A program made the position numbers and the translations under genes. A stretch of DNA of 64,000 nt from positions 1 to 64,000 of IMG/VR virus record IMGVR_UViG_3300049929_000026. One strand, written 5' to 3'. The notes under the pieces are model-generated. The model searched no databases and was not told where the DNA came from. It saw nothing but the letters and a program-made list of their open reading frames with translations. Positions 1 to 64,000 of the stretch are shown piece after piece (the stretch's first letter is position 1; each line of letters starts with the position of its first letter). This stretch comes from a virus.

Positions 1-1755
1 CGCGAGGAGGCTCTGCGGATCGTCGCGCTCGTCAAGGAAATCGAGGCAGCAACGAAGCGGCCCACGGAACTGCTCCAAGAACTGGACGCCGCCCGCGCGC
101 TCCAAACAGACCTAGAGAAGCGAATCGCGGCCTGCCGCGCAATCATCGCCGACAGGGACCAAATCCGGGGCGCCGCCGGGCGAATTACGGAGATCGACGC
201 GGAACTGGCGCGTCTCGGCACTGACGGCGCGCAGGTGCAGGCAGATCTAGCGAAGGCGGAGGCTGAGCACAGCGCAGCGCGTGAGCAGCTGGCCTCCGCG
301 CGGCGTGAGAAGCGATCCGCCGAGGAGCTAGCTGCGCGCCTCACCGAGCGCCTGGCCGATGAGGGCAAGGTCACGGCAGCTGCGGCTACGCTGCCAGAGC
401 GCAAACTGGCCGAAGAAACCGCGCGCAAAGCGGTGAAAATGCTCGAAGACGAGCGCGAAGGGGTGCTGCTCGAGCGACAGGCTGGTTCTGACGAGCGGAT
501 TGCTGGGCTTAGGAAGGGCCTGACGCTCGTGACCGAGATCAGTCCCGACGACGCCTACGAGATAGCGACAGGAATCGCCTCACAGCACCTCGCCGAGGAC
601 GATCAAGTCTTGCGCTCTGCGGAAGACAAGCGCTCTCGTGGGGTCGCCCTATTCAAGGCGGTCAACGACGCCAGGGCTGCAGCCGAGGCGATTACCCAGG
701 AACGATCGAAGCTGGGTCAGCTCGCAGCGCGCGCGCCCGAGTTCGTCGCCGCGCGCGCTGAGATCGAGACCACTAGGGCAATGATCGCCGACGCCTTAGC
801 TCGGGAAACAGCCGCCGATCAGCGGGTCATCCTGGCACACAACGCGTGCGAGCCGCTCCGCACTGCGGCCGCCCCAATCCGCGCCCAGGAAGACGCACTG
901 CGCGCCGAGCGTGAGCCCCTGGTGGCTCTAGCGGCTAAAGCTGATCTGCTCACCAAAGCCGAAGTGCTGATTGGAGAGCGCGCGACTCAACTCCAGGCCG
1001 CCCAGGCCGATCTCGGCCGCATCGCCGAGCAAATCTCTGCCACGCCGGAGCCGGCAATCCCCCCGCCGGCTCCGGACGTGGCTGCCTTATCCAAGGCCCT
1101 CAATGACGCGGAGCAGCTGGCGCGCCAGCATCATGCCGCGGCAGCGGTCGCCGCCCAGCGCTTTACGGCTACCCAGGAGGGTCAGGCGCGCCTGAGCGAG
1201 CTGCAGACCGCCTACGACGCGGCCGCCGAGGAACTGGCCGACTGGAATCGCCTCGCGACCGACTTCGGCCGCGACGGGCTACAGAGCGCGGAGGTCGACT
1301 CAGCCGGACCCGAGCTCACCGCCCTAACGAATACGCTGCTACATGCCTGCCACGGCCCGCAGTTCACCGTTTCGATCGAGACCAGCCGCCTCTCCTCCGA
1401 CGGCAAGGGCGAGGTCGAAGAGTGCCGCGTTCAGGTGATCGACTCGGTCCAAGGGCGCGAGGGGGAGGCGCGCGAATTTAGCGGTGGCCAATCCGTGATC
1501 ATTGGCGAAGCCATCTCGTTGGCTCTCACCGTGCTCGCCTGCAACCGCGCCGGCTTGACCGGGATCACGCTAGTGCGTGATGAGTCGGGTGCTGCGCTCG
1601 ACCCAGCGGCGGGCCGCGCGTACGTCAAGATGCTACGTATGGCTGCCGACTTCGTGAAAGCCTCTCGCGTGTTGCTCGTGACCCACAGCAAAGAGTGCGC
1701 TGAGATGTGTGACGCGCGGATCCTGATCAAGGACGGGAAGGTGTCCTATGCCTGA
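1..1755 (+). CDS. SbcC/Rad50-like SMC ATPase (5'-truncated)
   Basis: Frame open from base 1; long coiled coil, FSGGQ signature, RDESGAALD Walker B/D-loop, VTH H-loop. Confidence 0.85.
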   Translation, partial: REEALRIVALVKEIEAATKRPTELLQELDAARALQTDLEKRIAACRAIIADRDQIRGAAGRITEIDAELARLGTDGAQVQADLAKAEAEHSAAREQLASARREKRSAEELAARLTERLADEGKVTAAAATLPERKLAEETARKAVKMLEDEREGVLLERQAGSDERIAGLRKGLTLVTEISPDDAYEIATGIASQHLAEDDQVLRSAEDKRSRGVALFKAVNDARAAAEAITQERSKLGQLAARAPEFVAARAEIETTRAMIADALARETAADQRVILAHNACEPLRTAAAPIRAQEDALRAEREPLVALAAKADLLTKAEVLIGERATQLQAAQADLGRIAEQISATPEPAIPPPAPDVAALSKALNDAEQLARQHHAAAAVAAQRFTATQEGQARLSELQTAYDAAAEELADWNRLATDFGRDGLQSAEVDSAGPELTALTNTLLHACHGPQFTVSIETSRLSSDGKGEVEECRVQVIDSVQGREGEAREFSGGQSVIIGEAISLALTVLACNRAGLTGITLVRDESGAALDPAAGRAYVKMLRMAADFVKASRVLLVTHSKECAEMCDARILIKDGKVSYA

Positions 1756-1966
1756 CGCTACCAAGGCCGCAGCCGCCAAAGCTCGTCGCGACCTGCAGCG
1801 AGCGCGCGGCTTGTGCACCAGCTGCAGCGTTCCAACGCTTCCCGATCGTGTCCGCTGCCGGCGCCATCTCGCCTATTTCGCTCGTGATCAGAAGGCGAGG
1901 AGAGCCGCCTCTCGCGGGCACGGGACTGACAGATCGAGCCGAGGACTGGCTAATGCCTCGATTTAG
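1748..1966 (+). CDS. small Cys/His zinc-finger protein
   Basis: CTSC...CRRH motif, overlaps neighbouring genes. Confidence 0.55.
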   Translation: MPDATKAAAAKARRDLQRARGLCTSCSVPTLPDRVRCRRHLAYFARDQKARRAASRGHGTDRSSRGLANASI

Positions 1967-2375
1967 TCAAACACTGTACGACGCGAACGGGCGCCCGATG
2001 GGCATCGCGTGCGGTCGCGTCGACTTCAAGAAGTGTTCGACGCCAGGCTGCACCAACCACGCCAACAAATTGTGCGACTACCCGGTTGAGCGGAATGACC
2101 CTCCGAAGCGCGGAGACGCGCGCCTGCACCGCGAGCACAAGCTGATCTTCTACGTGTGGACCGTCGACGAGCACGAGGTAACCATCAGCCAGAAGCCACC
2201 GGGAGGTTTCGGTACCGGAGTTTTGCAAACGGTGCCGATAGCAGATTGGTTCGCCAAGTCGCAGGCTACTTGTGATAGACCAACGTGTCAGAAGTGCTCG
2301 GTGAGCGTCGGTCCGGATCGGGACTACTGCGCTGCCCACGGGCGTCTGTACAAGCAGCAGAGTGAATCAAAATGA
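1953..2375 (+). CDS. hypothetical Cys-rich protein
   Basis: ATG 1953 after GAGGA; LCDYP and CDRPTCQKC...DYCAAH motifs. Confidence 0.6.
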   Translation: MPRFSQTLYDANGRPMGIACGRVDFKKCSTPGCTNHANKLCDYPVERNDPPKRGDARLHREHKLIFYVWTVDEHEVTISQKPPGGFGTGVLQTVPIADWFAKSQATCDRPTCQKCSVSVGPDRDYCAAHGRLYKQQSESK

Positions 2376-3241
2376 GCACCTTAGCGATCGACACCGCAGC
2401 TGCGCCGCTCACAAAATTCGTCGGCGGGAAAAGGCAGCTCCTGCCCGAGATCCTTCCGCGCATCCCAGCGAAGATCAAAACCTACTACGAGCCGTTCTGT
2501 GGCGGTGCAGCAGTCTTTTTTGCGCTCGCTAACGAGGGACGATTCAAGCAGGGGAGCGCGGTGCTCGCTGACACGAACGCCGCCCTGATCAACATGCTGA
2601 CCGAAGTCCGAGACCGGCCCGCATCGGTCATCACTCACCTGCACTCGCACGATGCGAAGCACTCCGAAGAGCACTACTACTTGCAACGTGGCGGGCGGCA
2701 GGAAGGCCCCGCTGGCGCCGCTCGATTCATCTACCTGCTCAAAACCTGCTTCAACGGGCTATGGCGCGAGAATCAGGACGGCGGCATGAACGCGCCGTTC
2801 GGGCATCATGAGCCCAAGCCGAAGATCGTCAACGCCTCGGCTATCCGAGCGGCTTCGCGCTCCCTGCAAGGGGTCACGATTATTCGCGAGGACTTTGAAA
2901 CCGTGATGGAGCGCGCTGGAGTAGGGGACTTCGGGTTCTTCGATCCGCCGTATCTCCCCGCATCCAAGACCGCAAACTTTGTGGCCTACGGCAGCGCCGG
3001 ATTCGGTATCACAGACCACGAGCGCCTAGCCGACTGCATGGCGGCAACCGTCAAGCGCGGAGCTCGCGCCTTGCTCTCAAACTCGGACACGCCCGAGGCC
3101 CGTCACATCTTCGGTCGGCGCGGTTGGCAGGTTGAAGAGGTGAAGGCACGGCGGAGCATCAACTCGAATGGCGCCAAGCGGGGTGCAGTCGGTGAAATCC
3201 TGGTGAGTGCACCGAAGCTATCTCGAAAGGTGGTCAAGTGA
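2372..3241 (+). CDS. dam: Dam-family (D12 class) DNA adenine methyltransferase
   Basis: GGKRQL, YYEPFCGGAAVFF, FNGLWREN, DPPY, LSNS motifs. Confidence 0.92.
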   Translation: MSTLAIDTAAAPLTKFVGGKRQLLPEILPRIPAKIKTYYEPFCGGAAVFFALANEGRFKQGSAVLADTNAALINMLTEVRDRPASVITHLHSHDAKHSEEHYYLQRGGRQEGPAGAARFIYLLKTCFNGLWRENQDGGMNAPFGHHEPKPKIVNASAIRAASRSLQGVTIIREDFETVMERAGVGDFGFFDPPYLPASKTANFVAYGSAGFGITDHERLADCMAATVKRGARALLSNSDTPEARHIFGRRGWQVEEVKARRSINSNGAKRGAVGEILVSAPKLSRKVVK

Positions 3242-3582
3242 CCGCCGAGGCGTTCCGCGGTAAACGCTGCGACCACGGGTTCATGCCAGGACTCTGCGAG
3301 TCGGCCGACTGCGCGCATCTGCGTCCAAAGCTTCGTCGCTACCAGAGCACGCGGATTGTTGAGCCGCCGCGCTGCTCTCAATGTCGGCAACGAAAGGCGG
3401 AAGCGGTCCGCCGTGACGCCACCTATCGCGAGGTCCGTCTATGCGACGAATGCTTCGGTGACCGGGTGAAGCGAGCGGAAGAACTGAAGCGGCGCGCGCA
3501 GTGGAACCGGCCGTTTCGAGATTACGAAGCAGAGCGGGCGCTGCCCGCAACGCGCGCGGCGCAGCTCGCGCCAGACGATTGA
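3238..3582 (+). CDS. hypothetical zinc-binding protein
   Basis: GTGA overlap with dam stop; two CxxC pairs. Confidence 0.5.
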   Translation: MTAEAFRGKRCDHGFMPGLCESADCAHLRPKLRRYQSTRIVEPPRCSQCRQRKAEAVRRDATYREVRLCDECFGDRVKRAEELKRRAQWNRPFRDYEAERALPATRAAQLAPDD

Positions 3583-3686
3583 ACGCCTCGGGATTTGGCC
3601 AACGAGCAAGCGGACTGCATCCCCTCAGTCTCTGTTCGTTGGTCAACTTCTGTGGCGCTTCTGACAACCACCAATGAGGTATCCAA

Positions 3687-4181
3687 ATGTCTGATGAGAT
3701 TGCACTGGGCGATGTCGCCAAAGACGACCTGACCGGATTCGAGGGCGTGGTAACTGGTCGCACTCACTGGCTGAGTAACTGTGATCGACTTACCCTACAG
3801 CCCAGGGGGTTGAAGGACGGTAAGCCGCGGGAGGCGGTGTCGTTCGACATCACGCACTGCATTCTCGTTCAGAGAGCTGCGCACCCGCCCGCCCCGAAGA
3901 ACCCGGATCAACGGGCCAATGTTGCGCTGGGCGACATAGCGCGTGACACGGTGACCGGCTTCGAAGGCGTGGTGATTGCTCGGTGCGAATACCTAACGAT
4001 AGATGACCGGGTGGTGCTGCAACCGAAGACGCTCGACAAGGATGGGCAGCCACAGAAGCCGCACGGCTTCGATGTCGTCCATGTGGATCTGGTTTCTAAA
4101 CTGCATCCGCCGGCGCCTCCGGAAAAGCGCGGCGGTCCGATGGACGACGTTCGTCGCGCTGCGGACCCGGTGCGCCCATGA
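3687..4181 (+). CDS. hypothetical protein with tandemly duplicated domain
   Basis: LGDxAxDxxTGFEGVVxxR...LQPxxL..DGxP occurs twice; GAGG RBS. Confidence 0.75.
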   Translation: MSDEIALGDVAKDDLTGFEGVVTGRTHWLSNCDRLTLQPRGLKDGKPREAVSFDITHCILVQRAAHPPAPKNPDQRANVALGDIARDTVTGFEGVVIARCEYLTIDDRVVLQPKTLDKDGQPQKPHGFDVVHVDLVSKLHPPAPPEKRGGPMDDVRRAADPVRP

Positions 4182-5023
4182 GCGACGAGATTGAGTTCCT
4201 GACACTGCGGGGACTGCGCTGTCATGTGCCGCTCGCGACTTATCCAGACACGATGCCGCTCATCAACGCGGCGCCGGATGGCTTTCCGGCGCGCGTACTG
4301 CTCCGGCCAAAATCATTCGCGTCGTTCATGGCGGCGCTGTTCTGGATCGACGCCATCGGGGAACGCCACGATCATGCTCCACACCTAATACTCCCGTTCG
4401 TTCCCGGCGCTCGCCAGGACCGGCTCAACGACTCCGGCGATTACCTGTTCACCGCCAAGTCCGTCGCCAAGGAGATCAACGCGCGCGGATTCCCGAGCGT
4501 CACGGTGCTCGACCCCCATTCGGAAGTGACTCCAGCATTGATTGACCGGTGCAAGGTCGTGCACGCGGCGGATTGCATCAACCCGCCGGCAGGCAAATAC
4601 GCGGCAGTGATCTCGCCGGATGCTGGCGCGGAGAAGCGCGCAGGCACGGTGGCGCGGAAGCTCGGTGTGCCGCTGATCCATGCCTGGAAAACGCGCGACG
4701 TGGCGACGGGGACGATCGCTGGGTTCGGCTATGATCGTTCAACGCTAGCTGACCCGCTATTGGACGGGCCGGCGCGCATGCTCGTAGTCGACGACATCTG
4801 CGATGGTGGCGGGACATTCACCGGCCTTGCCGCCGAGATCGCGAAGAGCGGATTTGAAGAGCTCGACCTGCACTTATGGACCACGCACGGCATCTACTCG
4901 AAGGGCGTCGCCGCGCTCGCGGAGCACTTCTCACACATCTACTGCACCGATTCGGTCGCCGGTGACCGCGCTGGTGTTATCGAAGTTCCTGTTTGCCAAA
5001 AGCTCTTGGAGGGCACGCTATGA
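4178..5023 (+). CDS. PRPP-synthetase-like protein (Adps-like, NARP1)
   Basis: PGARQDR, LDPHS, ISPDAGA, VVDDICDGGGTF motifs; overlaps NAMPT start. Confidence 0.88.
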   Translation: MSDEIEFLTLRGLRCHVPLATYPDTMPLINAAPDGFPARVLLRPKSFASFMAALFWIDAIGERHDHAPHLILPFVPGARQDRLNDSGDYLFTAKSVAKEINARGFPSVTVLDPHSEVTPALIDRCKVVHAADCINPPAGKYAAVISPDAGAEKRAGTVARKLGVPLIHAWKTRDVATGTIAGFGYDRSTLADPLLDGPARMLVVDDICDGGGTFTGLAAEIAKSGFEELDLHLWTTHGIYSKGVAALAEHFSHIYCTDSVAGDRAGVIEVPVCQKLLEGTL

Positions 5024-7314
5024 ATCCGATTACTCTCATAGATGGCTACAAATTTTCCCATCTGGTCCAGTACCCATCGGGCACCACGAAGGTCTATTCC
5101 AACTGGACCCCACGCGAGTCACGAGTACCAGGCATCGATCACGTGACGCTGTTCGGCCTCCGCTATTTTCTCGACAAATACCTTGGTCAAGACTTTGGAG
5201 CGTTCTTCGCTTCGCCGGTCGACGCCGCCTGCGAGCGCTACCAACGCCGCGTTGACGGCTATCTCGGGCCAAACAACGTGGGTACCGAGCACATCCGCGC
5301 GCTGCACGAGTTGCAATACCTGCCGCTCGAAGTGCGCGCGCTGCCCGAAGGGACCGCTGTCCCGCTTCGCGTGCCGATGCTCACCGTGGAAAACACCCAC
5401 CCCGATTTCGCGTGGCTGACTAACTACCTCGAAACGCTCATGAGTAGCGTGCTCTGGATGCCGTGCACGAGCGCGACAACCGCCGTGACGATGCGCAAGG
5501 TGCTCGACGCAGCTGCGAAGGCCACAGGGTCGCCCGCTGACTTCGTGCAGTGGCAGGGGCACGACTTCAGCTTTCGCGGCATGCCCGGGCCGGAGGCGGC
5601 GGCGCTCTCGGGCGCTGGCCATCTGCTGAGCTTCACGGGGACCGACACGCTGCCCTCGCTGGATCTGATTGAGGACTACTATGGCCCGCTCCCGGACGGG
5701 TACCTGCTCGGCGCTTCCGTGCCCGCCACCGAGCATTCCGTAATGTGCGCGGGCGGCGAGCTCTCCGAACTCGAAACGTTCGACCGGCTGCTGACGCTCT
5801 ACCCGTCCGGCATCGTTTCAGTGGTCTCCGACACCTGGGATTTGTGGTCCGTGTGCACGCGCATCGTCAGCGAGCTGAAAGAGCGCATCATGGCTCGCGA
5901 CGGCAAGCTCGTCATTCGCCCTGACAGCGGTGACCCGGCGGACATCGTTTGCGGTGATCCAAAGGCAGAACCAGGAAGCCCCGCGAGCAAGGGCGTGATT
6001 GAGCTGCTCTGGGATGTCTTCGGCGGGACCGTGACCAGCACGGGGCACCGCCTGCTCGATTCGCACATCGGCTGCATTTACGGCGACTCGATCACCATTG
6101 AGCGAGCGCGCAACATCTGCGAACGCCTGGCGGCCAAGGGCTTTGCGAGCGCAAACATGGTCTTCGGCGTGGGCTCGTTCTGCGTGAGTCCAGAGACGCC
6201 GATCCTGTGCTCCGATCTCGTCTGGAGGGCTGCCGGCGAACTTCGGGTAGGTCAGGAGATCCTAGCGTTCGATGAGAACGCTACGATTGGTGAGGATCAG
6301 CGGGCCGCTCGAAGGTACCGCAAAGCGGAGATCACTGAGAATTCTCCGTCCACCAAGGTTTGCTCCAGAATCACCACCGACATTGGTGACCCAATCGTCG
6401 CAAGCGATGATCACCCGTGGCTGGTATTCGTTCAGAATCGCAATTCAGAAAATCGTTTCGTCAACGAGCCTCCGCCAGACGCCGCGCACACCCGCGACTA
6501 CCCTCGAAATCCTGGACTCGCATGGTTGCGAACGAGCCAGCTGAGGCCAGGGGACAAGATAGCGTTCCTGGACAAGCCGTGGAGCGAGGAAGATACGCGG
6601 AGCGCCGGATGGCTCGCGGGGATGCTTGACGGTGAAGGTTGTCTCTCTCGGCAGTCTGGCGATCGGATCAGCGCCTACAAAGTGACGATCGCTCAAAACC
6701 AAGGGCCCGTGCTCGAAAGGCTGAAGACGGAACTCACGGCTCGCGGATTTACGTTCTATGCGAACGAATCACGTGACTGCGTGCATCTTACTGTGCTCGG
6801 TGGGTGGACCGAACAACTACGCCTACTCGGTACAATACGACCCGACAGACTGTGCGCGAAGGTAAGCGCTATGCTCGATGACGCGCCTGCCCTCAAATGC
6901 AACGCCACTTACCAGACGGCAATCGTGCTGGCCGTTGAGAGCGTAGGCGAAGCCGCCGTTGCGAGTATCACCACATCCTGCGGGACTTTCATCACGGGCG
7001 GCTACTTGTCACACAACACCTATCAGCACGTCACTCGCGACACGTTCGGCTTCGCCATGAAGGCCACGTGGTGCGAGGTAAACGGCGAGGCCCGCGACAT
7101 CTTCAAAATGCCCAAGACCGGCAACGGCATGAAGAACAGCGCCAAGGGGCGCCTCGCGGTGCTGCGCGGGGACGATGGCGAGCTGAAGCTGGTCAGCCAG
7201 GCAACGCCGCAACAAGAGAGCGACTCGCTGCTGCGTCCGGTATGGCGTGATGGATCCTTCTTGATTCGCGAGAACTTCGCGGACATTCGCAGCCGAGTGC
7301 TCGCCGGCCGCTGA
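5020..7314 (+). CDS. nadV: nicotinamide phosphoribosyltransferase family protein (Namat-like), intein-containing
   Basis: DGYKFSH, HDFSFRG, PATEHS, VIRPDSGDP, RDTFGFAMKAT, KNSAKG. Confidence 0.92.
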   Translation: MNPITLIDGYKFSHLVQYPSGTTKVYSNWTPRESRVPGIDHVTLFGLRYFLDKYLGQDFGAFFASPVDAACERYQRRVDGYLGPNNVGTEHIRALHELQYLPLEVRALPEGTAVPLRVPMLTVENTHPDFAWLTNYLETLMSSVLWMPCTSATTAVTMRKVLDAAAKATGSPADFVQWQGHDFSFRGMPGPEAAALSGAGHLLSFTGTDTLPSLDLIEDYYGPLPDGYLLGASVPATEHSVMCAGGELSELETFDRLLTLYPSGIVSVVSDTWDLWSVCTRIVSELKERIMARDGKLVIRPDSGDPADIVCGDPKAEPGSPASKGVIELLWDVFGGTVTSTGHRLLDSHIGCIYGDSITIERARNICERLAAKGFASANMVFGVGSFCVSPETPILCSDLVWRAAGELRVGQEILAFDENATIGEDQRAARRYRKAEITENSPSTKVCSRITTDIGDPIVASDDHPWLVFVQNRNSENRFVNEPPPDAAHTRDYPRNPGLAWLRTSQLRPGDKIAFLDKPWSEEDTRSAGWLAGMLDGEGCLSRQSGDRISAYKVTIAQNQGPVLERLKTELTARGFTFYANESRDCVHLTVLGGWTEQLRLLGTIRPDRLCAKVSAMLDDAPALKCNATYQTAIVLAVESVGEAAVASITTSCGTFITGGYLSHNTYQHVTRDTFGFAMKATWCEVNGEARDIFKMPKTGNGMKNSAKGRLAVLRGDDGELKLVSQATPQQESDSLLRPVWRDGSFLIRENFADIRSRVLAGR
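6181..7017 (+). mobile_element. intein with LAGLIDADG-type endonuclease motif (279 aa)
   Basis: GSF|CVSPETPIL start, SDDHPW block B, WLAGMLDGEG, YLSHN|T end. Confidence 0.9.
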
Positions 7315-7361
7315 TGCAGTGGTCAAGTGACAACGCTCGCGGATCGGCATAGGCTCGGGTA

Positions 7362-7931
7362 ATGAAGCGAGGGTCGCTGCTCCGCCGTACGCCACTGAAG
7401 CGTGTAGCTTTCAGTGGCGTACGCGCGCCTTTGAAGCGGGCCGAGCTGGTCCGCAAGACACCGCTGCGCACAGGGCCGTCCACTCTGCGCCGCACCTCAA
7501 TGGTTCGGAAAGCTCCGCTCCGATCCGGGCTCCCGCAGTCACGCGAGGAACTCGCCATCTCACGTCGGAAGACCTACCGCACGCTCGCCAAGGTCAAACT
7601 CACATCGAAGCGAGTGGGCTACAAGGACCCGAAGTATCTGGCTTGGGTACGAACGCATCCGTGCTGCGCGTGCGGCGCCTTCCCGCCGAACCATGCTCAT
7701 CACGAGACGCTTGGCGGTCGCGGCAAGAGTCAGAAAGCGCCGGATTCTAGGTCCTTGCCGCTGTGTTTTCGTTGTCACGACGACTTCCACTTGGTTCGCG
7801 GGCGCTTCAAGGGCTGGACGAAGCAGCAGCGCCGAGATTTTCAGGACGTTGAGATCACGAGACTGCGCGCCATCTGGGCCGGCATCCAGGATCATGGCGT
7901 AGCCCAAGAACCGATCGCGGAGGCCGTGTGA
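7362..7931 (+). CDS. DUF968-like HNH/zinc-finger protein
   Basis: YLAWVRTHPCCACG...AHH...KAPD...PLCFRCH; basic RxTPLxR repeats at N-terminus. Confidence 0.7.
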   Translation: MKRGSLLRRTPLKRVAFSGVRAPLKRAELVRKTPLRTGPSTLRRTSMVRKAPLRSGLPQSREELAISRRKTYRTLAKVKLTSKRVGYKDPKYLAWVRTHPCCACGAFPPNHAHHETLGGRGKSQKAPDSRSLPLCFRCHDDFHLVRGRFKGWTKQQRRDFQDVEITRLRAIWAGIQDHGVAQEPIAEAV

Positions 7932-8671
7932 GCGTCGAGCGTAACGAAGTCCTGGCGCATGCCTTCGAAGAGCTCGGCCGAGCGTGCGCCGTGGTTGCGG
8001 CCGCGCTGCGCCTGCCAGGAGACAGGAAAAATTCGCTCCGCGATGAGTCGGAGATCGAGTTCCCAGTGCCTGCGGCGAAGCCCAGGCCCACTGCGCTCCG
8101 ACAGAAGCCGCTCACCATCAGCCAAGAACCGGTAGCGCTCGGCAAAACGGATCGCCGGGTGCTGCTCGCGCTCGCTCAACTCGGACGCGCACTCAACATG
8201 GACGAGATGGCATTCCACATCGGCGTTTCCCGTACTTCAGGCGGGTTTGGCCAGGCGCTGGCGGACCTCCGCAAGGACGGGCTGATTGAGGGCCCAGGCG
8301 CGGCAATCGAGATCACGCCGGCCGGTCGCGTGGAGCTCGGGGAGTTCACGCCGCTGCCAACTGGCCACGAGCTGTTCGCGTTCTGGTGTGGAAAGCTCGG
8401 CACCACCCACGAGAAAGTACTCCGCGCGCTGCACAAGTCGCGGTCTGCGCTGAACATGGACGCGCTATCCGAAGCCACGGGGCTTTCGCGGACCTCAGGA
8501 GGCCTCGGCCAGGCGCTCGCCGACCTGCGCAAGATGCGCCTCATCGAGGGCCCAGGTTCCGCCATGCGGCTCTCCGCTGACTTCAGGCGCGCCATCGAGC
8601 CCACCATCGGCGTATTCGACATGAGCTCGGGGCGCAGCGTCCGAGTCGACACCAAGGGCAACGCCCGGTGA
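7928..8671 (+). CDS. tandem winged-helix DNA-binding protein
   Basis: ALNMD...G(V/L)SRTSGGxGQALADLRK..LIEGPG occurs twice. Confidence 0.7.
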   Translation: MSVERNEVLAHAFEELGRACAVVAAALRLPGDRKNSLRDESEIEFPVPAAKPRPTALRQKPLTISQEPVALGKTDRRVLLALAQLGRALNMDEMAFHIGVSRTSGGFGQALADLRKDGLIEGPGAAIEITPAGRVELGEFTPLPTGHELFAFWCGKLGTTHEKVLRALHKSRSALNMDALSEATGLSRTSGGLGQALADLRKMRLIEGPGSAMRLSADFRRAIEPTIGVFDMSSGRSVRVDTKGNAR

Positions 8672-8969
8672 ACCACCTTTTTCTACCCACCCCATCGATC
8701 CGGCACCCTGGGACAGTGACAGCCGGAGGCGGCGTCGGGGGATGCTCTCTCGTGCCGTTGGTTGGACGCTTCGATGGGGTGGGTAGGGATTCAACTTTTC
8801 TGTTTGTACGCGCGTGGCGGGCAGATTGGTGGCTGGCTTTTCCGGTGGCCGTGGCGAAGGCCGAATGCGTACGAGTTGTTGGAAGGGATTAGGAAGAGAT
8901 GACTGACGATCTAACAGACCTAGAGCAGGCAGCGGCGAGCGCGACGCCGGTTTTACCGGGAGCAACCAA

Positions 8970-9422
8970 GTGAGCCAGGTAGCGCGCCGACACTTCATCA
9001 CTTTCTACAGTCCGGGCACCCTGTTTTCGGAGACTACCAGCAAGCCCATCGACGACTGGGACACTCGAAAAGCGGTAGCGATGGCAGCGGACATCACCGA
9101 ACGCCACGGATCTACTCCGTACGGCTTCCGCTTTGAAACCCGCGCGTGCGCGCCCGACACTGACGATGGGGCCGGCGGAACAATACATGGCGCCCAGAAG
9201 GTCATGGGCGCTTCACCGATGCACTTCATAAATGGCCAGGTCGAGACGCTCGCCCAAGTGAAGGCGCGTAACACGGGCGGCGAGGACATCCTGATCTCAA
9301 ACATGGAAGGCAACGGCTGGGATCGCGTGATCACAACGCGCAACGGATACAAGAGCACTCAGCCGTTTACCGATGGCGCCGTGAACGTAGACGTGGACGG
9401 CAACGTGCTGGAGGTCGCGTGA
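8970..9422 (+). CDS. phage hypothetical protein
   Basis: Coupled ORF with GGAG RBS. Confidence 0.65.
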   Translation: MSQVARRHFITFYSPGTLFSETTSKPIDDWDTRKAVAMAADITERHGSTPYGFRFETRACAPDTDDGAGGTIHGAQKVMGASPMHFINGQVETLAQVKARNTGGEDILISNMEGNGWDRVITTRNGYKSTQPFTDGAVNVDVDGNVLEVA

Positions 9423-9907
9423 CCGACCTCAAAGAGGCGCTAGCGGCTCTGGGCATTATCGACGACGGCATCGGGCCCCAGGCTTCAGCCGAGCAGGTCA
9501 ATGCGGCGGACCGCCTGGAAGGCGCGCGGCTGGTCAACGGCATCGCGCTCGATAGGCTACGTGAGCAGCTAGCCGAGGCTCGGTCGCTTGCCGGCGTGGC
9601 CTTAGCCATGGCAGAGCGCGAGGACGTGATGGAATCCGACGCGCGCGCTGATGGCGCATTTGAGGCAGCTGTTATTCACCAGACGTGGGCCGCCAACTTA
9701 CGGGGCGGCCGTGTGAATTGGCTGATTCGCGGCGCCGAATGCAGGACACTCATTGCGGACGTGAGCAATGGGCTTGTGCGACTGCGCGGTGATGCCATTG
9801 AGGACCCCGCAGCGATAGCGCTAATCACTGGTGCGCTGTGCGACTTGAGCAGCGAGCTAGTCGCCGCCTGCGCTACCGCAGAAAAGAAGGAGGCTGACCG
9901 TGGCTGA
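9419..9907 (+). CDS. hypothetical protein
   Basis: GTGA overlap; ends in the repeated KEADRG junction. Confidence 0.6.
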   Translation: MTDLKEALAALGIIDDGIGPQASAEQVNAADRLEGARLVNGIALDRLREQLAEARSLAGVALAMAEREDVMESDARADGAFEAAVIHQTWAANLRGGRVNWLIRGAECRTLIADVSNGLVRLRGDAIEDPAAIALITGALCDLSSELVAACATAEKKEADRG

Positions 9908-10100
9908 ACAAAAGGTGTCTGCTTTCTGGGTCGTGTTTCACATGGTGCCGCGAGGCCGTAAGTGGCGACCAACTAGCGTGCACGCGACGCGAGCTGCCGC
10001 GAATAAAGCGTACCAGCGGCAAATCAACAATGGACCAACGGGAGGGCACAAAATGCGCACTTTCGTGACGCCGATTTTACAGAAAGCGAGGTCACGATGA
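9900..10100 (+). CDS. hypothetical protein
   Basis: AAGGAGG RBS followed by GTG. Confidence 0.6.
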   Translation: MAEQKVSAFWVVFHMVPRGRKWRPTSVHATRAAANKAYQRQINNGPTGGHKMRTFVTPILQKARSR

Positions 10101-10234
10101 CCACGGAGCCAAAGGACCAATCGGAATGATGGACAGGCTATTCTTCGCCGGATGGTTTTTCTTTGCCGGGTTCTGCTGCGGCGGGCTGTCCTTGCCGTGG
10201 TTGGCCACGAAGAAGGAAAGGAAGGAGGCTGACC

Positions 10235-10531
10235 GTGTCTGATTGGAAAGTGTGGTGCCCCGAGCGCGGCGAAACAATCGGTGACGCGAGGCTAGTGGGC
10301 TATGACGGTGGATTTAGCGAGGTCGCCGAATACTACGCGAAGTACTTAGCCGGCTTCAACGGTGACCCGTTCGAGCAAATCACGCTGCACGTGCTGAATG
10401 CGCGCGACCCAGAGGGCTACACCCGCCAAGTAACAGTGACCGTCGAGGTTCAGCCCGTGTTCTCTGCTGGGAGCGCGCTGCTGGTTTCTGACTTGCTCGC
10501 GCTTAGGGAAAAGGAGGCTGACCGTGGCTGA
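10235..10531 (+). CDS. hypothetical protein
   Basis: AAGGAGG RBS, GTG at 10235. Confidence 0.6.
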   Translation: MSDWKVWCPERGETIGDARLVGYDGGFSEVAEYYAKYLAGFNGDPFEQITLHVLNARDPEGYTRQVTVTVEVQPVFSAGSALLVSDLLALREKEADRG

Positions 10532-10772
10532 GCGCCTCATCGTCCACGGCATCACCGTCGAAGCGTGGGCAGCTCGCTACGATATCGAGCCCACTACCGT
10601 GCCCTGTCACGCCTGCGGAGCGCCGAAAACCACGAGTATGCCGTTTGTACAAGGAGCGCTGCGCGGGTTGGCGTCGCCTCCGTGCATGTGTGGAGACGAC
10701 AGTAGGGCACCGTATTGTCTGGTTCGCGACCCGAAACACGGTGACCTACTTGATGGAGACCTACTCCGATGA
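10524..10772 (+). CDS. hypothetical zinc-binding protein
   Basis: AAGGAGG RBS; CHACG and CMCG motifs. Confidence 0.6.
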   Translation: MAERLIVHGITVEAWAARYDIEPTTVPCHACGAPKTTSMPFVQGALRGLASPPCMCGDDSRAPYCLVRDPKHGDLLDGDLLR

Positions 10773-12316
10773 CCACCAAACCGAAACCCGATAAGCCGAG
10801 CGACTTTTACCAACGCTGGATACTCAACGGGCACACTCGCGAGCGCGCCATGCACGAAGTTCTGCTCACCTACCTCGACAAGCAGCAATCCGCTCTCGTT
10901 TATGCAGAACAAGAGTCGTATAAACGAACTACAACTGAGGCCGCGCCACCAGCTCAGCCCGTGGCAGCGGAGCCTATTCCGGCGCGACTGCCGTGCCCCG
11001 GGTGTCACCGGCTGCACTTGGACGAGGGAGAATTCGCCACCAAGGCGCACCACACCCATTCTTGTCAGTATTGCGGACTCACGTGGCGCCCAGCTATCGT
11101 CGCGACTGTCGGCGTCGAGTTCCTGCCCGGGTTCAAGAATGAGCCCGTGGCAGCGGATCCGATTATCCGAGCGGCTCAAGGGGTAGCACTGGATCCTGGC
11201 GAGTATGAGATCGTTGAGATTGCTTCATGGTGCCTGCAGCCGGTTCACAAACTAGGTGACCACTTTCACATCGTAAGCGGCATTTCGGCGGGCGTGAGCA
11301 TCGACGGCCTGGGTAATTGGCGCTTCGAGCTTTGGCGCGGCGACGAGGTGACGTTCATGACTGCTGTACGTCGCATAAAGAAGGCAGCGGAGCCAGCAGT
11401 ACCGGTAGCGGGGGAGCCGGCTGGGGCCGCGTTGCTTTGGAAAATGTTCGGCAACCGCATGAGCGATGAGCGCTACTGCCACATGATCAACGGTGCAGAA
11501 GCTAGGTCAATTGTTGACGAGCGCGCGAGGCTCGCTCACGAGCGACACGAAGCCCTCGCGCAGGTAGAGGCGCTGACAAAAGAGCAGGGCGAGCTAAAGG
11601 GGATGTTCCAGCAAGCGCACGGCGTCCACCATTCTTGGGTCGAGGCTGCGCAAAAAGGCGACAAGATGCAGCGCGCTCTCGCTGAAGCCCTCGGTATGAT
11701 GAACGAGCCCGACAACGCCCTAGCGTGGCCGGCTTCGTGGGGCGAGTTGCTTGCCGCAGCCGTCAATCGCTCCGCCGCCCTCACCGCAGCCAACGAGAGG
11801 ACTGAGCGGCTGGAGGCGGAGCTTGCCCTGCGTGCACCCATTGTAGATGGCGTAAGGAAGCTGCTCGAGACGTGGAATTCTACCGCTGCCGACACGTGGG
11901 TGCCTTGGCTCAGGCCCGCTCTGAAAAACCTCGATGCACACATCGCTGAACTCGCCGCCCCCGTAGCCACTGGAGAGCGGGCGGAAGGCGAGACGGTCTG
12001 CCGATGGTGTGAAAAACCAAAGAGTGAGCACTTCGACCGATTCGGAACCGGCGTATCGGTCGGTCCAGGGCCGATGATGTGTGCCGGCTGGACACCACCA
12101 ACGCCCGCCACTGGCGGGGAGACGGCCACCTGCCAGTGGTACACGATTCCGGACATGATGACCGGTGAAGGCACTAGCGAATCATGTAGCCAGCCAGCGA
12201 CTTGGCGCGGGTGTGAGGGGCTTACGTGTGCAAAGCACAAGTGCCGGTGCGCGAAGCCGGTGACGGTTGCCACCTCTCCGGCAATTCCGGATAGCTCGAC
12301 TGGAGGGGAGCCGTGA
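10769..12316 (+). CDS. mosaic accessory protein
   Basis: 515-aa ORF; small Cys/His modules separated by PVA(A/G/T)xP-like linkers. Confidence 0.65.
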   Translation: MTTKPKPDKPSDFYQRWILNGHTRERAMHEVLLTYLDKQQSALVYAEQESYKRTTTEAAPPAQPVAAEPIPARLPCPGCHRLHLDEGEFATKAHHTHSCQYCGLTWRPAIVATVGVEFLPGFKNEPVAADPIIRAAQGVALDPGEYEIVEIASWCLQPVHKLGDHFHIVSGISAGVSIDGLGNWRFELWRGDEVTFMTAVRRIKKAAEPAVPVAGEPAGAALLWKMFGNRMSDERYCHMINGAEARSIVDERARLAHERHEALAQVEALTKEQGELKGMFQQAHGVHHSWVEAAQKGDKMQRALAEALGMMNEPDNALAWPASWGELLAAAVNRSAALTAANERTERLEAELALRAPIVDGVRKLLETWNSTAADTWVPWLRPALKNLDAHIAELAAPVATGERAEGETVCRWCEKPKSEHFDRFGTGVSVGPGPMMCAGWTPPTPATGGETATCQWYTIPDMMTGEGTSESCSQPATWRGCEGLTCAKHKCRCAKPVTVATSPAIPDSSTGGEP

Positions 12317-14479
12317 GCAAAATATACGTCATCGGCGTTGAGCCAGAACCGTTCGAGATTTGCGTCGTGGCTGATTCTTACGAAGAAGCGAAGGCGGTAG
12401 CCAAAAAGTACGCGCGGTCGGAGCACGACAATCTCGTGCCAGAGCTTCATATTGGCGTAATCGGTCCGGCGCGTACGGTATCGCACCACGCCACTCGCCG
12501 GGAACCTGCTCTAGCCGGTGCGCCTCGACCGCGTCGCGACATCGACCGCGAAGTGGAGGCGTACTTCGCTGAGCCCCTCCCCGCAGTCGAGACGGAGCGG
12601 AAGCCGTGAGCGACATCGTGATCACCCGCCGCGAGCGCGACGTGCACCGGTATAACCGCCGCTGGCAGCGCGGCGGCATCTACGGAAACAGCATCGACTC
12701 AGCCGCAGGCAAAGAGCTTGACCGGCAAGCCTGGGTCTTCGGCGTCCGCCGCAACGGCGCTCGCTTGTTCGGCTGGCTTTTGCCGTGGCCACAGCGTGAC
12801 GAGACGCTGCGCAAGCGCGCGCATCTGGCATACCAAGGAAGCGCCGGGGCCATGCATTCACAACGTTTGGTGCGGATACAACGACGGCGTCAAGTGCGGA
12901 GACTGCGGAGAGTGGCTTTGCTGGGTGCCAAGTGTCGAGGGGATGCGCTTGTTCACCACTGTGCTGGGAAAGGATGAGCCGTGACCAAGCATTGGCCGCG
13001 CCGCGCGGGCGGAAAGACCCCGGCTCAAACCGCGCTCATGCTGCTCCGTGACCTAAACACGACGCGCTTGACGCGCGATGGCTTCCAGGGGCCGCTCGTT
13101 GAGGAGGCGCTCGAGATTTACGACATGGATCGCGGGTATTCGACGCGGGCTCTCAAGGTTGAGCGGGTCGCCCGCGCCATCGAAAGGAAGGCAAAGAAGT
13201 GAAGCCAATGCGTTGCTACCCAATCGACCGCCTCCGCAAAGTGCGCGTCACGTCGAAGCGAGTCGTCTACCTGGAGTGGTTACAGCTCATCGCGAGCGGA
13301 GAGGCTGGATTCGAACATGCCGCATGGTGAAGAACTCAAGGCGCCCGTCAAAATAGAGACGGTCATCGAGCGCAACAGGACATCCGGTAAATATGAGGTG
13401 CGCGTGCAGTTCGATGACGGTAGATGTGTTTGGTCCGAGCTTACTGCGCGACGGAGAGACACGGCCACCAAAGAGGCCTCAGCGGCGATCGCTCTGATCA
13501 TGAAGACCCGCGCCGAACTGCTTGAAGCCCAGGCGCTAGAACTGATAAATAAGGCGAACTTTTTGCGCGCGTGCGCCCGCGTCAGGGGAGTGATGTGAAT
13601 GCCCGCGTACACCGAACCCAAGACGCCATCACTGGCGGAGGACCTGGAAACGCTCGGCGACTTCTTGCGCCGTCAATACCACGACGTGATGTCACCAGAC
13701 GCCGAGCGAGCGCTGGCAGACCGAGAGCATCTACTGGAGGCGGCAACGCTGCTTGAGCGCCACATCCGCGAGGGCCACGACGCTGGCTTGTTCGTTACCG
13801 GAGCCCGTGACCGGTGGTGGAGAGCCGAGCGCGCACGAAAGGGCAAACCATGAGCGAACCCAAAGCCATCTACGTCGTGACAGGTGATTGTGGCGATTAC
13901 TACTGCGACGGCGCCGTTAGCTCCAGGATGCGGCGCGGCGTAACCGGTGTCGCGCTACTGGCGCCTCCTACCCCGCGAGCGCAGCGCAGATGGCCAGCCA
14001 AGTACACCCAACCCAAGGAGCCGACGAGTGGCTGACCGCAAAAACGAGACCCGCGACAATTTCCGCAAGGAACTCAAGCTCGGCGCAGTCGAGATCGTGC
14101 TCGTTTCGTATCCGGCCAAGATGGCGGCTTTCGCCGCGGGCGATCAGCTTATTGCGGCGCAAATTGCAGAGCTCCGCGCGTTCGCCGATGCACTCGAGGC
14201 AACGCCGAGCATGAAGAGGCCAGGCAACTGATGCCTAACCCCACAATCGAAGAAGACCTGGCTACCCTGAAACACGCCCTCAACAAAGCAGCCATGCTCA
14301 ACAGCACCTTGCCCGCGTTTGATGCACTGGACCGCGTCGCGGCTGCTCTCAAAGAGCCCATCGCCGCACGCCTAGCCTTGCTCGACGAGCTAATCGCCCT
14401 GGACGACGCGAGTCCGGGGGCGCTGTCGGTCTATCAGGCGGTGGGCGCGTTGCGGGAGAAGTATGGGAAACCCCGCTGA
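12313..14479 (+). other. cluster of short, mostly coupled hypothetical genes (12313-12609, 12606-12977, 12981-13202, 13317-13598, 13599-13853, 14028-14231, 14231-14479)
   Basis: Chain of overlapping or adjacent start/stop codons on + strand; no recognisable domains. Confidence 0.5.
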
Positions 14480-14513
14480 ATCCCGCCCATTGTCGATTTG
14501 CGCAAATACTTGT

Positions 14514-14541
14514 TGCGAGCGCTGGGCCTAGCGCTCATACT
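14514..14541 (+). promoter_or_regulatory. sigma70-like promoter with palindromic operator in the spacer
   Basis: TTGCGA-17 nt-CATACT; GAGCGCT-gggcct-AGCGCTC inverted repeat between the boxes. Confidence 0.6.
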
Positions 14542-14613
14542 GTCTCTCGTCAGCAAAACGAAACGCCCCGCGGTACACCCGGGGCGCGGTCCAACTGAGT
14601 AGGAGTCGAGACA

Positions 14614-14823
14614 ATGGCAAATCTAATCGAAAACAGCGGGCTCTGCACTCACGTCCAGTTCTCCCGCGAGAGTCGCGGCTATCCGGGCAGCGCCGAGCAG
14701 TGGGAGGCCTACCTTGCTGCCGGCGGTCTAGCTATCACGACTCGGTTGCTGGCGCGTGAGCACGCGGACTGCGCACAATGCGGCGCATTGTTGGCTGTGC
14801 TGGAGTCGGAGGTGCAGTCATGA
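14614..14823 (+). CDS. hypothetical protein
   Basis: AGGAG RBS, follows a promoter and leader hairpin. Confidence 0.55.
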   Translation: MANLIENSGLCTHVQFSRESRGYPGSAEQWEAYLAAGGLAITTRLLAREHADCAQCGALLAVLESEVQS

Positions 14824-15101
14824 GCCCCGCGCAAGCCATCGCAACACAGCACGGCCTGAGCGTCGTACACGCCGAGGAGGTGCTGCGGGCGCTCGACCTC
14901 ACGGACGCGCAGGATCTGGCCTATGTGACTTTACATCCGGAGCGAGTGGTGCCGCTGGAACGCATCACTGGCAGCGGTGGTTGGGTCGTCTGGTTTGACG
15001 CGCACGACACGGCGATCGCCGTCACCAACGGCGCAGCACAGCATGGTGATAGCCTCACGTCGCTCGCGGCGGCGGTCGAGTGGGCGAGCGAGGTCGAGCA
15101 G

Positions 15102-15490
15102 TGACCAAGCGGACCACCGGTGTGGCGCTGCCCGCTCCTGGCTCCGACCCCGGCCAACACCTGCCAGCCCTCGCGCGTGCCGCGGCCGACAAAGCCCGCC
15201 CTCGCAAAACCCCTCTTATGCGCAGCGAGGCCCTGGCGGCATGCCCCTGGGATGCCTCAATGCCGGCAGCCTGGGAGCGCGAGACACGCGCGGTGTACGC
15301 TGACCGGCTCGTGGAGCGCGGGCTGGCGCTGCCGGCGAAGGCGGGCGGCGGGAGCGGGGCCAGTGGCGCGACTAAGCTGGTACAGTGTCGTCTCTACCTC
15401 AGCGAACAAGAGCAGGCCGCGCAGCAAGCGGCGGCGAGGGCGGCAGGGCTGTCGTGGTCGAGCTGGGCGCGGAGGAAGTTGGCGACGTGA
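15102..15490 (+). CDS. protein with putative C-terminal ribbon-helix-helix domain
   Basis: VQCRLYLSEQEQAAQQAAARAAGLSWSSWARRKL resembles RHH/MobC-type domains; start uncertain. Confidence 0.5.
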
Positions 15491-15587
15491 TCACTGTTAC
15501 CCACGATGAGCCTACCCCGCCAGGTGGTCACTTGACAGCTAGTGTATTGCCGCGACAGCGTCGCGCGTAAGCGAGGAGTTTTTTTCA

Positions 15588-16193
15588 ATGAGTTACATAG
15601 CGACTACCGAACGGCTCGAAGCCGAGAACGAGCGCCTGCGCCAGCAGGTAACCGAGCTCCAGGAGAACAATACGCGACTGGTAGAAGAGCGGCGAGCCGA
15701 CGATCTATTTTGCCAGGTCTGGGAGTTTCAGAGCGCGATGAAAATACCGTGCTTCACCGGACCGCCGCTCACGCCAAGTGACGAGCGCGTCAGGCTGCGA
15801 CTGCGTCTGTCTGCCGAGGAATTCTTCGAGCAGCTGGAATCCTGCTTTACTGAGCCGCTGGCAGAAATGGATCCGACACCGTCAGTCGAGACCAATCACC
15901 AAGTCAACGCGCTTCAGCGGCTGGCTAGTGCCGTGCTCACGCTGATCGATACGTTTAAACTGCACGTGAACCTGCCCGAACTCGTCGATTCGTGGTGTGA
16001 TATGAACTATATCCACCAGGGGTCTGCCATCGAGTTCGGCGTCGACCTGAAGCCGATCGCGCGCGAGGTTCACGCCGCCAACGTGGCGAAGCTAGGCGGC
16101 AAAGTGCGCGAGGACGGCAAGATTTTGAAACCGGAAAATTGGACCGCGCCAGACGTCACCGGCCTTCTTCGACAACAGGGATGGCGGGGATGA
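15588..16193 (+). CDS. MazG-like / PRA-PH nucleotide pyrophosphohydrolase
   Basis: RLRLSAEEFFE, ELVDSWCD, EVHAANVAK..REDGKILKPENW. Confidence 0.85.
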   Translation: MSYIATTERLEAENERLRQQVTELQENNTRLVEERRADDLFCQVWEFQSAMKIPCFTGPPLTPSDERVRLRLRLSAEEFFEQLESCFTEPLAEMDPTPSVETNHQVNALQRLASAVLTLIDTFKLHVNLPELVDSWCDMNYIHQGSAIEFGVDLKPIAREVHAANVAKLGGKVREDGKILKPENWTAPDVTGLLRQQGWRG

Positions 16194-16759
16194 ACCTTTG
16201 CAAATGCGGGTGCGGCAGAGAAGTCGACATATCGAAGAAGACTTACAAAAGAAAAGGACTACTCAGGGGGCAACCGAATGATTTCGTGCGCGGGCATCGA
16301 ATTACCACGATAAGGCTCCTGGAGAAGAGATGCGCGTGTGGCGCGGAGTTGCGCGCAACAAAGTCCAGTCGACAGTTTTGTGATGATTGTTTGCTAGCGA
16401 GACGTAAGGCCTCCGACAAGACCCGGCAGAAGGCCCGGAGACTTAAATCGGGGCACAAAGAGAAATATCGCGCTTGGTTTCTGAAAAAAACGTACGGCAT
16501 CACCGCGGAGGAGCACGCTGCGCTATTCGCGCAGCAGGGCAAATGTTGCGCAATCTGCGGAAGCAAAGAACCAAGGACCACGCGTTCTTGGCACGTTGAT
16601 CACGATCATGTCACCGGCGCGGTACGCGGTATTCTGTGCAACACTTGCAATTTGCTTTTAGGGAGGGCCCGCGATCGTGTCGATATACTCCAAGGCGCCA
16701 TCGCATATCTTAACGGCGCACAAGCAGCGAACCGGAGGCGCGTAGGATGCGCATCCTGA
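16190..16759 (+). CDS. endonuclease VII-domain homing endonuclease
   Basis: CKCGCG N-terminus; YGIT...QQGKCCAIC...HVDHDHVTGAVRGILCNTCN. Confidence 0.88.
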   Translation: MNLCKCGCGREVDISKKTYKRKGLLRGQPNDFVRGHRITTIRLLEKRCACGAELRATKSSRQFCDDCLLARRKASDKTRQKARRLKSGHKEKYRAWFLKKTYGITAEEHAALFAQQGKCCAICGSKEPRTTRSWHVDHDHVTGAVRGILCNTCNLLLGRARDRVDILQGAIAYLNGAQAANRRRVGCAS

Positions 16760-16805
16760 ACATAAACGTCGAGCGCATCCTGCGCGAGCAAGGCTGGCGC
16801 GGGCA

Positions 16806-17153
16806 ATGATCCACCCCGAGAGCCTCACGCAAGCGCAACACCGACGCTGCCGGGTCGCGTACGGGATCACGCCGCAGGCACTCGACCTGCTTGTTGCCTT
16901 GATGGCGCATGAGCGCCTCTACGGCCGTGGCCTGACGCGCAAGGAAGCAGCCGAGCTGCTCAACGTCACCGACGTCAACGCGGGCCCGTTGATTCGGCTC
17001 GGCTGGCTTATCGGAGATACCACGCCAGCGCCCAACCAGGTGCTTAGCGTGACCCAACTAGGGTGGCGGAAGGTGTGGCCGTGGAAGCTCGGTTGGCCAC
17101 CGGCCGACAACACGAGACGAAGTGCCGCAGGATCGCTAACCGACTCAATCTGA
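16806..17153 (+). CDS. hypothetical HTH-like protein
   Basis: LTRKEAAELLNV motif. Confidence 0.45.
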   Translation: MIHPESLTQAQHRRCRVAYGITPQALDLLVALMAHERLYGRGLTRKEAAELLNVTDVNAGPLIRLGWLIGDTTPAPNQVLSVTQLGWRKVWPWKLGWPPADNTRRSAAGSLTDSI

Positions 17154-17169
17154 AAAGGAAAGACAACCG

Positions 17170-18042
17170 ATGTTGAACAGATTCTCACTCGCCGCCCTGG
17201 TCTTTGCCATCGCAGGCTGCCAGCACCCGACCACCAACGTGACCGTTACGAACACCGCTGAAGTAGCGACGGTCAGCCCGCAGGACTTCGCGCTCGACAC
17301 CGTCATTGGCCTACTGCGCTCCGGCGTGAACGACGGCCCGACGCTCGAAGCCAAGATCAACGACCCGAGTTCTGGCATCAACAACGTCGACGTCGACAAG
17401 GACGGGAAGGTCGACTACGTGCAGGTGGTCGAGGCGCAGATCCCATCTGGAAAGAAGATGGAGCTGATTGCGCACGCTTCCAGCGGCTCGGTTCCGGACA
17501 CGTCGATCGCCGCGATCAAGTTCACGCAATCGGATACCGGCATTGACGCCCAGACAGGCTACGCGCCGCTGATTGATCCGGCGGGCCGCTACTACTACCA
17601 AGACCACCTGCTGGCGAACATGCTGTTTGCGCAGTGGCTGTTCATGCCATCGCGCCCGATGTATCTCGCTCCAGTGCCGATGGGATACGCCTACCGGTCC
17701 CGGATGGCGCCCACGGTCTTCACACAGACGCGGAGCTCGTTTACGACGTCGAGCCGCGTTTCTCCGATCGTGAGCCAACCGCGCCCCGCTAGCTTCAACG
17801 CCGGGCGGCTGACGTCGCCACCGCGCGCGCCGTCCACAACGTTTGGGCAGGCCGCGAAAGGAACCTCAGGATTCAGCGTCGATTCACGCTCGAAGCCGCC
17901 GGCGACCGGGTTCGGCTCTACGAGCAGACCATCTTCGGGATCTTCATTCGGTGGCAGTTCACGCCCCTCATCGGGGTTTGGCGGCGGCTCTCGCCCGTCG
18001 TCTGGCTTTTCATCGTCGCCGTCTCGCGGGAGGTCGCGGTGA
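17170..18042 (+). CDS. lipoprotein with DxDxDG motif and Gly/Ser-rich tail
   Basis: AAGGA RBS, signal peptide and AIAG|C lipobox, DVDKDGKVDY. Confidence 0.8.
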   Translation: MLNRFSLAALVFAIAGCQHPTTNVTVTNTAEVATVSPQDFALDTVIGLLRSGVNDGPTLEAKINDPSSGINNVDVDKDGKVDYVQVVEAQIPSGKKMELIAHASSGSVPDTSIAAIKFTQSDTGIDAQTGYAPLIDPAGRYYYQDHLLANMLFAQWLFMPSRPMYLAPVPMGYAYRSRMAPTVFTQTRSSFTTSSRVSPIVSQPRPASFNAGRLTSPPRAPSTTFGQAAKGTSGFSVDSRSKPPATGFGSTSRPSSGSSFGGSSRPSSGFGGGSRPSSGFSSSPSRGRSR

Positions 18043-19040
18043 GCGCGAACTGGCGGAACGATGTCGTGGCACTTTCCGCGCTGTACCTGATGCTCGAACG
18101 CGGCCAGACGCTGAAGAGCGAAGGGAAGCTCAGTAACCCGATCTTCGTGCAGATGGAGAAGGCCGGACTCATTACCGACATGGGTCTGGAGTACGAGGTA
18201 ACTGACGTCGGGCGGGAGGCAGTGAAGCGTGCGGTGGCAGCTCAGGACGTGCTGCGGCAGATGGAGATCTTTGCGTGCGTCGACGTGACGCGCGCACTCA
18301 CCCAGAACGAAGCGAGCCCATTCGCTGATGAAGCCGGGCAAGTCCGCGCGGAGGTTTGGGATCCTCGCTTCGCCGCAGACAATCCCAACGCCTTCGATAT
18401 GCGGCTGGCTGTAATCACTTGGCTCGGTGAGACAGTGACCAAGAAGCCAGTGGTGCCCGAGACGATCGTCTTCCTGCAAAAGCTCGGCAGCGGCCAGCTA
18501 TCTATCGAACTGTTCTGGTCCGATGTTCGCAAGACGCTTGACGAGGTCGAAGCCGTTGTGGCGAGCGCCTACAAGTGGCAGGACGCGGCGCCCGGTGACG
18601 TGCAAGCCGCCGACAAGGCGATGAGGGCCATCTATGCGGCTGGCCAGCTCGAGCAGCGCAAACGCGAGGGCACAACATGCGGCGGATGCGGAATACCGCT
18701 CGTGGTATTCGAACAGCAGGCGGCCGCGCGCGGAGAGGACCTCGGCGGTTGCCCGGAGTGCCTCAGAATATTCCCGCCGGCGGAAGCTACTGGGCTGTCC
18801 TGCCCGAAGTGCAAGTCCGTCATCTACGAAGATGACGCACACTGCGGAGGCTGCGGGGCGACGATCGACTTCTCTTTGCCTACTGGCACCGTGCAGACAG
18901 ATACCACCGAAACGATCACCACTGAGCCTGTCTGGTCGAGTAGCTACGGCTATGTCTCGTACGGCTGGCTGGACCCGTGGAACCCAATCGCTGACGCCGT
19001 TGCGTTGAGCTATCTCTGTTACGATCCTTTTTGGATCTGA
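18039..19040 (+). CDS. hypothetical protein with double zinc ribbon
   Basis: Four CxxC motifs in the C-terminal half. Confidence 0.7.
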   Translation: MSANWRNDVVALSALYLMLERGQTLKSEGKLSNPIFVQMEKAGLITDMGLEYEVTDVGREAVKRAVAAQDVLRQMEIFACVDVTRALTQNEASPFADEAGQVRAEVWDPRFAADNPNAFDMRLAVITWLGETVTKKPVVPETIVFLQKLGSGQLSIELFWSDVRKTLDEVEAVVASAYKWQDAAPGDVQAADKAMRAIYAAGQLEQRKREGTTCGGCGIPLVVFEQQAAARGEDLGGCPECLRIFPPAEATGLSCPKCKSVIYEDDAHCGGCGATIDFSLPTGTVQTDTTETITTEPVWSSSYGYVSYGWLDPWNPIADAVALSYLCYDPFWI

Positions 19041-19047
19041 GGGCAAC

Positions 19048-20283
19048 ATGCGAGTCATCAAAAAAGACAACGGCGTACCGATCAAGATGTGGACTGATGG
19101 TGTGCCGGTCGAAGAGTCGGCTCTCGAACAGGTCGGGAACGTCTCGACGTTGCCTTTCATCCACAGCCACGTCGCTTTGATGCCGGACGCTCACTGGGGG
19201 ATCGGAGCGACCGTTGGTAGCGTGATCCCAACGATTGGGGCCGTTATTCCTGCAGCTGTGGGCGTTGATTTGGGATGCGGAATGTGTGCCGTCAAGACGA
19301 CGCTCCGCGCCGCGGACCTTCCGGACAACCTGCTCGCCATGCGAAGTGCCATCGAGGCAGCGGTGCCTCACGGGCGCACGAACAACGGCGGCCCTGGCGA
19401 CCGCGGGGCGTGGGGCCACGTACCGAAACCCACGGCCGCTACTTGGTATGGCACTGGGTTGAGCGACCCGGACTCGCTTCGCTCACGGTTTGAACTTCTA
19501 TGTCACAGACATCCGACGATTGCGAAGTCGAACCACGTTCAGCACCTCGGCACGCTCGGCGGCGGCAACCATTTCGTCGAGGTCTGCCTCGACACCGAGG
19601 ACTGGGTGTGGGTGATGCTGCATTCCGGGTCGCGCGGAGTCGGCGGCCGCATCGGTTCTTACTTCATCGAGCTTGCCAAAGAGGACATGCGCAAGTGGTT
19701 CATCAACCTGCCCGACAAAGACCTGGCCTATTTTCCGGAAGGGACTGACCACTTCAACGATTACGTCGAAGCCGTTGAGTGGGCTCAGGACTTCGCGCGC
19801 GAGAACCGCCGGCTCATGTTGGACGCCACGCTGCGAGCGATCGAAACCGAACTCGGCAAGCCGTTCGCGCAGCTGGCCGCGGTGATTCAGTGCCACCACA
19901 ACTACATCAGTCGTGAGCGTCACTACGGCGAGAACGTGATCGTGACCCGCAAGGGCGCCGTCCGCGCACGCGAAGGAGAGCTCGGAATCATCCCGGGCAG
20001 CATGGGCGCCAAGTCGTTCATCGTGCGCGGGAAGGGCAACCGGGAGAGCTTCGAGTCCTGCTCGCACGGGGCGGGGCGGGCGATGTCACGGACTGAAGCG
20101 AAGCGCCGGTTCACGGTGGAAGACCACGCGGCGGCTACGGCCGGTGTGGAATGCCGAAAAGACGCCGAGGTGGTGGATGAGACACCGGCTGCCTACAAGA
20201 GCATTGACGATGTCATGCTTGCCCAGCGGGACCTCGTGGAGATCGTGGCTGAGCTAAAGCAGGTTCTATGCGTGAAGGGCTAG
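19048..20283 (+). CDS. rtcB: RtcB RNA ligase
   Basis: MPDAHWG, VGVDLGCGM, GTLGGGNHF, LHSGSRG, HHNY, PGSMG, SHGAGR, DETPAAYK. Confidence 0.97.
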   Translation: MRVIKKDNGVPIKMWTDGVPVEESALEQVGNVSTLPFIHSHVALMPDAHWGIGATVGSVIPTIGAVIPAAVGVDLGCGMCAVKTTLRAADLPDNLLAMRSAIEAAVPHGRTNNGGPGDRGAWGHVPKPTAATWYGTGLSDPDSLRSRFELLCHRHPTIAKSNHVQHLGTLGGGNHFVEVCLDTEDWVWVMLHSGSRGVGGRIGSYFIELAKEDMRKWFINLPDKDLAYFPEGTDHFNDYVEAVEWAQDFARENRRLMLDATLRAIETELGKPFAQLAAVIQCHHNYISRERHYGENVIVTRKGAVRAREGELGIIPGSMGAKSFIVRGKGNRESFESCSHGAGRAMSRTEAKRRFTVEDHAAATAGVECRKDAEVVDETPAAYKSIDDVMLAQRDLVEIVAELKQVLCVKG

Positions 20284-20415
20284 TCGCGCAGACAGTGGTC
20301 AGCTGACCGATTGCTGTGCTACAAGCAAAGGTGCCGACGCGTCGCTTGAACTCGACCGCCGGCGCGACCCGAAACAACGGGTAAATCGAGATTACCACAG
20401 AGGGATGGATCCACC

Positions 20416-22062
20416 ATGGAACAACAGACCGTGTCCGAAGTAGCTCAGGTGTCGCGTGGGAACGCTGAAGACCACGAATATGACCAGTACCTGGCGCGCC
20501 TGCGGCGCCGGTTCGATCTCAACACCATCACCGGTGAGGTCCCCCTCTTCACGACCGATGCGTACAAGCGTCACGACACAACGCTGTGGGACGCCTACCT
20601 GAATTCGTTTCCACCCGAGGAACGCCAATATCACACTTGCTCGGCGTGCCGTCACTTTATCCAGCGCTATGGAACGTTGGTGACCATTGAAGCCGGTCGC
20701 ACGACGCCAGCTATCTGGGACGAAGGCGACGCTCCGGATCTCTACAAGACAGCGGTGGCGGCGATGGCCCGTCTCGTTCGCCGAGCGAAGGTGACTGGCA
20801 TCTTCTTGTCTGAGCAAGTCGAGCTCGGGCAGTCGTCTACCCGCACCGAACGGTGCACGTGGCGCCACTTTGCCGTGACGAACCCGCGCGTCTTCAAACG
20901 GATCACGAAAACGGCCAAGCAGACGCAGGCGGAACGGCGCGAAGACTACAATACTGTATCCAGGTCGCTCTCCGAGATCACACCGGCGACGCTTCAGCAG
21001 GCGGTCACGTTGCTCAAGACCGAGGCGTTGTGGCGCTCGGAGAAGGTGTTGGGAGGCGCTGAGTGGCTGCTGGCAGCCTCGGAAGAGCGGCGTAGCCTAA
21101 CCGGAGCGCTGCGCGACAATGCGCTCTGGCGCGCGATTGCCCTGGCGCCGGCGGGCTTCTGCCACCCGCGGAGCAGCATGATCGGCACCTTGCTCGAGGA
21201 CATTGAGGCGGGTCTCCCGTTCGAAGATGTGCGACGAAAGTTCGCGGCGAAGATGAACCCGACCATCTACCAACGGCCGCAGGCGGCGCCGAGCGCGGGC
21301 AACATCGCGCAGGCCGAGAAACTGGTCGAACAGCTCGGGATCGCTCCGTCACTCAAGCGGCGCTTCGCGCGCCTCGACGACATCCTGGAGAAGCTCTGGG
21401 AGCCGCGACCCGCGCGTGAGGAGACGAAGGCAGCAGGCGGAGTCTTCGGTCACCTGAAGCCGAAGGGGTCAGAACCAGCAGCTGCAATGCGAGTGCCGCC
21501 CGTGGTCATGACCTGGGAGAAGTTCAAACGAACTGTCTTGCCAGAAGCGCGGTCAATTGAGCTTCTCGCGCCGATGCGCGGCAACTACGAGGCTCTCGTG
21601 ACCGCGTCAGACCCGGAGGCGCCGCCGATTCTGCAGTGGGACTCGCCGGAGCGCCGCAACCCCGTTTCCTGGTACGTGTACAGTGGCGGGTCCATCGCTT
21701 CCCAATGGGGGCTGGCCGCTGGCGCTTGGGTCAAGGTGGTCGCGCTGTCCGCGAACCCGCCGCATTGGTTCGGGCGCGAGATGCCGCATCAGGCCGATGG
21801 TGTCCTGTTCGTGCTCGAAGGGTGCCGTGATTCGCGCTGGGCAAGCTCCGGTCTCGGCTTGTTCCCGGAATGCCTAAAGTCAGAGCTCCGGGAGGTGAAG
21901 TCCACAATCGAGGCCTATTCACACCGTGGCCAGCTCGAAGGGTACGAAGAGTCTTCCGCCTGCGGCATCAAGATCAGCAAGGGGCAGGCGAGCGATGTCC
22001 ACGTTCGCGTGTTCGGGGCGAGCGGGGCACCGGTTGAGTACCAGATCGACCGGTGGGACTGA
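20416..22062 (+). CDS. phage protein of unknown function
   Basis: LWDAYLNSFP..RQYHTCSACRHFI motif; 548-aa clean ORF with its own leader. Confidence 0.8.
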   Translation: MEQQTVSEVAQVSRGNAEDHEYDQYLARLRRRFDLNTITGEVPLFTTDAYKRHDTTLWDAYLNSFPPEERQYHTCSACRHFIQRYGTLVTIEAGRTTPAIWDEGDAPDLYKTAVAAMARLVRRAKVTGIFLSEQVELGQSSTRTERCTWRHFAVTNPRVFKRITKTAKQTQAERREDYNTVSRSLSEITPATLQQAVTLLKTEALWRSEKVLGGAEWLLAASEERRSLTGALRDNALWRAIALAPAGFCHPRSSMIGTLLEDIEAGLPFEDVRRKFAAKMNPTIYQRPQAAPSAGNIAQAEKLVEQLGIAPSLKRRFARLDDILEKLWEPRPAREETKAAGGVFGHLKPKGSEPAAAMRVPPVVMTWEKFKRTVLPEARSIELLAPMRGNYEALVTASDPEAPPILQWDSPERRNPVSWYVYSGGSIASQWGLAAGAWVKVVALSANPPHWFGREMPHQADGVLFVLEGCRDSRWASSGLGLFPECLKSELREVKSTIEAYSHRGQLEGYEESSACGIKISKGQASDVHVRVFGASGAPVEYQIDRWD

Positions 22063-23147
22063 TGGTGTTCGACTGGAAGATCTACAACGGAAACCTGCCG
22101 TGGCTGCCGGAGCGCACGATGCTCATGTGTAAGCACGGGAGCAAAGCGTACGGAACTTCTCTGCCCACAAGCGACGACGACTACCGAGGGGTCGCCATTG
22201 CTCCGCGCGAGTACTACTTGGGCGGTCTGAATCGGTTCGAACAAGCGGTGTGCAACGCGCCGGATCTGACCGTCTTCGATCTCCGCAAGTTTGTGGGCCT
22301 CGCCAGCGCAGCGAATCCTAACGTCCTGGAACTACTTTTTGTGGACGACTCGGACCGGCTTCAGGTTTCGAAAGCCGGTGAAAGGCTGCTTGCTATCCGC
22401 GACTCGTTCCTATCGCGCCGGGTGAAACACACGTTTTCTGGATATGCCAGGACGCAAATGAAGCGCATCGATTCCCATTTTCGATGGCTCAGTCATCCGA
22501 TCGAGAACCAGCCGACGCGCGCCGATTTCAAACTGCCGGAGCGCACACTGATCCCGCAGGATCAACTTTCCGCTGCGGAGGCCGGTATTCGGCAAAAGCT
22601 CGACAGCTGGAGCGCGGACTTTCTTGATGACCTTCCGCGCGACGTTCGAGAAGCGATCCTTCAGAAGATGAGTCTGCACCTAGCTGAGCTGCAGGTGTGC
22701 GCTGACGACACGCTGTGGAAAGGCGCGGCGCGCGCCATCGGCTATGAGGAGAATTTCATTCATCTACTCGACATGGAGAAGCGCTACGCCGCTCGAAAGC
22801 GGGACTTCGACAACTACCAGACTTGGAAGAAGAATCGGAACCCTGCGCGGGCGGCGCTCGAAGCGAAGTCGGGCTACGACACCAAGCACGGGATGCACCT
22901 AGTTCGTCTCATGCGAATGTGCCGAGAAATCCTAGAAACAGGGAAGGTGATCGTGCGCCGCCCCGACGCCGAAGAGTTGCTCCAGATCCGCGCGGGCGCG
23001 TGGTCATATGAGAAGCTCCGCGAGTGGGCTGAGCGGGAGGATGCCGCCCAAGAAGAACTGGCCAAGACCAGTCCACTTCCAAAGACGCCAGACTTCGAAG
23101 CCATCGACCGGCTGTGCGTCGACCTGATCTCCGAGGCAATTCGATGA
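22062..23147 (+). CDS. Pol-beta superfamily nucleotidyltransferase (Nuc-transf/RlaP-like)
   Basis: HGSKAYGT..TSDDDYRG, NPNVLELL, GYDTKHGMHLVRL. Confidence 0.88.
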   Translation: MVFDWKIYNGNLPWLPERTMLMCKHGSKAYGTSLPTSDDDYRGVAIAPREYYLGGLNRFEQAVCNAPDLTVFDLRKFVGLASAANPNVLELLFVDDSDRLQVSKAGERLLAIRDSFLSRRVKHTFSGYARTQMKRIDSHFRWLSHPIENQPTRADFKLPERTLIPQDQLSAAEAGIRQKLDSWSADFLDDLPRDVREAILQKMSLHLAELQVCADDTLWKGAARAIGYEENFIHLLDMEKRYAARKRDFDNYQTWKKNRNPARAALEAKSGYDTKHGMHLVRLMRMCREILETGKVIVRRPDAEELLQIRAGAWSYEKLREWAEREDAAQEELAKTSPLPKTPDFEAIDRLCVDLISEAIR

Positions 23148-24490
23148 TCCATCCCCCAGAGAACGTCTTTCAAATTGCCCATCGGTTGCGCAGAGCCGGA
23201 TTTCAGGCCTGGCTGGTCGGTGGCGCCGTTCGCGACAGCATCATGTGCCGCGAGCCCCACGACTGGGACATCGCGACCAATGCCCGTCCTGACGCCGTGG
23301 TGGGGCTATTCGACAGGGTGGTGGAGACCGGCATCAAGCACGGCACGGTGACCGTGATCATCGACGGTGAGCCGTTTGAGGTGACGACGTTCCGCGGTGA
23401 TGGAGCGTACTCGGACGGCCGCCGCCCGGACTCCGTGACGTTCCTCGACACCATCGAGCAGGATCTGGCGCGCCGTGACTTCACGATCAACGCCATCGCT
23501 TACGACCCAATCGCCGGCACGTTCGCCGATCCCTATGCTGGTCGCGAGGACATTGAGGCTAGCCTATTGCGGGCCGTAGGTGACCCGCACGCGCGCTTTC
23601 GCGAGGATGGGCTCCGCATGCTGCGGGCTGCGCGGTTCGCCGCTGTGCTGGGCTTCAGCACCGACCAAGCGACCTGGCAAGCCCTGGGCTCGGAGCTTCA
23701 CATGCTCAATGGGCTGGCGGCGGAGCGCATCCACGACGAATGGGTGAAGGCTTTGGGGTCCGCTAAACCGTCTATGTTTTTCGAGACGCTCCGCGGGACC
23801 GGCATGCTCGCGCCGCTCTGCCCCGAGATCGTGCCGCTGATTGGATGCGAGCAAAACAGGTGGCACGCCTACGACGTCTATTTTCACACCATGAGCGTTC
23901 TCGATCATTCTCCGCCCGACCCCGTCATCCGTCTGGCGGCCGTCTTCCACGATGTGAGCAAGCCCGCCACCAAGGGTATCCACCCGGTGACTGGCGATGT
24001 CACGTTCTACGACCATGAGAATGTCGGCGCCGGCGTGGCTGACGGCATCCTGGAGCGAATGCGCTTTTCCACGGAGCACCGGCAGAAAGCCGTGCACCTG
24101 ATTCGGCACCACCTGATCCCTTATCAGCCCGGGTGGGCTGCGGCGGCCATCCGGCGCTGGGTACGCCGTGTCGGGTCGGGAAACGTCGCGCCGCTCCTGC
24201 AGCTCGCGCGCGCCGACGTTGCCGGCAAGGGCCCGGCAGCCATCGAGATGCGAACCGACGCGCTCGATGAGCTCGAGCGGCGGATCTCGGAGATGGAAAT
24301 CCGCGCGCCCATCGTCACCAGCACCACGGCACTCGCCATCAACGGCGGGGACGTGATGGCCGAGCTCGGTATTGGCCCAGGCAAGCAGGTCGGGGAAGCG
24401 CTCAAGATGCTGCTCGAGTGCGTCACAGAGGCGCCGGAGCTCAACACGCGAGATAGTCTGCTCGCCGTGCTGCGATCGGTGACGCCATGA
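23144..24490 (+). CDS. cca: class II tRNA nucleotidyltransferase (CCA-adding) with HD domain
   Basis: VGGAVRD, DWDIAT, RRDFTINA, EDGLRMLRAARF, FHD; flexible loop YSDGRRPD present. Confidence 0.92.
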   Translation: MIHPPENVFQIAHRLRRAGFQAWLVGGAVRDSIMCREPHDWDIATNARPDAVVGLFDRVVETGIKHGTVTVIIDGEPFEVTTFRGDGAYSDGRRPDSVTFLDTIEQDLARRDFTINAIAYDPIAGTFADPYAGREDIEASLLRAVGDPHARFREDGLRMLRAARFAAVLGFSTDQATWQALGSELHMLNGLAAERIHDEWVKALGSAKPSMFFETLRGTGMLAPLCPEIVPLIGCEQNRWHAYDVYFHTMSVLDHSPPDPVIRLAAVFHDVSKPATKGIHPVTGDVTFYDHENVGAGVADGILERMRFSTEHRQKAVHLIRHHLIPYQPGWAAAAIRRWVRRVGSGNVAPLLQLARADVAGKGPAAIEMRTDALDELERRISEMEIRAPIVTSTTALAINGGDVMAELGIGPGKQVGEALKMLLECVTEAPELNTRDSLLAVLRSVTP

Positions 24491-25203
24491 AGATCGAGCG
24501 TTGCGACATGTGTGGGCGCGCCGCGGTACTGCGAGACGTAGGACCGACCGCGCGCTGGTGTGCCGACTGCTTGCAGCGATACCCGTCAAACCGCATCGCG
24601 GAACGCCAACTTGAGCCCGAGGTAGTATCGGCAGCGGGGGAGCCGCCCGCTCCGGTGGCAGGGTATGGCCCTGGGTCGCGCTGGAAAGACGAAGAACTGT
24701 CGCCGCCGCCTCACGGAGCGCCACGTCAACAAGACACGCCGGAGCTGATTGCCGCAGAGATGGCTGCGAGCTGGCGAGAAATGGGCGCGGACATCGACCG
24801 TCTTGAGCGTGAGCGCGATGCCGCCCGAGCCGAGGTGGAAGCGCTCAAATGTGAGCTACGCGGCGACGAGGCACACCAAGAGCTGCTCGTTGTATGCGAA
24901 GAACGCGACAAGGCGCGGCGGGCGCGCGACTACCACAAGGAAGAACTCGCCAACATCCGCGAGGCATTCACCAGTCGCTGCTGGGATGCTGGCGACCTCG
25001 CTGGGGAGCGTCTCCTTGGTGCTGTGATTTCGACGCTGCAATCACAGTCCGTACTGCGTGAGACCATTCGGGCCTTGCAGGCACGAATAGAGGAGCGCGA
25101 GGAGCAACCGTGCGCGCAGTGCGGGCGCTATGTCAGCACCGACGGACACGCGGAGGGTTGCGTCTGCGAGGTGCGCGGCGCAGGAAAGGGTGCCAAGTCA
25201 TGA
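24487..25203 (+). CDS. hypothetical coiled-coil protein
   Basis: ATGA overlap; CxxC motifs and coiled coil. Confidence 0.6.
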   Translation: MKIERCDMCGRAAVLRDVGPTARWCADCLQRYPSNRIAERQLEPEVVSAAGEPPAPVAGYGPGSRWKDEELSPPPHGAPRQQDTPELIAAEMAASWREMGADIDRLERERDAARAEVEALKCELRGDEAHQELLVVCEERDKARRARDYHKEELANIREAFTSRCWDAGDLAGERLLGAVISTLQSQSVLRETIRALQARIEEREEQPCAQCGRYVSTDGHAEGCVCEVRGAGKGAKS

Positions 25204-25258
25204 AAGAGGCAACAATTCGCAGCCATCACCCGGAGCGAGAAATAAAGCCGCCGCCGCC

Positions 25259-26011
25259 ATGAGCCCGACCGTCCTTCTCTCCCAGCGCTTCAGCACCGAC
25301 TCCAACGAGGTTTGGAAAGCCGCGGTCAAGCGCGGCTGGAACGTGCATCGAGCCATCCGCTACTTGCCGCCCGATCCGCTGCCAGAGCAGGTGTTCGCGT
25401 ATGGCGAGGTTTCGTTCTGCGACATCATGGCGGAGCGGTGCGGGCTTGGGCTGCTTGACCCGCCCGATCGCTGGCTGGCGGACCTGCCATACGAACTGCT
25501 CAAGCGTGACGTTCTGTTTCTGCAAGCCAGCAACCTGCGCTGGATACGCTGTCGCGCTTTCTTCAAGCCGTCGAATGACAAGGTGTTCTCCGCTGGCGTT
25601 TACGAGCGCGGAGCCGACGTACCGACGAAGTACGTTGATCCGGATTGCCCGTGCCTCGTGTCCGAGGTTGTCGCGTTCGACGTCGAGTACCGGTGCCACG
25701 TGTTGGACGGGGCGGTCACCCGCATGGCCTTCTACCGAATGATCGGTGTCGAGGAGCACGAAGTGGAGGCTGACGCGCGGGCGTTTTCTGAGCGCGTTCT
25801 CGCTGGGCATGCGAGCGAGCTCCCATCGGCTGTGGTGCTCGACATCGGACGCATTGAGGGCCGCGGCTGGGCCGTCGTCGAGGCAAATCAGGCGCACGCC
25901 TCGGGCATCTACGGCGACGCGGATGTCGGGCCCGTGCTGGACTGTGCTCTCCGTTCGGCGGGGCCGATGGCGGCGGTGTCGGATCGGGACCGGCCATTTC
26001 TGAGGGAATAG
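25259..26011 (+). CDS. ATP-grasp protein (R2K-clade-like)
   Basis: FFKP..DKVF, VSEVV.F.VEYR, VLDIG...GWAVVEAN...SGIYG. Confidence 0.8.
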   Translation: MSPTVLLSQRFSTDSNEVWKAAVKRGWNVHRAIRYLPPDPLPEQVFAYGEVSFCDIMAERCGLGLLDPPDRWLADLPYELLKRDVLFLQASNLRWIRCRAFFKPSNDKVFSAGVYERGADVPTKYVDPDCPCLVSEVVAFDVEYRCHVLDGAVTRMAFYRMIGVEEHEVEADARAFSERVLAGHASELPSAVVLDIGRIEGRGWAVVEANQAHASGIYGDADVGPVLDCALRSAGPMAAVSDRDRPFLRE

Positions 26012-26157
26012 GGACCATGGTCGGCGAGCGGGGGTAAGCCTACTGTTGCGCGGAGAGGCGGCGTTCGCTGCGGGGGACGAGCTTGAGCGTGTGCCAGCCG
26101 CTGCGAGCCCTACCGATTGGGCCTAGCGCTAACATCTTTTATGATGTATGTTTAGGC

Positions 26158-26340
26158 ATGAGTTCGGCGGAGATCATCAAGCTACTGAAAGCCGCTGGCT
26201 GGACACTGAAGCGGGTCTCGGGTTCGCACCATCAGTTCAAGCACGCCACGCTGCCGCTCGTGGTTACCGTCCCGCACCCGCGCAAGGACGTCCCGAAGGG
26301 GACCGCCGAAGCGATACTCAAAGCCGCTGGTCTGAAATAA
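26158..26340 (+). CDS. hicA: HicA toxin
   Basis: GW...RVSGSHHQFKH...VTVPHPRKDVPKGT. Confidence 0.93.
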   Translation: MSSAEIIKLLKAAGWTLKRVSGSHHQFKHATLPLVVTVPHPRKDVPKGTAEAILKAAGLK

Positions 26341-26350
26341 GGAGACCACC

Positions 26351-26764
26351 ATGCAATACCGAGCAACATTCGAAAAAGTAGGGCGCACGTTCAACGTGAG
26401 TTTTCCGGACTGCCCGGGGTGCCTCACCTTCGGGAAGAGCGAAGCTGAGGCACTCGCGATGGCGCACGAGGCTCTCGAGGGATGGCTTGAGGCCTGCCTG
26501 GTTTCTGGCGTTGTTCCGCCGGCGCCGAAGGCAAAACGCGGCCATGCGATCACGGTCAACCCGCACCTGTCGGCGGTCGTCTTGATTCGTCAGCGCCGTG
26601 CTGCCCTGGGTCTCTCTCAGGCAGAGGTAGCCAAACGCGCGGGCTTGTCGCAGCAGCAGATTGCTCGGCTCGAGAACCCAGACGGGAATCCAACGGTGGC
26701 GACACTGGCTAAGGTCGCTGAAGCGCTTGGGTCCAGGGTCGAGCTGAGCCTGACGGCGGCCTGA
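26351..26764 (+). CDS. hicB: HicB antitoxin with C-terminal HTH
   Basis: VSFPDCPGCLTFGKSEAEA; GLSQAEVA...IARLE HTH. Confidence 0.92.
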   Translation: MQYRATFEKVGRTFNVSFPDCPGCLTFGKSEAEALAMAHEALEGWLEACLVSGVVPPAPKAKRGHAITVNPHLSAVVLIRQRRAALGLSQAEVAKRAGLSQQQIARLENPDGNPTVATLAKVAEALGSRVELSLTAA

Positions 26765-26767
26765 GCT

Positions 26768-27106
26768 GTGGCCATAAGCAAGACGGTTCGACCCGTCTCA
26801 CCGGGTGAGGTACTCCGTGAGCAGCTCGAAGAGCTCGGCATGTCGGCAAACGCGCTGGCGGCCGCGCTGCACGTGCCAACGAATCGAATCACCGGCATCC
26901 TGAACGCGACGCGCGCGCTCACGCCGGAGACAGCGCTGCGGCTCGAGCGGTACTTCGCGGGCACCACCGCGCAGTTCTGGCTCAACATGCAAACCAGCTT
27001 CGACCTGCGCCGTGCAGAGCTCAAGATCGGCACTGCGCTCCGCGAAATTTGTCCGCTGAGGCGTTTAACGGTCCGACCTGAAACAAAAGAAAAAAGCCCC
27101 CGATAG
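26768..27106 (+). CDS. higA: HigA-family antitoxin (orphan)
   Basis: PGEVLRE, ALTPETALRLERYF.TTAQFWLNMQ. Confidence 0.9.
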   Translation: MAISKTVRPVSPGEVLREQLEELGMSANALAAALHVPTNRITGILNATRALTPETALRLERYFAGTTAQFWLNMQTSFDLRRAELKIGTALREICPLRRLTVRPETKEKSPR

Positions 27107-27126
27107 CGGTGAGGCTACCAGGGGCT
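27085..27126 (-). terminator. intrinsic terminator ending the tRNA array
   Basis: AGCCCC...GGGGCU hairpin followed by UUUUUCUUUU on the - strand. Confidence 0.8.
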
Positions 27127-27253
27127 CGGCATTGTCACCACGTCTTGAGGAAAGTTGCCGGTGTTCCCGGTCGTTCCTCTCGACCACGACCTTTCGGCGG
27201 TGGCTGCCCAACCGGTTTACCGGCCAATGCGAGGGGCTTATTGAAGCTAGCAG

Positions 27254-27322
27254 AGCCGGCGAAGAGGATCGAACTCTTTTCGAGTGCAGTACGAAAGCAC
27301 GCGCCTTCCAAAGGGCACCGGC
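27254..27322 (-). tRNA. tRNA-Thr(CGT)
   Basis: Loop TT-CGT-AC, GTTCGATCC T arm, short D arm, no CCA. Confidence 0.75.
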
Positions 27323-27327
27323 GTCGG

Positions 27328-27409
27328 CGGGAAGAGGACGAGTCGAACGTCTCACCGAAGTGCCAACCGGGTAGCAACCGGCGGCGCGCCCACGCGCGCT
27401 TCACTTTCC
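27328..27409 (-). tRNA. tRNA-Ser(GCT)
   Basis: GCCGG-TTGCTAC-CCGGT, variable arm, imperfect acceptor stem. Confidence 0.75.
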
Positions 27410-27413
27410 GTAG

Positions 27414-27496
27414 CGGAAGACCGAGTACTCGAAACCCACGGTGTTACCCGCACACTGCTTTCGAAACAGGTTCAGCGCCTTGCTGATTGATCTTCC
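27414..27496 (-). tRNA. tRNA-Ser(CGA)
   Basis: Loop TT-CGA-AA, long variable arm, G73. Confidence 0.82.
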
Positions 27497-27498
27497 AA

Positions 27499-27580
27499 TG
27501 GCCGAGAGTTGTGGAATCGAACCACCATCCGTGGATGTGCCAGTTTTCAAGGCTGGTTTGCCGCCATCGCCAAACCCTCG
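27499..27580 (-). tRNA. tRNA-Ser(TGA)
   Basis: Loop CT-TGA-AA, variable arm, GCCA end. Confidence 0.8.
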
Positions 27581-27581
27581 G

Positions 27582-27662
27582 CGGAGAGCGACGTACTCGA
27601 AACGCAGGCCGTAGCCCCATCCGCTTTCCAAGCGGCGCCCGCGCCCCGCGGGTTCACTCTCC
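27582..27662 (-). tRNA. tRNA-Ser(GGA)
   Basis: Loop TT-GGA-AA, variable arm, GGAGAG acceptor. Confidence 0.85.
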
Positions 27663-27670
27663 AAAGTAGC

Positions 27671-28186
27671 TCACGCTAGGTCGCGCACGAAGCTCAACCA
27701 TTCCTCGGGTGCATTGCTCACGTCGATGCGCGGCCCGACGTGCGGCAGCGAACGCGGCGCAACCGGATCGCGTATTGGAAACATGCCGGCCTCGTCGCAA
27801 CTCTTGTTGGCCTTGCGCGAATTGCAGCTGCGGCACGCGCTGGCGATGTTCGACCACTCGGTGCGACCGCCAGCGGACCTAGGCACGACGTGGTCGTAAG
27901 TCAGATCACGCTCCGCGAACTTGTTGCCGCAATACTGGCAGCGGTACCCGTCTCGTGTGTAGACGTTCGCGCGTGAAAAGCGCACCCCGCGCTGGGCACG
28001 CTTCGGCAAGTGCTTGAGGCGCATCACCGCAGGCACATTCCAGGTCACCGAGGGCGAGGAGATTTCGTCCTCATACTCGACCACCACTTCGGCGTTGCCC
28101 TCGTAGCGGAGCTTCACCGCATCCTGCCAGTGCAGGATGCGTATCGGTACGTACCAAGGTGAGAGCAAGAGCGTTCGCGTGTGCAT
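27671..28186 (-). CDS. HNH endonuclease inside the tRNA array
   Basis: FSRANVYTRDGYRCQYCG, TYDHVVPRSAGG.TEWSNI.SAC..CNSRK. Confidence 0.92.
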   Translation of the reverse strand: MHTRTLLLSPWYVPIRILHWQDAVKLRYEGNAEVVVEYEDEISSPSVTWNVPAVMRLKHLPKRAQRGVRFSRANVYTRDGYRCQYCGNKFAERDLTYDHVVPRSAGGRTEWSNIASACRSCNSRKANKSCDEAGMFPIRDPVAPRSLPHVGPRIDVSNAPEEWLSFVRDLA

Positions 28187-28210
28187 GGTCGTCCCTCGTT
28201 GCTGTTGTTG

Positions 28211-28296
28211 TGCTCACTGCGCGAGTCGAACGCGCACGGGGCTCGCGCCCCGACGGTTTTTGAGACCGTTGTGTATACCAATTCCACCAAGTGAGC
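28211..28296 (-). tRNA. tRNA-Leu(CAA)
   Basis: ACGGT-CTCAAAA-ACCGT, Leu-type D arm and variable arm. Confidence 0.9.
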
Positions 28297-28297
28297 A

Positions 28298-28384
28298 TGG
28301 TCCCGACGAACGGATTTGAACCGATAAGAGTTGCCTCACACCCTTCTCAGGAGTGCGCGTTTGCCAGATTTTCGCCACGTCGGG
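28298..28384 (-). tRNA. tRNA-Leu(GAG)
   Basis: Loop CT-GAG-AA, ACCA end. Confidence 0.9.
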
Positions 28385-28416
28385 GTTGGTCCCAGATTGA
28401 GGCTCCGGGCTGGCCT

Positions 28417-28502
28417 TGGTGCACACGGATGGATTTGAACCAACACGAGGTTTCCCCCGGCGCGTTCTAAGCGCGCTGCGGCTGCCGTTTCGCCACGTGT
28501 GC
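28417..28502 (-). tRNA. tRNA-Leu(TAG)
   Basis: GCGCG-CTTAGAA-CGCGC, ACCA end. Confidence 0.9.
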
Positions 28503-28506
28503 ATAG

Positions 28507-28578
28507 TACGGGAACAGGGGATCGAACCCTGCTCTTCGGCGTGTCACACCGACGTAGAAACCACTCTACTATTCCCGT
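28507..28578 (-). tRNA. tRNA-Val(GAC)
   Basis: Loop GT-GAC-AC, GGTTCGATCC T arm. Confidence 0.85.
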
Positions 28579-28582
28579 GTCG

Positions 28583-28656
28583 TGGTGGAGCTACCGCGAG
28601 TTGAGCGCGGCCAAGATCGATATCAGCGATCTCCGGTCACCGGACCATCTAGCTCC
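28583..28656 (-). tRNA. tRNA-Ile(GAT)
   Basis: GATCG-CTGATAT-CGATC, ACCA end, atypical T loop. Confidence 0.8.
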
Positions 28657-28666
28657 GTTGTCTTTG

Positions 28667-28735
28667 TGCGCCGCCCGGGTGCTGGCCCCGACGTGCCGTG
28701 TTTATAAGACTCGGCTGCTCACCGGAGCTCGGCGC
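28667..28735 (-). tRNA. tRNA-Ile(TAT), degenerate
   Basis: Loop CT-TAT-AA, GCGCCG/CGGCGC acceptor, poor T arm. Confidence 0.6.
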
Positions 28736-28736
28736 A

Positions 28737-28821
28737 TGGTGTCCGCTCCCGGCTTCGAACCGGGATGCCTTTCGGCGGCCGGGTTTAGACCGGCTGTGTA
28801 TGCCTATTCCACCAAGCGGAC
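28737..28821 (-). tRNA. tRNA-Leu(TAA) with C33
   Basis: GCCGG-TCTAAAC-CCGGC, Leu body, ACCA end. Confidence 0.85.
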
Positions 28822-28822
28822 A

Positions 28823-28897
28823 TGGTACGGGGCAAGAGGATCGAACTCTTCTCGCTGGGGTGTAGACCCAGAGCCGTCACCAGACGGCGAGCCCCGC
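28823..28897 (-). tRNA. tRNA-Val(TAC) with C33
   Basis: CTGGG-TCTACAC-CCCAG, ACCA end. Confidence 0.82.
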
Positions 28898-28902
28898 GCG
28901 GG

Positions 28903-28976
28903 TTCTGGGCCAGCGACTCGAACGCTGCTCTTCCAAGTTCAAAGCTTGGTTATCCTGGCCAGTAGACGATCCCAGA
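28903..28976 (-). tRNA. tRNA-Gln(TTG)
   Basis: CCAAG-CTTTGAA-CTTGG, U1-A72. Confidence 0.88.
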
Positions 28977-28977
28977 G

Positions 28978-29046
28978 TGGTGACACGTGGACTCGAACCA
29001 CAGCCGCCGGCCTTATGAGAGCCGCGTCGCTCCTTGCGTTGTCACC
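28978..29046 (-). tRNA. tRNA-Met or Ile2 (CAT)
   Basis: CGGCT-CTCATAA-GGCCG, GGTTCGAGTCC, short D arm. Confidence 0.78.
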
Positions 29047-29047
29047 G

Positions 29048-29123
29048 TAGCGTGGCCACGAATTGAACGTGGTATCTCCGAGGTTATGAGCCTGGCGGGC
29101 TAGTCCGTCGCCCTCCACACGCA
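29048..29123 (-). tRNA. tRNA-fMet-like (CAT)
   Basis: GGCTCATAACC, GTTCAATTC, unpaired 1:72. Confidence 0.72.
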
Positions 29124-29124
29124 G

Positions 29125-29193
29125 CGCTCCCGTGGTGAATCGAACACCATAGTCAGCCTTCGGAGGGCCGACGCGAAACCCGTTCGCGAGAGC
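29125..29193 (-). tRNA. tRNA-Arg(CCG)
   Basis: CGGCC-CTCCGAA-GGCTG, short D arm. Confidence 0.78.
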
Positions 29194-29196
29194 AAA

Positions 29197-29270
29197 TGGA
29201 GTCTCCGGAAGGAGTCGAGCCTTCGCAGTCAGCGTTCGTAGCGCCGATGTCCAAATCCCTGGACGGAGAC
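29197..29270 (-). tRNA. tRNA-Arg(ACG)
   Basis: CGGCG-CTACGAA-CGCTG, CCA end. Confidence 0.82.
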
Positions 29271-29271
29271 A

Positions 29272-29346
29272 TGGCACCCCACTGCGGTATCGATCCGCAT
29301 CCTCGACGCTGAGAACGTCGCGACCTAGCCAGTAGTCGAGTGGGGC
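29272..29346 (-). tRNA. tRNA-Glu(CTC)
   Basis: CGACG-TTCTCAG-CGTCG, GCCA end. Confidence 0.88.
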
Positions 29347-29347
29347 G

Positions 29348-29418
29348 TGGCGCTTTCGTAGGTGATCGAAACCTACACCGCGAGCTTAGAAGGCTCAGGG
29401 CCATCCATTGGCGAAAGC
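29348..29418 (-). tRNA. tRNA-Arg(TCT)
   Basis: TGAGC-CTTCTAA-GCTCG, GCCA end, short D arm. Confidence 0.8.
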
Positions 29419-29420
29419 GT

Positions 29421-29491
29421 TGGAGACGCGCCCCGCAATCGAAGCGGGCACCGCTGGGTTGCAATCAGCGTTCGCACCTTGCGTGCGCGTC
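29421..29491 (-). tRNA. tRNA-Cys(GCA)
   Basis: Loop TT-GCA-AC, U73, CCA end. Confidence 0.82.
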
Positions 29492-29591
29492 ATCACTGGG
29501 CCGTGGACACTTTATCCTATGAGCCACGCTCACCCTCAACGTCGAAGGCTGCTGCGACCCACTCGGGCGTTACTCCGAGACCATAGCCCCG

Positions 29592-29663
29592 AGCGAGCAG
29601 TGGGAATCGGACCCACCTATGAAAACTTGGCAGATTTCCGCCGCACCTTGCGGCCTTGCTCGC
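29592..29663 (-). tRNA. tRNA-Gly(GCC)
   Basis: Loop CT-GCC-AA, GCG acceptor, U73. Confidence 0.82.
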
Positions 29664-29730
29664 GTAGCGTCGCGCGCGTGTCGCCCGACTTGCTGTCTAA
29701 GCAGCGTTTCAGGCTAGGGCGCGCGACTAG

Positions 29731-29800
29731 AGCGGGCACCGAGTTTCGAACTCGGCAGGCACGGCTTGGAAGGCCGGCTTCTCGCCAAGAGAATGCCCGC
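29731..29800 (-). tRNA. tRNA-Gly(TCC)
   Basis: Loop CT-TCC-AA, GCGGGCA/TGCCCGC, U73. Confidence 0.85.
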
Positions 29801-29854
29801 GTTGATGGCCGCCGCTACTCGCACCGCCGAAGCAGGTGCTTTCACGGCTGCCGG

Positions 29855-29923
29855 AGCTGGTCGAGGGAGTCGGACCCTCTCGCAATCCATACCAAGGATT
29901 GTTGCCTCCGAGGACTGACCAGC
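29855..29923 (-). tRNA. tRNA-Thr(GGT)
   Basis: AATCC-TTGGTAT-GGATT, U73. Confidence 0.8.
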
Positions 29924-29928
29924 ATTTG

Positions 29929-29999
29929 TGGAGATGTTCGGTAATGCTCCGAATCGGATTGCTTGCAAGGCAAACCAGCAGCCTTCTGCGTCCATCCCC
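29929..29999 (-). tRNA. tRNA-Ala(TGC)
   Basis: Loop CT-TGC-AA, G3:U70 pair, A73. Confidence 0.85.
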
Positions 30000-30007
30000 A
30001 ATCGTAG

Positions 30008-30076
30008 CGGGGTGCCGGCGAATCGAACGCCGTCCTGCTGATTTGGAATCATCTTGGCCACCATGGCCTGCGCCCC
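30008..30076 (-). tRNA. tRNA-Trp(CCA)
   Basis: Loop TT-CCA-AA, GTTCGATTC, G73. Confidence 0.8.
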
Positions 30077-30180
30077 GTGCGCCCTGTCTTCGCCGTAGCT
30101 TGGACAAGACTTGCCTCATGCGTGTTCGCGGTCGTTTGCAACCGTTGCCGCAGCTCCGACGAGCCCACACATGCGACCAG

Positions 30181-30254
30181 CGTCTCGTAGGGGTAACGCT
30201 CCCCTTTCGTCATAGCGTGACAAGCTACCGGCGATACTTATCGCCTCACGAGGC
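30181..30254 (-). tRNA. tRNA-Asp(GTC)
   Basis: GTAGC-TTGTCAC-GCTAT, G73, atypical T loop. Confidence 0.82.
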
Positions 30255-30357
30255 ATTGCGAAAGCGCCTGTGCCCATACCCGCAGCGCACACCTTGCGGT
30301 GATAATTGCCGAGCACAGATCTTTTCATCACGGACGGCTTCACGTGAACTTTCGCGG

Positions 30358-30427
30358 CGCTCTCGGAAGGGGTCGAGCCTTCGTAACTCGGTTTAGGAAA
30401 CCGTGCACCGGATCCGCCGGCGAGAGC
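30358..30427 (-). tRNA. tRNA-Arg(CCT)
   Basis: Loop TT-CCT-AA, GCTCTCG/CGAGAGC. Confidence 0.8.
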
Positions 30428-30429
30428 AT

Positions 30430-30500
30430 TGGGGTGCAGCGCGGGATCGAACCGCTCGACTCGGGTCACAGCCGAATCTGTTTACCAAAACTACCGCACC
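30430..30500 (-). tRNA. tRNA-His(GTG)
   Basis: Loop CT-GTG-AC, G-1:C73, CCA end. Confidence 0.88.
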
Positions 30501-30504
30501 ATCG

Positions 30505-30580
30505 TGGTCAGGTCGGTCGGGCACGATCCGACAATCTCTCCGCCCCAAACGGAGTGCCTTACCAATTAGGCTACGACCTG
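30505..30580 (-). tRNA. tRNA-Pro(TGG)
   Basis: CTCCG-TTTGGGG-CGGAG, C1-G72, ACCA end. Confidence 0.92.
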
Positions 30581-30581
30581 A

Positions 30582-30657
30582 TGGTCCCTCGAACTCGAGT
30601 CGAACGAGTCTCTTTCGCTCTTCAGGCGAACGCTGTCACCGGGTCAGCTGTCGAGGG
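30582..30657 (-). tRNA. tRNA-Phe(GAA)
   Basis: TTCGC-CTGAAGA-GCGAA, ACCA end. Confidence 0.88.
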
Positions 30658-30659
30658 AT

Positions 30660-30734
30660 TGGTGAGGCGTGCGGGTTTCGCGCCCGCTAGACTTCGGATG
30701 AAAGCCGAAGCACCGAACTATCAGAATACGCCCC
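30660..30734 (-). tRNA. tRNA-Glu(TTC)
   Basis: TTCGG-CTTTCAT-CCGAA, ACCA end. Confidence 0.8.
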
Positions 30735-30773
30735 GTGAGCAGACTACTTCTTTCCTCGGTCTGCCAGCGATAG

Positions 30774-30842
30774 AGCCCACTGACGAAATCGAATCGTCCT
30801 GGCGACAGTACAAAAGTCGCTGGTCGCCTTGACCGAGCGGGC
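30774..30842 (-). tRNA. tRNA-Thr(TGT)
   Basis: Loop TT-TGT-AC with U31:U39 mismatch, U73. Confidence 0.78.
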
Positions 30843-30847
30843 ATCAG

Positions 30848-30921
30848 CTGTGGGGGCAGGAATCGAACCCGCGGGAGGCGCATTAACAGTGCGCCCAATG
30901 TGCCAGCACATAAGCCCCACA
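30848..30921 (-). tRNA. tRNA-Asn(GTT)
   Basis: GCGCA-CTGTTAA-TGCGC, GGTTCGATTCC, G73. Confidence 0.88.
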
Positions 30922-31002
30922 ATAGGAGGCGATTGGTCGTCGCCTCCGCGTACAGCGAGAGCCCGCCACGCGCTTCACTGCGCGCCGGCATGTCGCTTTT
31001 GG

Positions 31003-31016
31003 ATTGTGAAAGATCA
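31003..31016 (-). promoter_or_regulatory. boxA-like antitermination element
   Basis: TGATCTTTCACAAT resembles rrn boxA TGCTCTTTAACA; preceded by the hairpin GAACGGC-AACTA-GTCGTTC. Confidence 0.55.
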
Positions 31017-31041
31017 GAGAACGACTAGTTGCCGTTCGCCG

Positions 31042-31115
31042 TGGTTGGGAAGGAAGGATTCGAACCTTCGTTGACGAGTTCAGAGCTCATCGTCCTGCCT
31101 CTAGACGACTTCCCA
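31042..31115 (-). tRNA. tRNA-Gln(CTG)
   Basis: ATGAG-CTCTGAA-CTCGT, GGTTCGAATCC, ACCA end. Confidence 0.92.
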
Positions 31116-31373
31116 GCATTGTTTTTGCCGCCGTACGTCGGCGTTTGCGAATGACAGTTGGGACACAGCATCCGGAGATTCTCCGGCCTATGATCGAATT
31201 TTTTCCCGTTCTTGTGATCGAGATGCAGCGATAGCTTCTTGCCGAGCCATTCGTTGATTCCACGCGCCGCAACTGACGTGCAAACCGAGGCGGTTTGCTA
31301 CTTCAGCGAATCCGCAACTCTCGCGAACTGCCACCGCCAATTGTTCGTCAGAATATGATCTCGGTCGTGCCAT
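31116..31373 (-). pseudogene. frameshifted, probably internally deleted HNH endonuclease
   Basis: MARPRSYSDEQLAVAVRES..EVANRLGL in one frame; WLGKKLSLHLDHKNG..DHRPENLRMLCPNCHSQTPTY in another. Confidence 0.8.
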
Positions 31374-31381
31374 TTCCAGAG

Positions 31382-31452
31382 TGCGCCAGCAGGGAATCGG
31401 ACCCTGTCCTACCGGGTAAGAGCCGGTTGCTCGACCAATGAGCTACAAGCGC
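31382..31452 (-). tRNA. tRNA-Lys(CTT)
   Basis: ACCGG-CTCTTAC-CCGGT, TAGCTCA D arm. Confidence 0.88.
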
Positions 31453-31468
31453 GTGGTCAAGTGACCAC
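31453..31468. promoter_or_regulatory. palindrome GTGGTCA-AG-TGACCAC (dispersed motif, 5 copies)
   Basis: Variants at 3230-3245, 7319-7334, 15524-15539 and 20295-20310. Confidence 0.6.
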
Positions 31469-31470
31469 AG

Positions 31471-31542
31471 TGAGTCTGGCGGGATTTGAACCCGCGCCGC
31501 ATGGATTAAAAGTCCAGCATGCCGCCACAACACTTCAGACCC
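31471..31542 (-). tRNA. tRNA-Lys(TTT)
   Basis: Loop CT-TTT-AA, GGTTCAAATCC. Confidence 0.88.
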
Positions 31543-31599
31543 GCAGTTAGCGAGTCGAGCGTTTAGGTAGCGATGTCCTTTCTTGATTCATGAGTTACC

Positions 31600-31684
31600 T
31601 GGTGGGTCGCCTTGGTGTTGATCCAAGCTAGCCAATGGCACCTGATTTACAGTCAGGCCTGCGTCCCGGCGCAGCACACGACCC
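31600..31684 (-). tRNA. tRNA-Tyr(GTA)
   Basis: CCTGA-CTGTAAA-TCAGG, variable arm, ACCA end; first tRNA of the array. Confidence 0.88.
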
Positions 31685-31722
31685 AGAAACGAGAAAAGGC
31701 GCCGCGGTTTCCCGGGCGCCTT
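31685..31722 (-). terminator. attenuator terminator directly before the first tRNA
   Basis: AAGGCGCC-CGG-GAAA-CCG-C-GGCGCCUU followed by UUCUCGUUUCU. Confidence 0.75.
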
Positions 31723-31749
31723 CACTGAAACCAGTGGAAAAACGCCCGT

Positions 31750-31857
31750 TTAACTTGTACCTGGCTCCTGCGAAATGGTTGCGAATTGCGCATAGCTCGG
31801 CTTTGAATCGCTTTCGCGATTCCAGCACGTGGCTAGGTGGAGAGCTATGCGTGTCAT
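31750..31857 (-). CDS. putative leader peptide MTRIALHLATCWNRESDSKPSYAQFATISQEPGTS
   Basis: ATG 9 nt after a -10-like box; stop codon 1 nt before the antiterminator arm; 32 distinct codons in 35. Confidence 0.65.
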   Translation of the reverse strand: MTRIALHLATCWNRESDSKPSYAQFATISQEPGTS

Positions 31858-31866
31858 GGCTTGTTG

Positions 31867-31895
31867 AAGGTGAACCTGTGCGCGCCGATTGTCCA
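31867..31895 (-). promoter_or_regulatory. putative promoter of the tRNA array
   Basis: TGGACA-17 nt-CACCTT. Confidence 0.5.
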
Positions 31896-31944
31896 GAACT
31901 AAATGCATCGTGTCAGTACGAAAGTTTGCTGGGTGCCAATGGCT

Positions 31945-31978
31945 GAAAGCGCCGACCCCTTTCGGAGCCGGCGCTTTC
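31945..31978. terminator. hairpin ending the late operon
   Basis: GAAAGCGCCG...CGGCGCTTTC inverted repeat downstream of the stop at 32016. Confidence 0.65.
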
Positions 31979-32015
31979 TCGTTGTTGATGCGGGCGGCGT
32001 ACCGCACGCAGAGTT

Positions 32016-32828
32016 TTATTCGGTGGGCGAGTGCGGAGGTGCGGGCTCAGGGTCGCACGCGCCGCCCTTTTCGATCGACCAGGGAGCGGTTGGCCAGAGA
32101 ACGCGTGGCTTCGCCGTCGGCGCGTTCTGTTCGACCCACGTCACGTCGTCATGCGCGCCGTCGACCCGGTGACCCGTCCCGCGCTCGATGGCGGAATCGC
32201 GCTCGGCGTCCATGCAGCGAGACCATTTCGCGTGTGCTCGAGTATATTTCTCGAGCAGCAGGATTCGGTCCTCGACCGTACCCGTCGTGCGCTTTTGGGT
32301 CTCCTGCTTGTTCTCGGTCGTCGCGACTCGCGGGGCGAGCGTCTCGACACGATAGGCCAGGTAGGCCCCGCATGGCACCAGGATGGCGACCATTGCGCCG
32401 CCCAGTTTGTACAGGAGAGCATTCCATTGGCCGCGCGTCGGCGTGTCAGGGGGCACGGTAGGCTCGACGACTGGCTTCTTTGCCGCTGCCAGCTCCAGGC
32501 GCAGCCTGGCCGCCTCTGCCTCGGCCGCTCGAGCCTGCTGCCCCTTCGCTGCGAGCTCGGCTAGGATTGCCTCTGTTGAGATTTCCCCCGTGTCGAGCTT
32601 CTCGCGCATCGGAGGAAACTCGCTCGGCGGCGCCGGCATCCCGACTGCTGTCTGAGTGCGCGGTACTGGGCGAGCCATCGGTAGGGGCTTCGGGTCGTGC
32701 GGGATTTGCGGCGGCCGAGCTGTGGCGCGCTGGTCAAATGTCGGCGGCCGCGCGGTATGCGGATGAGTCGTAGCGTCGACCTCCGTCACACTTATTCGAC
32801 CGCGCGGGCGTTGTTTTTCGTCGTTCAT
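32016..32828 (-). CDS. hypothetical single-pass membrane protein
   Basis: Pro-rich N-terminus, one hydrophobic helix (LGGAMVAILVPCGAYL). Confidence 0.65.
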   Translation of the reverse strand: MNDEKQRPRGRISVTEVDATTHPHTARPPTFDQRATARPPQIPHDPKPLPMARPVPRTQTAVGMPAPPSEFPPMREKLDTGEISTEAILAELAAKGQQARAAEAEAARLRLELAAAKKPVVEPTVPPDTPTRGQWNALLYKLGGAMVAILVPCGAYLAYRVETLAPRVATTENKQETQKRTTGTVEDRILLLEKYTRAHAKWSRCMDAERDSAIERGTGHRVDGAHDDVTWVEQNAPTAKPRVLWPTAPWSIEKGGACDPEPAPPHSPTE

Positions 32829-32937
32829 GGCTTTGCGGCGCGCCGAGCGGTGATATGGTATCGAGGCAAACAAAGTGAGCCCCGCGCTGTGTCTAGCAGC
32901 CGAGGCTCATGGCCAAACCTGGTTGAGAGGTTCGACG

Positions 32938-33906
32938 ATGAGCAACATACAGCCCTGCACCGATACAGCAACCGCTCTCAGCAAACCTTGCCGCAAATGT
33001 GGCGGCAGGGGGCCGTTCTCTTTTGAGAGGCGCGGAGATAGAATCATCCGACGCGCGCAATGCAAACAGTGCGTAAATAGCCGGAAAAGGGACAGCTATC
33101 ACACGCCGGAGGGTATTGCGTATGTGCGGGCTTACTGGGCAGCGCGTTCCACTAGGACTAATGCCCAGGCTGGGATCGATAAGATTATTGATATGACAGG
33201 GATGGTGATCGGCAGGCTGACTGTTCTAGGAAGGGCACCGGACCGCGTAGGGCGCCGACCTAAACAGTGGGCCTGCATATGTGCATGCGGAAACCGCGTC
33301 ACGGTGTGCGGAACAATGCTTCGTCGTAGGTCGCGTCCGCCGACGCGATCCTGTGGGTGTTTATCCATCGCCGATAGGACCGTCCCACCGGGGGAGCCTC
33401 CGCTCGGGTGTCGATTCATTCCGTTGACTCGCGGAAAACTAGCGATAGTTGACGAGGCTGACTACGCCGAGCTGATGATGTTCCGTTGGCATACGCGTGT
33501 GGCCAGAACGGCTCACCACACGCAATACTATGCGATGCGCTGCGTCCACCGTCGCGGCCAGACGTATCACATCGGTATGCACCAACACCTGTTACCTGTG
33601 CCTGCGGGCAAGGAAGTGGACCATAAAGATCGTGACGGATTGAACAACAGGCGCGGGAATCTGCGCCCGTGCTCACGGCAAGAGAACTCGTTCAACACTC
33701 GTCGCTATTCGCCGACTAAAACTAGCGTTCTTCATGGAGTAAGTCGCCGACGGGATGTGTTGAAAATAACCTGGGTTGCACGGCTAGCGAGGAGACATCT
33801 GGGCTCTTTTGGTACTCAGGAAGAAGCGGCTCGCGCCTATGACCATGCCGCTATCAATACGGCAGGCGAATTTGCGGCGCCCAACTTCAAGCGATATTTA
33901 CGATGA
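32938..33906 (+). CDS. HNH/AP2-domain homing endonuclease
   Basis: IGRLTV..CICACG..SCGC, VDHKDRDGLNNRRGNLR, HLGSF.TQEEAARAYD; start after GAGAGG. Confidence 0.9.
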   Translation: MSNIQPCTDTATALSKPCRKCGGRGPFSFERRGDRIIRRAQCKQCVNSRKRDSYHTPEGIAYVRAYWAARSTRTNAQAGIDKIIDMTGMVIGRLTVLGRAPDRVGRRPKQWACICACGNRVTVCGTMLRRRSRPPTRSCGCLSIADRTVPPGEPPLGCRFIPLTRGKLAIVDEADYAELMMFRWHTRVARTAHHTQYYAMRCVHRRGQTYHIGMHQHLLPVPAGKEVDHKDRDGLNNRRGNLRPCSRQENSFNTRRYSPTKTSVLHGVSRRRDVLKITWVARLARRHLGSFGTQEEAARAYDHAAINTAGEFAAPNFKRYLR

Positions 33907-33911
33907 GCGTG

Positions 33912-34556
33912 CTACTCGGTTTTCGTCGCTCCATTTGTTCCCTCTAATTTCAAGCTTTCAAGTGCCGCTTCGAGCCGGTCCATGCGCGCGATCAGCTGGT
34001 CGAGCCCGGCCACCTGCGAACGCATTGCGGCCAGTTCTAGCTTGATGGTCTCGAACTGCTCATCGCCGTCTTCAAGGCGCTCTTCGACCTTGCCAATTCT
34101 CGGCGGTAGCTCGCGAACGATCGCCTCCAGATCTCCGACCTTGGCCGCGATCTTCTGCACCTCGTGATTGGTGAGCTCGAAGTTTTTCTTCGTCTCTTCC
34201 TTGGTGCGCTCCGTTCGCTTTTCAGCCTCGGAGTTGATTCGGTCGACGGCACTATCAAGCAGTACGTCGAACGCCTGCTGGTTCTCGAAGCTGCGCAACA
34301 CGAGCGCGATCGACATCTCTACGTAGCTGTCAGGATTCGGAGGCGGGAGCTTACGGATGGCCGTGACAAGCTCGGGCGGCAGCGGGCGTAGCTTCGGAAT
34401 CATAGCGGCAAGCTCAGCCGGCTCGCTCGGCTTTAGATTGTGCGGGGCTGTCGGCAGTTCACGATCGTCGGTTGTCATAATGAGGCGTGGATTCCTAGTT
34501 GGGCGATCGGGTCGGATCAGGAGCGCGCGGTCTGCCTTCAAACGCTCGGCGATCAT
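33912..34556 (-). CDS. coiled-coil hypothetical protein
   Basis: Heptad-rich C-terminal half, coupled to the lysin gene. Confidence 0.6.
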   Translation of the reverse strand: MIAERLKADRALLIRPDRPTRNPRLIMTTDDRELPTAPHNLKPSEPAELAAMIPKLRPLPPELVTAIRKLPPPNPDSYVEMSIALVLRSFENQQAFDVLLDSAVDRINSEAEKRTERTKEETKKNFELTNHEVQKIAAKVGDLEAIVRELPPRIGKVEERLEDGDEQFETIKLELAAMRSQVAGLDQLIARMDRLEAALESLKLEGTNGATKTE

Positions 34557-35347
34557 CAGGAGTATTCCGGCGCGTCGTGATCAGCGCGGAGGTCGAGGGA
34601 GGCGAGGGCGCCGTTCGTCAGGGCATCCAAACGCGCTTGCCAGGTGACTTCGTGCGGCTCCTCAGGAGGCTTGCCGCCTGGCACCACGGACGGGTATTCA
34701 CCGGGCACCTTGCTCGCAATGGGCAGCGGGTCGATGGCGCGGTCCTGGTCGATCACCATGGGGTTTACCGCGCCGCCGGGCCCGTCAGGAACGAATGGTC
34801 CAACGCGATGCTGCCAGATGGCCCAGGGCTTGTTGCCAGGCGTCGCTGGTGCCGATGTGCTGGTATAGTGGGCCACCCAAAGCGGCCGGTTGAGTACGAA
34901 GGCAGGCTTGCCGAGGCGGCCGAAGTCGCGCTGCGTGATGTAACAGAGCGCTTCGCCGAACGAATCAACGAGACCATTGAGCATCGCCCGGACGCCGTCC
35001 TGCCAGCTCGGATCGATCTTCGGCCCCTTGGCACCGTCGTCCTCGACATCGAGCGCGGGGCAGATGTCACCCGAACGCATGCCGACATCGTGGGCGGCCG
35101 CGCAGAACGCAGTGAGCTGGTCAGCGACAGGCTGGCTCGAGCGGAAGAAGTGGTAGAGGCCGACCTGCATGCCCGCGTCGCGTGCGCGGGCAATGTGCCC
35201 GATCGCGCTCGGGTCCTTCCACGTGCCGTATGTGGCGCGCACGATCACGAACTGGCACCCCTTGGCGAGAATGGGCCAGGCGATGCCACCGGGGGCTGAG
35301 GTTGACTGAAAGTGGCTGACATCGCAGCCGTACAGAAGCTCCGTCAT
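34556..35347 (-). CDS. GH25 lysozyme (endolysin)
   Basis: GCDVSHFQ, VRATYG, GLYHF, LDVE, LWVAHY, WAIWQ. Confidence 0.92.
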   Translation of the reverse strand: MTELLYGCDVSHFQSTSAPGGIAWPILAKGCQFVIVRATYGTWKDPSAIGHIARARDAGMQVGLYHFFRSSQPVADQLTAFCAAAHDVGMRSGDICPALDVEDDGAKGPKIDPSWQDGVRAMLNGLVDSFGEALCYITQRDFGRLGKPAFVLNRPLWVAHYTSTSAPATPGNKPWAIWQHRVGPFVPDGPGGAVNPMVIDQDRAIDPLPIASKVPGEYPSVVPGGKPPEEPHEVTWQARLDALTNGALASLDLRADHDAPEYS

Positions 35348-35511
35348 GTGCTATCCTCTCCTTGTCCATCGCACGTCCGAGAAATCGGAAGGGCCACTCG
35401 CCACCTCTACGGAGGGCGCGTTTAGCGGTCCAGTCGGGTTAGCTACGGCGCTCGGCGGACGCGAGTGATGTTGCCTGGCCCCGGTCGTCGAAAGATTGCC
35501 GGGGCTGTCTT

Positions 35512-35703
35512 TTATTTGCGCGTCGATTTCGGCTTCTCTGCCGGCTTGACCAGAAACGGATTCGAGTTGCGCGGCATACGAGCTAAGCCTGCTGAGGCGC
35601 CCTCATCCCAGGCCGACGCGAGCAAATGCAGAGCGTTCTCGCGGAACTCAGCTGGCAGACGCTGCACGGCGGCGCGAACTTCGGAGGCGGTGAGCGGTTT
35701 CAC
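35512..35703 (-). CDS. hypothetical protein
   Basis: Short ORF in operon orientation. Confidence 0.45.
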   Translation of the reverse strand: MKPLTASEVRAAVQRLPAEFRENALHLLASAWDEGASAGLARMPRNSNPFLVKPAEKPKSTRK

Positions 35704-36238
35704 CCGACGATCTCCCGCACAACCCGCCTACCCACGCGCATCGCGACATACCCAGCAAGCCAGAGTCCCCCGATTGCAGGTCCGACGGTGTGCACGAATA
35801 GGCCGAGTACGGTTTGCTTCATGGGTTGCTCATTTCGTACAGCCAATCCTCCGCGACCTCTTCGGCGCGAATCTCGGCGGCAGTCGGCCAATCCCAGACG
35901 TCTTCATCAGTCGGCTCGCTTTTCACTCCTCGGCGCGCGGCTCGGCGTCTCTGCCGTTTATTTGTGGCTAGAGGGCCGAGAATCAAACACCCGGCGCCAG
36001 GCACGGGGCACGCTGGAGCCACGGGGTAATGCGATCGGAATAAGTCGGCCATGGCAAGACTCTCAGGGCTGTTGGAAAGGCTTCTTCGGTAGCTTCGCGC
36101 CGCGCGCGGCCAGGCGGAGCAGCATTCGTCGATAGCCAAGAGAACAGGCGCGCCAATCCTTGACGAGCTGCGCCGCCTGTACCGCAAGGTCGTTGGACTC
36201 GGTTGGCCGCTCGTCGGGCGGGAATTGGCTTGGGGTCT

Positions 36239-36883
36239 TCACGGCTTTTTAGCCTTCGCCTTGATGGCTCGCCAGTCGCGGGCCGCAAGCGTCCGAGCGG
36301 GGACCAGCCCAAGCGAGCACTGGAGCTTGCCGACAATACGCGCATAAATTTGGCTGATGCGCGCCTCCGACACGCCGAGGTCGCGGGCAACCTCCACAGT
36401 CGCGCGGCGCATCAAGCGAGCGAGTACGTCTCGCTCCCGCCGACGAAGCTTCGCGATGGCAGGCGCTACCAGCGCGAGCCGCTCTTTCATGAAGAGCTCT
36501 TGTTCCGAGGTCGGCTCGACTGAAAATTGCGCGAGCAGTTGCTGTTCCGTAGAATCCCCATGCCCGACGCCTTTGGTTGCGTCGATGCTCAAAAGTACAA
36601 CTTGCCCGAGGTTCTTCCGGGCCCGACGGGGCAGCGGGTCATGGGCGCGGATCTCGTCGAGGATTGCTCCCTTTATTCTGACCGAAGCAAACGCTTCGAA
36701 TTGCTCGGGCGGGAGCTTCGGCTGACTGAGCGCCGCTTGCCATAGACCGACGAGAGCGGCCGCCGACACTTCTTCGGGTAGGGTATTTCCGTGGAAGCGT
36801 CGGCGGTATTTGCGGGCGATACGTTCAGCGAGCGGGCGATGCCGGCCGAATGCCGCGAGAGCCGCGGCGTTGTGATTTTGCAA
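36239..36883 (-). CDS. sigma-70 family (FliA/WhiG-like) sigma factor
   Basis: ALVGLWQAA, FEAFASVRIKGAILDEIR..D.LPR, EVARDLGVSEARISQI. Confidence 0.88.
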   Translation of the reverse strand: MQNHNAAALAAFGRHRPLAERIARKYRRRFHGNTLPEEVSAAALVGLWQAALSQPKLPPEQFEAFASVRIKGAILDEIRAHDPLPRRARKNLGQVVLLSIDATKGVGHGDSTEQQLLAQFSVEPTSEQELFMKERLALVAPAIAKLRRRERDVLARLMRRATVEVARDLGVSEARISQIYARIVGKLQCSLGLVPARTLAARDWRAIKAKAKKP

Positions 36884-36966
36884 TGTAGTTCCGATTCACC
36901 TGCGCACGAGCTCCACGAACATCGCGATCACAACAAACGAGAGGCAGAACCAGGCGATCCCAACGG

Positions 36967-37161
36967 TCATGGTAGGCGGAGATGACCGCGCGTGACGGGC
37001 ATCACACCGGTGATCACGCCGAATGCGTCGAGCACCACCAGAACAGCCAAGATGATTCCGACTACGCGAATCAGCTGCATGATCCGCGCGTCCATCGGGA
37101 TTAGGCCAACGAGGTAAATTACGACGCCGATCAGAATCAGCGTGAGCAGTAAGGAAATCAT
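36967..37161 (-). CDS. small two-helix membrane protein
   Basis: MISLLLTLILIGVVIYLV..IPMD..I..LI..V pattern. Confidence 0.7.
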   Translation of the reverse strand: MISLLLTLILIGVVIYLVGLIPMDARIMQLIRVVGIILAVLVVLDAFGVITGVMPVTRGHLRLP

Positions 37162-37248
37162 GCGGATTAGTCGCCTATCTTGTGCTAGAAATTGAGTGCG
37201 CCCGGCGTGTTGAAGCACCCGGGCGCGTGACCCACGAGGAGTTAGCTC

Positions 37249-37953
37249 ATGGATACCAAACAGATCGCACAGATGTGCCGTCGCTGCAAAGGCCCGATGA
37301 TGCGCGGGAGCCGCAAGATGATTTGCGCAGCGCGGTGCGGAACCAGAACCCGGCATGGCGCATCATGCCGTGGAAGCAAAACACCCGAGAGCCGAACCTG
37401 GTCCAACATGAAATCCAGGTGTTACAACTCAAATCTTGAGTCATATGCTAATTACGGAGCGAGGGGCATTACTGTATGCGACAGATGGTTGTGCTCGTTC
37501 GAAAACTTCCTTGCCGACATGGGGGTTCGCCCGAGCGATAAGCACACTATCGAGCGAATTGATAACGACAAAGGCTATGCGCCGGACAACTGCGTTTGGG
37601 CAACGAGAACGGTGCAGGGTCGCAATCGTTCAGACAATCGGCGTGTTGTCTTTCGCGGAGAAGAGATGACTGTAGCTGACCTAGTGGAGCGCACTGGAGT
37701 GCCACGGCGCACGCTCTATAATCGACTGGACGCCGGGTGGTCGATAGACCGCGCCGCCGCTGAGCCATCGCGCGGAGGTTTGATTAACTTAAAGCCTCAT
37801 ACAGGAGCCAAACTGGATGAGGGGAAGGTGAAAGCAATCCGCATTCGAGCCATGAATGGTGAGACACAGGCCGCCCTTGCGAGAGAATACGGCGTTTCTA
37901 CAGCAGTCATTAATAAGACGATTCTGCGCAAGTCCTGGAGGCGCGTGCCTTAA
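37249..37953 (+). CDS. HNH homing endonuclease with C-terminal HTH
   Basis: WSNMKSRC, YGARGITVCDRW, IERIDNDKGYAPDNCVWAT. Confidence 0.9.
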   Translation: MDTKQIAQMCRRCKGPMMRGSRKMICAARCGTRTRHGASCRGSKTPESRTWSNMKSRCYNSNLESYANYGARGITVCDRWLCSFENFLADMGVRPSDKHTIERIDNDKGYAPDNCVWATRTVQGRNRSDNRRVVFRGEEMTVADLVERTGVPRRTLYNRLDAGWSIDRAAAEPSRGGLINLKPHTGAKLDEGKVKAIRIRAMNGETQAALAREYGVSTAVINKTILRKSWRRVP

Positions 37954-37954
37954 G

Positions 37955-38323
37955 CTAATAACATGAGATAAATCCGCAATGCTGCATCGCTTGCTTGCTT
38001 GTCGCGCCTACCATGCATGCCAGCGGCACGATGGTGAGCTGAGAGTCGAGCGTTCGCTGGACGATGTGCTCGCAGGTCTCGACCGGTTGAGCCTCCGAGC
38101 AACCGAGATTGTGGGCCTTCTCGCAGGCATCGAGCACGCTGCGATCGAAGTCTGGCTGCGGGCCCGCGTCCGCCACCGGAGCAGCGCCGCCCATCGCTAC
38201 GGGTGGCGGACCCGCGTCGGGGACGGTGACGGTTGGGACGGGAAGCGGAGTTGGCGCAGGCGCCGGAATGCACGAATTGCAGGCGACGAGCGCGAGGGCG
38301 GCGAATAGGTAGAGGTGTTTCAA
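37955..38323 (-). CDS. Cys-rich lipoprotein
   Basis: Signal peptide with LVA|C lipobox, Pro-rich linker. Confidence 0.7.
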   Translation of the reverse strand: MKHLYLFAALALVACNSCIPAPAPTPLPVPTVTVPDAGPPPVAMGGAAPVADAGPQPDFDRSVLDACEKAHNLGCSEAQPVETCEHIVQRTLDSQLTIVPLACMVGATSKQAMQHCGFISCY

Positions 38324-39117
38324 GCGGCCAACTTTCGAACGCTCATGGCGTATTTATCCGAGCACTGGTTGACGAAATTGGCCGTGACCCAACAACGACC
38401 CCCGTCGCCCCATTGCGTAGTGCCCCATGAATTCTGCACGCGAAATTGCAGCGCGCCGTTCACGTGACGATAGCCGACCAGGAATAGGTAATGGCCTCCA
38501 CCGTTCGGATCGGTCTCGTCGGGCATGTCGTATGGCGCCGACTGCGGGCCAAGTTCTTCGAACGCTGTATCGACGAAGCTCGCGACAGTGACGGCGTATC
38601 CAGCCGCGAGCGCCTGAGCGGCCTCGGTCGCCGAGCTGATTTCGTACTGCCCAATAATGACAGCCGTCGAATCCTGCTCGAGCTCCGCGAGCTTCGGCTC
38701 GTCAGTGACGTTGCTCGGGTCGCAGTCGCTGTTGTAGCCCTCAGGCGACGGCGCGCGCATGGGGCGAATACCCCATTCGGTGAGGCCGCGCATCGCCTGG
38801 TTTGGCATCGAGCCAGCGTCCACGAGTGGCACGCTCGGATCCGGTCGGTCGATGCACAGTGCCAGCTGGTAGATGCTGTGCGGGCTCGGGGTGAAGCCGA
38901 GCGGCGCGCCGGCGCGCGCGAACGAAGTAGCGACCGCGCAGGCCGTGGCATGGCCAACGCAAGAGCTGGTCTGGTTTTGATCAAGCGGACCGGGAGCGAA
39001 TGGCGTCAGGTCAATCGAATCCGGGAGCGTCGCTGCTGCGCCGATCGCGTGCCGGAAACTCGTGACGCGATGCCCTGCCGGATCTGGGATATGGCCCTTG
39101 GAGAAGCGCCCGCTCAT
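38320..39117 (-). CDS. papain-like C1 cysteine peptidase
   Basis: DQNQTSSCVGHA, GGGH, QNSWG catalytic motifs. Confidence 0.9.
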   Translation of the reverse strand: MSGRFSKGHIPDPAGHRVTSFRHAIGAAATLPDSIDLTPFAPGPLDQNQTSSCVGHATACAVATSFARAGAPLGFTPSPHSIYQLALCIDRPDPSVPLVDAGSMPNQAMRGLTEWGIRPMRAPSPEGYNSDCDPSNVTDEPKLAELEQDSTAVIIGQYEISSATEAAQALAAGYAVTVASFVDTAFEELGPQSAPYDMPDETDPNGGGHYLFLVGYRHVNGALQFRVQNSWGTTQWGDGGRCWVTANFVNQCSDKYAMSVRKLAA

Positions 39118-39842
39118 TGACTCACCGGGTGTTTAGCCAAGAACGCCTTTCCGCGAGCGTGCGCCGCCATCTCCTCGGGGCTCGCGCCGACTTTCTTGCC
39201 GATCGAATTCACGAATGCTTCCACGGCGCAGAGTACGAGGTCTTTGCCCTTGACTAGCGCCAGCTGCTCAAGCGCGCTCTCGTAGTTGCTGCCCGCGGAA
39301 AGGATGTCGGCGACATCAGCGACTAACGAGGCCGGCGAAGGCGCGCAATGGGAAACGTTGGGCCAGAACGAGCCCTTGAACCAGGCGCAGCCAGTCAGCG
39401 ACAACACCAGGCACATCACCAGCATCCCACCCATGGGGCCCATGCCGCCGAAGGTCGGGGGTTTGGATGCGGGCGGAAACTTGCTCGGTGGCTTCGCGGT
39501 GCCGTCGTTCATTGCAGCCGTGACAGCCACGTCGCCAGCGCTCGGAGTTCCGGTTACAGGCTTGCCGACTTGCATCGGAGCCGCGGATCGGTTCGACGGG
39601 AGGCCGGGTAGCAGCATCGCGGCGCAGACCATGAATTGCACCGATAGATCGCCCCAGCTCTTCACGCCGGTGAGGCCTTGCGCGAACGTGGCGAGCGCGG
39701 GCACGAGCGCAGGCAGGAAGGCCTGATAGAACGCCGGCAAGCGGCTCCAGAACGGGCGCGAGGCCACGAACAGGCGCGATGCCAGCGCGATAAACGCACT
39801 GAGAAACGCGACGACTTGGATGATATTGAGTGCGTGTTGCAT
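39114..39842 (-). CDS. membrane protein, possible holin
   Basis: Three N-terminal hydrophobic segments and an internal lipobox-like LSLTG|C. Confidence 0.55.
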   Translation of the reverse strand: MQHALNIIQVVAFLSAFIALASRLFVASRPFWSRLPAFYQAFLPALVPALATFAQGLTGVKSWGDLSVQFMVCAAMLLPGLPSNRSAAPMQVGKPVTGTPSAGDVAVTAAMNDGTAKPPSKFPPASKPPTFGGMGPMGGMLVMCLVLSLTGCAWFKGSFWPNVSHCAPSPASLVADVADILSAGSNYESALEQLALVKGKDLVLCAVEAFVNSIGKKVGASPEEMAAHARGKAFLAKHPVSQ

Positions 39843-40049
39843 GATTGTTCCCTCGTGTTGTTGCAATGAGTCAGACTTTTGAGGTGGCGCGTTTAGCGAC
39901 TAAGGGGAGGGGGCACCCGCCACCAAACGCGCCATCGCAAAAGCCTGACGATTCGCTCGTGCCTTGACTGGGTCACGTGCTAGAAATGAGTGCGCCCCGC
40001 GTGTTGAAGCACCGGGGCGCGTGGTCAAACCTGGATTGGAGATCTGACA

Positions 40050-40700
40050 ATGAAAAACGTATCACGTTTAATTTCTGCTGGCCTCACGGGGCGCACATTC
40101 GGAGAATGGACCGTTGGTGCCCGCGCGCCGTCTGTCGGCCATAAGGCAGAGTTTTGGTGCCGCTGCTCATGCGGAACCGAGCGATCCGTCTCAGGATGTC
40201 GGCTGCTGCGTGGCCGCACTAAATCTTGTGGATGCAAAGCGAATAGCCGGAACAATCGACCGACGGTCCCCGTTGCCGCGCGCTTTTGGGCGAAGATCGA
40301 GAAGGGGTATCCGGGCCAATGTTGGGGCTGGACTGGAGCGCTAAATAGCTCCGGGTATGGGACCCTGAGAGGGAGCGGAAGAACTGAGTTTCGGGCTCAC
40401 CGGTTTAGCTACGAGCTCCACCATGGGCCAATCCCGGCCGGCCTATTGGTGATGCATAGCTGCGACAATCGGGCCTGCGTAAACCCTGCGCACCTATCCG
40501 TTGGCACGGTGGCAGACAACAATTCTGACCGGGATGCCAAGGACCGCTGCGCGGTGAAACTAAACGCGAGCCACGTGCGGGAGGTGCGTTTGATGGCGTC
40601 ATCTGGCAATAGAGTAGCGGAAATCGCCGATACTTTCGGTGTTACGCCAACGGCCATCTACCACGTGCTCAAAGGAAAGTCGCGTCGCCTGATAGCGTAG
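40050..40700 (+). CDS. HNH homing endonuclease
   Basis: CRCSCG..KSCGC, CWGWTG, RAHRFSY, VMHSCDNRACVNPAHL. Confidence 0.92.
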   Translation: MKNVSRLISAGLTGRTFGEWTVGARAPSVGHKAEFWCRCSCGTERSVSGCRLLRGRTKSCGCKANSRNNRPTVPVAARFWAKIEKGYPGQCWGWTGALNSSGYGTLRGSGRTEFRAHRFSYELHHGPIPAGLLVMHSCDNRACVNPAHLSVGTVADNNSDRDAKDRCAVKLNASHVREVRLMASSGNRVAEIADTFGVTPTAIYHVLKGKSRRLIA

Positions 40701-40813
40701 GACCGTCCAGCGAGCGCGCTTCTTCGGGGTCTTGGTTTCGTGCTAAATAGTTCGCGCGGCGTCGCTACTAACGACCCGCGCGCGGCCAAACCCACTTGAG
40801 AGGCCTGACGAGA

Positions 40814-41062
40814 ATGAACCCCAAACGCCACCTAGGGCGCTTCCGCGCTAGCGGTCGGAAAAGTCGATCCGAAGCCAGCTACGCACAATATGCGCGCGTT
40901 TCCCTTGCAAGGGGCTCCGACGGATCCCAAGATCTACTGACCGCCAACTGGTTATCCGTCTCGCCAACAATCATCAGCGCCGGCTGGGTAGACGGCGACG
41001 GGATTGCGCACTTCGAGCCATACCAAGTTGGCGGGACAGGCCCTCTGGGCGTCAAAGCGTGA
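40814..41062 (+). CDS. hypothetical protein (possible remnant) behind a repeated leader
   Basis: ATG follows a copy of the shared leader. Confidence 0.35.
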   Translation: MNPKRHLGRFRASGRKSRSEASYAQYARVSLARGSDGSQDLLTANWLSVSPTIISAGWVDGDGIAHFEPYQVGGTGPLGVKA

Positions 41063-41071
41063 GCGCGCTAA

Positions 41072-41398
41072 TCAGCGCTGCGTGACATCCAGCCGATATG
41101 TGATGTCGTCGCCCGCCCCGAGCTGGGTGGAGAATCGGCAGCGAACGTAGGTCGGGCCCGGCACCCCCTTGCCTTGGGCGCGAAACGTTAGCCCGTAGAG
41201 CGTGCCCGAGATTAGCCCCAGCGATTGCTGGCTGATTGTCACGAGCGACAAGGCAGCCGCCTGCGTTGACGTGCTCTCAACCTCAAGCGCAGTTGCTGAT
41301 GTCACCGAGTCACCGGCCGCTACTTGGATCCGAAACGTGTACGGCTTGCCAGTGGGCTCGTCAGCGTCGAGTGATTCGGAGAATTTAGAATATCCCAT
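41072..41398 (-). CDS. putative virion structural protein
   Basis: TGATG coupling to the upstream gene; beta-rich composition. Confidence 0.6.
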   Translation of the reverse strand: MGYSKFSESLDADEPTGKPYTFRIQVAAGDSVTSATALEVESTSTQAAALSLVTISQQSLGLISGTLYGLTFRAQGKGVPGPTYVRCRFSTQLGAGDDITYRLDVTQR

Positions 41399-43545
41399 CA
41401 GCCAACCTTGATGATTTGGGTGTTGCGGCCGATGCCGGTGCCGTCGATGATCGCGGTGCAGCGAGGGAGCGGCGCCGACGAAAACGGAAACCCGGGCCGC
41501 GCCACGAGGACCGCGCCGCACGCAAGCCCCGCACCCAGCGAACCAATCCCGGTCAAGCCGCCGAAGCACGAAGCGCTACCGCCCAGGCCCGCGCTCGGGC
41601 TGCCCGCGACGACGTTTCCGCTACAGCTGCCGCCGCACGCGAGCGCGACCAGCAGGTTACCTGTACCCGTGACACCAGCCGTGACGACAGCGCCGCCAGA
41701 GAGCACAGCGCCGACGGCGCCGAGCCCGATGAGCGTTCCGGCTAGGGCCGCGCCTCCGGTGAGGTTCGCTGTCGAGCTGCCCGACGGCGTGAGGTTGCCA
41801 GTCGTGCTCGCGCCGCCGCTCAGGCTGGCCGCCAGCGCGCCTTTACCTGTGATCGTGCCTGAACACGTGGCGCCAGCCGTGAGAGAGGTGGTGAGCGTGC
41901 CGAGGGCCGCAGCGGTCCCCGAAAGCGTAGCGCTCGCCGAAAGCGTAGCGCCGAGAGTCCCGAGTCCAGTCAGGCCTCCCGTTAGCGAAGCTCCCGCCGC
42001 GCAGGACGCGCCCAGCACCCCGATCCCCGCCAACGTGCCCGACAGCGATGCCCCCGCCGTGAGGCTCGCTGTGGAACTCCCGGACGGCACTAGGTTGCCG
42101 GTGAGGGATGCGCTCGTCGAGAGCGTCGCTCCCAAGCTACCGAGTCCCGTTGCCGTGCCCGTGAGTGTTGCGCCGCCTGTGCACGAAGCGCCGAGAGCTC
42201 CCGCGCCGGTGATGGTCGCCGATACCGACGCGCTACCGATACAGTTCGCGCTGAGCGCGAGGGTGGCAGCAATCGAGGCGCCACCGGTCAGGGTCGCGGC
42301 GAGCGCGCCTTTCCCAGCTAGCGTGCCCGTAGCAGCCGCTCCCGCAGCCAACGAGGCGCTGAGCGTACCTAGGCCCGTGTCCGTGCCGCTAAGGGTAGCT
42401 CCGCCAGCAAGCGAAGCCCCGAGCGCTCCGAGACCCGTGGTCGTAGCAGTGACGGTAGCTCCGCCGGCGCATGTCGCGGCAAGTGCGCCTAGGCCGGTGA
42501 TGGTCGCCGAGAGGGACGCGCTACATGCAAGCGTAGCGCTAAGGGGGCCCATAGCAGCGTTGGCGAACGAACCAACCGAACTCGGCGGCCAGAACGGCGG
42601 GAGATTACGACTCCAGACCCCTGGCACCGTGACGGGGGTTGTCGATGGCCCGAGGCTGGCCGCGGCCGGCTGCGTAAGCGTCCCGGAAACCGTCGCGCCA
42701 CCGCCGAGTGAGGCGCCAAGCGCTCCGGTGCCGACGAGTGTACCAGTAACAGATGCCCCGGCATTGAGTGTCGCGGCGCTAGCCTGGAGGCTCGCCGCGT
42801 TGGCGAACGAACCAACCGAACTCGGCGGCCAGAACGGCGGCACGGTGCGATTGAAGACACCGGGACGCGCGGGAAGGATTAGTTGCGCTCGCGATGTTGC
42901 TGCCGGAAAACCCGGATCGTCCGCTACGTCAGTCGGTGTGCCCGTGAGCGTGAAATTATTCCCGGCGCCAGAGGCATCCGTCGCGACCGACGCCGTCGCA
43001 GTGCAAGCGCTGTAAAACCACGCATTCGCCGACGTTACGAGCGCGCGTGCGGCCGCTTCGCCCTGGATTTCCGCAACAGATTTAGCCGCATTCCAGTAGA
43101 CGATCTTGCCAATGCGCATCGTCCCGGTCGAACTGGGATGGTCTAGATCCCATTGCCCAATACCAATCGTCGTCGGCGAAAAAGTCGCTATGCCTTGCTG
43201 TAGTGGCCCGTTCCACGTGCTGCCGCTCGCGAGCTTCCAATAAACGTCAGTGGTCGAACCGTTGGGTCTCCAACAAACATCAATCCACGTGCCCGCGGAG
43301 CTCGCGGCGTTGACAGCGTCATTGAAGCTGCCCGTGTATAACCGTAGGTCTCCTCCGCCGCCTTCGTTAAAATAGAGCAGCCACGGGTCGGTGGCATCGC
43401 CGACCGTCGTGGCTACGCCGTAGGTTCCGGCATTGGCCGTATTTTTGATCCGAATAAAGCCGGAGAACGCCGTGAACGCAGTCGTCCACGAGCGCGACAT
43501 ATTCGGCGAACCGCCGGAGCATGCAAATTCGACTGATCCGGCCAT
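41398..43545 (-). CDS. virion fibre-like protein with LamG-like N-terminus and Gly/Ala/Thr repeats
   Basis: About 20-aa GxGALxAxLxGxAxxxxT repeats; 44-nt exact duplication at 42557-42600 and 42797-42840. Confidence 0.75.
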   Translation of the reverse strand: MAGSVEFACSGGSPNMSRSWTTAFTAFSGFIRIKNTANAGTYGVATTVGDATDPWLLYFNEGGGGDLRLYTGSFNDAVNAASSAGTWIDVCWRPNGSTTDVYWKLASGSTWNGPLQQGIATFSPTTIGIGQWDLDHPSSTGTMRIGKIVYWNAAKSVAEIQGEAAARALVTSANAWFYSACTATASVATDASGAGNNFTLTGTPTDVADDPGFPAATSRAQLILPARPGVFNRTVPPFWPPSSVGSFANAASLQASAATLNAGASVTGTLVGTGALGASLGGGATVSGTLTQPAAASLGPSTTPVTVPGVWSRNLPPFWPPSSVGSFANAAMGPLSATLACSASLSATITGLGALAATCAGGATVTATTTGLGALGASLAGGATLSGTDTGLGTLSASLAAGAAATGTLAGKGALAATLTGGASIAATLALSANCIGSASVSATITGAGALGASCTGGATLTGTATGLGSLGATLSTSASLTGNLVPSGSSTASLTAGASLSGTLAGIGVLGASCAAGASLTGGLTGLGTLGATLSASATLSGTAAALGTLTTSLTAGATCSGTITGKGALAASLSGGASTTGNLTPSGSSTANLTGGAALAGTLIGLGAVGAVLSGGAVVTAGVTGTGNLLVALACGGSCSGNVVAGSPSAGLGGSASCFGGLTGIGSLGAGLACGAVLVARPGFPFSSAPLPRCTAIIDGTGIGRNTQIIKVG

Positions 43546-44154
43546 TTACATCGTGTCCAGAAACGCGCTCACGATTTCTGCAATGCGCTCATAACCGGGA
43601 TTTTTGAAGTGGATGGTATCGAAATAGACAGCTGGGTCGAAGCCGACAAATAACGGATCGTTTCCCACATCTACAAATCCACTGGCCCAAGCGTGATCAT
43701 TGGCGAGCAGAGAATTGAACGAGATTCGAATCGATTCAGTGCTTGGCGCGTTGTTAGCCGGAGTGCTGTTTAGCACGAGCAGTTCCCAGCCCGGAAACGT
43801 CGCGGCGTTGGTTGCGTAGTCCTTATAGTGCTGCAGGCCGACCGCGTCCGTAACGGTCGGCTGGTTCTTCTGCATGTCGTTGATAAACTCCCACATCACG
43901 ACGATATTGCGCTTCGTCCCGCTCTTGAGCGGATTGACGACCGTCGAGAATTCAGCGGTCAGCGCCGGAGTCTCAATGCCGCTCGTTCCCGCGTTGGTGA
44001 TCGTGTCACTTGGACGTAGCGTCGCGAGCGCCGCCGGGTATGGTATCGAAGCCGACGCGCCCGCGGTTAGAGAGTTGCCATGGCAGACGATGTTCTTCGG
44101 GCGAAGATCACGCGCATTGCTGGCCGCCCCGTGCATCGCGCCTCGTATCGGCAT
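43546..44154 (-). CDS. SGNH/GDSL hydrolase
   Basis: GNSLTAG, NAGTSG, FIND, DTIHF motifs; GGAG RBS. Confidence 0.85.
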   Translation of the reverse strand: MPIRGAMHGAASNARDLRPKNIVCHGNSLTAGASASIPYPAALATLRPSDTITNAGTSGIETPALTAEFSTVVNPLKSGTKRNIVVMWEFINDMQKNQPTVTDAVGLQHYKDYATNAATFPGWELLVLNSTPANNAPSTESIRISFNSLLANDHAWASGFVDVGNDPLFVGFDPAVYFDTIHFKNPGYERIAEIVSAFLDTM

Positions 44155-44168
44155 TGCCGCGTCTCCCT

Positions 44169-44726
44169 TTACGGGGCGCCCAGATTGATCGGGATAAACT
44201 GGTGGACCTGGATGCTGTTGGCGTTGCTCGTGCCCCAGGTCGCAAAGAAATCGAGCTTCTGGGCCGCGGTCTCGTCGAAGCCCGTGCCAACAGCAGGAGC
44301 ACTCGCGGGCATCAGCAGCGTCTTTGCTTCGCCGGCAACCGTCGTGGCCCCTGCAGCCTCCGACGTAAACAAGCCCTGGTGCATAAAGTTCGCTGCCGTG
44401 CCGCCGCCGGTGGCGCGCAACGTGAGCAACCATTCCATGTACCAAGACACGTTGGTTTTCGCGGTTGAGCTCAGCGTCATGGCGCCGCTGGTCGCGACTA
44501 CGACAGAGCCGAGACGCAGGTCCAAGGTGAGAGTGCCCGGAGTCGTTACTGTGGTAATGCGCCCGGCAGCACGCACGAGCAAAGAGTTGCCAGGCTGCCC
44601 AAACCACTCTGTAGGGAACGTCCACAGCGCACCCAGCGGGAGCAGGCTAGTGGGGGTCGTACTTGCCGTGAGAGCAGTCCCATCTACCTTCGAGGCGATA
44701 GCGACTGCACAGTATCCTGATTGCAT
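44169..44726 (-). CDS. putative structural protein
   Basis: AAGGA RBS; Thr/Gly-rich beta composition. Confidence 0.65.
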   Translation of the reverse strand: MQSGYCAVAIASKVDGTALTASTTPTSLLPLGALWTFPTEWFGQPGNSLLVRAAGRITTVTTPGTLTLDLRLGSVVVATSGAMTLSSTAKTNVSWYMEWLLTLRATGGGTAANFMHQGLFTSEAAGATTVAGEAKTLLMPASAPAVGTGFDETAAQKLDFFATWGTSNANSIQVHQFIPINLGAP

Positions 44727-44747
44727 TCTGGTCCTTCTTTCTCTGGA

Positions 44748-45146
44748 TCACGTTGCCGTGAATTGAATTTGAAACTTCGGCGCATGGTCCTCGGGCGCGC
44801 CGTTCGGCAGTACGCCCAAGCTCTCGACGGTCAGCCCTTCCCAAACGGGCATGAGGCGGCGGCGCATCTCTTCAAATGAAGGCTGCTCGGGGAATTCGAA
44901 CTCTTGGACGTGCTCGATGATCGCGCCGTCCTTGAGTGCTTGAACTTCGAAATCGAAGGGACTAGGTACCTCGGTGCTGCCTGCGCAACGCTTGTAGGGG
45001 CGCGGCGCAGGCAGCCAAAATGCGATCCGCAACGTCACCGGGTGACCCGCAACACCAGCCGCGCCAGTAGCGGTCCATGCGAGCGCCGCGATCGGACCTT
45101 CGGAGCTGCCGACGAGAATGATCTTGCGAAGTTCGAGCGGGTTCAT
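44748..45146 (-). CDS. hypothetical protein
   Basis: ORF in operon orientation. Confidence 0.55.
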   Translation of the reverse strand: MNPLELRKIILVGSSEGPIAALAWTATGAAGVAGHPVTLRIAFWLPAPRPYKRCAGSTEVPSPFDFEVQALKDGAIIEHVQEFEFPEQPSFEEMRRRLMPVWEGLTVESLGVLPNGAPEDHAPKFQIQFTAT

Positions 45147-45153
45147 GGTTCGC

Positions 45154-45582
45154 TCAGGCGATGGTGCAGGACAAACCTGACGCTGCGAACTGGGGCGTAA
45201 TCCCGCTCGAAACCGATAGCGATGACGTGGTCGCGCCAGCAACCCACAGCGAGCCAGTGCCCGAAGTGAGCGTGCCCAGGCCCACGTTGGTGACGGTGCT
45301 AGAGCTGCCCGTGCAAGCCGGGAACGAGATGGTCGCGACGTTGGTCACGACGCCAGCCGTGCTCGACCAGCCACCGCTCGTGCGAGCGACTCCGACGCGC
45401 GTGTAGCTCGTGTAAGCTGCCTCGCTCGTGGTCTGATTGCCAGCGGAAGGGTCAGCCGTATGCAGGCTCACGAACACGTTCGTGATCGGAGAGGTCGCGG
45501 CGTTATCGGCCACGTTGGCGATTGCGGTCGCCTGGAACAAGAGGATGGCGAGCGTATTGCGGAACGTAGTTGCGAAAGCCAT
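45154..45582 (-). CDS. small tail/fibre-associated protein
   Basis: VSLHTADP..GNQTTSEAAYTSYTRV, ISFPACT motifs typical of phage tail proteins. Confidence 0.72.
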   Translation of the reverse strand: MAFATTFRNTLAILLFQATAIANVADNAATSPITNVFVSLHTADPSAGNQTTSEAAYTSYTRVGVARTSGGWSSTAGVVTNVATISFPACTGSSSTVTNVGLGTLTSGTGSLWVAGATTSSLSVSSGITPQFAASGLSCTIA

Positions 45583-45585
45583 GGT

Positions 45586-46029
45586 TCAGACCGTCTTTCC
45601 TGCGGCTTGTGCCGCTTCTGCTGCTGTGGAGATGGGCAGCAAAAGCGCTGCGCCGATGACGCCGTGCGAGACGGCGTGGAGAGTGATTGGTGCGTCTTTG
45701 CCGGCTTCGAATGCGGCAGAGAACGCAGCGGCGATCGCGTCGAAGTCGGCGCTATCGCTCAGCGCGAGATGCTCGCAGGCCAGTACATGACCGGGCTGCG
45801 CCTCGCCCTTCGCGCCAGCGATAAAACACTCATGCAGCGATTTGATCAGAAACGCGCGCGCGTCCTCGACTGCAATGTCGTTGCCGAGCATCGACGGATC
45901 GTCGCCGCTCCAGCCGAGTTTCGAGGCCAGCTCCACGCCAGCAGCAAAGAAGTCTTCTTGCTTTCCCGCGCTCTGCACGTGGCCGTGAGGGCTCGCCCCC
46001 GGTGGTTTCTTTTTCAGTACAACGGGCAT
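45586..46029 (-). CDS. hypothetical protein
   Basis: GAAGGA RBS. Confidence 0.6.
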   Translation of the reverse strand: MPVVLKKKPPGASPHGHVQSAGKQEDFFAAGVELASKLGWSGDDPSMLGNDIAVEDARAFLIKSLHECFIAGAKGEAQPGHVLACEHLALSDSADFDAIAAAFSAAFEAGKDAPITLHAVSHGVIGAALLLPISTAAEAAQAAGKTV

Positions 46030-46521
46030 ACGTGTCCTTCTGCGGAGCGAAGTCCGCGGTTATCTGTGGCGGCCGAGCAGAGCTCGGCCTCTGCAGACCG
46101 AAGTCCGCGGTTGTCTTTCGCAGCGCGTTGGCTGCGGTCGGTCTTGTGATATTGCTCGCTGCTCAGCGAGGCGAGTAGCGACTACTGTTCTTCTTTAGCG
46201 ACTTGCCGAGCCTGCAGAATTGGCCGCATCAGCCGCGACAGCTGCGTAGCGAGACCGGGGAGGTCTTTCCCTTGCAGCGTCGCGATGGGCTTGAACACTG
46301 CCCACGTGACGTCGTCGAACGTCACTGCGGCGCCCTCAGCTGCCCCATCGAGCGTGGCGGAGATGAGCGGGGGGGGGGGCGGGAAACCTGGCCGCGCGAA
46401 ATGGGCCCCCAATTCGCGCGGCTTGACACTCGGCCCCGCCTCCCCGTAGCTTTACAAGTGCACCCCGCGTCAGCGCTAACTGACCGAGGTGCGTGGCCAA
46501 ACCTGTTTGAGAGGTTCGACG

Positions 46522-46818
46522 ATGAACAATAATCAGGAGTGCAGGGAAACGTCTATTGAGAATACGGCGCTGCGTCGCGGTTGCAGCTGGCTCGCGGTGG
46601 TCGTTCTATTCGGCTGCTCTGCCGCGCCTCCGCCATCGCCGCTCTGTCCTACGGCACAGGCGCCCGCGATGCCCATCGCGAAGGCGATCGTCGCCGACTC
46701 GTGGCCTAGGTCCAGTGCGCCCGCATGGGAAGACCCGTGGACCGTCGTCCGCACGCCGCAGAGCGACACCTATTCGGTTCCGCCGCGCAAACCAATCAAA
46801 CACAGTTCGCTCTACTGA
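46522..46818 (+). CDS. putative lipoprotein moron
   Basis: TTGACA-17 nt-TAGCTT promoter, shared leader, LAVVVLFG|C lipobox. Confidence 0.55.
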   Translation: MNNNQECRETSIENTALRRGCSWLAVVVLFGCSAAPPPSPLCPTAQAPAMPIAKAIVADSWPRSSAPAWEDPWTVVRTPQSDTYSVPPRKPIKHSSLY

Positions 46819-46938
46819 GGGAATAGACGATGTCCAATTTACACGAACCGCCGAAGTTGATCCGCTCCGCCTTCAATGCGCTTTGGCGATTGCTGAAGCC
46901 GAGTACGTTGTGGAAGTACCCAGCGCCTGAGTCCTCCT

Positions 46939-49900
46939 CTAAACCAGCGTGCCCGACCGGACCTGATGCCAAGTCGTAGCAGCCTGATTCACGACAAGTT
47001 CCACCCAGGTCTTAGATGACGCGGGCAGCACAAGGGTCCCGCCGTCAACGCCGGTGAACGTCCAGGTGAACGCGACGCTGTTCGGGTTCTCGAGTCGCAG
47101 GCCGTCGCCCGCCATGGCGTTCGTGAGCGCGATTGTGATCGCTCGGTTCGCGGTCGCCGCCGCAAGCTTTCGCACGCTGCCTTGGCTGATGTCGATCGTC
47201 GCGTCCGCGTTGGCCAGCGCGATCGGCTCTGCTCCCCAATTGGGAACGGCGCGCAGCCCAGGGTCAACGCCGAGCACGAGCTGCCAGAGACACGACCCGT
47301 CCGTCGCAAACTCGCCCGGCTGTGTGACGCCGACCGGGCCGCCGCTCGCAGCGCTTGTGCCGCTTGGCAACACCATCATCCAATATTGGCCGTTTGCCGT
47401 GACCAGCGCGCCGCGCGCGTAAACATGGCTCCCGGTCCAGGCGCTGAACGCACCAGAGCCACCGATGACGCCTTGCTGTGCCGCGACGATCGCAAGTCGC
47501 CGCGCGTCGTTACCCACCCAAGGCATGTAGTCCCCGGGCTGAAAAAGGCCGGCACTCGGAATTGCGGAGACCGCCTTGAGCACTGACTCAAGGCCAACGC
47601 CGCCGAAAGATGCGCCAGTCAATATCCCGTTTGAGAACAACCGCGTTGCACCTCGGATCCCGAAGTGCTGCGCGTACTCTAAATCAACCGAGCCGCTGAG
47701 CACGCGAGTAGCAACGCGACCCATAGTCTGGATGCCGGGACTCGCCTGGCTGCGCTGCTCCTCGAGCACGGTGCCTGTGGCGACCGTGCCGCCGTCGATG
47801 TACCCGCCCCAAGTATCACTCTTTACACCGTTAGTGCTTGTGTATGCGGCAGTTGGCTGCGCGTAGCATTGCCACGTGACCGTGTTGTCTGTGTTGGTTT
47901 TTCCTGGGACGGTGGTCCACTTTGGCTCAGTCCCTCCGGACGTTCCGGCCGACGCCTGATACGCCATGCCGTTCGGCACGGTCGGACAAACCAGCGCGCC
48001 TGCAGCGTAAACGGTCGACGCTGCCCAGATCGCCACCGTGATATGTGCGTCAACATCCCGCACGTAGCCCGGCGAATCGTAGGGCGTCGAGAGCCCGAAG
48101 TTGTAGCGTTTGGCGTTCGATCCCGCACGCAGCAGGCCGCCAAGGTTGCCGCCGACAATGTATCCCGGAGCATTCCAGTCCGTGTCACTCGGCGCAGTGC
48201 CGCCGCCTTCCATGTAACACTCGCGCAAAACAGAGCTGCTCTGCACTGAGTTTGATTTTTGATTTTGATAGCGCTTATACCCGGCGCAGTCCATGTGTTC
48301 GAGGGCTACGCCGTAGAACGAGTTGTCCTGCACGAGGCAGCCGCCCGCTCCGGGGAATCCGCCTTCGCTCTGGCAGTTACTCAGCTTGCAGAGGTTCGCG
48401 TCCGCGCCGACGAAAACGAAGTCGTGCCCGAAGTTCAGGCTAGTTTCCCAGTGGCTCCCTTTCGACGAATCACAGTTGCCGCCCGTGTTGGTCGAATTTC
48501 CGTCGAAGTACACACCGCTGCCGCGGAAGCCCTTGGCTTGGCAATGCTCGGACGTGCCTTGCTGCGTGATCACGATGCCCGCGCCATCGACGAAGTCTTG
48601 ATCGGCGCAAGTCCAGGTGTTGCCGTTGTCCGCGGTCGTGCCGCCATTCGCGCGGCCCCACGTTGCAGGCTCCGTCGCGCCCGTGGTGCCGCCGCTCCAC
48701 CTGTACACCTTACCCGTGATCTTCGCGGCACTCGGAACAACCCAGGTACCCGCCGGATATGCCGCATTTGCGGTCCAGACTCCAGCAAGCAGCACGTTGT
48801 ACCGCAGCCGCAGGTCGTTCACCGTGTAGTGTCGGTTCGCTGGGATCGTTGATCCGTTCGACTGGAACGATACGCCTTCGAGATGGTAATTGGCGCTCGC
48901 TGGGCCGGCGATGCCAGCGGTCCACGTGATTGCGCCGTCGGTGGTCGTGTGCCCCGAAACTGTGTCCCATGCGGGATCGCCACCGGTTCCTGTCGCGCCC
49001 CACGCTGCGCCGCCTGAGATGGCGGTGGCCTTGAAAGAAACGCTTGCGGCGCTGCGCACCGACTCGAGCACCACATCACCCACGCGGTAGAGCGTACCGG
49101 GTTGGCGGATCTGCCCCTGGATGTACGAACTGACCGTGAAGCCGCACCCATCACGGAACAGCAACTGACTGCTCGCCCCAGCGGCCGCGCGGTTCGATCC
49201 CACCAAATGCGAGCGATTGCGCATGTGCAGATCGCCTGTCACATAATAGACACCGGTGGCAAGGAGCAGCTGACCGCTGTTGACGCCAAGCGCGAGTTCT
49301 GCGTTTTCGAACGGGAGCTTGTTGCAAATCTCGAACTGCGCAGCAGTCACAGCGTTGACGAGCGCCGGTGAAACCGTGGCGGCCAAACCATTGAGTGCCG
49401 TGATCTGCGTTCGGATACCGTTCTTCGCAGCTGACGCTGGGGCCGTCGCAGGCAACCCTGGTGGGGGAGTCGCTGCCGTCGCAGTGACGAGTTTGAACGA
49501 CATGGGGAATCGCAGATAGCTAGTGGTCTCGAAGACCTCTGGGTTCGCATTGAACCCGCCCGCGTAGTTGTATGCACCAGAACCGTCAAGCTGCACGTAG
49601 ACTAGGTATTTGTACGCGCCAGGCACGGCAGCGGCCCACACCTCGACGCACGTGTCGAAGCGATTGGACGCGGTATTGTTGATCCCGATCGCGGCATTCG
49701 CGTTCGTGATCGTCGTCGCTGAGCTTGCGGCGGTGTACCCGTAAGACCCGGTGAGGGCCACGATTTTGACGCTCACCGTACGGGACCCGGTGACACCCTG
49801 CGCGGCGACAGTCGGAGCAGCTGGCGTGGTCATCCCGTGATCTGCGCCGCCGCCAAGTACAAGAGCCCAGTTTCCGACCACAAAAAGAGACCGCGCTGCG

Positions 49901-50676
49901 AGCGTGAGAGCCGCGCCAGAACCTGTTGCTGTGGTCGAGAAGTAACCGTTCGGGTTGCCGTTATACTCGCGGATATCCACGCGATCATGGTCGACAGTGT
50001 TGCGTCCGTTTGACGGGTCTTGGAGAATCGTCGCGCCCTTGTGCTGCGTGAGCGACTGCGCCGGCAGCGTAGTTCCGAGCGCGTCTTGAAGCAGCGAAGG
50101 CGTCGCCAGCTTGTTCCACGTTTTGGCTCCCGCGAGCGTAACGCCCACGCTCTGGAACCACACAGAGCCGGCGCCAAGCGTGCCGCCGAGCACTGCTTGA
50201 CCGGTCTGCCCCAACGCCGCAGCCACCATCACGTCAGAATTGTAGTAGCTCGGCCGCGTCCACGCTCCGGCGTTCGGCGTCCAGTATCCGTTCTGCGATG
50301 CCGTCGTCTGCGCGGTGCACAGCACATCACCCGTAACCGTATTGCTCGCCACACCATCTACCGTGACGATGCCGGTTAGAACAATGTTCGAGGTGGCGAC
50401 GAGGGCGGGGGCAGGGATGGCGCCGCCGCCAAGGCCGGAAGACACCGACCAGTCACTGTTTGTCAGGCCAGCACCCAGCACGTAAAACGTGCCATCATTG
50501 GCGCGCACGAGCATCCCTTGCTTGCGGGAGCTGACGGGGATGCCGTCGCGCTCGGTCGTATCGACGACCGCGGCGTATCCACCGAGAATAGCCGCAGCTC
50601 GAGCGACTGGCGAAGCATCATTCGGCACGCCCATCGGCGCGATGAGTAGAAAATCTCCGGGCTGCGTGATTGACAT
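46939..50676 (-). CDS. tail fibre/spike protein
   Basis: 1245 aa; repeated W-x(4-5)-Y..G and GT(S/T)GxTEPxW...TD..xTW modules, possible beta-helix segment. Confidence 0.8.
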   Translation of the reverse strand: MSITQPGDFLLIAPMGVPNDASPVARAAAILGGYAAVVDTTERDGIPVSSRKQGMLVRANDGTFYVLGAGLTNSDWSVSSGLGGGAIPAPALVATSNIVLTGIVTVDGVASNTVTGDVLCTAQTTASQNGYWTPNAGAWTRPSYYNSDVMVAAALGQTGQAVLGGTLGAGSVWFQSVGVTLAGAKTWNKLATPSLLQDALGTTLPAQSLTQHKGATILQDPSNGRNTVDHDRVDIREYNGNPNGYFSTTATGSGAALTLAARSLFVVGNWALVLGGGADHGMTTPAAPTVAAQGVTGSRTVSVKIVALTGSYGYTAASSATTITNANAAIGINNTASNRFDTCVEVWAAAVPGAYKYLVYVQLDGSGAYNYAGGFNANPEVFETTSYLRFPMSFKLVTATAATPPPGLPATAPASAAKNGIRTQITALNGLAATVSPALVNAVTAAQFEICNKLPFENAELALGVNSGQLLLATGVYYVTGDLHMRNRSHLVGSNRAAAGASSQLLFRDGCGFTVSSYIQGQIRQPGTLYRVGDVVLESVRSAASVSFKATAISGGAAWGATGTGGDPAWDTVSGHTTTDGAITWTAGIAGPASANYHLEGVSFQSNGSTIPANRHYTVNDLRLRYNVLLAGVWTANAAYPAGTWVVPSAAKITGKVYRWSGGTTGATEPATWGRANGGTTADNGNTWTCADQDFVDGAGIVITQQGTSEHCQAKGFRGSGVYFDGNSTNTGGNCDSSKGSHWETSLNFGHDFVFVGADANLCKLSNCQSEGGFPGAGGCLVQDNSFYGVALEHMDCAGYKRYQNQKSNSVQSSSVLRECYMEGGGTAPSDTDWNAPGYIVGGNLGGLLRAGSNAKRYNFGLSTPYDSPGYVRDVDAHITVAIWAASTVYAAGALVCPTVPNGMAYQASAGTSGGTEPKWTTVPGKTNTDNTVTWQCYAQPTAAYTSTNGVKSDTWGGYIDGGTVATGTVLEEQRSQASPGIQTMGRVATRVLSGSVDLEYAQHFGIRGATRLFSNGILTGASFGGVGLESVLKAVSAIPSAGLFQPGDYMPWVGNDARRLAIVAAQQGVIGGSGAFSAWTGSHVYARGALVTANGQYWMMVLPSGTSAASGGPVGVTQPGEFATDGSCLWQLVLGVDPGLRAVPNWGAEPIALANADATIDISQGSVRKLAAATANRAITIALTNAMAGDGLRLENPNSVAFTWTFTGVDGGTLVLPASSKTWVELVVNQAATTWHQVRSGTLV

Positions 50677-51044
50677 TAGGAAACCGTGACGGTGGTGCTA
50701 CCGAGCCCGGCACTCACCGACTCGTACAACTGGTAGTTCTCAGTGAAGCCGAGCGCATTCGTTACCGAGATCGCGTTGGAACGTAGAATGAATCCTCCAG
50801 CGAACCCACCGTACGTGAAGGTGGCAGCGCCGTACCGCGTCGGGCATGCGAAGTAGATCTTCTCTCCGGCAGCTGCGTTGACCGTGAACGTGATGCCGAG
50901 CGTGCGGCCGAAGGCATAGAACGCGAGAGCTTCAACGAAAGTTTCTGTGTTCGCTGGTGAAGCGCTATTTCCGTAATAGCTGTTCTGTCCCGCTAGCACG
51001 TTAGACCGGGCAGCTGCCAACATGGGCCATGCTCCGCCTGGCAT
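50676..51044 (-). CDS. tail-associated protein
   Basis: TAATG coupling; YFACP..YG...GFAGGF motif. Confidence 0.65.
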   Translation of the reverse strand: MPGGAWPMLAAARSNVLAGQNSYYGNSASPANTETFVEALAFYAFGRTLGITFTVNAAAGEKIYFACPTRYGAATFTYGGFAGGFILRSNAISVTNALGFTENYQLYESVSAGLGSTTVTVS

Positions 51045-52670
51045 TCAAACCACCAACACCGCGTTGCAGACCTGGAAATTACTACCATCCCATTGAAACG
51101 AGTAGGTACGCTTGCAGCCTGGCGAGGCTGGCTTGGTGATCATATCTCCCGGCGAACCACCACCATTATGCATCGTATACGTGAACGCGCTTACGTCGAA
51201 GACCTCGACGAACACCACGTCGAACGGCCGCAATCCCGATCCAGCAACCATTGTCAGCACGGCGTTCGCTGTCTGCGTCGCCGCGGGCAGCGTGAACTTC
51301 ATCCCGGTGATGCCAGGGGCGATCGTTTGGTTCCCACCGGTGAGCAGCGATGGGCCAGGGATGACGTTGAAGGCGTCTACGCCGTTCGTGCCATTGGTTC
51401 CGTTCGTGCCGTTGGTGCCAGTCGCGATCTCGAAGTCGAGCGCGGTCGTATTGACGACGATCGCCCCCTCGGTCTTTAGCAGCGCGAGAGCTCCACCATT
51501 GGCTGTGCCCGCGACGATTGCTACGAACATCCCGGAGAAGAGGATATTTCCGGTGCGCGTCAGAACGAATGGCGTCGCGCCGCTGCCGATCGCAGTGACA
51601 ACGTACAAGCCATTGTTTGCACCAGTGGCCTCGTTTTTTACGAGGGTGATGTCGCTGAGCACTGCCGCGGTGCCATCCACGGTCAGTGCGCCATTGGCCG
51701 ATGCCGTGAGCACGCTGCCGGAACGAGTGTTCGTTGGCAGCGGCGCCGCGGTCGCGAGACGAGCCACCGGCGCCGAGCCAGCCATGGCGTCTGCGTAGCC
51801 CTTGGTGCAAGCGTCTGCGGCCGCGGTGGGCGTGGCCAGGTTCGTGAGCTTGTGACTGCCCATCGACTGATCACCCGTGAATGGGTTCGTGCCAGCCGGG
51901 ATGATCTGAGCGTCAACGTAGCCCTTCGTTGCCGCATCCGAGCTCACGGTCGGAACCGAGACGCTAGTGAGCTTGTGGGACCCCATCGATTGGTCCGCCG
52001 TGAAGGGTACCGTGCCGTTGGCTAGAACAGCGCCGCCCGGCGCCGCCACGATCGCGTCGACATAGGCCTTCGTTACGGCATCCGTGCTCGCCGTTGGCGT
52101 CGCTAGACTCGTGATCTTGTTACCGCCCGCCGACAAATTGCCGGTGAGCGCACGCGAGCCATCCGTGCGCAGATACTGCGGATGATCATCGGCGCTGAGT
52201 CCAGTCAGATTCGCGTGAACGGTTACTCCGCCACTGCCGGAGCCGGTCAGCGCCTTATTGAGTGGGACGGTCCAACCAAAGTTAGCATCGCGCTCGAGCT
52301 CTTCGCCCACAGCAAAAGGCACGATGCCCACCGAATTGGCAACGCCGACGAGCGCGGTCTTGGTCAGCGACGGATCGACCTGGCCAGCGGAATCCCGCCC
52401 GCCATTGATCACGCAGTTGATGATCATAGACACGCCGCGACCCGTGCCGGGATCCGCGACCATCGTAGCCGTAGCCGTGGCGCCCAATGGAGATCCGCCG
52501 AGCGTGATTGCTGGCGCGACGGTCGTCGGCGCATCGGTGCCCGCGAACGACCACGCGATCGTGTTCACGCCCGAGGTGCTGGTGAGCGCGAAAGTGAGCG
52601 CCGCGCCATAGGCCACCGCCTTCTCAGGCGGAGAGGCTGAGCCATTGATCGTAAAGTTGAGTGAAGGCAT
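51045..52670 (-). CDS. tail fibre protein
   Basis: Three MGxxKxTxxxxPT..xDAxTKxYVD-like repeats, DDHPQY, GTNGTNG collagen-like run. Confidence 0.82.
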   Translation of the reverse strand: MPSLNFTINGSASPPEKAVAYGAALTFALTSTSGVNTIAWSFAGTDAPTTVAPAITLGGSPLGATATATMVADPGTGRGVSMIINCVINGGRDSAGQVDPSLTKTALVGVANSVGIVPFAVGEELERDANFGWTVPLNKALTGSGSGGVTVHANLTGLSADDHPQYLRTDGSRALTGNLSAGGNKITSLATPTASTDAVTKAYVDAIVAAPGGAVLANGTVPFTADQSMGSHKLTSVSVPTVSSDAATKGYVDAQIIPAGTNPFTGDQSMGSHKLTNLATPTAAADACTKGYADAMAGSAPVARLATAAPLPTNTRSGSVLTASANGALTVDGTAAVLSDITLVKNEATGANNGLYVVTAIGSGATPFVLTRTGNILFSGMFVAIVAGTANGGALALLKTEGAIVVNTTALDFEIATGTNGTNGTNGTNGVDAFNVIPGPSLLTGGNQTIAPGITGMKFTLPAATQTANAVLTMVAGSGLRPFDVVFVEVFDVSAFTYTMHNGGGSPGDMITKPASPGCKRTYSFQWDGSNFQVCNAVLVV

Positions 52671-53774
52671 TTAAACTTCTTCGAATCCGGCGCCGTGCAC
52701 AAGCAGCGTCTTGGCTGAGTTATCGGTCACGGGCGCGGGCGGGCTGATGGCCGCGAGCTGCGCGAGGAAGAGCGCATGAACAGTCAGGAGCGTCGGCACC
52801 GGGTTGAGTGCATGCACGGTGTCAGGCGCCAGATGCGCGCTAGAGATGCGGTGTGATTCGAAGCAGCGCTGCGCGTCGGCTAAGCCGCGAACGTGCTCGG
52901 AGATCGTCCCGGTGCTGGCGAAGAGAGGTAGACTCGCCCAGTCGACAACCTCGGTGCCACTGATTTGATGCCACCCGCTTGAGCCGGTACCGGTCGGCAT
53001 TGTCGCTGAATCGTTTCGGACATGCGCGCTTAGCGCTTTCAGAATTTGCGCGATCGATTGCCTTAGCGCGTCTGGTGTGGACGGGCTCCGATACGCCGAT
53101 GAGATCCGATTGGACCCATCATCGGCCGTGTCGTGAAACGAAGCGTCGGCAATGTGCGCGTTAAAATCGATGATAATGTCCGTAACCAATGCTCCGAGAT
53201 CGCCGAGTGCGATAGCAGCGGTCGATCCCGTTAATCCCGCTATAGCCGTCAGCAGCGCAGAGTTTTCTGCAGCCGTCGTTGCCTTGTCCGTCTTTGGCTT
53301 CTGGACCGCGGGAGTTGCCAGGCCCTGAACAGCAAGCGATGTTGACTGGATCACCGTGTTGGCGACGTAGATAACGAGTTCGGCGACGTCAGAGCCGGCG
53401 CCGAGCGTGGCCTTGAGCTTGCTCGCGACATAGAAGGTGAGCGGCGTTTCACCGAGCGACGTTTCGGCCGGTGCTGAGTTGGGCGCATTTTGATATCCGC
53501 CGCCATAGGGCGCCGCGCCCTTGATGAACTCAGCCGCCGCGAACTGGTAGGCACCAGAGGCATCGAACGTATATTCGACAGATCGCGCCGAGTCGGTATC
53601 GAAAGCATGGATTCGCGAAGCGTTGTTTTCGTCGAGTTTCCCACGCAGCTTCGAGCCTGCCGGCGCCGCAGTGCACCAGACGCGCACGAAGTTGCCAGCG
53701 CTCGCAGTGAACGTAAGACGCACGGGTTTATTCGCGACCGCGACAGCGATCGACGATGCGAGAGAGACGGTCAT
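52671..53774 (-). CDS. putative tail structural protein
   Basis: Long ORF in the tail operon. Confidence 0.65.
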   Translation of the reverse strand: MTVSLASSIAVAVANKPVRLTFTASAGNFVRVWCTAAPAGSKLRGKLDENNASRIHAFDTDSARSVEYTFDASGAYQFAAAEFIKGAAPYGGGYQNAPNSAPAETSLGETPLTFYVASKLKATLGAGSDVAELVIYVANTVIQSTSLAVQGLATPAVQKPKTDKATTAAENSALLTAIAGLTGSTAAIALGDLGALVTDIIIDFNAHIADASFHDTADDGSNRISSAYRSPSTPDALRQSIAQILKALSAHVRNDSATMPTGTGSSGWHQISGTEVVDWASLPLFASTGTISEHVRGLADAQRCFESHRISSAHLAPDTVHALNPVPTLLTVHALFLAQLAAISPPAPVTDNSAKTLLVHGAGFEEV

Positions 53775-53778
53775 TAGC

Positions 53779-54624
53779 CTAAGCGCGAATAATGAGCGAC
53801 TGCGCCCATTTCCCGCTGATGCGGAGGAACAACATGGCCACGATGCTAACGCCAGACGTAGTCCCGCCGATCCCATAGGGGCCGACGCTGGCGCCACTAA
53901 TACCGTAGGGGCTCGCGGGGCTCGGCAATGTCACCTGCATGATGTTCGGTCCGTAATTGATGAACCACATCGCGCGGGTTTCGAAGGCGGTCAGGCCCGT
54001 GTCATCAATGGTGTAATTCCGAGGCGCGGTGTTCGCGTTGCCGATCACGTAGTCGTACAGCGTGGCCCGATAAGGATGGCTGCCGGCCGTGTCGTTGCCG
54101 ATAGCGACTCGCGTTGAAAAGCCGCCACCGGCACTCGCAGATCCTGTCGCGGCAAATGGCCCGAGTACCGAGACGCCGTAACTGCCACCAACCTGGAGCC
54201 CGGCGTTTGCCGCAAGGAAACCGCCGACGGTCGCGGCGCCGATTAGAGTTAGCGCGCCGCCGACACCAAGAGCGCCGCCGATGCTGGCGGCATTGACGAT
54301 ATTGACGCTGTTCGCGTTGACGGTGTCTCCCTGAATCACGAAACTTGCGACCAATGAGGTCACTGAAGCCGTTCCAGCAGCGGATACATTGCCAGTGAAG
54401 GCAGCGGCTCCTCCGCTTGCGGAGCTCGTGAGCGTCAATCCGTTCAGCCCGATTGTCTTGCCTGCAGCGGTCTGCACGCCGAGATTATCACTCAGTGTAT
54501 AGCTGCCACCGTCGCGCCCGTTCATGGCGAACGGGAAGTCCGTGTTGAGTTGATTCATCTGAGCGCTGGTGAGAATTTCACCGAATGCCCAGCCGCCGGC
54601 CCGGAGCGGGCTGAAAGCCGCCAT
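53779..54624 (-). CDS. putative tail fibre protein
   Basis: WAFGEILTSAQMNQLN N-terminus, Gly-rich beta repeats. Confidence 0.65.
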   Translation of the reverse strand: MAAFSPLRAGGWAFGEILTSAQMNQLNTDFPFAMNGRDGGSYTLSDNLGVQTAAGKTIGLNGLTLTSSASGGAAAFTGNVSAAGTASVTSLVASFVIQGDTVNANSVNIVNAASIGGALGVGGALTLIGAATVGGFLAANAGLQVGGSYGVSVLGPFAATGSASAGGGFSTRVAIGNDTAGSHPYRATLYDYVIGNANTAPRNYTIDDTGLTAFETRAMWFINYGPNIMQVTLPSPASPYGISGASVGPYGIGGTTSGVSIVAMLFLRISGKWAQSLIIRA

Positions 54625-54905
54625 TAGTAAGACCCTCGGACTAACGCGCGGTCGTCACTCGACCGCAGCACAGGCTTTGCGCGGCCGTCGGCGAAACGCT
54701 GAATCTTGAGCACCCCCGCCTCCTCGATGGCAAGGCGCTCGCTCAGCAAATATTCGACGCCTTGATCCACGTAGTCCTCGGGGAGATTCTGATCGAACGA
54801 CGAACGGAGAAACTGATCAATGGCTGCGCGCGGCAAGTCCTGCCTCGACAATGCCAGCACGTTGAACACGCTAAGCCCCTTGGTGCTGGAATAGACTTCG
54901 CTCAT
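54624..54905 (-). CDS. hypothetical protein
   Basis: TAATG coupling. Confidence 0.55.
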   Translation of the reverse strand: MSEVYSSTKGLSVFNVLALSRQDLPRAAIDQFLRSSFDQNLPEDYVDQGVEYLLSERLAIEEAGVLKIQRFADGRAKPVLRSSDDRALVRGSY

Positions 54906-54918
54906 GGTGGTTCCGAAT

Positions 54919-56094
54919 TCAGAGCGCATCGAAATCTAGCTGTGAAATGTCGAGCAAGAAGCGGCCCGCGCTGGTGGCCCAATTGAACGTCATCTTGGCG
55001 GGCAGCATGCGATCGAGTTGCTGGAACATGGCGACATTGGCCTGGTAGAGAAACTCGCTGAGCTGCGTGGGCGGCGGCTTCACGAGCAACACCGTCAGGT
55101 GCGCGCGTTCGCTCGACCAACAGCCACCCCCTAGATCCATCGCTGCCGGGCCTGGGTTGATTCCAGGCCAGAATGTGAGACTCGGAGGGCGCTCCAGATC
55201 GGAACCGATCTGGAGCGCGATGGCTGTGTAACGAGCGCCGAGTAGCTCAGCGAGCGCCGCGTCGACGTTCGCCTGTGTGGGCCCGAGCGCGCCCTTGTAC
55301 TTGGCGGCGCAGCGTTGGCGAATCTGCCAGCGCTGATCTGACTCTCGGTACGGCACAGCGAGCGCTTGCACCCACAGTCCGAGGCAGTCGTCAGCCGTGG
55401 AAGGGATGGCGTTGCAGCGGGCCCGCTCGGCCGCCCGCGTCTTGCCCGCCTCGAAACGGGCCAGTGTGAGCTTCTTCGCGTGAACAATGCCGCTCTGCTG
55501 GCTCGAGAAACCTGAGCCCAGCATCGCTGTATATTCCTGATACCAGAGCCAAGCGTAAGGCTCGGTCTCGGTGCTGCAGTCGACCTTGTCGGTGGCGCCG
55601 TCGTAGTCGCCAATCCGAGCCTCGGGCAGCCACTCACCGAACACGCGCAGGGAGACGGTCTCGTTCGATAGTGCCCAGGAGCTGCCGTTCCACTTGCGCG
55701 TTTCGATCTGTATGACGGTGGCGCTGATCTGAGTGAACGAGGCGACGACGGGATTGGCGTTCCAATGCCCGGAGGCGTTCGCCGTTCGAATCACCCAGGG
55801 GAATGCGACGGCGAGACCATTGCGAAATAGCTCCGAGGCGTATGTCGCGTTCCAGGTGAGTTTCACCAGGCCAGTGGAGACAACCTGCACGGCTGGGGCG
55901 AAGACGCCGCCTGAGCCGTTTCGTCCGTGGTAGCTAGTGACGGCGCCGCCAGTGACCGTCAGGCTAGCGAGCGGCGCCGTGCGCGACACCGCCGTCATAT
56001 CGGCTGCAACTCGAGCGTGCTGACTTGCTGTCCAACCGAGCTGCGCGCTGCTACCCAGACGCAGGGGCAGCAAACCGCCGAAGCCGCCAAACAC
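54919..56094 (-). CDS. baseplate-associated protein
   Basis: Position after baseplate J; L..W...L.V......RQR motif and LDRMLPA C-terminus. Confidence 0.6.
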   Translation of the reverse strand: MFGGFGGLLPLRLGSSAQLGWTASQHARVAADMTAVSRTAPLASLTVTGGAVTSYHGRNGSGGVFAPAVQVVSTGLVKLTWNATYASELFRNGLAVAFPWVIRTANASGHWNANPVVASFTQISATVIQIETRKWNGSSWALSNETVSLRVFGEWLPEARIGDYDGATDKVDCSTETEPYAWLWYQEYTAMLGSGFSSQQSGIVHAKKLTLARFEAGKTRAAERARCNAIPSTADDCLGLWVQALAVPYRESDQRWQIRQRCAAKYKGALGPTQANVDAALAELLGARYTAIALQIGSDLERPPSLTFWPGINPGPAAMDLGGGCWSSERAHLTVLLVKPPPTQLSEFLYQANVAMFQQLDRMLPAKMTFNWATSAGRFLLDISQLDFDAL

Positions 56095-56646
56095 TCAGGT
56101 ACCGCTGCCGATTGAAAGGGTGAAGCGGGCGCCGCTAATCGCCACATTGGAGAGGCTAAGGGCTCGCACGCGCACGGCCGTAGCGCTCAAAAGCTCCGGG
56201 ACGGCGACCCCGCCACCAGCTCCGACTAAATTCGCTATCGGCTCCTTTGCGATGAACGCCCCCCCCACGCCATACTCATCGTTGTATGAGCTTGCAAAAG
56301 TGATCGTCACGTCCCCGTTCCCATTGCGCGAAGCAGCAGGGAAACCCGCCGGCGGGGCTGAGCCCACATAGCTGATTACCGTAGCGCCAGTCATGAGTCG
56401 GCAGTTCTCGACGGTTGGCGTGTTGGATCCGCCGTCGACGCAGAGAATCTGCATCGTAGCGAACTCCGCCGTGCGCACGACGGCAGCGGTGTCCGCAACG
56501 AGCCGCGAGAATCCTTCCGCACCCACGTCGGTGCGCGGGTTGACTACGCCTTGAGATTGATAATTGGCCTTATCTACAGCGCCGCCATATTGGATAAAAT
56601 CGGCGGTGCGGGTCCATGCCGGAAGCCCGGTAGGGGTTGTCATCAA
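56095..56646 (-). CDS. putative tail protein
   Basis: Coupled ORF. Confidence 0.6.
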   Translation of the reverse strand: MMTTPTGLPAWTRTADFIQYGGAVDKANYQSQGVVNPRTDVGAEGFSRLVADTAAVVRTAEFATMQILCVDGGSNTPTVENCRLMTGATVISYVGSAPPAGFPAASRNGNGDVTITFASSYNDEYGVGGAFIAKEPIANLVGAGGGVAVPELLSATAVRVRALSLSNVAISGARFTLSIGSGT

Positions 56647-58154
56647 AGCACCTGAATTCCGAAGTGGCGAGGTACGAGGACTCTAGGATTGGCGGCTACA
56701 GTCGATGGCACGGTGGGCGAAGGGCTCGGCACATAGCCGAGCGCGCCATTCGTGATCTCCCCGTGTTGCGCCAGAAAATCGGTCAGGAACTTGTTCGTGA
56801 TGCTCAGATCAGCCCCGTCCCCCACGAACGGATGTCGCGCGGAACGCGGTAGACGCTGGGCATCCGACGTGTTCTCGCCGGCGCCGAGCGCCTCCATCAG
56901 GTCCAGGAATGTGCTGCCATATTTCTCGGCGTTCGCTGCCGCTGGGGAAATGAAGTCTCCACTCGCTACCGCGTTACCGAGCGCATCAACGAACGGGCTA
57001 TCAATGGTCAGCGCCCAAGACCCCGAGGAGCCGGAGACGCCCGTGATGAGCGCAGTGCGCATCTTCATATCATGCGGCGACCACCACATGATATGTGCCT
57101 GTCCGATGAGTGGCGATACTGACGTCGTGGCGCTCACCGTCACGTGTAGCGAATCGGCAGAGCTTGTTACCGTAACCGGTGAACCGGAACCACTTGGTGG
57201 CCACGGGTATTGATCCAGCCATCCAAGACCATCGCCGCCAGAAAGCGCAGACGACGGCAGTGCAAGCGCGAGCGTGATGTCGCAAGGTAACTCATCTACG
57301 GTGCCGACCACATGCTCATCACCGGTTGAGAGCTGAGAATGGATGGCATCACGAACCAGCTCAATGGCGCCAAGCTGAAACGCCCGATGGTAGTCGTTCC
57401 TCTTGCGATCGAATCCCTTCAGGATCGTTAGCTTGTCCGACGACGCGCCGCCCAGCGCTGGGTAGACGTATGGATCTTTGACGCTTGGCAGCGTGTTGAA
57501 GGCGATCTCACGAAGCTGCCCCCAGTTGCCGCCGCCGGGCGTGTTTTGAAAGCGATTCAGGACACGCGCGCGCTTCCGATTTTCTGTCTCCTCGTCGAAC
57601 CCGCCAGTGAGCGGACCGTTGATTGAAACTCGGGCCTGCGTCGCGACGTTGAACGGCGGATTGACCCACCGAACCGCCATGCCACTCTCGAGATTTGTCC
57701 CGCTACCCGTGTCGATAGCCACGACGTCGACGTCCTGCTCATCGAACACATTGATCTGCGTCCCACTGACTTTGCCGCGGAGACCGCTCGGATAAAGAAA
57801 CGTGAGCCCGTCCGAGAACGTTACCGAGCCGCCGCCACTCACCGTCACCGTCAACTTGCCAGCTGCTGGCGATGCCTGAACGACGGGCAATCCGAGGGCG
57901 ATTCGGTACTCTTCGAGGTCGTCACCCGTCGCATTGAGTGGCGTAATCGCCGGCCGAATGGTGGCGATGTTCGAGTACTGCAGCAGTCCCGCGTTGGCGA
58001 CGGCGGTGAAAAAGAACCAGTTGTCCGTACCGGGCGTAACAGCGGGCGCGATCACTGAGTACTTCACGGCCTCAAGGCGAAAGTCAGCCAGCAGATCGTC
58101 TCGGATCTCCTCGGCGCTACCTGGGATGAAAAGTTGTCCGGCTTGAAGTGTCAT
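56643..58154 (-). CDS. baseplate J/gp47-family protein
   Basis: ATGDDLE....LGL, TGSGTN, LTGGFDEET....RAR, PGGGN. Confidence 0.88.
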   Translation of the reverse strand: MTLQAGQLFIPGSAEEIRDDLLADFRLEAVKYSVIAPAVTPGTDNWFFFTAVANAGLLQYSNIATIRPAITPLNATGDDLEEYRIALGLPVVQASPAAGKLTVTVSGGGSVTFSDGLTFLYPSGLRGKVSGTQINVFDEQDVDVVAIDTGSGTNLESGMAVRWVNPPFNVATQARVSINGPLTGGFDEETENRKRARVLNRFQNTPGGGNWGQLREIAFNTLPSVKDPYVYPALGGASSDKLTILKGFDRKRNDYHRAFQLGAIELVRDAIHSQLSTGDEHVVGTVDELPCDITLALALPSSALSGGDGLGWLDQYPWPPSGSGSPVTVTSSADSLHVTVSATTSVSPLIGQAHIMWWSPHDMKMRTALITGVSGSSGSWALTIDSPFVDALGNAVASGDFISPAAANAEKYGSTFLDLMEALGAGENTSDAQRLPRSARHPFVGDGADLSITNKFLTDFLAQHGEITNGALGYVPSPSPTVPSTVAANPRVLVPRHFGIQVL

Positions 58155-58591
58155 AATGTCGCGCTGTGGCTGTCGCCGGTGAGCAGATCAGTAAACGCAA
58201 CCCTGATGTCGCTGCGCCCTGGTCGTGATTCGATTGCGGTCACCGCGTCGACCCGCAGTTCCCCGCTCGTGACCAGGAAAGCCAGCGCGCTGTTGATCGC
58301 GAATCGGACGCGACGTTCGTAGTTGCCGTCGATCTTGTCGGGCAAGGTCAACCCTGCGGTTTGTTGCACGCTTGAGCTCCCCTTCAGCGTGCCGAGCGCG
58401 AGCTCTACCCGCTGACGGAGCGACGGCATCCGGAGGTATTCGCCGTCGGCAGCGACGGTGTAGTCTTTGGTGAGCGGGTCCAAAAATCGGGCCGCTTGAG
58501 GGGCAATCGTCGGGGGAGCGGTCGCCTGGTCTGGAGTGCCAATCCCGAAGGGAGTTCCGAGCCCGACGGGCGCTTGTCCAAGTCCAGACAT
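58151..58591 (-). CDS. baseplate wedge protein (gp25/gp46-like)
   Basis: QRVELALGT.KGS, ALAFLV, position before baseplate J. Confidence 0.7.
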   Translation of the reverse strand: MSGLGQAPVGLGTPFGIGTPDQATAPPTIAPQAARFLDPLTKDYTVAADGEYLRMPSLRQRVELALGTLKGSSSVQQTAGLTLPDKIDGNYERRVRFAINSALAFLVTSGELRVDAVTAIESRPGRSDIRVAFTDLLTGDSHSATL

Positions 58592-58657
58592 GAGGCTTTA
58601 TTCAGGTCGCGCTCCGCCAGGCTTGCGAGCCGGACATGGGCGACGTACATTTGATGG

Positions 58658-59524
58658 ATGAGGGCTTTTGTGATTTTGATTGCGGGTGTTGCGATGGCTG
58701 GCTGCGGAGGTAGCGCGCAGAGCGCGGCGGAGGCGCAGGCTGGGGCTCCGGTCGCGTCCGAGCCCGACAATGGGGGCGAGCTCACGACGGGAGGTGGCGC
58801 GTCAGGGGCCAGCGCTGCCGGCGAAACAGGCCTGACCCTTGGCGGGACGGCTGGGGCATCGGCGGACGCCGCGGGGAGTGGCGGCGCGCTGGACACCGAG
58901 GAATCAGGAAGCGCCCCCGCTGGGCACGGTGGCGGCGGAGCTGGTGCGCCTCAGGTTGGCGCCGCAGGCATGGCTGGCCAATCTGGTGCCACAGCTATCG
59001 CGGGTTCAGGCGGCGCTGCGCAGGGCGGGGGCGGCAGTGCAGGAATGGGTAGCGCTGGTACTGCAGGAAGCGCAGGGGCACCCGACCCAGGAGTCGGCAC
59101 CGTTGTAGTCACATGGACCGTCGGTGGCATCGCCGCCAACCCTGGAGATGGGCCAAGCGCAGCGGCCCACCCGGAACTCTGTGCCTGCTTCAACCAGTAC
59201 GGTGACAAAGGTTGTGGCGGCGCGTCCAGCCGCGTCGTCTTGAGTTATGGGTTGCCCGGTAAGCCACGCGACAGCGGGGCATTGACGGATTGTCAAGAGG
59301 TCAATCTGACCAAGCGATCGGTGCCCTCGGTCGAATTCAGTTTCATGATCCGCTTCGATCGCGCGTATGAGGTGCCCTCTGGGCCTTACGCCTATTCGCC
59401 GAACTATGCGATGGATCCAGCCGTCACGTTCACGACGACCATCCCAGCGAACCAAACGGTTCACGTGGCCGTGGACTTCCCGGTGACTGGTATCGATGGC
59501 GCGACGTATTCGATCGTTCCCTAG
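58658..59524 (+). CDS. Gly/Ala-rich lipoprotein moron
   Basis: AMAG|C lipobox, long GGxAG low-complexity linker, antisense to the tail operon. Confidence 0.75.
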   Translation: MRAFVILIAGVAMAGCGGSAQSAAEAQAGAPVASEPDNGGELTTGGGASGASAAGETGLTLGGTAGASADAAGSGGALDTEESGSAPAGHGGGGAGAPQVGAAGMAGQSGATAIAGSGGAAQGGGGSAGMGSAGTAGSAGAPDPGVGTVVVTWTVGGIAANPGDGPSAAAHPELCACFNQYGDKGCGGASSRVVLSYGLPGKPRDSGALTDCQEVNLTKRSVPSVEFSFMIRFDRAYEVPSGPYAYSPNYAMDPAVTFTTTIPANQTVHVAVDFPVTGIDGATYSIVP

Positions 59525-60157
59525 CTAGCCGCCCACGAACACGCCTGCTGCCGGCGCCGAAGCGCCCGGTGCCCCGATTACGGGAGCAGGCCCGAACTGC
59601 ACCGGACCGAGCGGTGTGCGGCCACCGAGAATGACCTGACCGGTCAGGATGCACATCCCATCCTTGACTTGGATCATGCCGCCGCCGTGCGCCATGTAGC
59701 ATCCGCTATCCTGGCTGATTTCGAAATGGCCACCGAAGCAGGAGATGGTGATCTTCTTGTTCTTCTCGTCGACCACGATGGCCATGCTGTCGCCGACGAT
59801 GATGGATGCGCTCTTGTCTTTGAGGAACACGCGCGAATCGAAATCGGGACCAGTCGAGTGCAGGCAGGTTTCCCCGGCGCCGAGCTCAGCGGTGACCGAA
59901 GCGGTGCGCGTGTCGCGACCAGTGATGACGACGCCACCGCTAGTGCCGGGGACGTTAACCTTGATTCCTTGCGCGTGCCCGTTGTCGTTGCTCGGGTATG
60001 GGAACGCTGTGACACCGAGAGCCCCCATCATCGGCGCGTCACCAATGTCGGGCGCGTCGTTCGGATCTTCGCCGACCCGCGTCGTCTTCGCCTGAACAAG
60101 CAGCACGTTTGTTTTCGGGTCGAGCCTTGCGCTCCCTATATCGATGAATTCCGTCAT
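59525..60157 (-). CDS. baseplate spike (gp45/V-like)
   Basis: RDTR....LGAGETCL motif, short beta repeats, position. Confidence 0.72.
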   Translation of the reverse strand: MTEFIDIGSARLDPKTNVLLVQAKTTRVGEDPNDAPDIGDAPMMGALGVTAFPYPSNDNGHAQGIKVNVPGTSGGVVITGRDTRTASVTAELGAGETCLHSTGPDFDSRVFLKDKSASIIVGDSMAIVVDEKNKKITISCFGGHFEISQDSGCYMAHGGGMIQVKDGMCILTGQVILGGRTPLGPVQFGPAPVIGAPGASAPAAGVFVGG

Positions 60158-60321
60158 GGGACTTTCGGAGGCTCCGGCGTGCGGCCGCCACTGATGACGC
60201 TCTTTCCTTTTGCCACGTATAACCTGAGCTCGCCGAACGGCCCCACGGTTATTCGACAACCGAAGGCTTCGAGCACAGCCGTCTCGACTGAGACTGTCGA
60301 GATGTCATATTCGAGTTTCAT
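60154..60321 (-). CDS. 55-aa hypothetical protein (not in ORF track)
   Basis: MKLEYDISTVSVE...PPKVP; ATGA overlaps with both neighbours. Confidence 0.5.
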   Translation of the reverse strand: MKLEYDISTVSVETAVLEAFGCRITVGPFGELRLYVAKGKSVISGGRTPEPPKVP

Positions 60322-60638
60322 GCGGCATCAAGTGGGCAGGCGAGAACGATTGTTGGCAGGCTTGGAAGCGAGGGTAGCGAGAGACTGAGCGACGGTAGAG
60401 CAATCGTCGGCAGCTCCAGTCTCAGCGAGAATCCGGGGAGCGAAACGACAGGGAATGGAATTCCGGGCAGCGACGGTAGAGAGAGGCTCAGGCTCGGCAG
60501 CGCGATTGTTGGCAGTTCGAGGCTGAGGCTGAACCCCGGGAGCTCGACGAACGGCAAGGGGATACCGGGCAGCGACGGGAGCGAAAGGCTGAGCGACGGG
60601 AGCGCTAGCCCAGGCAATTCGAAGCTGCAGTTGCTCAC
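60318..60638 (-). CDS. Leu/Pro/Ser repeat protein
   Basis: Three ELPxxALPSLSLSLPSLP units with a 34-aa period. Confidence 0.65.
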   Translation of the reverse strand: MSNCSFELPGLALPSLSLSLPSLPGIPLPFVELPGFSLSLELPTIALPSLSLSLPSLPGIPFPVVSLPGFSLRLELPTIALPSLSLSLPSLPSLPTIVLACPLDAA

Positions 60639-60647
60639 TGGTGCGCA

Positions 60648-61874
60648 TCACAAGATGTACGAGTCGGGGCGAACGAAACGCATACTCGTCATCGGGCCCT
60701 GGCCATCGTTGTACTTGGTGTTCTCGTAAAGCCACATGCGCTCGTCGACCTGCTCAATGAAGTCGAATATGTCGACGATGCTGTCGATGCTCCAGATGGC
60801 GCCGGTGTTCGGATCGACGTGACCGCGCACCGTGCACTCGTACTCGAGCGTTTTCTTTAAGCGCTCGGCGACCATCTTGCTGACGCCGTACTCGAGCTGC
60901 TCTTGGTTCTTGGAATCCTTGTCCTGATAGAAGAGCGGTCGGTAAACGGGCTGACCGTAGCCGTAGATCGTGGAATCGCGCTTCTTCGGATCGAACCGCT
61001 TCTCACGCGTGACAATGATGTTGTCATCGGCCGTGATGATCCCCTGGATTTCAGGGATCTTTGCGATAGGGTTCACGGTCTGGCTGTCGAACGTCGAGAA
61101 TTCGTGTCGCGTGCCGGCTACTACAACATTGGGGTCGCCCCCGCGCCCGCGCGCAATCGTCACCGTAGGGACGCTTGACCAGTCGCGAGTCGCCGAACCC
61201 TTCAGGATATTGCCGGGCCGCGCCAGTCGACCCATGGGGTCCACCAAATCATGCGGAACGCAGCAGATGATGCCGTCTCGCAAATTCGCTGACTGCAACG
61301 AGTAGCCCATCCGATGGCAGATGGTCTCTGCGAATTCGAAGGTGCCCTGGTTCTCTTTCGGGCGCAGTTCGTCGGGGTGCGCCTTCTTGAATTCGCGTGC
61401 TGGCTTGCCCTTGGCTGCGCTGACGCGGCCGCTGAGGATGTTCCGTGTCAGGCCAAAGTCGGCATAGACCGTCTTGATCCCGAAGGGCTCGAAGATGGCG
61501 AGCAGCGCTTGCCCGAGATCCATCTCCTTTTTGATTTGCAGCGCCGGATCTACTGAGCCAGCGACCGAGTCGTATAGGTAGTCGTAGCCCGAGACCTCGA
61601 GCGCCGCGCCGCTCTCGCCCACGCCCTTGATCTTCTCGATCCGCCCGACAAGCTGCGTCTGCCCAGCTATCGAGATCCGAATCGGCTGCCAGGGACGAAA
61701 CTTAGTTCGCAGGCTCGACGGGTCTTCATCGTTGTAAACAGTAAACGACCAAGAGTCGGTCGGCGTCAGATACGATGTTTCGATCCGGTACTCTTGGATG
61801 TTGTCGGTGATGACCTCGCCGGTCGACTCAAGCGTTACCGTGAGCCGTTGCTCATCTGGGTCAACAACGGGCAT
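60648..61874 (-). CDS. baseplate hub (Mu gp44-like)
   Basis: Y.IE..YLTPTDSWSF, G.IEKI, V.GH...GAIW motifs; position. Confidence 0.75.
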   Translation of the reverse strand: MPVVDPDEQRLTVTLESTGEVITDNIQEYRIETSYLTPTDSWSFTVYNDEDPSSLRTKFRPWQPIRISIAGQTQLVGRIEKIKGVGESGAALEVSGYDYLYDSVAGSVDPALQIKKEMDLGQALLAIFEPFGIKTVYADFGLTRNILSGRVSAAKGKPAREFKKAHPDELRPKENQGTFEFAETICHRMGYSLQSANLRDGIICCVPHDLVDPMGRLARPGNILKGSATRDWSSVPTVTIARGRGGDPNVVVAGTRHEFSTFDSQTVNPIAKIPEIQGIITADDNIIVTREKRFDPKKRDSTIYGYGQPVYRPLFYQDKDSKNQEQLEYGVSKMVAERLKKTLEYECTVRGHVDPNTGAIWSIDSIVDIFDFIEQVDERMWLYENTKYNDGQGPMTSMRFVRPDSYIL

Positions 61875-62794
61875 CAGCGGCGCTTAGGTGGCGGCTGCGT
61901 GTCAGCGAATGAGCGCAGAATTGAGCCTGCCTTGACGAATGGCGCGCGCGCAAACTGCGGATTGAGGCGCGCGAATTGCTGGACCGACATACCGAGCAGT
62001 GCCGCAGTCGCCGAGAAGGATCGATTCACGACGCTGGTGGTCTTCTTAACCGGATGAATGCCGGTGATGTCCGTACGGTCCTCTAGATCGAGGACTGCGG
62101 TCTGCAGCCGGCGCGCTTGCTGGCGCGTCGGGGCGAGGTTCGGGTCTTTCAGGCGGTCGATCGTCGCAACACTCTTCTCGAGGCGGAACGAATAGTCGGC
62201 GAGAGCGCTCGTCACCTTCCCGCCTGCCACTTCGAGTTGGCCACCGATGCCGCTGATGAAGTCTAGCGGGCTAACCGTAGCTTTTGGCGGCGGCTCCTGC
62301 TTCCAGTCGATCTTCTTGATGTCCGCATCGAAACGACGCGCGTCATCGGCTGCACCCTGCAGCGTCTTGATCTGCGTCGTTAGGTCTTGCGCAAGCTCCG
62401 ACTCAAGCGGCGCGACGATCCACTCGCATTCGACGTCGATGCCGTCGCGCTTGTTGACGTCGAGATCCTCAGAGAGCGAGACGCATTTGACGTTGATGTC
62501 CCCATGGACTGGGTCCGAAAGAATGCCGCGCGTGCGGTCTAGGCAGGCGTTTAGAAATTCCGGGTAGACTTCGGTGAATAGGTGCCGATACGGCCCCTTC
62601 GAGATGTCCTCACGGAAAGGGATCGTATAGCGATAGGTCGGGTTCTCTGCACCGAGCGATTCGATCAGCTGCTGGTCACGAAATATGTACCGATGCTTCG
62701 CCTGCTCCTGCTGGAAGCCGTACTTGCGCGACGTGATCGGAAACTCGATGAAGCGCCAGCCGCAGCGCTGCATCCGCACAAGAACGTCGGTCAT
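61874..62794 (-). CDS. Mu gp43-like DNA circularization/tail protein
   Basis: WRFIEFP, HRYIFRD....ESLG, G.L.DPVHG N-terminal motifs. Confidence 0.78.
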   Translation of the reverse strand: MTDVLVRMQRCGWRFIEFPITSRKYGFQQEQAKHRYIFRDQQLIESLGAENPTYRYTIPFREDISKGPYRHLFTEVYPEFLNACLDRTRGILSDPVHGDINVKCVSLSEDLDVNKRDGIDVECEWIVAPLESELAQDLTTQIKTLQGAADDARRFDADIKKIDWKQEPPPKATVSPLDFISGIGGQLEVAGGKVTSALADYSFRLEKSVATIDRLKDPNLAPTRQQARRLQTAVLDLEDRTDITGIHPVKKTTSVVNRSFSATAALLGMSVQQFARLNPQFARAPFVKAGSILRSFADTQPPPKRR

Positions 62795-62965
62795 TTTTCG
62801 TGGTTTCGCCGCGAGCGTTTGACGTGGTCAGCGTTCACGACGAGCCTCAGCCGATGCGCAAACGTTGGTTTTGTACGGCAAAGAGAGTGGCGTTCTGGAT
62901 ATTACTGGTCTACGCCGCCGTCTTCGTGCCCTGGTTCGTCTACAAAGTTTGGATGATTGGATGAC

Positions 62966-64000
62966 TCAGGATGGAGGACGCCCAACGATCGGCGTCGTTC
63001 GCGCCGGATCGCTTGTCCCCATACGGAACTTACCGCTCGCGTCAGCGATCTTGTCTGCGGCAAGGTTTAGCTTAGCGGCTGCTGCGTCGAGCAACGCCGA
63101 CGTCGCGTCAAGAGCCTTGGAGTTTTCTTCGCCGCGCTTATGGTCGACGGTATTGGTGACCGTCTGTTCGTTAAATGCCGTAGGCCCGGTTAACCCGAAG
63201 GTGAAGTCATTCAGCAACTCCCGCGGGGCGCTTACGCCTTTGAGAGGATCGTTGAACTGCTTCCCGCCGATGCGCCGTTCCTCTTGCTCCTTGACAGCCA
63301 CGAGCCTGGCTTTCGTCTCGGGAGAGAGCCTACCCGTATTGTCTAGCTCGGCTCGTGCGGTCTCGCGGATATCGGCTTCGTTCTTGTCCATCGCGTTCAG
63401 GCGTTTGTTCGCATCCATCTCTCTGGATGCCATGATCATTTCGAGAGCCATGACGGTCATCACCGCCGAACCAATGATCAGGCCACCTTGCATGCCTAGA
63501 CTTGTCGCCATGGCCTTCTTCACGCCTTCACCGATCGCGGCCTGCGCCAGGTCAGCAGTGATCTTGCCTGCGATGATGGCGCCAATCCCGGCATACGGGT
63601 TCTCTGAAAGGAACTGAACGAAAGCCACGAGTTGCGCCGTCATGTCGGCTACCGTCGGGACGAGCGCTGTGAACTGTGGAATCAACTTCGTCAGGACCGG
63701 CATCAAGTCGGTACCGATCGCCACGTTGAACGCTTTAGCAGCCTCTTTGATCTGCAGATCGGGATCGTCCAGCCGAAGCTTGGCGCGCTTGTCCAGTTCT
63801 GCATCGTCCATGCTGGCGCCAGTAAACTCACCTAAAGCCAGTCCTATCGCTGTACGCCCAGCGGCTTTCCCGGTGCCCTTCTTCGTTTTCTCCGCTTCGT
63901 TGAAGGCGTCCATGTATGCCGGAGAAACGCCCGAAAGCGCCTTCATCCCGCGCATACCGAACATGCCGCCAATCTTGGTCAGATCGCCGCCTGTCTTGTC
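62966..64000 (-). CDS. tape measure protein, C-terminal part
   Basis: Ala/Gly-rich helical ORF upstream of the gp43-like gene, runs off the window. Confidence 0.75.
   Translation of the reverse strand, partial: DKTGGDLTKIGGMFGMRGMKALSGVSPAYMDAFNEAEKTKKGTGKAAGRTAIGLALGEFTGASMDDAELDKRAKLRLDDPDLQIKEAAKAFNVAIGTDLMPVLTKLIPQFTALVPTVADMTAQLVAFVQFLSENPYAGIGAIIAGKITADLAQAAIGEGVKKAMATSLGMQGGLIIGSAVMTVMALEMIMASREMDANKRLNAMDKNEADIRETARAELDNTGRLSPETKARLVAVKEQEERRIGGKQFNDPLKGVSAPRELLNDFTFGLTGPTAFNEQTVTNTVDHKRGEENSKALDATSALLDAAAAKLNLAADKIADASGKFRMGTSDPARTTPIVGRPPS

Follow-up and report, generated by a model that had tools for sequence, protein, structure and literature searches.

The tRNA arrays of phages are currently regarded as a means of countering tRNA-cleaving defences and host shut-off, as set out in the available texts of PMC10264068, PMC11464382 and PMC11555353. 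As to how a phage decides when to make the tRNAs of such an array, the one published mechanism that we found for an inducible array is the promoter repression described in the accessible part of a report on Anabaena (PMC8421152). Here, we address this question for a soil phage with a 137.6-kb genome, in which a promoter, a tiny open reading frame (ORF) and a switchable terminator lie directly ahead of a large tRNA cluster. The window analysed is a stretch of 64,000 nucleotides (positions 1 to 64,000 of the IMG/VR virus record IMGVR_UViG_3300049929_000026), and the unit lies on its minus strand. An earlier note on this DNA had read the arrangement as a leader-peptide attenuator, and the order of the elements and all of their coordinates hold on inspection of the sequence. 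All evidence comes from one sequence family with 15 known peptides, four of which are covered by comparison at the DNA level; two of these four loci come from a single metagenome-assembled genome.

Anatomy and conservation of the leader unit

The predicted promoter (31904-31867) consists of an AT-rich stretch ATTTAGTTC (31904-31896), a -35 element TGGACA (31895-31890), a spacer of 17 nt and a -10 element CACCTT (31872-31867), after which 9 nt lead to the ATG at 31857. From the -35 element to the ATG the alignment is free of gaps in all four loci with DNA, the 17-nt spacing is kept in each of them, and TxGAC of the -35 element as well as the C, the A and the final T in the -10 element are invariant. 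Within 26500-32500 this is the sole match on either strand to the pattern T[TG]GACN-16..18-[TC]ANNNT, and the terminator and tRNA-Tyr leave no room for a promoter between them. A second promoter-like site named by a consensus promoter/terminator scan (31916-31888) was rejected, as it is not conserved in the loci L037 and L039. The segment between the -10 element and the ATG, CAACAAGCC (31866-31858), measures 9 nt in all four loci with an invariant G at -3 and C at -1, and these 9 nt hold no Shine-Dalgarno sequence; the transcript would therefore be leaderless or carry a leader of about 3 nt, as judged from the spacing.

The whole unit was found again in L034, L037 and L039, so that promoter, short ORF, antiterminator overlapping a terminator, and following tRNA genes, the anatomy claimed for a leader-ORF attenuator, are conserved in four of four loci. 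Such recurrence in three related loci rules against chance as the origin of the unit. L034 is 89% identical to the window over 343 nt, with the flanks more conserved than the synonymous sites of the ORF, and its neighbouring lysis gene ends like P0015, a family member about 40% identical to the protein of the window. Three further partial relatives of the ORF region in DNA contigs correspond to 31730-31880 (8 differences), 31763-31909 (22 differences, two gaps) and 31758-31840 (14 differences); several of these changes are synonymous at third positions. The loose end of one contig of 14,914 nt shows, on the minus strand, a stop codon with a variant of region 1 right behind it.

The array headed by the unit (27253-31684, minus strand) comprises 26 genes at default ARAGORN settings. 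Relaxed settings give 38 tRNA-like genes on this strand, one of them within an HNH gene, and add Ala, Arg, Asp, Cys and Thr-tgt genes matching gaps in the array, which thus appears to cover all 20 amino acids. A terminator with a 14-pair stem and a T run (27127-27094) closes the far end. The tRNA genes of L037 and L039 likewise stand behind the leader and open in the same order (Tyr, Lys-ttt, Lys-ctt, ...); in L034 the leader is intact, yet an HNH cassette cuts tRNA-Tyr after 10 nt. On the upstream side, the late/lysis operon ends in its own hairpin terminator, T1 (31978-31945), with arms of 15 nt (31978-31964 and 31959-31945) that are 87% complementary. T1 is kept in L034 with many compensated changes and is also present in L030, with convergent genes immediately behind it. 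The clearest upstream genes and ORFs of L037 lie on the strand opposite to the unit, and one same-strand frame of 260 aa without a PHROG match ends 375 nt before it.

Searches beyond these loci returned little. GenBank phages queried with 31000-33000 gave three records, each with a 64-nt tRNA-like match alone, and neither the upstream protein alone nor the CCA-adding enzyme had a match in IMG/VR. The terminase led to 19 loci, and the 16 of these 19 records that were scanned for tRNA held three single matches (two over the cut-off) and no array; the portal protein matched one GenBank record at 53.8% identity. The exact 27-nt terminator pattern gave no match. A six-frame search of 401 genomes from the phylum of genome G018 yielded strong matches in G018 only, besides six weak ones that do not lie beside tRNA arrays, one of them accompanied by a lone tRNA-Met. 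Six relatives of the upstream lysis-type protein (L028-L033) have no tRNA genes, and the leader and array are therefore a module separate from the lysis-type gene. A 16-bp palindrome found genome-wide points to a phage-encoded regulator; no copy of it lies within the leader.

Two alternative folds ahead of tRNA-Tyr

One nucleotide after the stop codon of the ORF begins region 1, CGGGCGUUUU (31748-31739), the 5' arm of an antiterminator that pairs with AAGGCGCCCG (31722-31713) around the stem CACUG/CAGUG (31736-31732/31727-31723), as had been described. The inner hairpin CACUG-GUUU-CAGUG (31736-31723) forms the tip of the antiterminator and is retained alongside the terminator. It is placed alike in the four loci with differing sequences: CACU/AGUG in L034, AUCAGGC/GCCAGAU in L037, and CACUG/CAGUG with another loop in L039. 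The intrinsic terminator T2 (31722-31696, -22.2 kcal/mol) shares its 5' arm AAGGCGCCCGG (31722-31712) with the antiterminator and continues through a GAAA loop into the 3' arm CCGCGGCGCCUU (31707-31696). Its U-tract UUUUCUCGUUUCU (31697-31685), identical in the window, L034 and L037 and reading UUUUUUCGUUUU in L039, ends 1 nt before tRNA-Tyr (31684), so that a terminator does abut the first tRNA gene; the consensus promoter/terminator scan had missed this bulged hairpin.

The two hairpins are mutually exclusive and nearly equal in energy in all four loci: folding of the nascent RNA gives the antiterminator (-22.0, -24.1, -23.1 and -24.5 kcal/mol), and the terminators reach -22.2 (window), -22.7, -23.5 and -22.7 kcal/mol. 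When the RNA is blocked through region 1, the terminator forms instead of the antiterminator. One point departs from the first description, as the minimum of the full-length equilibrium fold of the window is the terminator and not the antiterminator. The duplex between region 1 and the 5' arm amounts to -18.1 kcal/mol in the window, a value attained in 0.6% of 1000 trials with the upstream segment shuffled; across the four loci the fractions of 1000 trials that reach the observed duplex are 0.006, 0, 0.011 and 0.004.

Conservation of pairing is complete for T2, with 48 of 48 cells paired in the four loci and one pair, G:C in two loci and C:G in the other two, fully compensated. For the antiterminator 46 of 52 cells are paired, and no pair is changed on both sides in these loci. 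The sole variable column of the shared arm is compensated by the 3' arm of the terminator; region 1 has a mismatch in L037 and requires a 1-nt bulge in L039. The window, L034 and L037 share the CGGGCG core of region 1, and L039 has GGGCG-C-GC in its place.

Region 1 begins 0-3 nt after the stop codon in all four loci despite differing C-termini of the peptides (GTS, GS, LGS), and, counted from the first base of the stop codon, the pairing sets in after 2-5 nt. Given the established size of the ribosome footprint, this geometry would let a ribosome at the end of the ORF block the antiterminator in each of the four loci. A structured RNA inside the ORF was rejected: the 10-bp stem seen in the window (z = -4.98) is lost in L034, and no conserved pause or anti-antiterminator (1:2) hairpin was found. 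Also present in the window is a CA(A/T)TTCGCA tandem repeat within a conserved single-stranded stretch.

Coding signal and amino-acid content of the leader ORF

The leader ORF, MTRIALHLATCWNRESDSKPSYAQFATISQEPGTS (31857-31750), has 35 sense codons followed by TAA, and the counts given for it earlier are borne out, with 32 distinct codons and 19 kinds of amino acid, Val being the missing one. The other three loci retain the frame, the start and the stop: L034 with 35 codons (and TAG for TAA at the same position), L037 with 40 and L039 with 34. In the frame of the ORF, synonymous changes make up 7 of 13 and 5 of 11 changed codons, against 1/11, 1/10, 0/12 and 1/11 in the other frames. With substitutions that follow its frame and an invariant Met-1, the ORF is coding-like and is predicted to be translated. 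Two other frames were rejected. A longer frame of 52 or 85 aa that starts upstream of the ATG has two of eight changed codons synonymous (window against L037, by hand), and the bases conserved there are those of the -35 and -10 elements; for an antisense ORF on the plus strand (31635-31946), a hand check places the third codon positions of the leader on the second positions of the antisense frame.

At least 32 distinct codons are reached by 41 of 131,187 stop-free 35-codon windows, which fall in about 12 separate places of the 137.6-kb genome, and composition-matched shuffles give P = 0.005. The "pan-codon" character is not a conserved trait, however, since L037 has only 28 distinct codons among 40 and a FAFAFA expansion; this insertion is the sole repeat among the leader ORFs, and the ORF of the window shows no run of regulatory codons. 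The claimed surplus of A/T-ending codons exists in the window in mild form (GC3 0.54 against 0.70 in phage genes, 9th percentile) and is missing from L034 (0.69) and L039 (0.74).

What does hold family-wide is the sampling of amino acids. The 15 family peptides, 33-40 residues long and all with Met-1, each contain 18-20 kinds of amino acid (mean 19.0), two kinds being absent from four of them. Permutation of the alignment columns gives 17.77 ± 0.21 kinds, with none of 5000 permutations reaching the observed mean; none of 300 neutral two-clade simulations reaches it either, and only 0.76% of 35-aa windows from the proteins of the phage have at least 19 kinds. The rare residues K, C, F, H and N occupy differing columns in different peptides. 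At the same time a core is conserved, with eight invariant columns across all aligned sequences (RxSD, P, YA, F and G being invariant). A pure codon sampler would not need such a core, and its conservation suggests a function of the peptide itself. A Pfam search with the 85-aa frame as query found no match for the peptide.

A candidate ribosome-read switch and its alternatives

From the anatomy and its conservation, the coding-type substitutions, the alternative folds and the amino-acid completeness we infer that the unit is probably a ribosome-mediated transcription attenuator tying transcription of the tRNA array to the speed of translation. A sigma-70-type promoter would start a transcript whose first few bases already hold the AUG of the 33-40-codon ORF. 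As the polymerase advances, region 1 would pair with the 5' arm of the terminator, so that the antiterminator comes first in the nascent RNA. A ribosome that keeps pace and stands at the last codons or the stop would cover region 1, whereupon the 5' and 3' arms would pair and transcription would end at the U-tract, 1 nt before tRNA-Tyr. With a ribosome that is late, absent or stalled within about the first 31 codons, the antiterminator would hold and the polymerase would enter the tRNA genes; read-through would thus be the default state of an untranslated leader. Nearly all amino acids occur about once in the ORF, and all 20 appear to be served by the array; if almost any charged tRNA ran short, more tRNA would therefore be made, in effect a feedback on decoding capacity. 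The link to anticodon nucleases drawn in the earlier note is hypothetical.

More tentatively, the leader may be an all-amino-acid test peptide, in which about one codon per amino acid is selected within 33-35 codons while the rare residues shift with drift, so that one attenuator would signal when any charged tRNA is scarce and give access to an array that serves all 20 amino acids. Omission of any single amino acid or tRNA should then increase read-through. Such a leader would be a universal decoding-capacity sensor and the extreme case of a rule by which the leader of a phage tRNA array reflects the set of tRNAs that this array encodes. If true, a ribosome-read attenuator would let decoding speed feed back on tRNA supply directly and without a protein, and it would extend leader-peptide attenuation both to RNA genes as targets and to a sensor peptide without codon runs.

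The ORF could instead be a gene for an ordinary small phage protein that has a promoter of its own and ends in a leaky terminator; constitutive partial read-through would then feed the array, and the pairing of region 1 with the 5' arm would have no regulatory role. Coding-type substitutions and the conserved core fit a functional peptide, the antiterminator lacks changes on both sides, and some read-through is likely anyway because the U-tract is interrupted (UUUUCUCG). An ordinary gene, however, has no reason to place its stop 0-3 nt before region 1 in four of four loci, and it leaves unexplained the mutually exclusive, near-equal hairpins as well as the 18-20 kinds of amino acid that are kept while residues change columns; with no Pfam match of the peptide to add to it, we regard this as unlikely, though it deserves weight. 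Chance, in the form of an accidental ORF in an ordinary spacer followed by the plain terminator of the upstream operon, would suit the dozen or so other places of equal codon diversity and the missing Shine-Dalgarno sequence. It is already contradicted by the conservation, the frame-following substitutions and the promoter geometry, in that three further loci carry the unit with frame, start and stop kept; the upstream operon has its conserved terminator T1, and the position of the clearest upstream ORFs of L037 on the opposite strand conflicts with it too, even though one same-strand frame ends 375 nt before the unit. We give this reading hardly any credence.

A real switch might also be set by a factor in trans (a phage or host RNA-binding protein, an antitermination factor, or an RNA or tRNA acting on region 1 or the inner hairpin), with the ORF separate or incidental. 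The two conserved folds would fit, CGGGCG, invariant in three of four loci and always with an adjoining hairpin, would be a possible binding site, and the genome-wide palindrome points to a regulator, though one without a copy in the leader. Against such a factor stand the fit of stop and region 1 and the promoter-to-ATG spacing, both of which point to the ribosome; the leader has no T-box or other cis-regulatory Rfam match at E <= 1, where only terminator-driven, sub-threshold matches of sRNA type appear, and no candidate factor was found, which makes this account improbable. Finally, the purpose of the unit could be the terminated leader of about 175 nt itself, which would work in trans as a small RNA, either by itself or besides cis attenuation, in the manner of rhizobial rnTrpL, a leaderless attenuator RNA with a trans role according to the accessible text of PMC6614838. 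The corresponding Rfam family (RcsR1, RF02552) is among the best-scoring ones on four leaders and the best on three of them (L039, 33 bits; L038, 32.3; L035, 23.5), and in the window, where it reaches 19.5 bits, sX12 scores slightly higher; all four scores of the family stay far below the gathering score of 60 that marks membership. The single-stranded stretch with its tandem repeat and the better conservation of the flanks relative to synonymous sites agree with an sRNA. The Rfam match, however, comes mainly from the terminator and the small hairpin, and sRNA families that have a terminator of this kind score about as high; the strong 5' structure lacks conservation, the substitutions go with the codon frame and the RNA is without a known target, so that an sRNA as the product seems quite improbable.

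The favoured attenuator has close relatives in amino-acid operons. In trpL, hisL, thrL and the multivalent ilvGMEDA leader, stalling in the leader favours read-through, and the unit shares with them a promoter-proximal short ORF, an antiterminator and terminator with one common arm, and a stop so placed that a terminating ribosome would cover the 5' arm of the antiterminator. Unlike these leaders, it has 18-20 kinds of amino acid in 33-40 residues in place of codon runs for one or a few, would regulate tRNAs instead of biosynthetic enzymes, lacks a conserved 1:2 pause or anti-antiterminator hairpin and a Shine-Dalgarno sequence, and is borne by a phage; the read-through predicted for it without translation also differs from trp. 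Leaders of the ermC type respond to drug-bound ribosomes at a specific peptide and control the translation of resistance genes, whereas the control proposed here is of tRNA gene transcription. The two would have in common a sensor without amino-acid specificity, in which a slow ribosome on the leader ORF switches an RNA structure; sensing of general translation slowdown is ascribed to ermC-type leaders in the accessible part of PMC2965389, which discusses leader-peptide systems in general.

Among leaderless systems, the trpL attenuator RNA of Sinorhizobium meliloti (rnTrpL/RcsR1), as far as the available text of PMC6614838 describes it, resembles the predicted transcript in beginning with its leader ORF, and has an antiterminator (SL2) and a terminator (SL3); with its short peptide that senses Trp, it regulates trpE(G). 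Its terminator hairpin has almost the same sequence as the one of L039, and its first stem-loop has no match here. The mycobacterial leaderless polycysteine short ORFs are, in the accessible text of bioRxiv 10.1101/834739, first-cistron ribosome-read sensors for downstream genes, as is predicted for the unit. They differ in that a tract of Cys codons responds to a single amino acid and the stalled ribosomes unmask the next gene's ribosome-binding site by opening a structure, which is translational control, in contrast to the terminator of the unit.

Our literature search, with subscription journals outside its coverage, found no published attenuator before tRNA genes. A related case is the horizontally spread array of more than 20 tRNA genes in Anabaena sp. 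PCC 7120, which is switched on when translation is impaired. The available text of PMC8421152 describes direct repeats over the -10 element and start site, presumably bound by a repressor, and does not contain the words "attenuat-", "leader peptide" or "terminator". That array is linked with rtcB, and RtcB is likewise encoded in the window of the soil phage, at 19048-20283.

Conservation of the leader unit

The leader unit is real and conserved, and its elements lie where an earlier note on this DNA had placed them: a promoter-like TGGACA-17-CACCTT, a leader ORF with its ATG at 31857, 35 sense codons and TAA at 31752-31750 (- strand), the 5' arm of the antiterminator (region 1, CGGGCGUUUU) beginning one base past the TAA, a CACUG/CAGUG hairpin, and a terminator hairpin with AAGGCGCCCG as its 5' arm and UUUUCUCGUUUCU behind it, with tRNA-Tyr starting at the very next base. 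Close relatives were not found among GenBank phages. Contig tables of soil and rhizosphere runs contained partial relatives of the ORF region with an invariant stretch around the -10 element and ATG, and a pattern built from this stretch retrieved locus L034. Locus L037 was found by peptide alignment in a metagenome-assembled genome labelled Polyangiaceae, and L039 by a six-frame search of that same metagenome-assembled genome, on a separate contig. The combination of promoter, short ORF and antiterminator/terminator was present as a whole unit in all three, with tRNA genes continuing behind it in L037 and L039.

Across the four loci, the 71 nt leading to the ATG can be aligned gap-free and the arrangement T[TG]GAC[AC], 17 nt, CAnnnT, 9 nt, ATG is always kept, the invariant bases being exactly those that are important to a sigma-70 promoter. 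A loose form of the promoter pattern matches only the leader promoter within 26500-32500. All four loci lack a Shine-Dalgarno sequence before the ORF; use of this signal by the phage is moderate (39% of 153 longest-ORF starts vs 16% background). Given the conserved promoter spacing and the missing Shine-Dalgarno sequence, we infer that the transcript would start 0-4 nt ahead of the AUG.

The ORF has 35 codons in the window and in L034, 40 in L037 and 34 in L039. Of the 13 codon changes between the window and L034, 7 are synonymous in the ORF frame (TAA to TAG counted), compared with 1/11 and 1/10 in the other frames; for L037 the values are 5/11 against 0/12 and 1/11. Since the window and L034 differ at 4 of the 95 non-coding nt upstream and at 18/108 within the ORF, the flanks are under tighter constraint than the silent sites of the ORF. 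The family of the upstream lysis-type protein (25 members) led to six further loci, each without tRNA genes, and in one of them (L030) the likeness to the window is limited to the first 78 nt past the stop codon, including the hairpin terminator T1 of the late operon, with convergent genes directly after it. Leader and array therefore form a module inserted behind T1.

Folding of the proposed terminator/antiterminator switch

The proposed switch behaved in folding as predicted in the earlier note. The full RNA of the window, from the ORF end to the U-tract, forms the terminator (-30.9 kcal/mol), while nascent RNA ending at the terminator 5' arm adopts the antiterminator (-22.0 kcal/mol) and RNA blocked through region 1 returns to the terminator (-27.0 kcal/mol including a small hairpin). 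In all four loci region 1 begins to pair with the 5' arm 2-5 nt downstream of the first stop-codon base. Antiterminator and terminator energies are -22.0 and -22.2 kcal/mol in the window, -24.1 and -22.7 in L034 (where the equilibrium fold is the antiterminator), -23.1 and -23.5 in L037, and -24.5 and -22.7 in L039; the fractions of 1000 shuffles that attain the duplex of region 1 and 5' arm are 0.006, 0, 0.011 and 0.004, respectively.

In the four-locus comparison the terminator is paired in 48/48 cells, with one pair being G:C in half of the loci and C:G in the other half, and the G to C change in the shared arm is compensated by the terminator 3' arm. The antiterminator is paired in 46/52 cells of the MAFFT alignment, in which no antiterminator pair changed on both sides; region 1 has an A opposite C in L037 and pairs in L039 only given a one-base bulge. 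A small hairpin caps the antiterminator in all four loci, its sequence differing in L034 and L037.

Composition of the leader peptide and likely function

The count of 32 distinct codons and 19 amino-acid kinds in the ORF was reproduced. Comparison across the genome showed that such codon diversity is rare, although it is not unique: at least 32 distinct codons occur in 41 of 131,187 stop-free 35-codon windows, in about 12 places (P = 0.005 against composition-matched shuffles). Nineteen kinds are reached by 0.76% of 35-residue windows in the phage's proteins, and the GC3 of the ORF is 0.54 compared with 0.70 in phage genes (9th percentile). Taken alone, these figures would leave room for a lucky ORF. 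The emphasis on A/T-ending codons holds for the window but not for L034 and L039, where GC3 is typical, and a pan-codon leader is not a family trait, the distinct codons numbering 32/35 in the window, 31/35 in L034, 28/40 in L037 and 30/34 in L039.

Two protein searches added eleven leader peptides, giving a family of fifteen; gene callers often extend them upstream, and the aligned Met-1 is present in 15/15. The first seven- and eight-sequence alignments had R14, S16, D17, P20, Y22, A23, F25 and G33 as invariant columns, some of which are not kept in the later members P0036-P0038. Within 33-40 residues every one of the fifteen has 18-20 amino-acid kinds, and four have the complete set of 20. 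Members that depart from the window peptide at 18-22 of their 33-34 positions retain 18-19 kinds, where random replacement predicts 15.5-16.7. For this single family with few independent events, permuting residues within columns lowered the mean from 19.0 to 17.77 +/- 0.21 kinds (0/5000 permutations attained 19.0), and 0/300 rough neutral simulations, on an only approximate two-clade tree, attained the observed mean or its excess over permutation. The excess over these controls arises because Lys, Cys, Phe, His and Asn are found in columns that differ from member to member.

As for function, a ribosome-mediated attenuator of the tRNA operon is the most likely reading of the unit, in which we place moderate confidence. 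Its logic is that of known leader-peptide attenuation, but the codon runs and the anti-antiterminator that define those systems are absent and not conserved, respectively, and it heads tRNA genes instead of biosynthetic genes. No hairpin that would enforce termination without translation is conserved among the four loci, the strong ORF stem of the window being gone in L034. The boldest reading left, a leader that senses all amino acids, is less likely. A role against anticodon nucleases is proposed only from context, namely the RtcB and CCA-adding enzyme encoded nearby, together with published phage-tRNA work.

RcsR1, described as a leaderless trpL attenuator RNA of Sinorhizobium (PMC6614838), is the top-scoring Rfam family in the relatives; it reaches 19.5-33 bits over the leaders, where the gathering score is 60, and in the window sX12, at 20 bits, is marginally ahead of it. 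As it is chiefly the terminator that matches, this is resemblance and not membership. Leaderless sensory short ORFs are reported from mycobacteria (10.1101/834739). A tRNA array of Anabaena is induced by translational stress, and the published account (PMC8421152) places its regulation at the promoter and leaves attenuation unmentioned. Our literature searches found no paper on an attenuator upstream of tRNA genes.

Within the ORF, a perfect 10-bp stem (31789-31851, - strand) surrounds an AAUCGC-GAAA-GCGAUU hairpin (-29 kcal/mol, z = -4.98); with its outer stem absent from L034, it may be phage-specific or a local ribosome brake. The 3' half carries a tandem 9-mer, CAATTCGCA / CATTTCGCA (31769-31788, - strand), at whose position L037 has a threefold TTTGCT expansion, giving its peptide an additional FAFAFA.

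The tRNA array and its genomic setting

The virus record (137.6 kb, ~86% complete, 62% G+C in IMG/VR), of which the window makes up the first 64 kb, encodes the sheath, baseplate, portal, capsid and terminase proteins of a myovirus type. On the - strand, the last genes of the late block encode a GH25 lysin (34556-35347) and, at 33912-34556 and 32016-32873, two coiled-coil/membrane proteins, followed by T1 (31978-31945), the leader unit, 26 tRNA genes called by default ARAGORN (31684-27253) and a strong terminator (27127-27094). The last late gene (32016-32873) had no Pfam or PHROG match; it belongs to a family of proteins of about 230-300 aa that have an N-terminus rich in Pro, a coiled coil and a membrane helix, as well as a conserved C-terminal domain in which two Cys are invariant, and its position beside the lysin suggests a lysis role.

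Relaxed settings raise the array strand to 38 tRNA-like genes, one of them inside an HNH gene. The low-scoring additions (27413-27496, 27580-27662, 29049-29513, 29928-29999, 30180-30254, 30356-30427 and 30773-30842, - strand) fit exactly into gaps between the default calls. They supply Ala, Arg, Asp, Cys and Thr-tgt, along with a second Met-cat and two whose identity is unclear; many of this phage's tRNAs seem to be non-canonical. With them the array would cover all 20 amino acids, provisionally, because the same settings also yield 11 wrong-strand calls. By wobble pairing read by hand, 33/35 leader codons could be read by an array tRNA, the exceptions being two CGC codons.

In the window and L037 the first gene behind the leader is tRNA-Tyr, and the series continues with Lys, Lys, Gln, Asn and Glu, among others. 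L039 has at the tRNA-Tyr position a tRNA-like gene (1325-1405, - strand) that still abuts the U-tract, has an altered anticodon loop and is called only at relaxed settings, as Asp-gtc; Lys, Lys, Asn, Phe, Pro, His and Thr follow. In L034 ten bases of tRNA-Tyr precede a 16-bp palindrome, an HNH gene, a second palindrome and the contig end.

The array appears to be a homing-endonuclease hotspot. HNH genes lie inside and beside it, and a 61-aa remnant-like ORF lies inside (27671-28186 and 31188-31373, - strand; 32875-33906, + strand). The palindrome GTGGTCANNTGACCAC recurs at gene junctions (31453-31468, 3230, 7319, 15524 and 20295), with nine window matches at up to 3 mismatches against 2.3 expected and a perfect copy between the two tRNA-Lys genes. 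As two copies in L034 (13879-13895 and 14334-14349 of that locus) flank the HNH gene inserted after tRNA-Tyr base 10, the palindrome may not be an operator but instead mark the termini or the target site of a mobile HNH cassette.

On the + strand, 19-26 kb encodes RtcB, two nucleotidyltransferases (one the CCA-adding enzyme) and an ATP-grasp protein. HicA-like and HicB-like ORFs and one further helix-turn-helix ORF (26083-27106, + strand), assigned by reading translations, separate these RNA-repair genes from the array's end.
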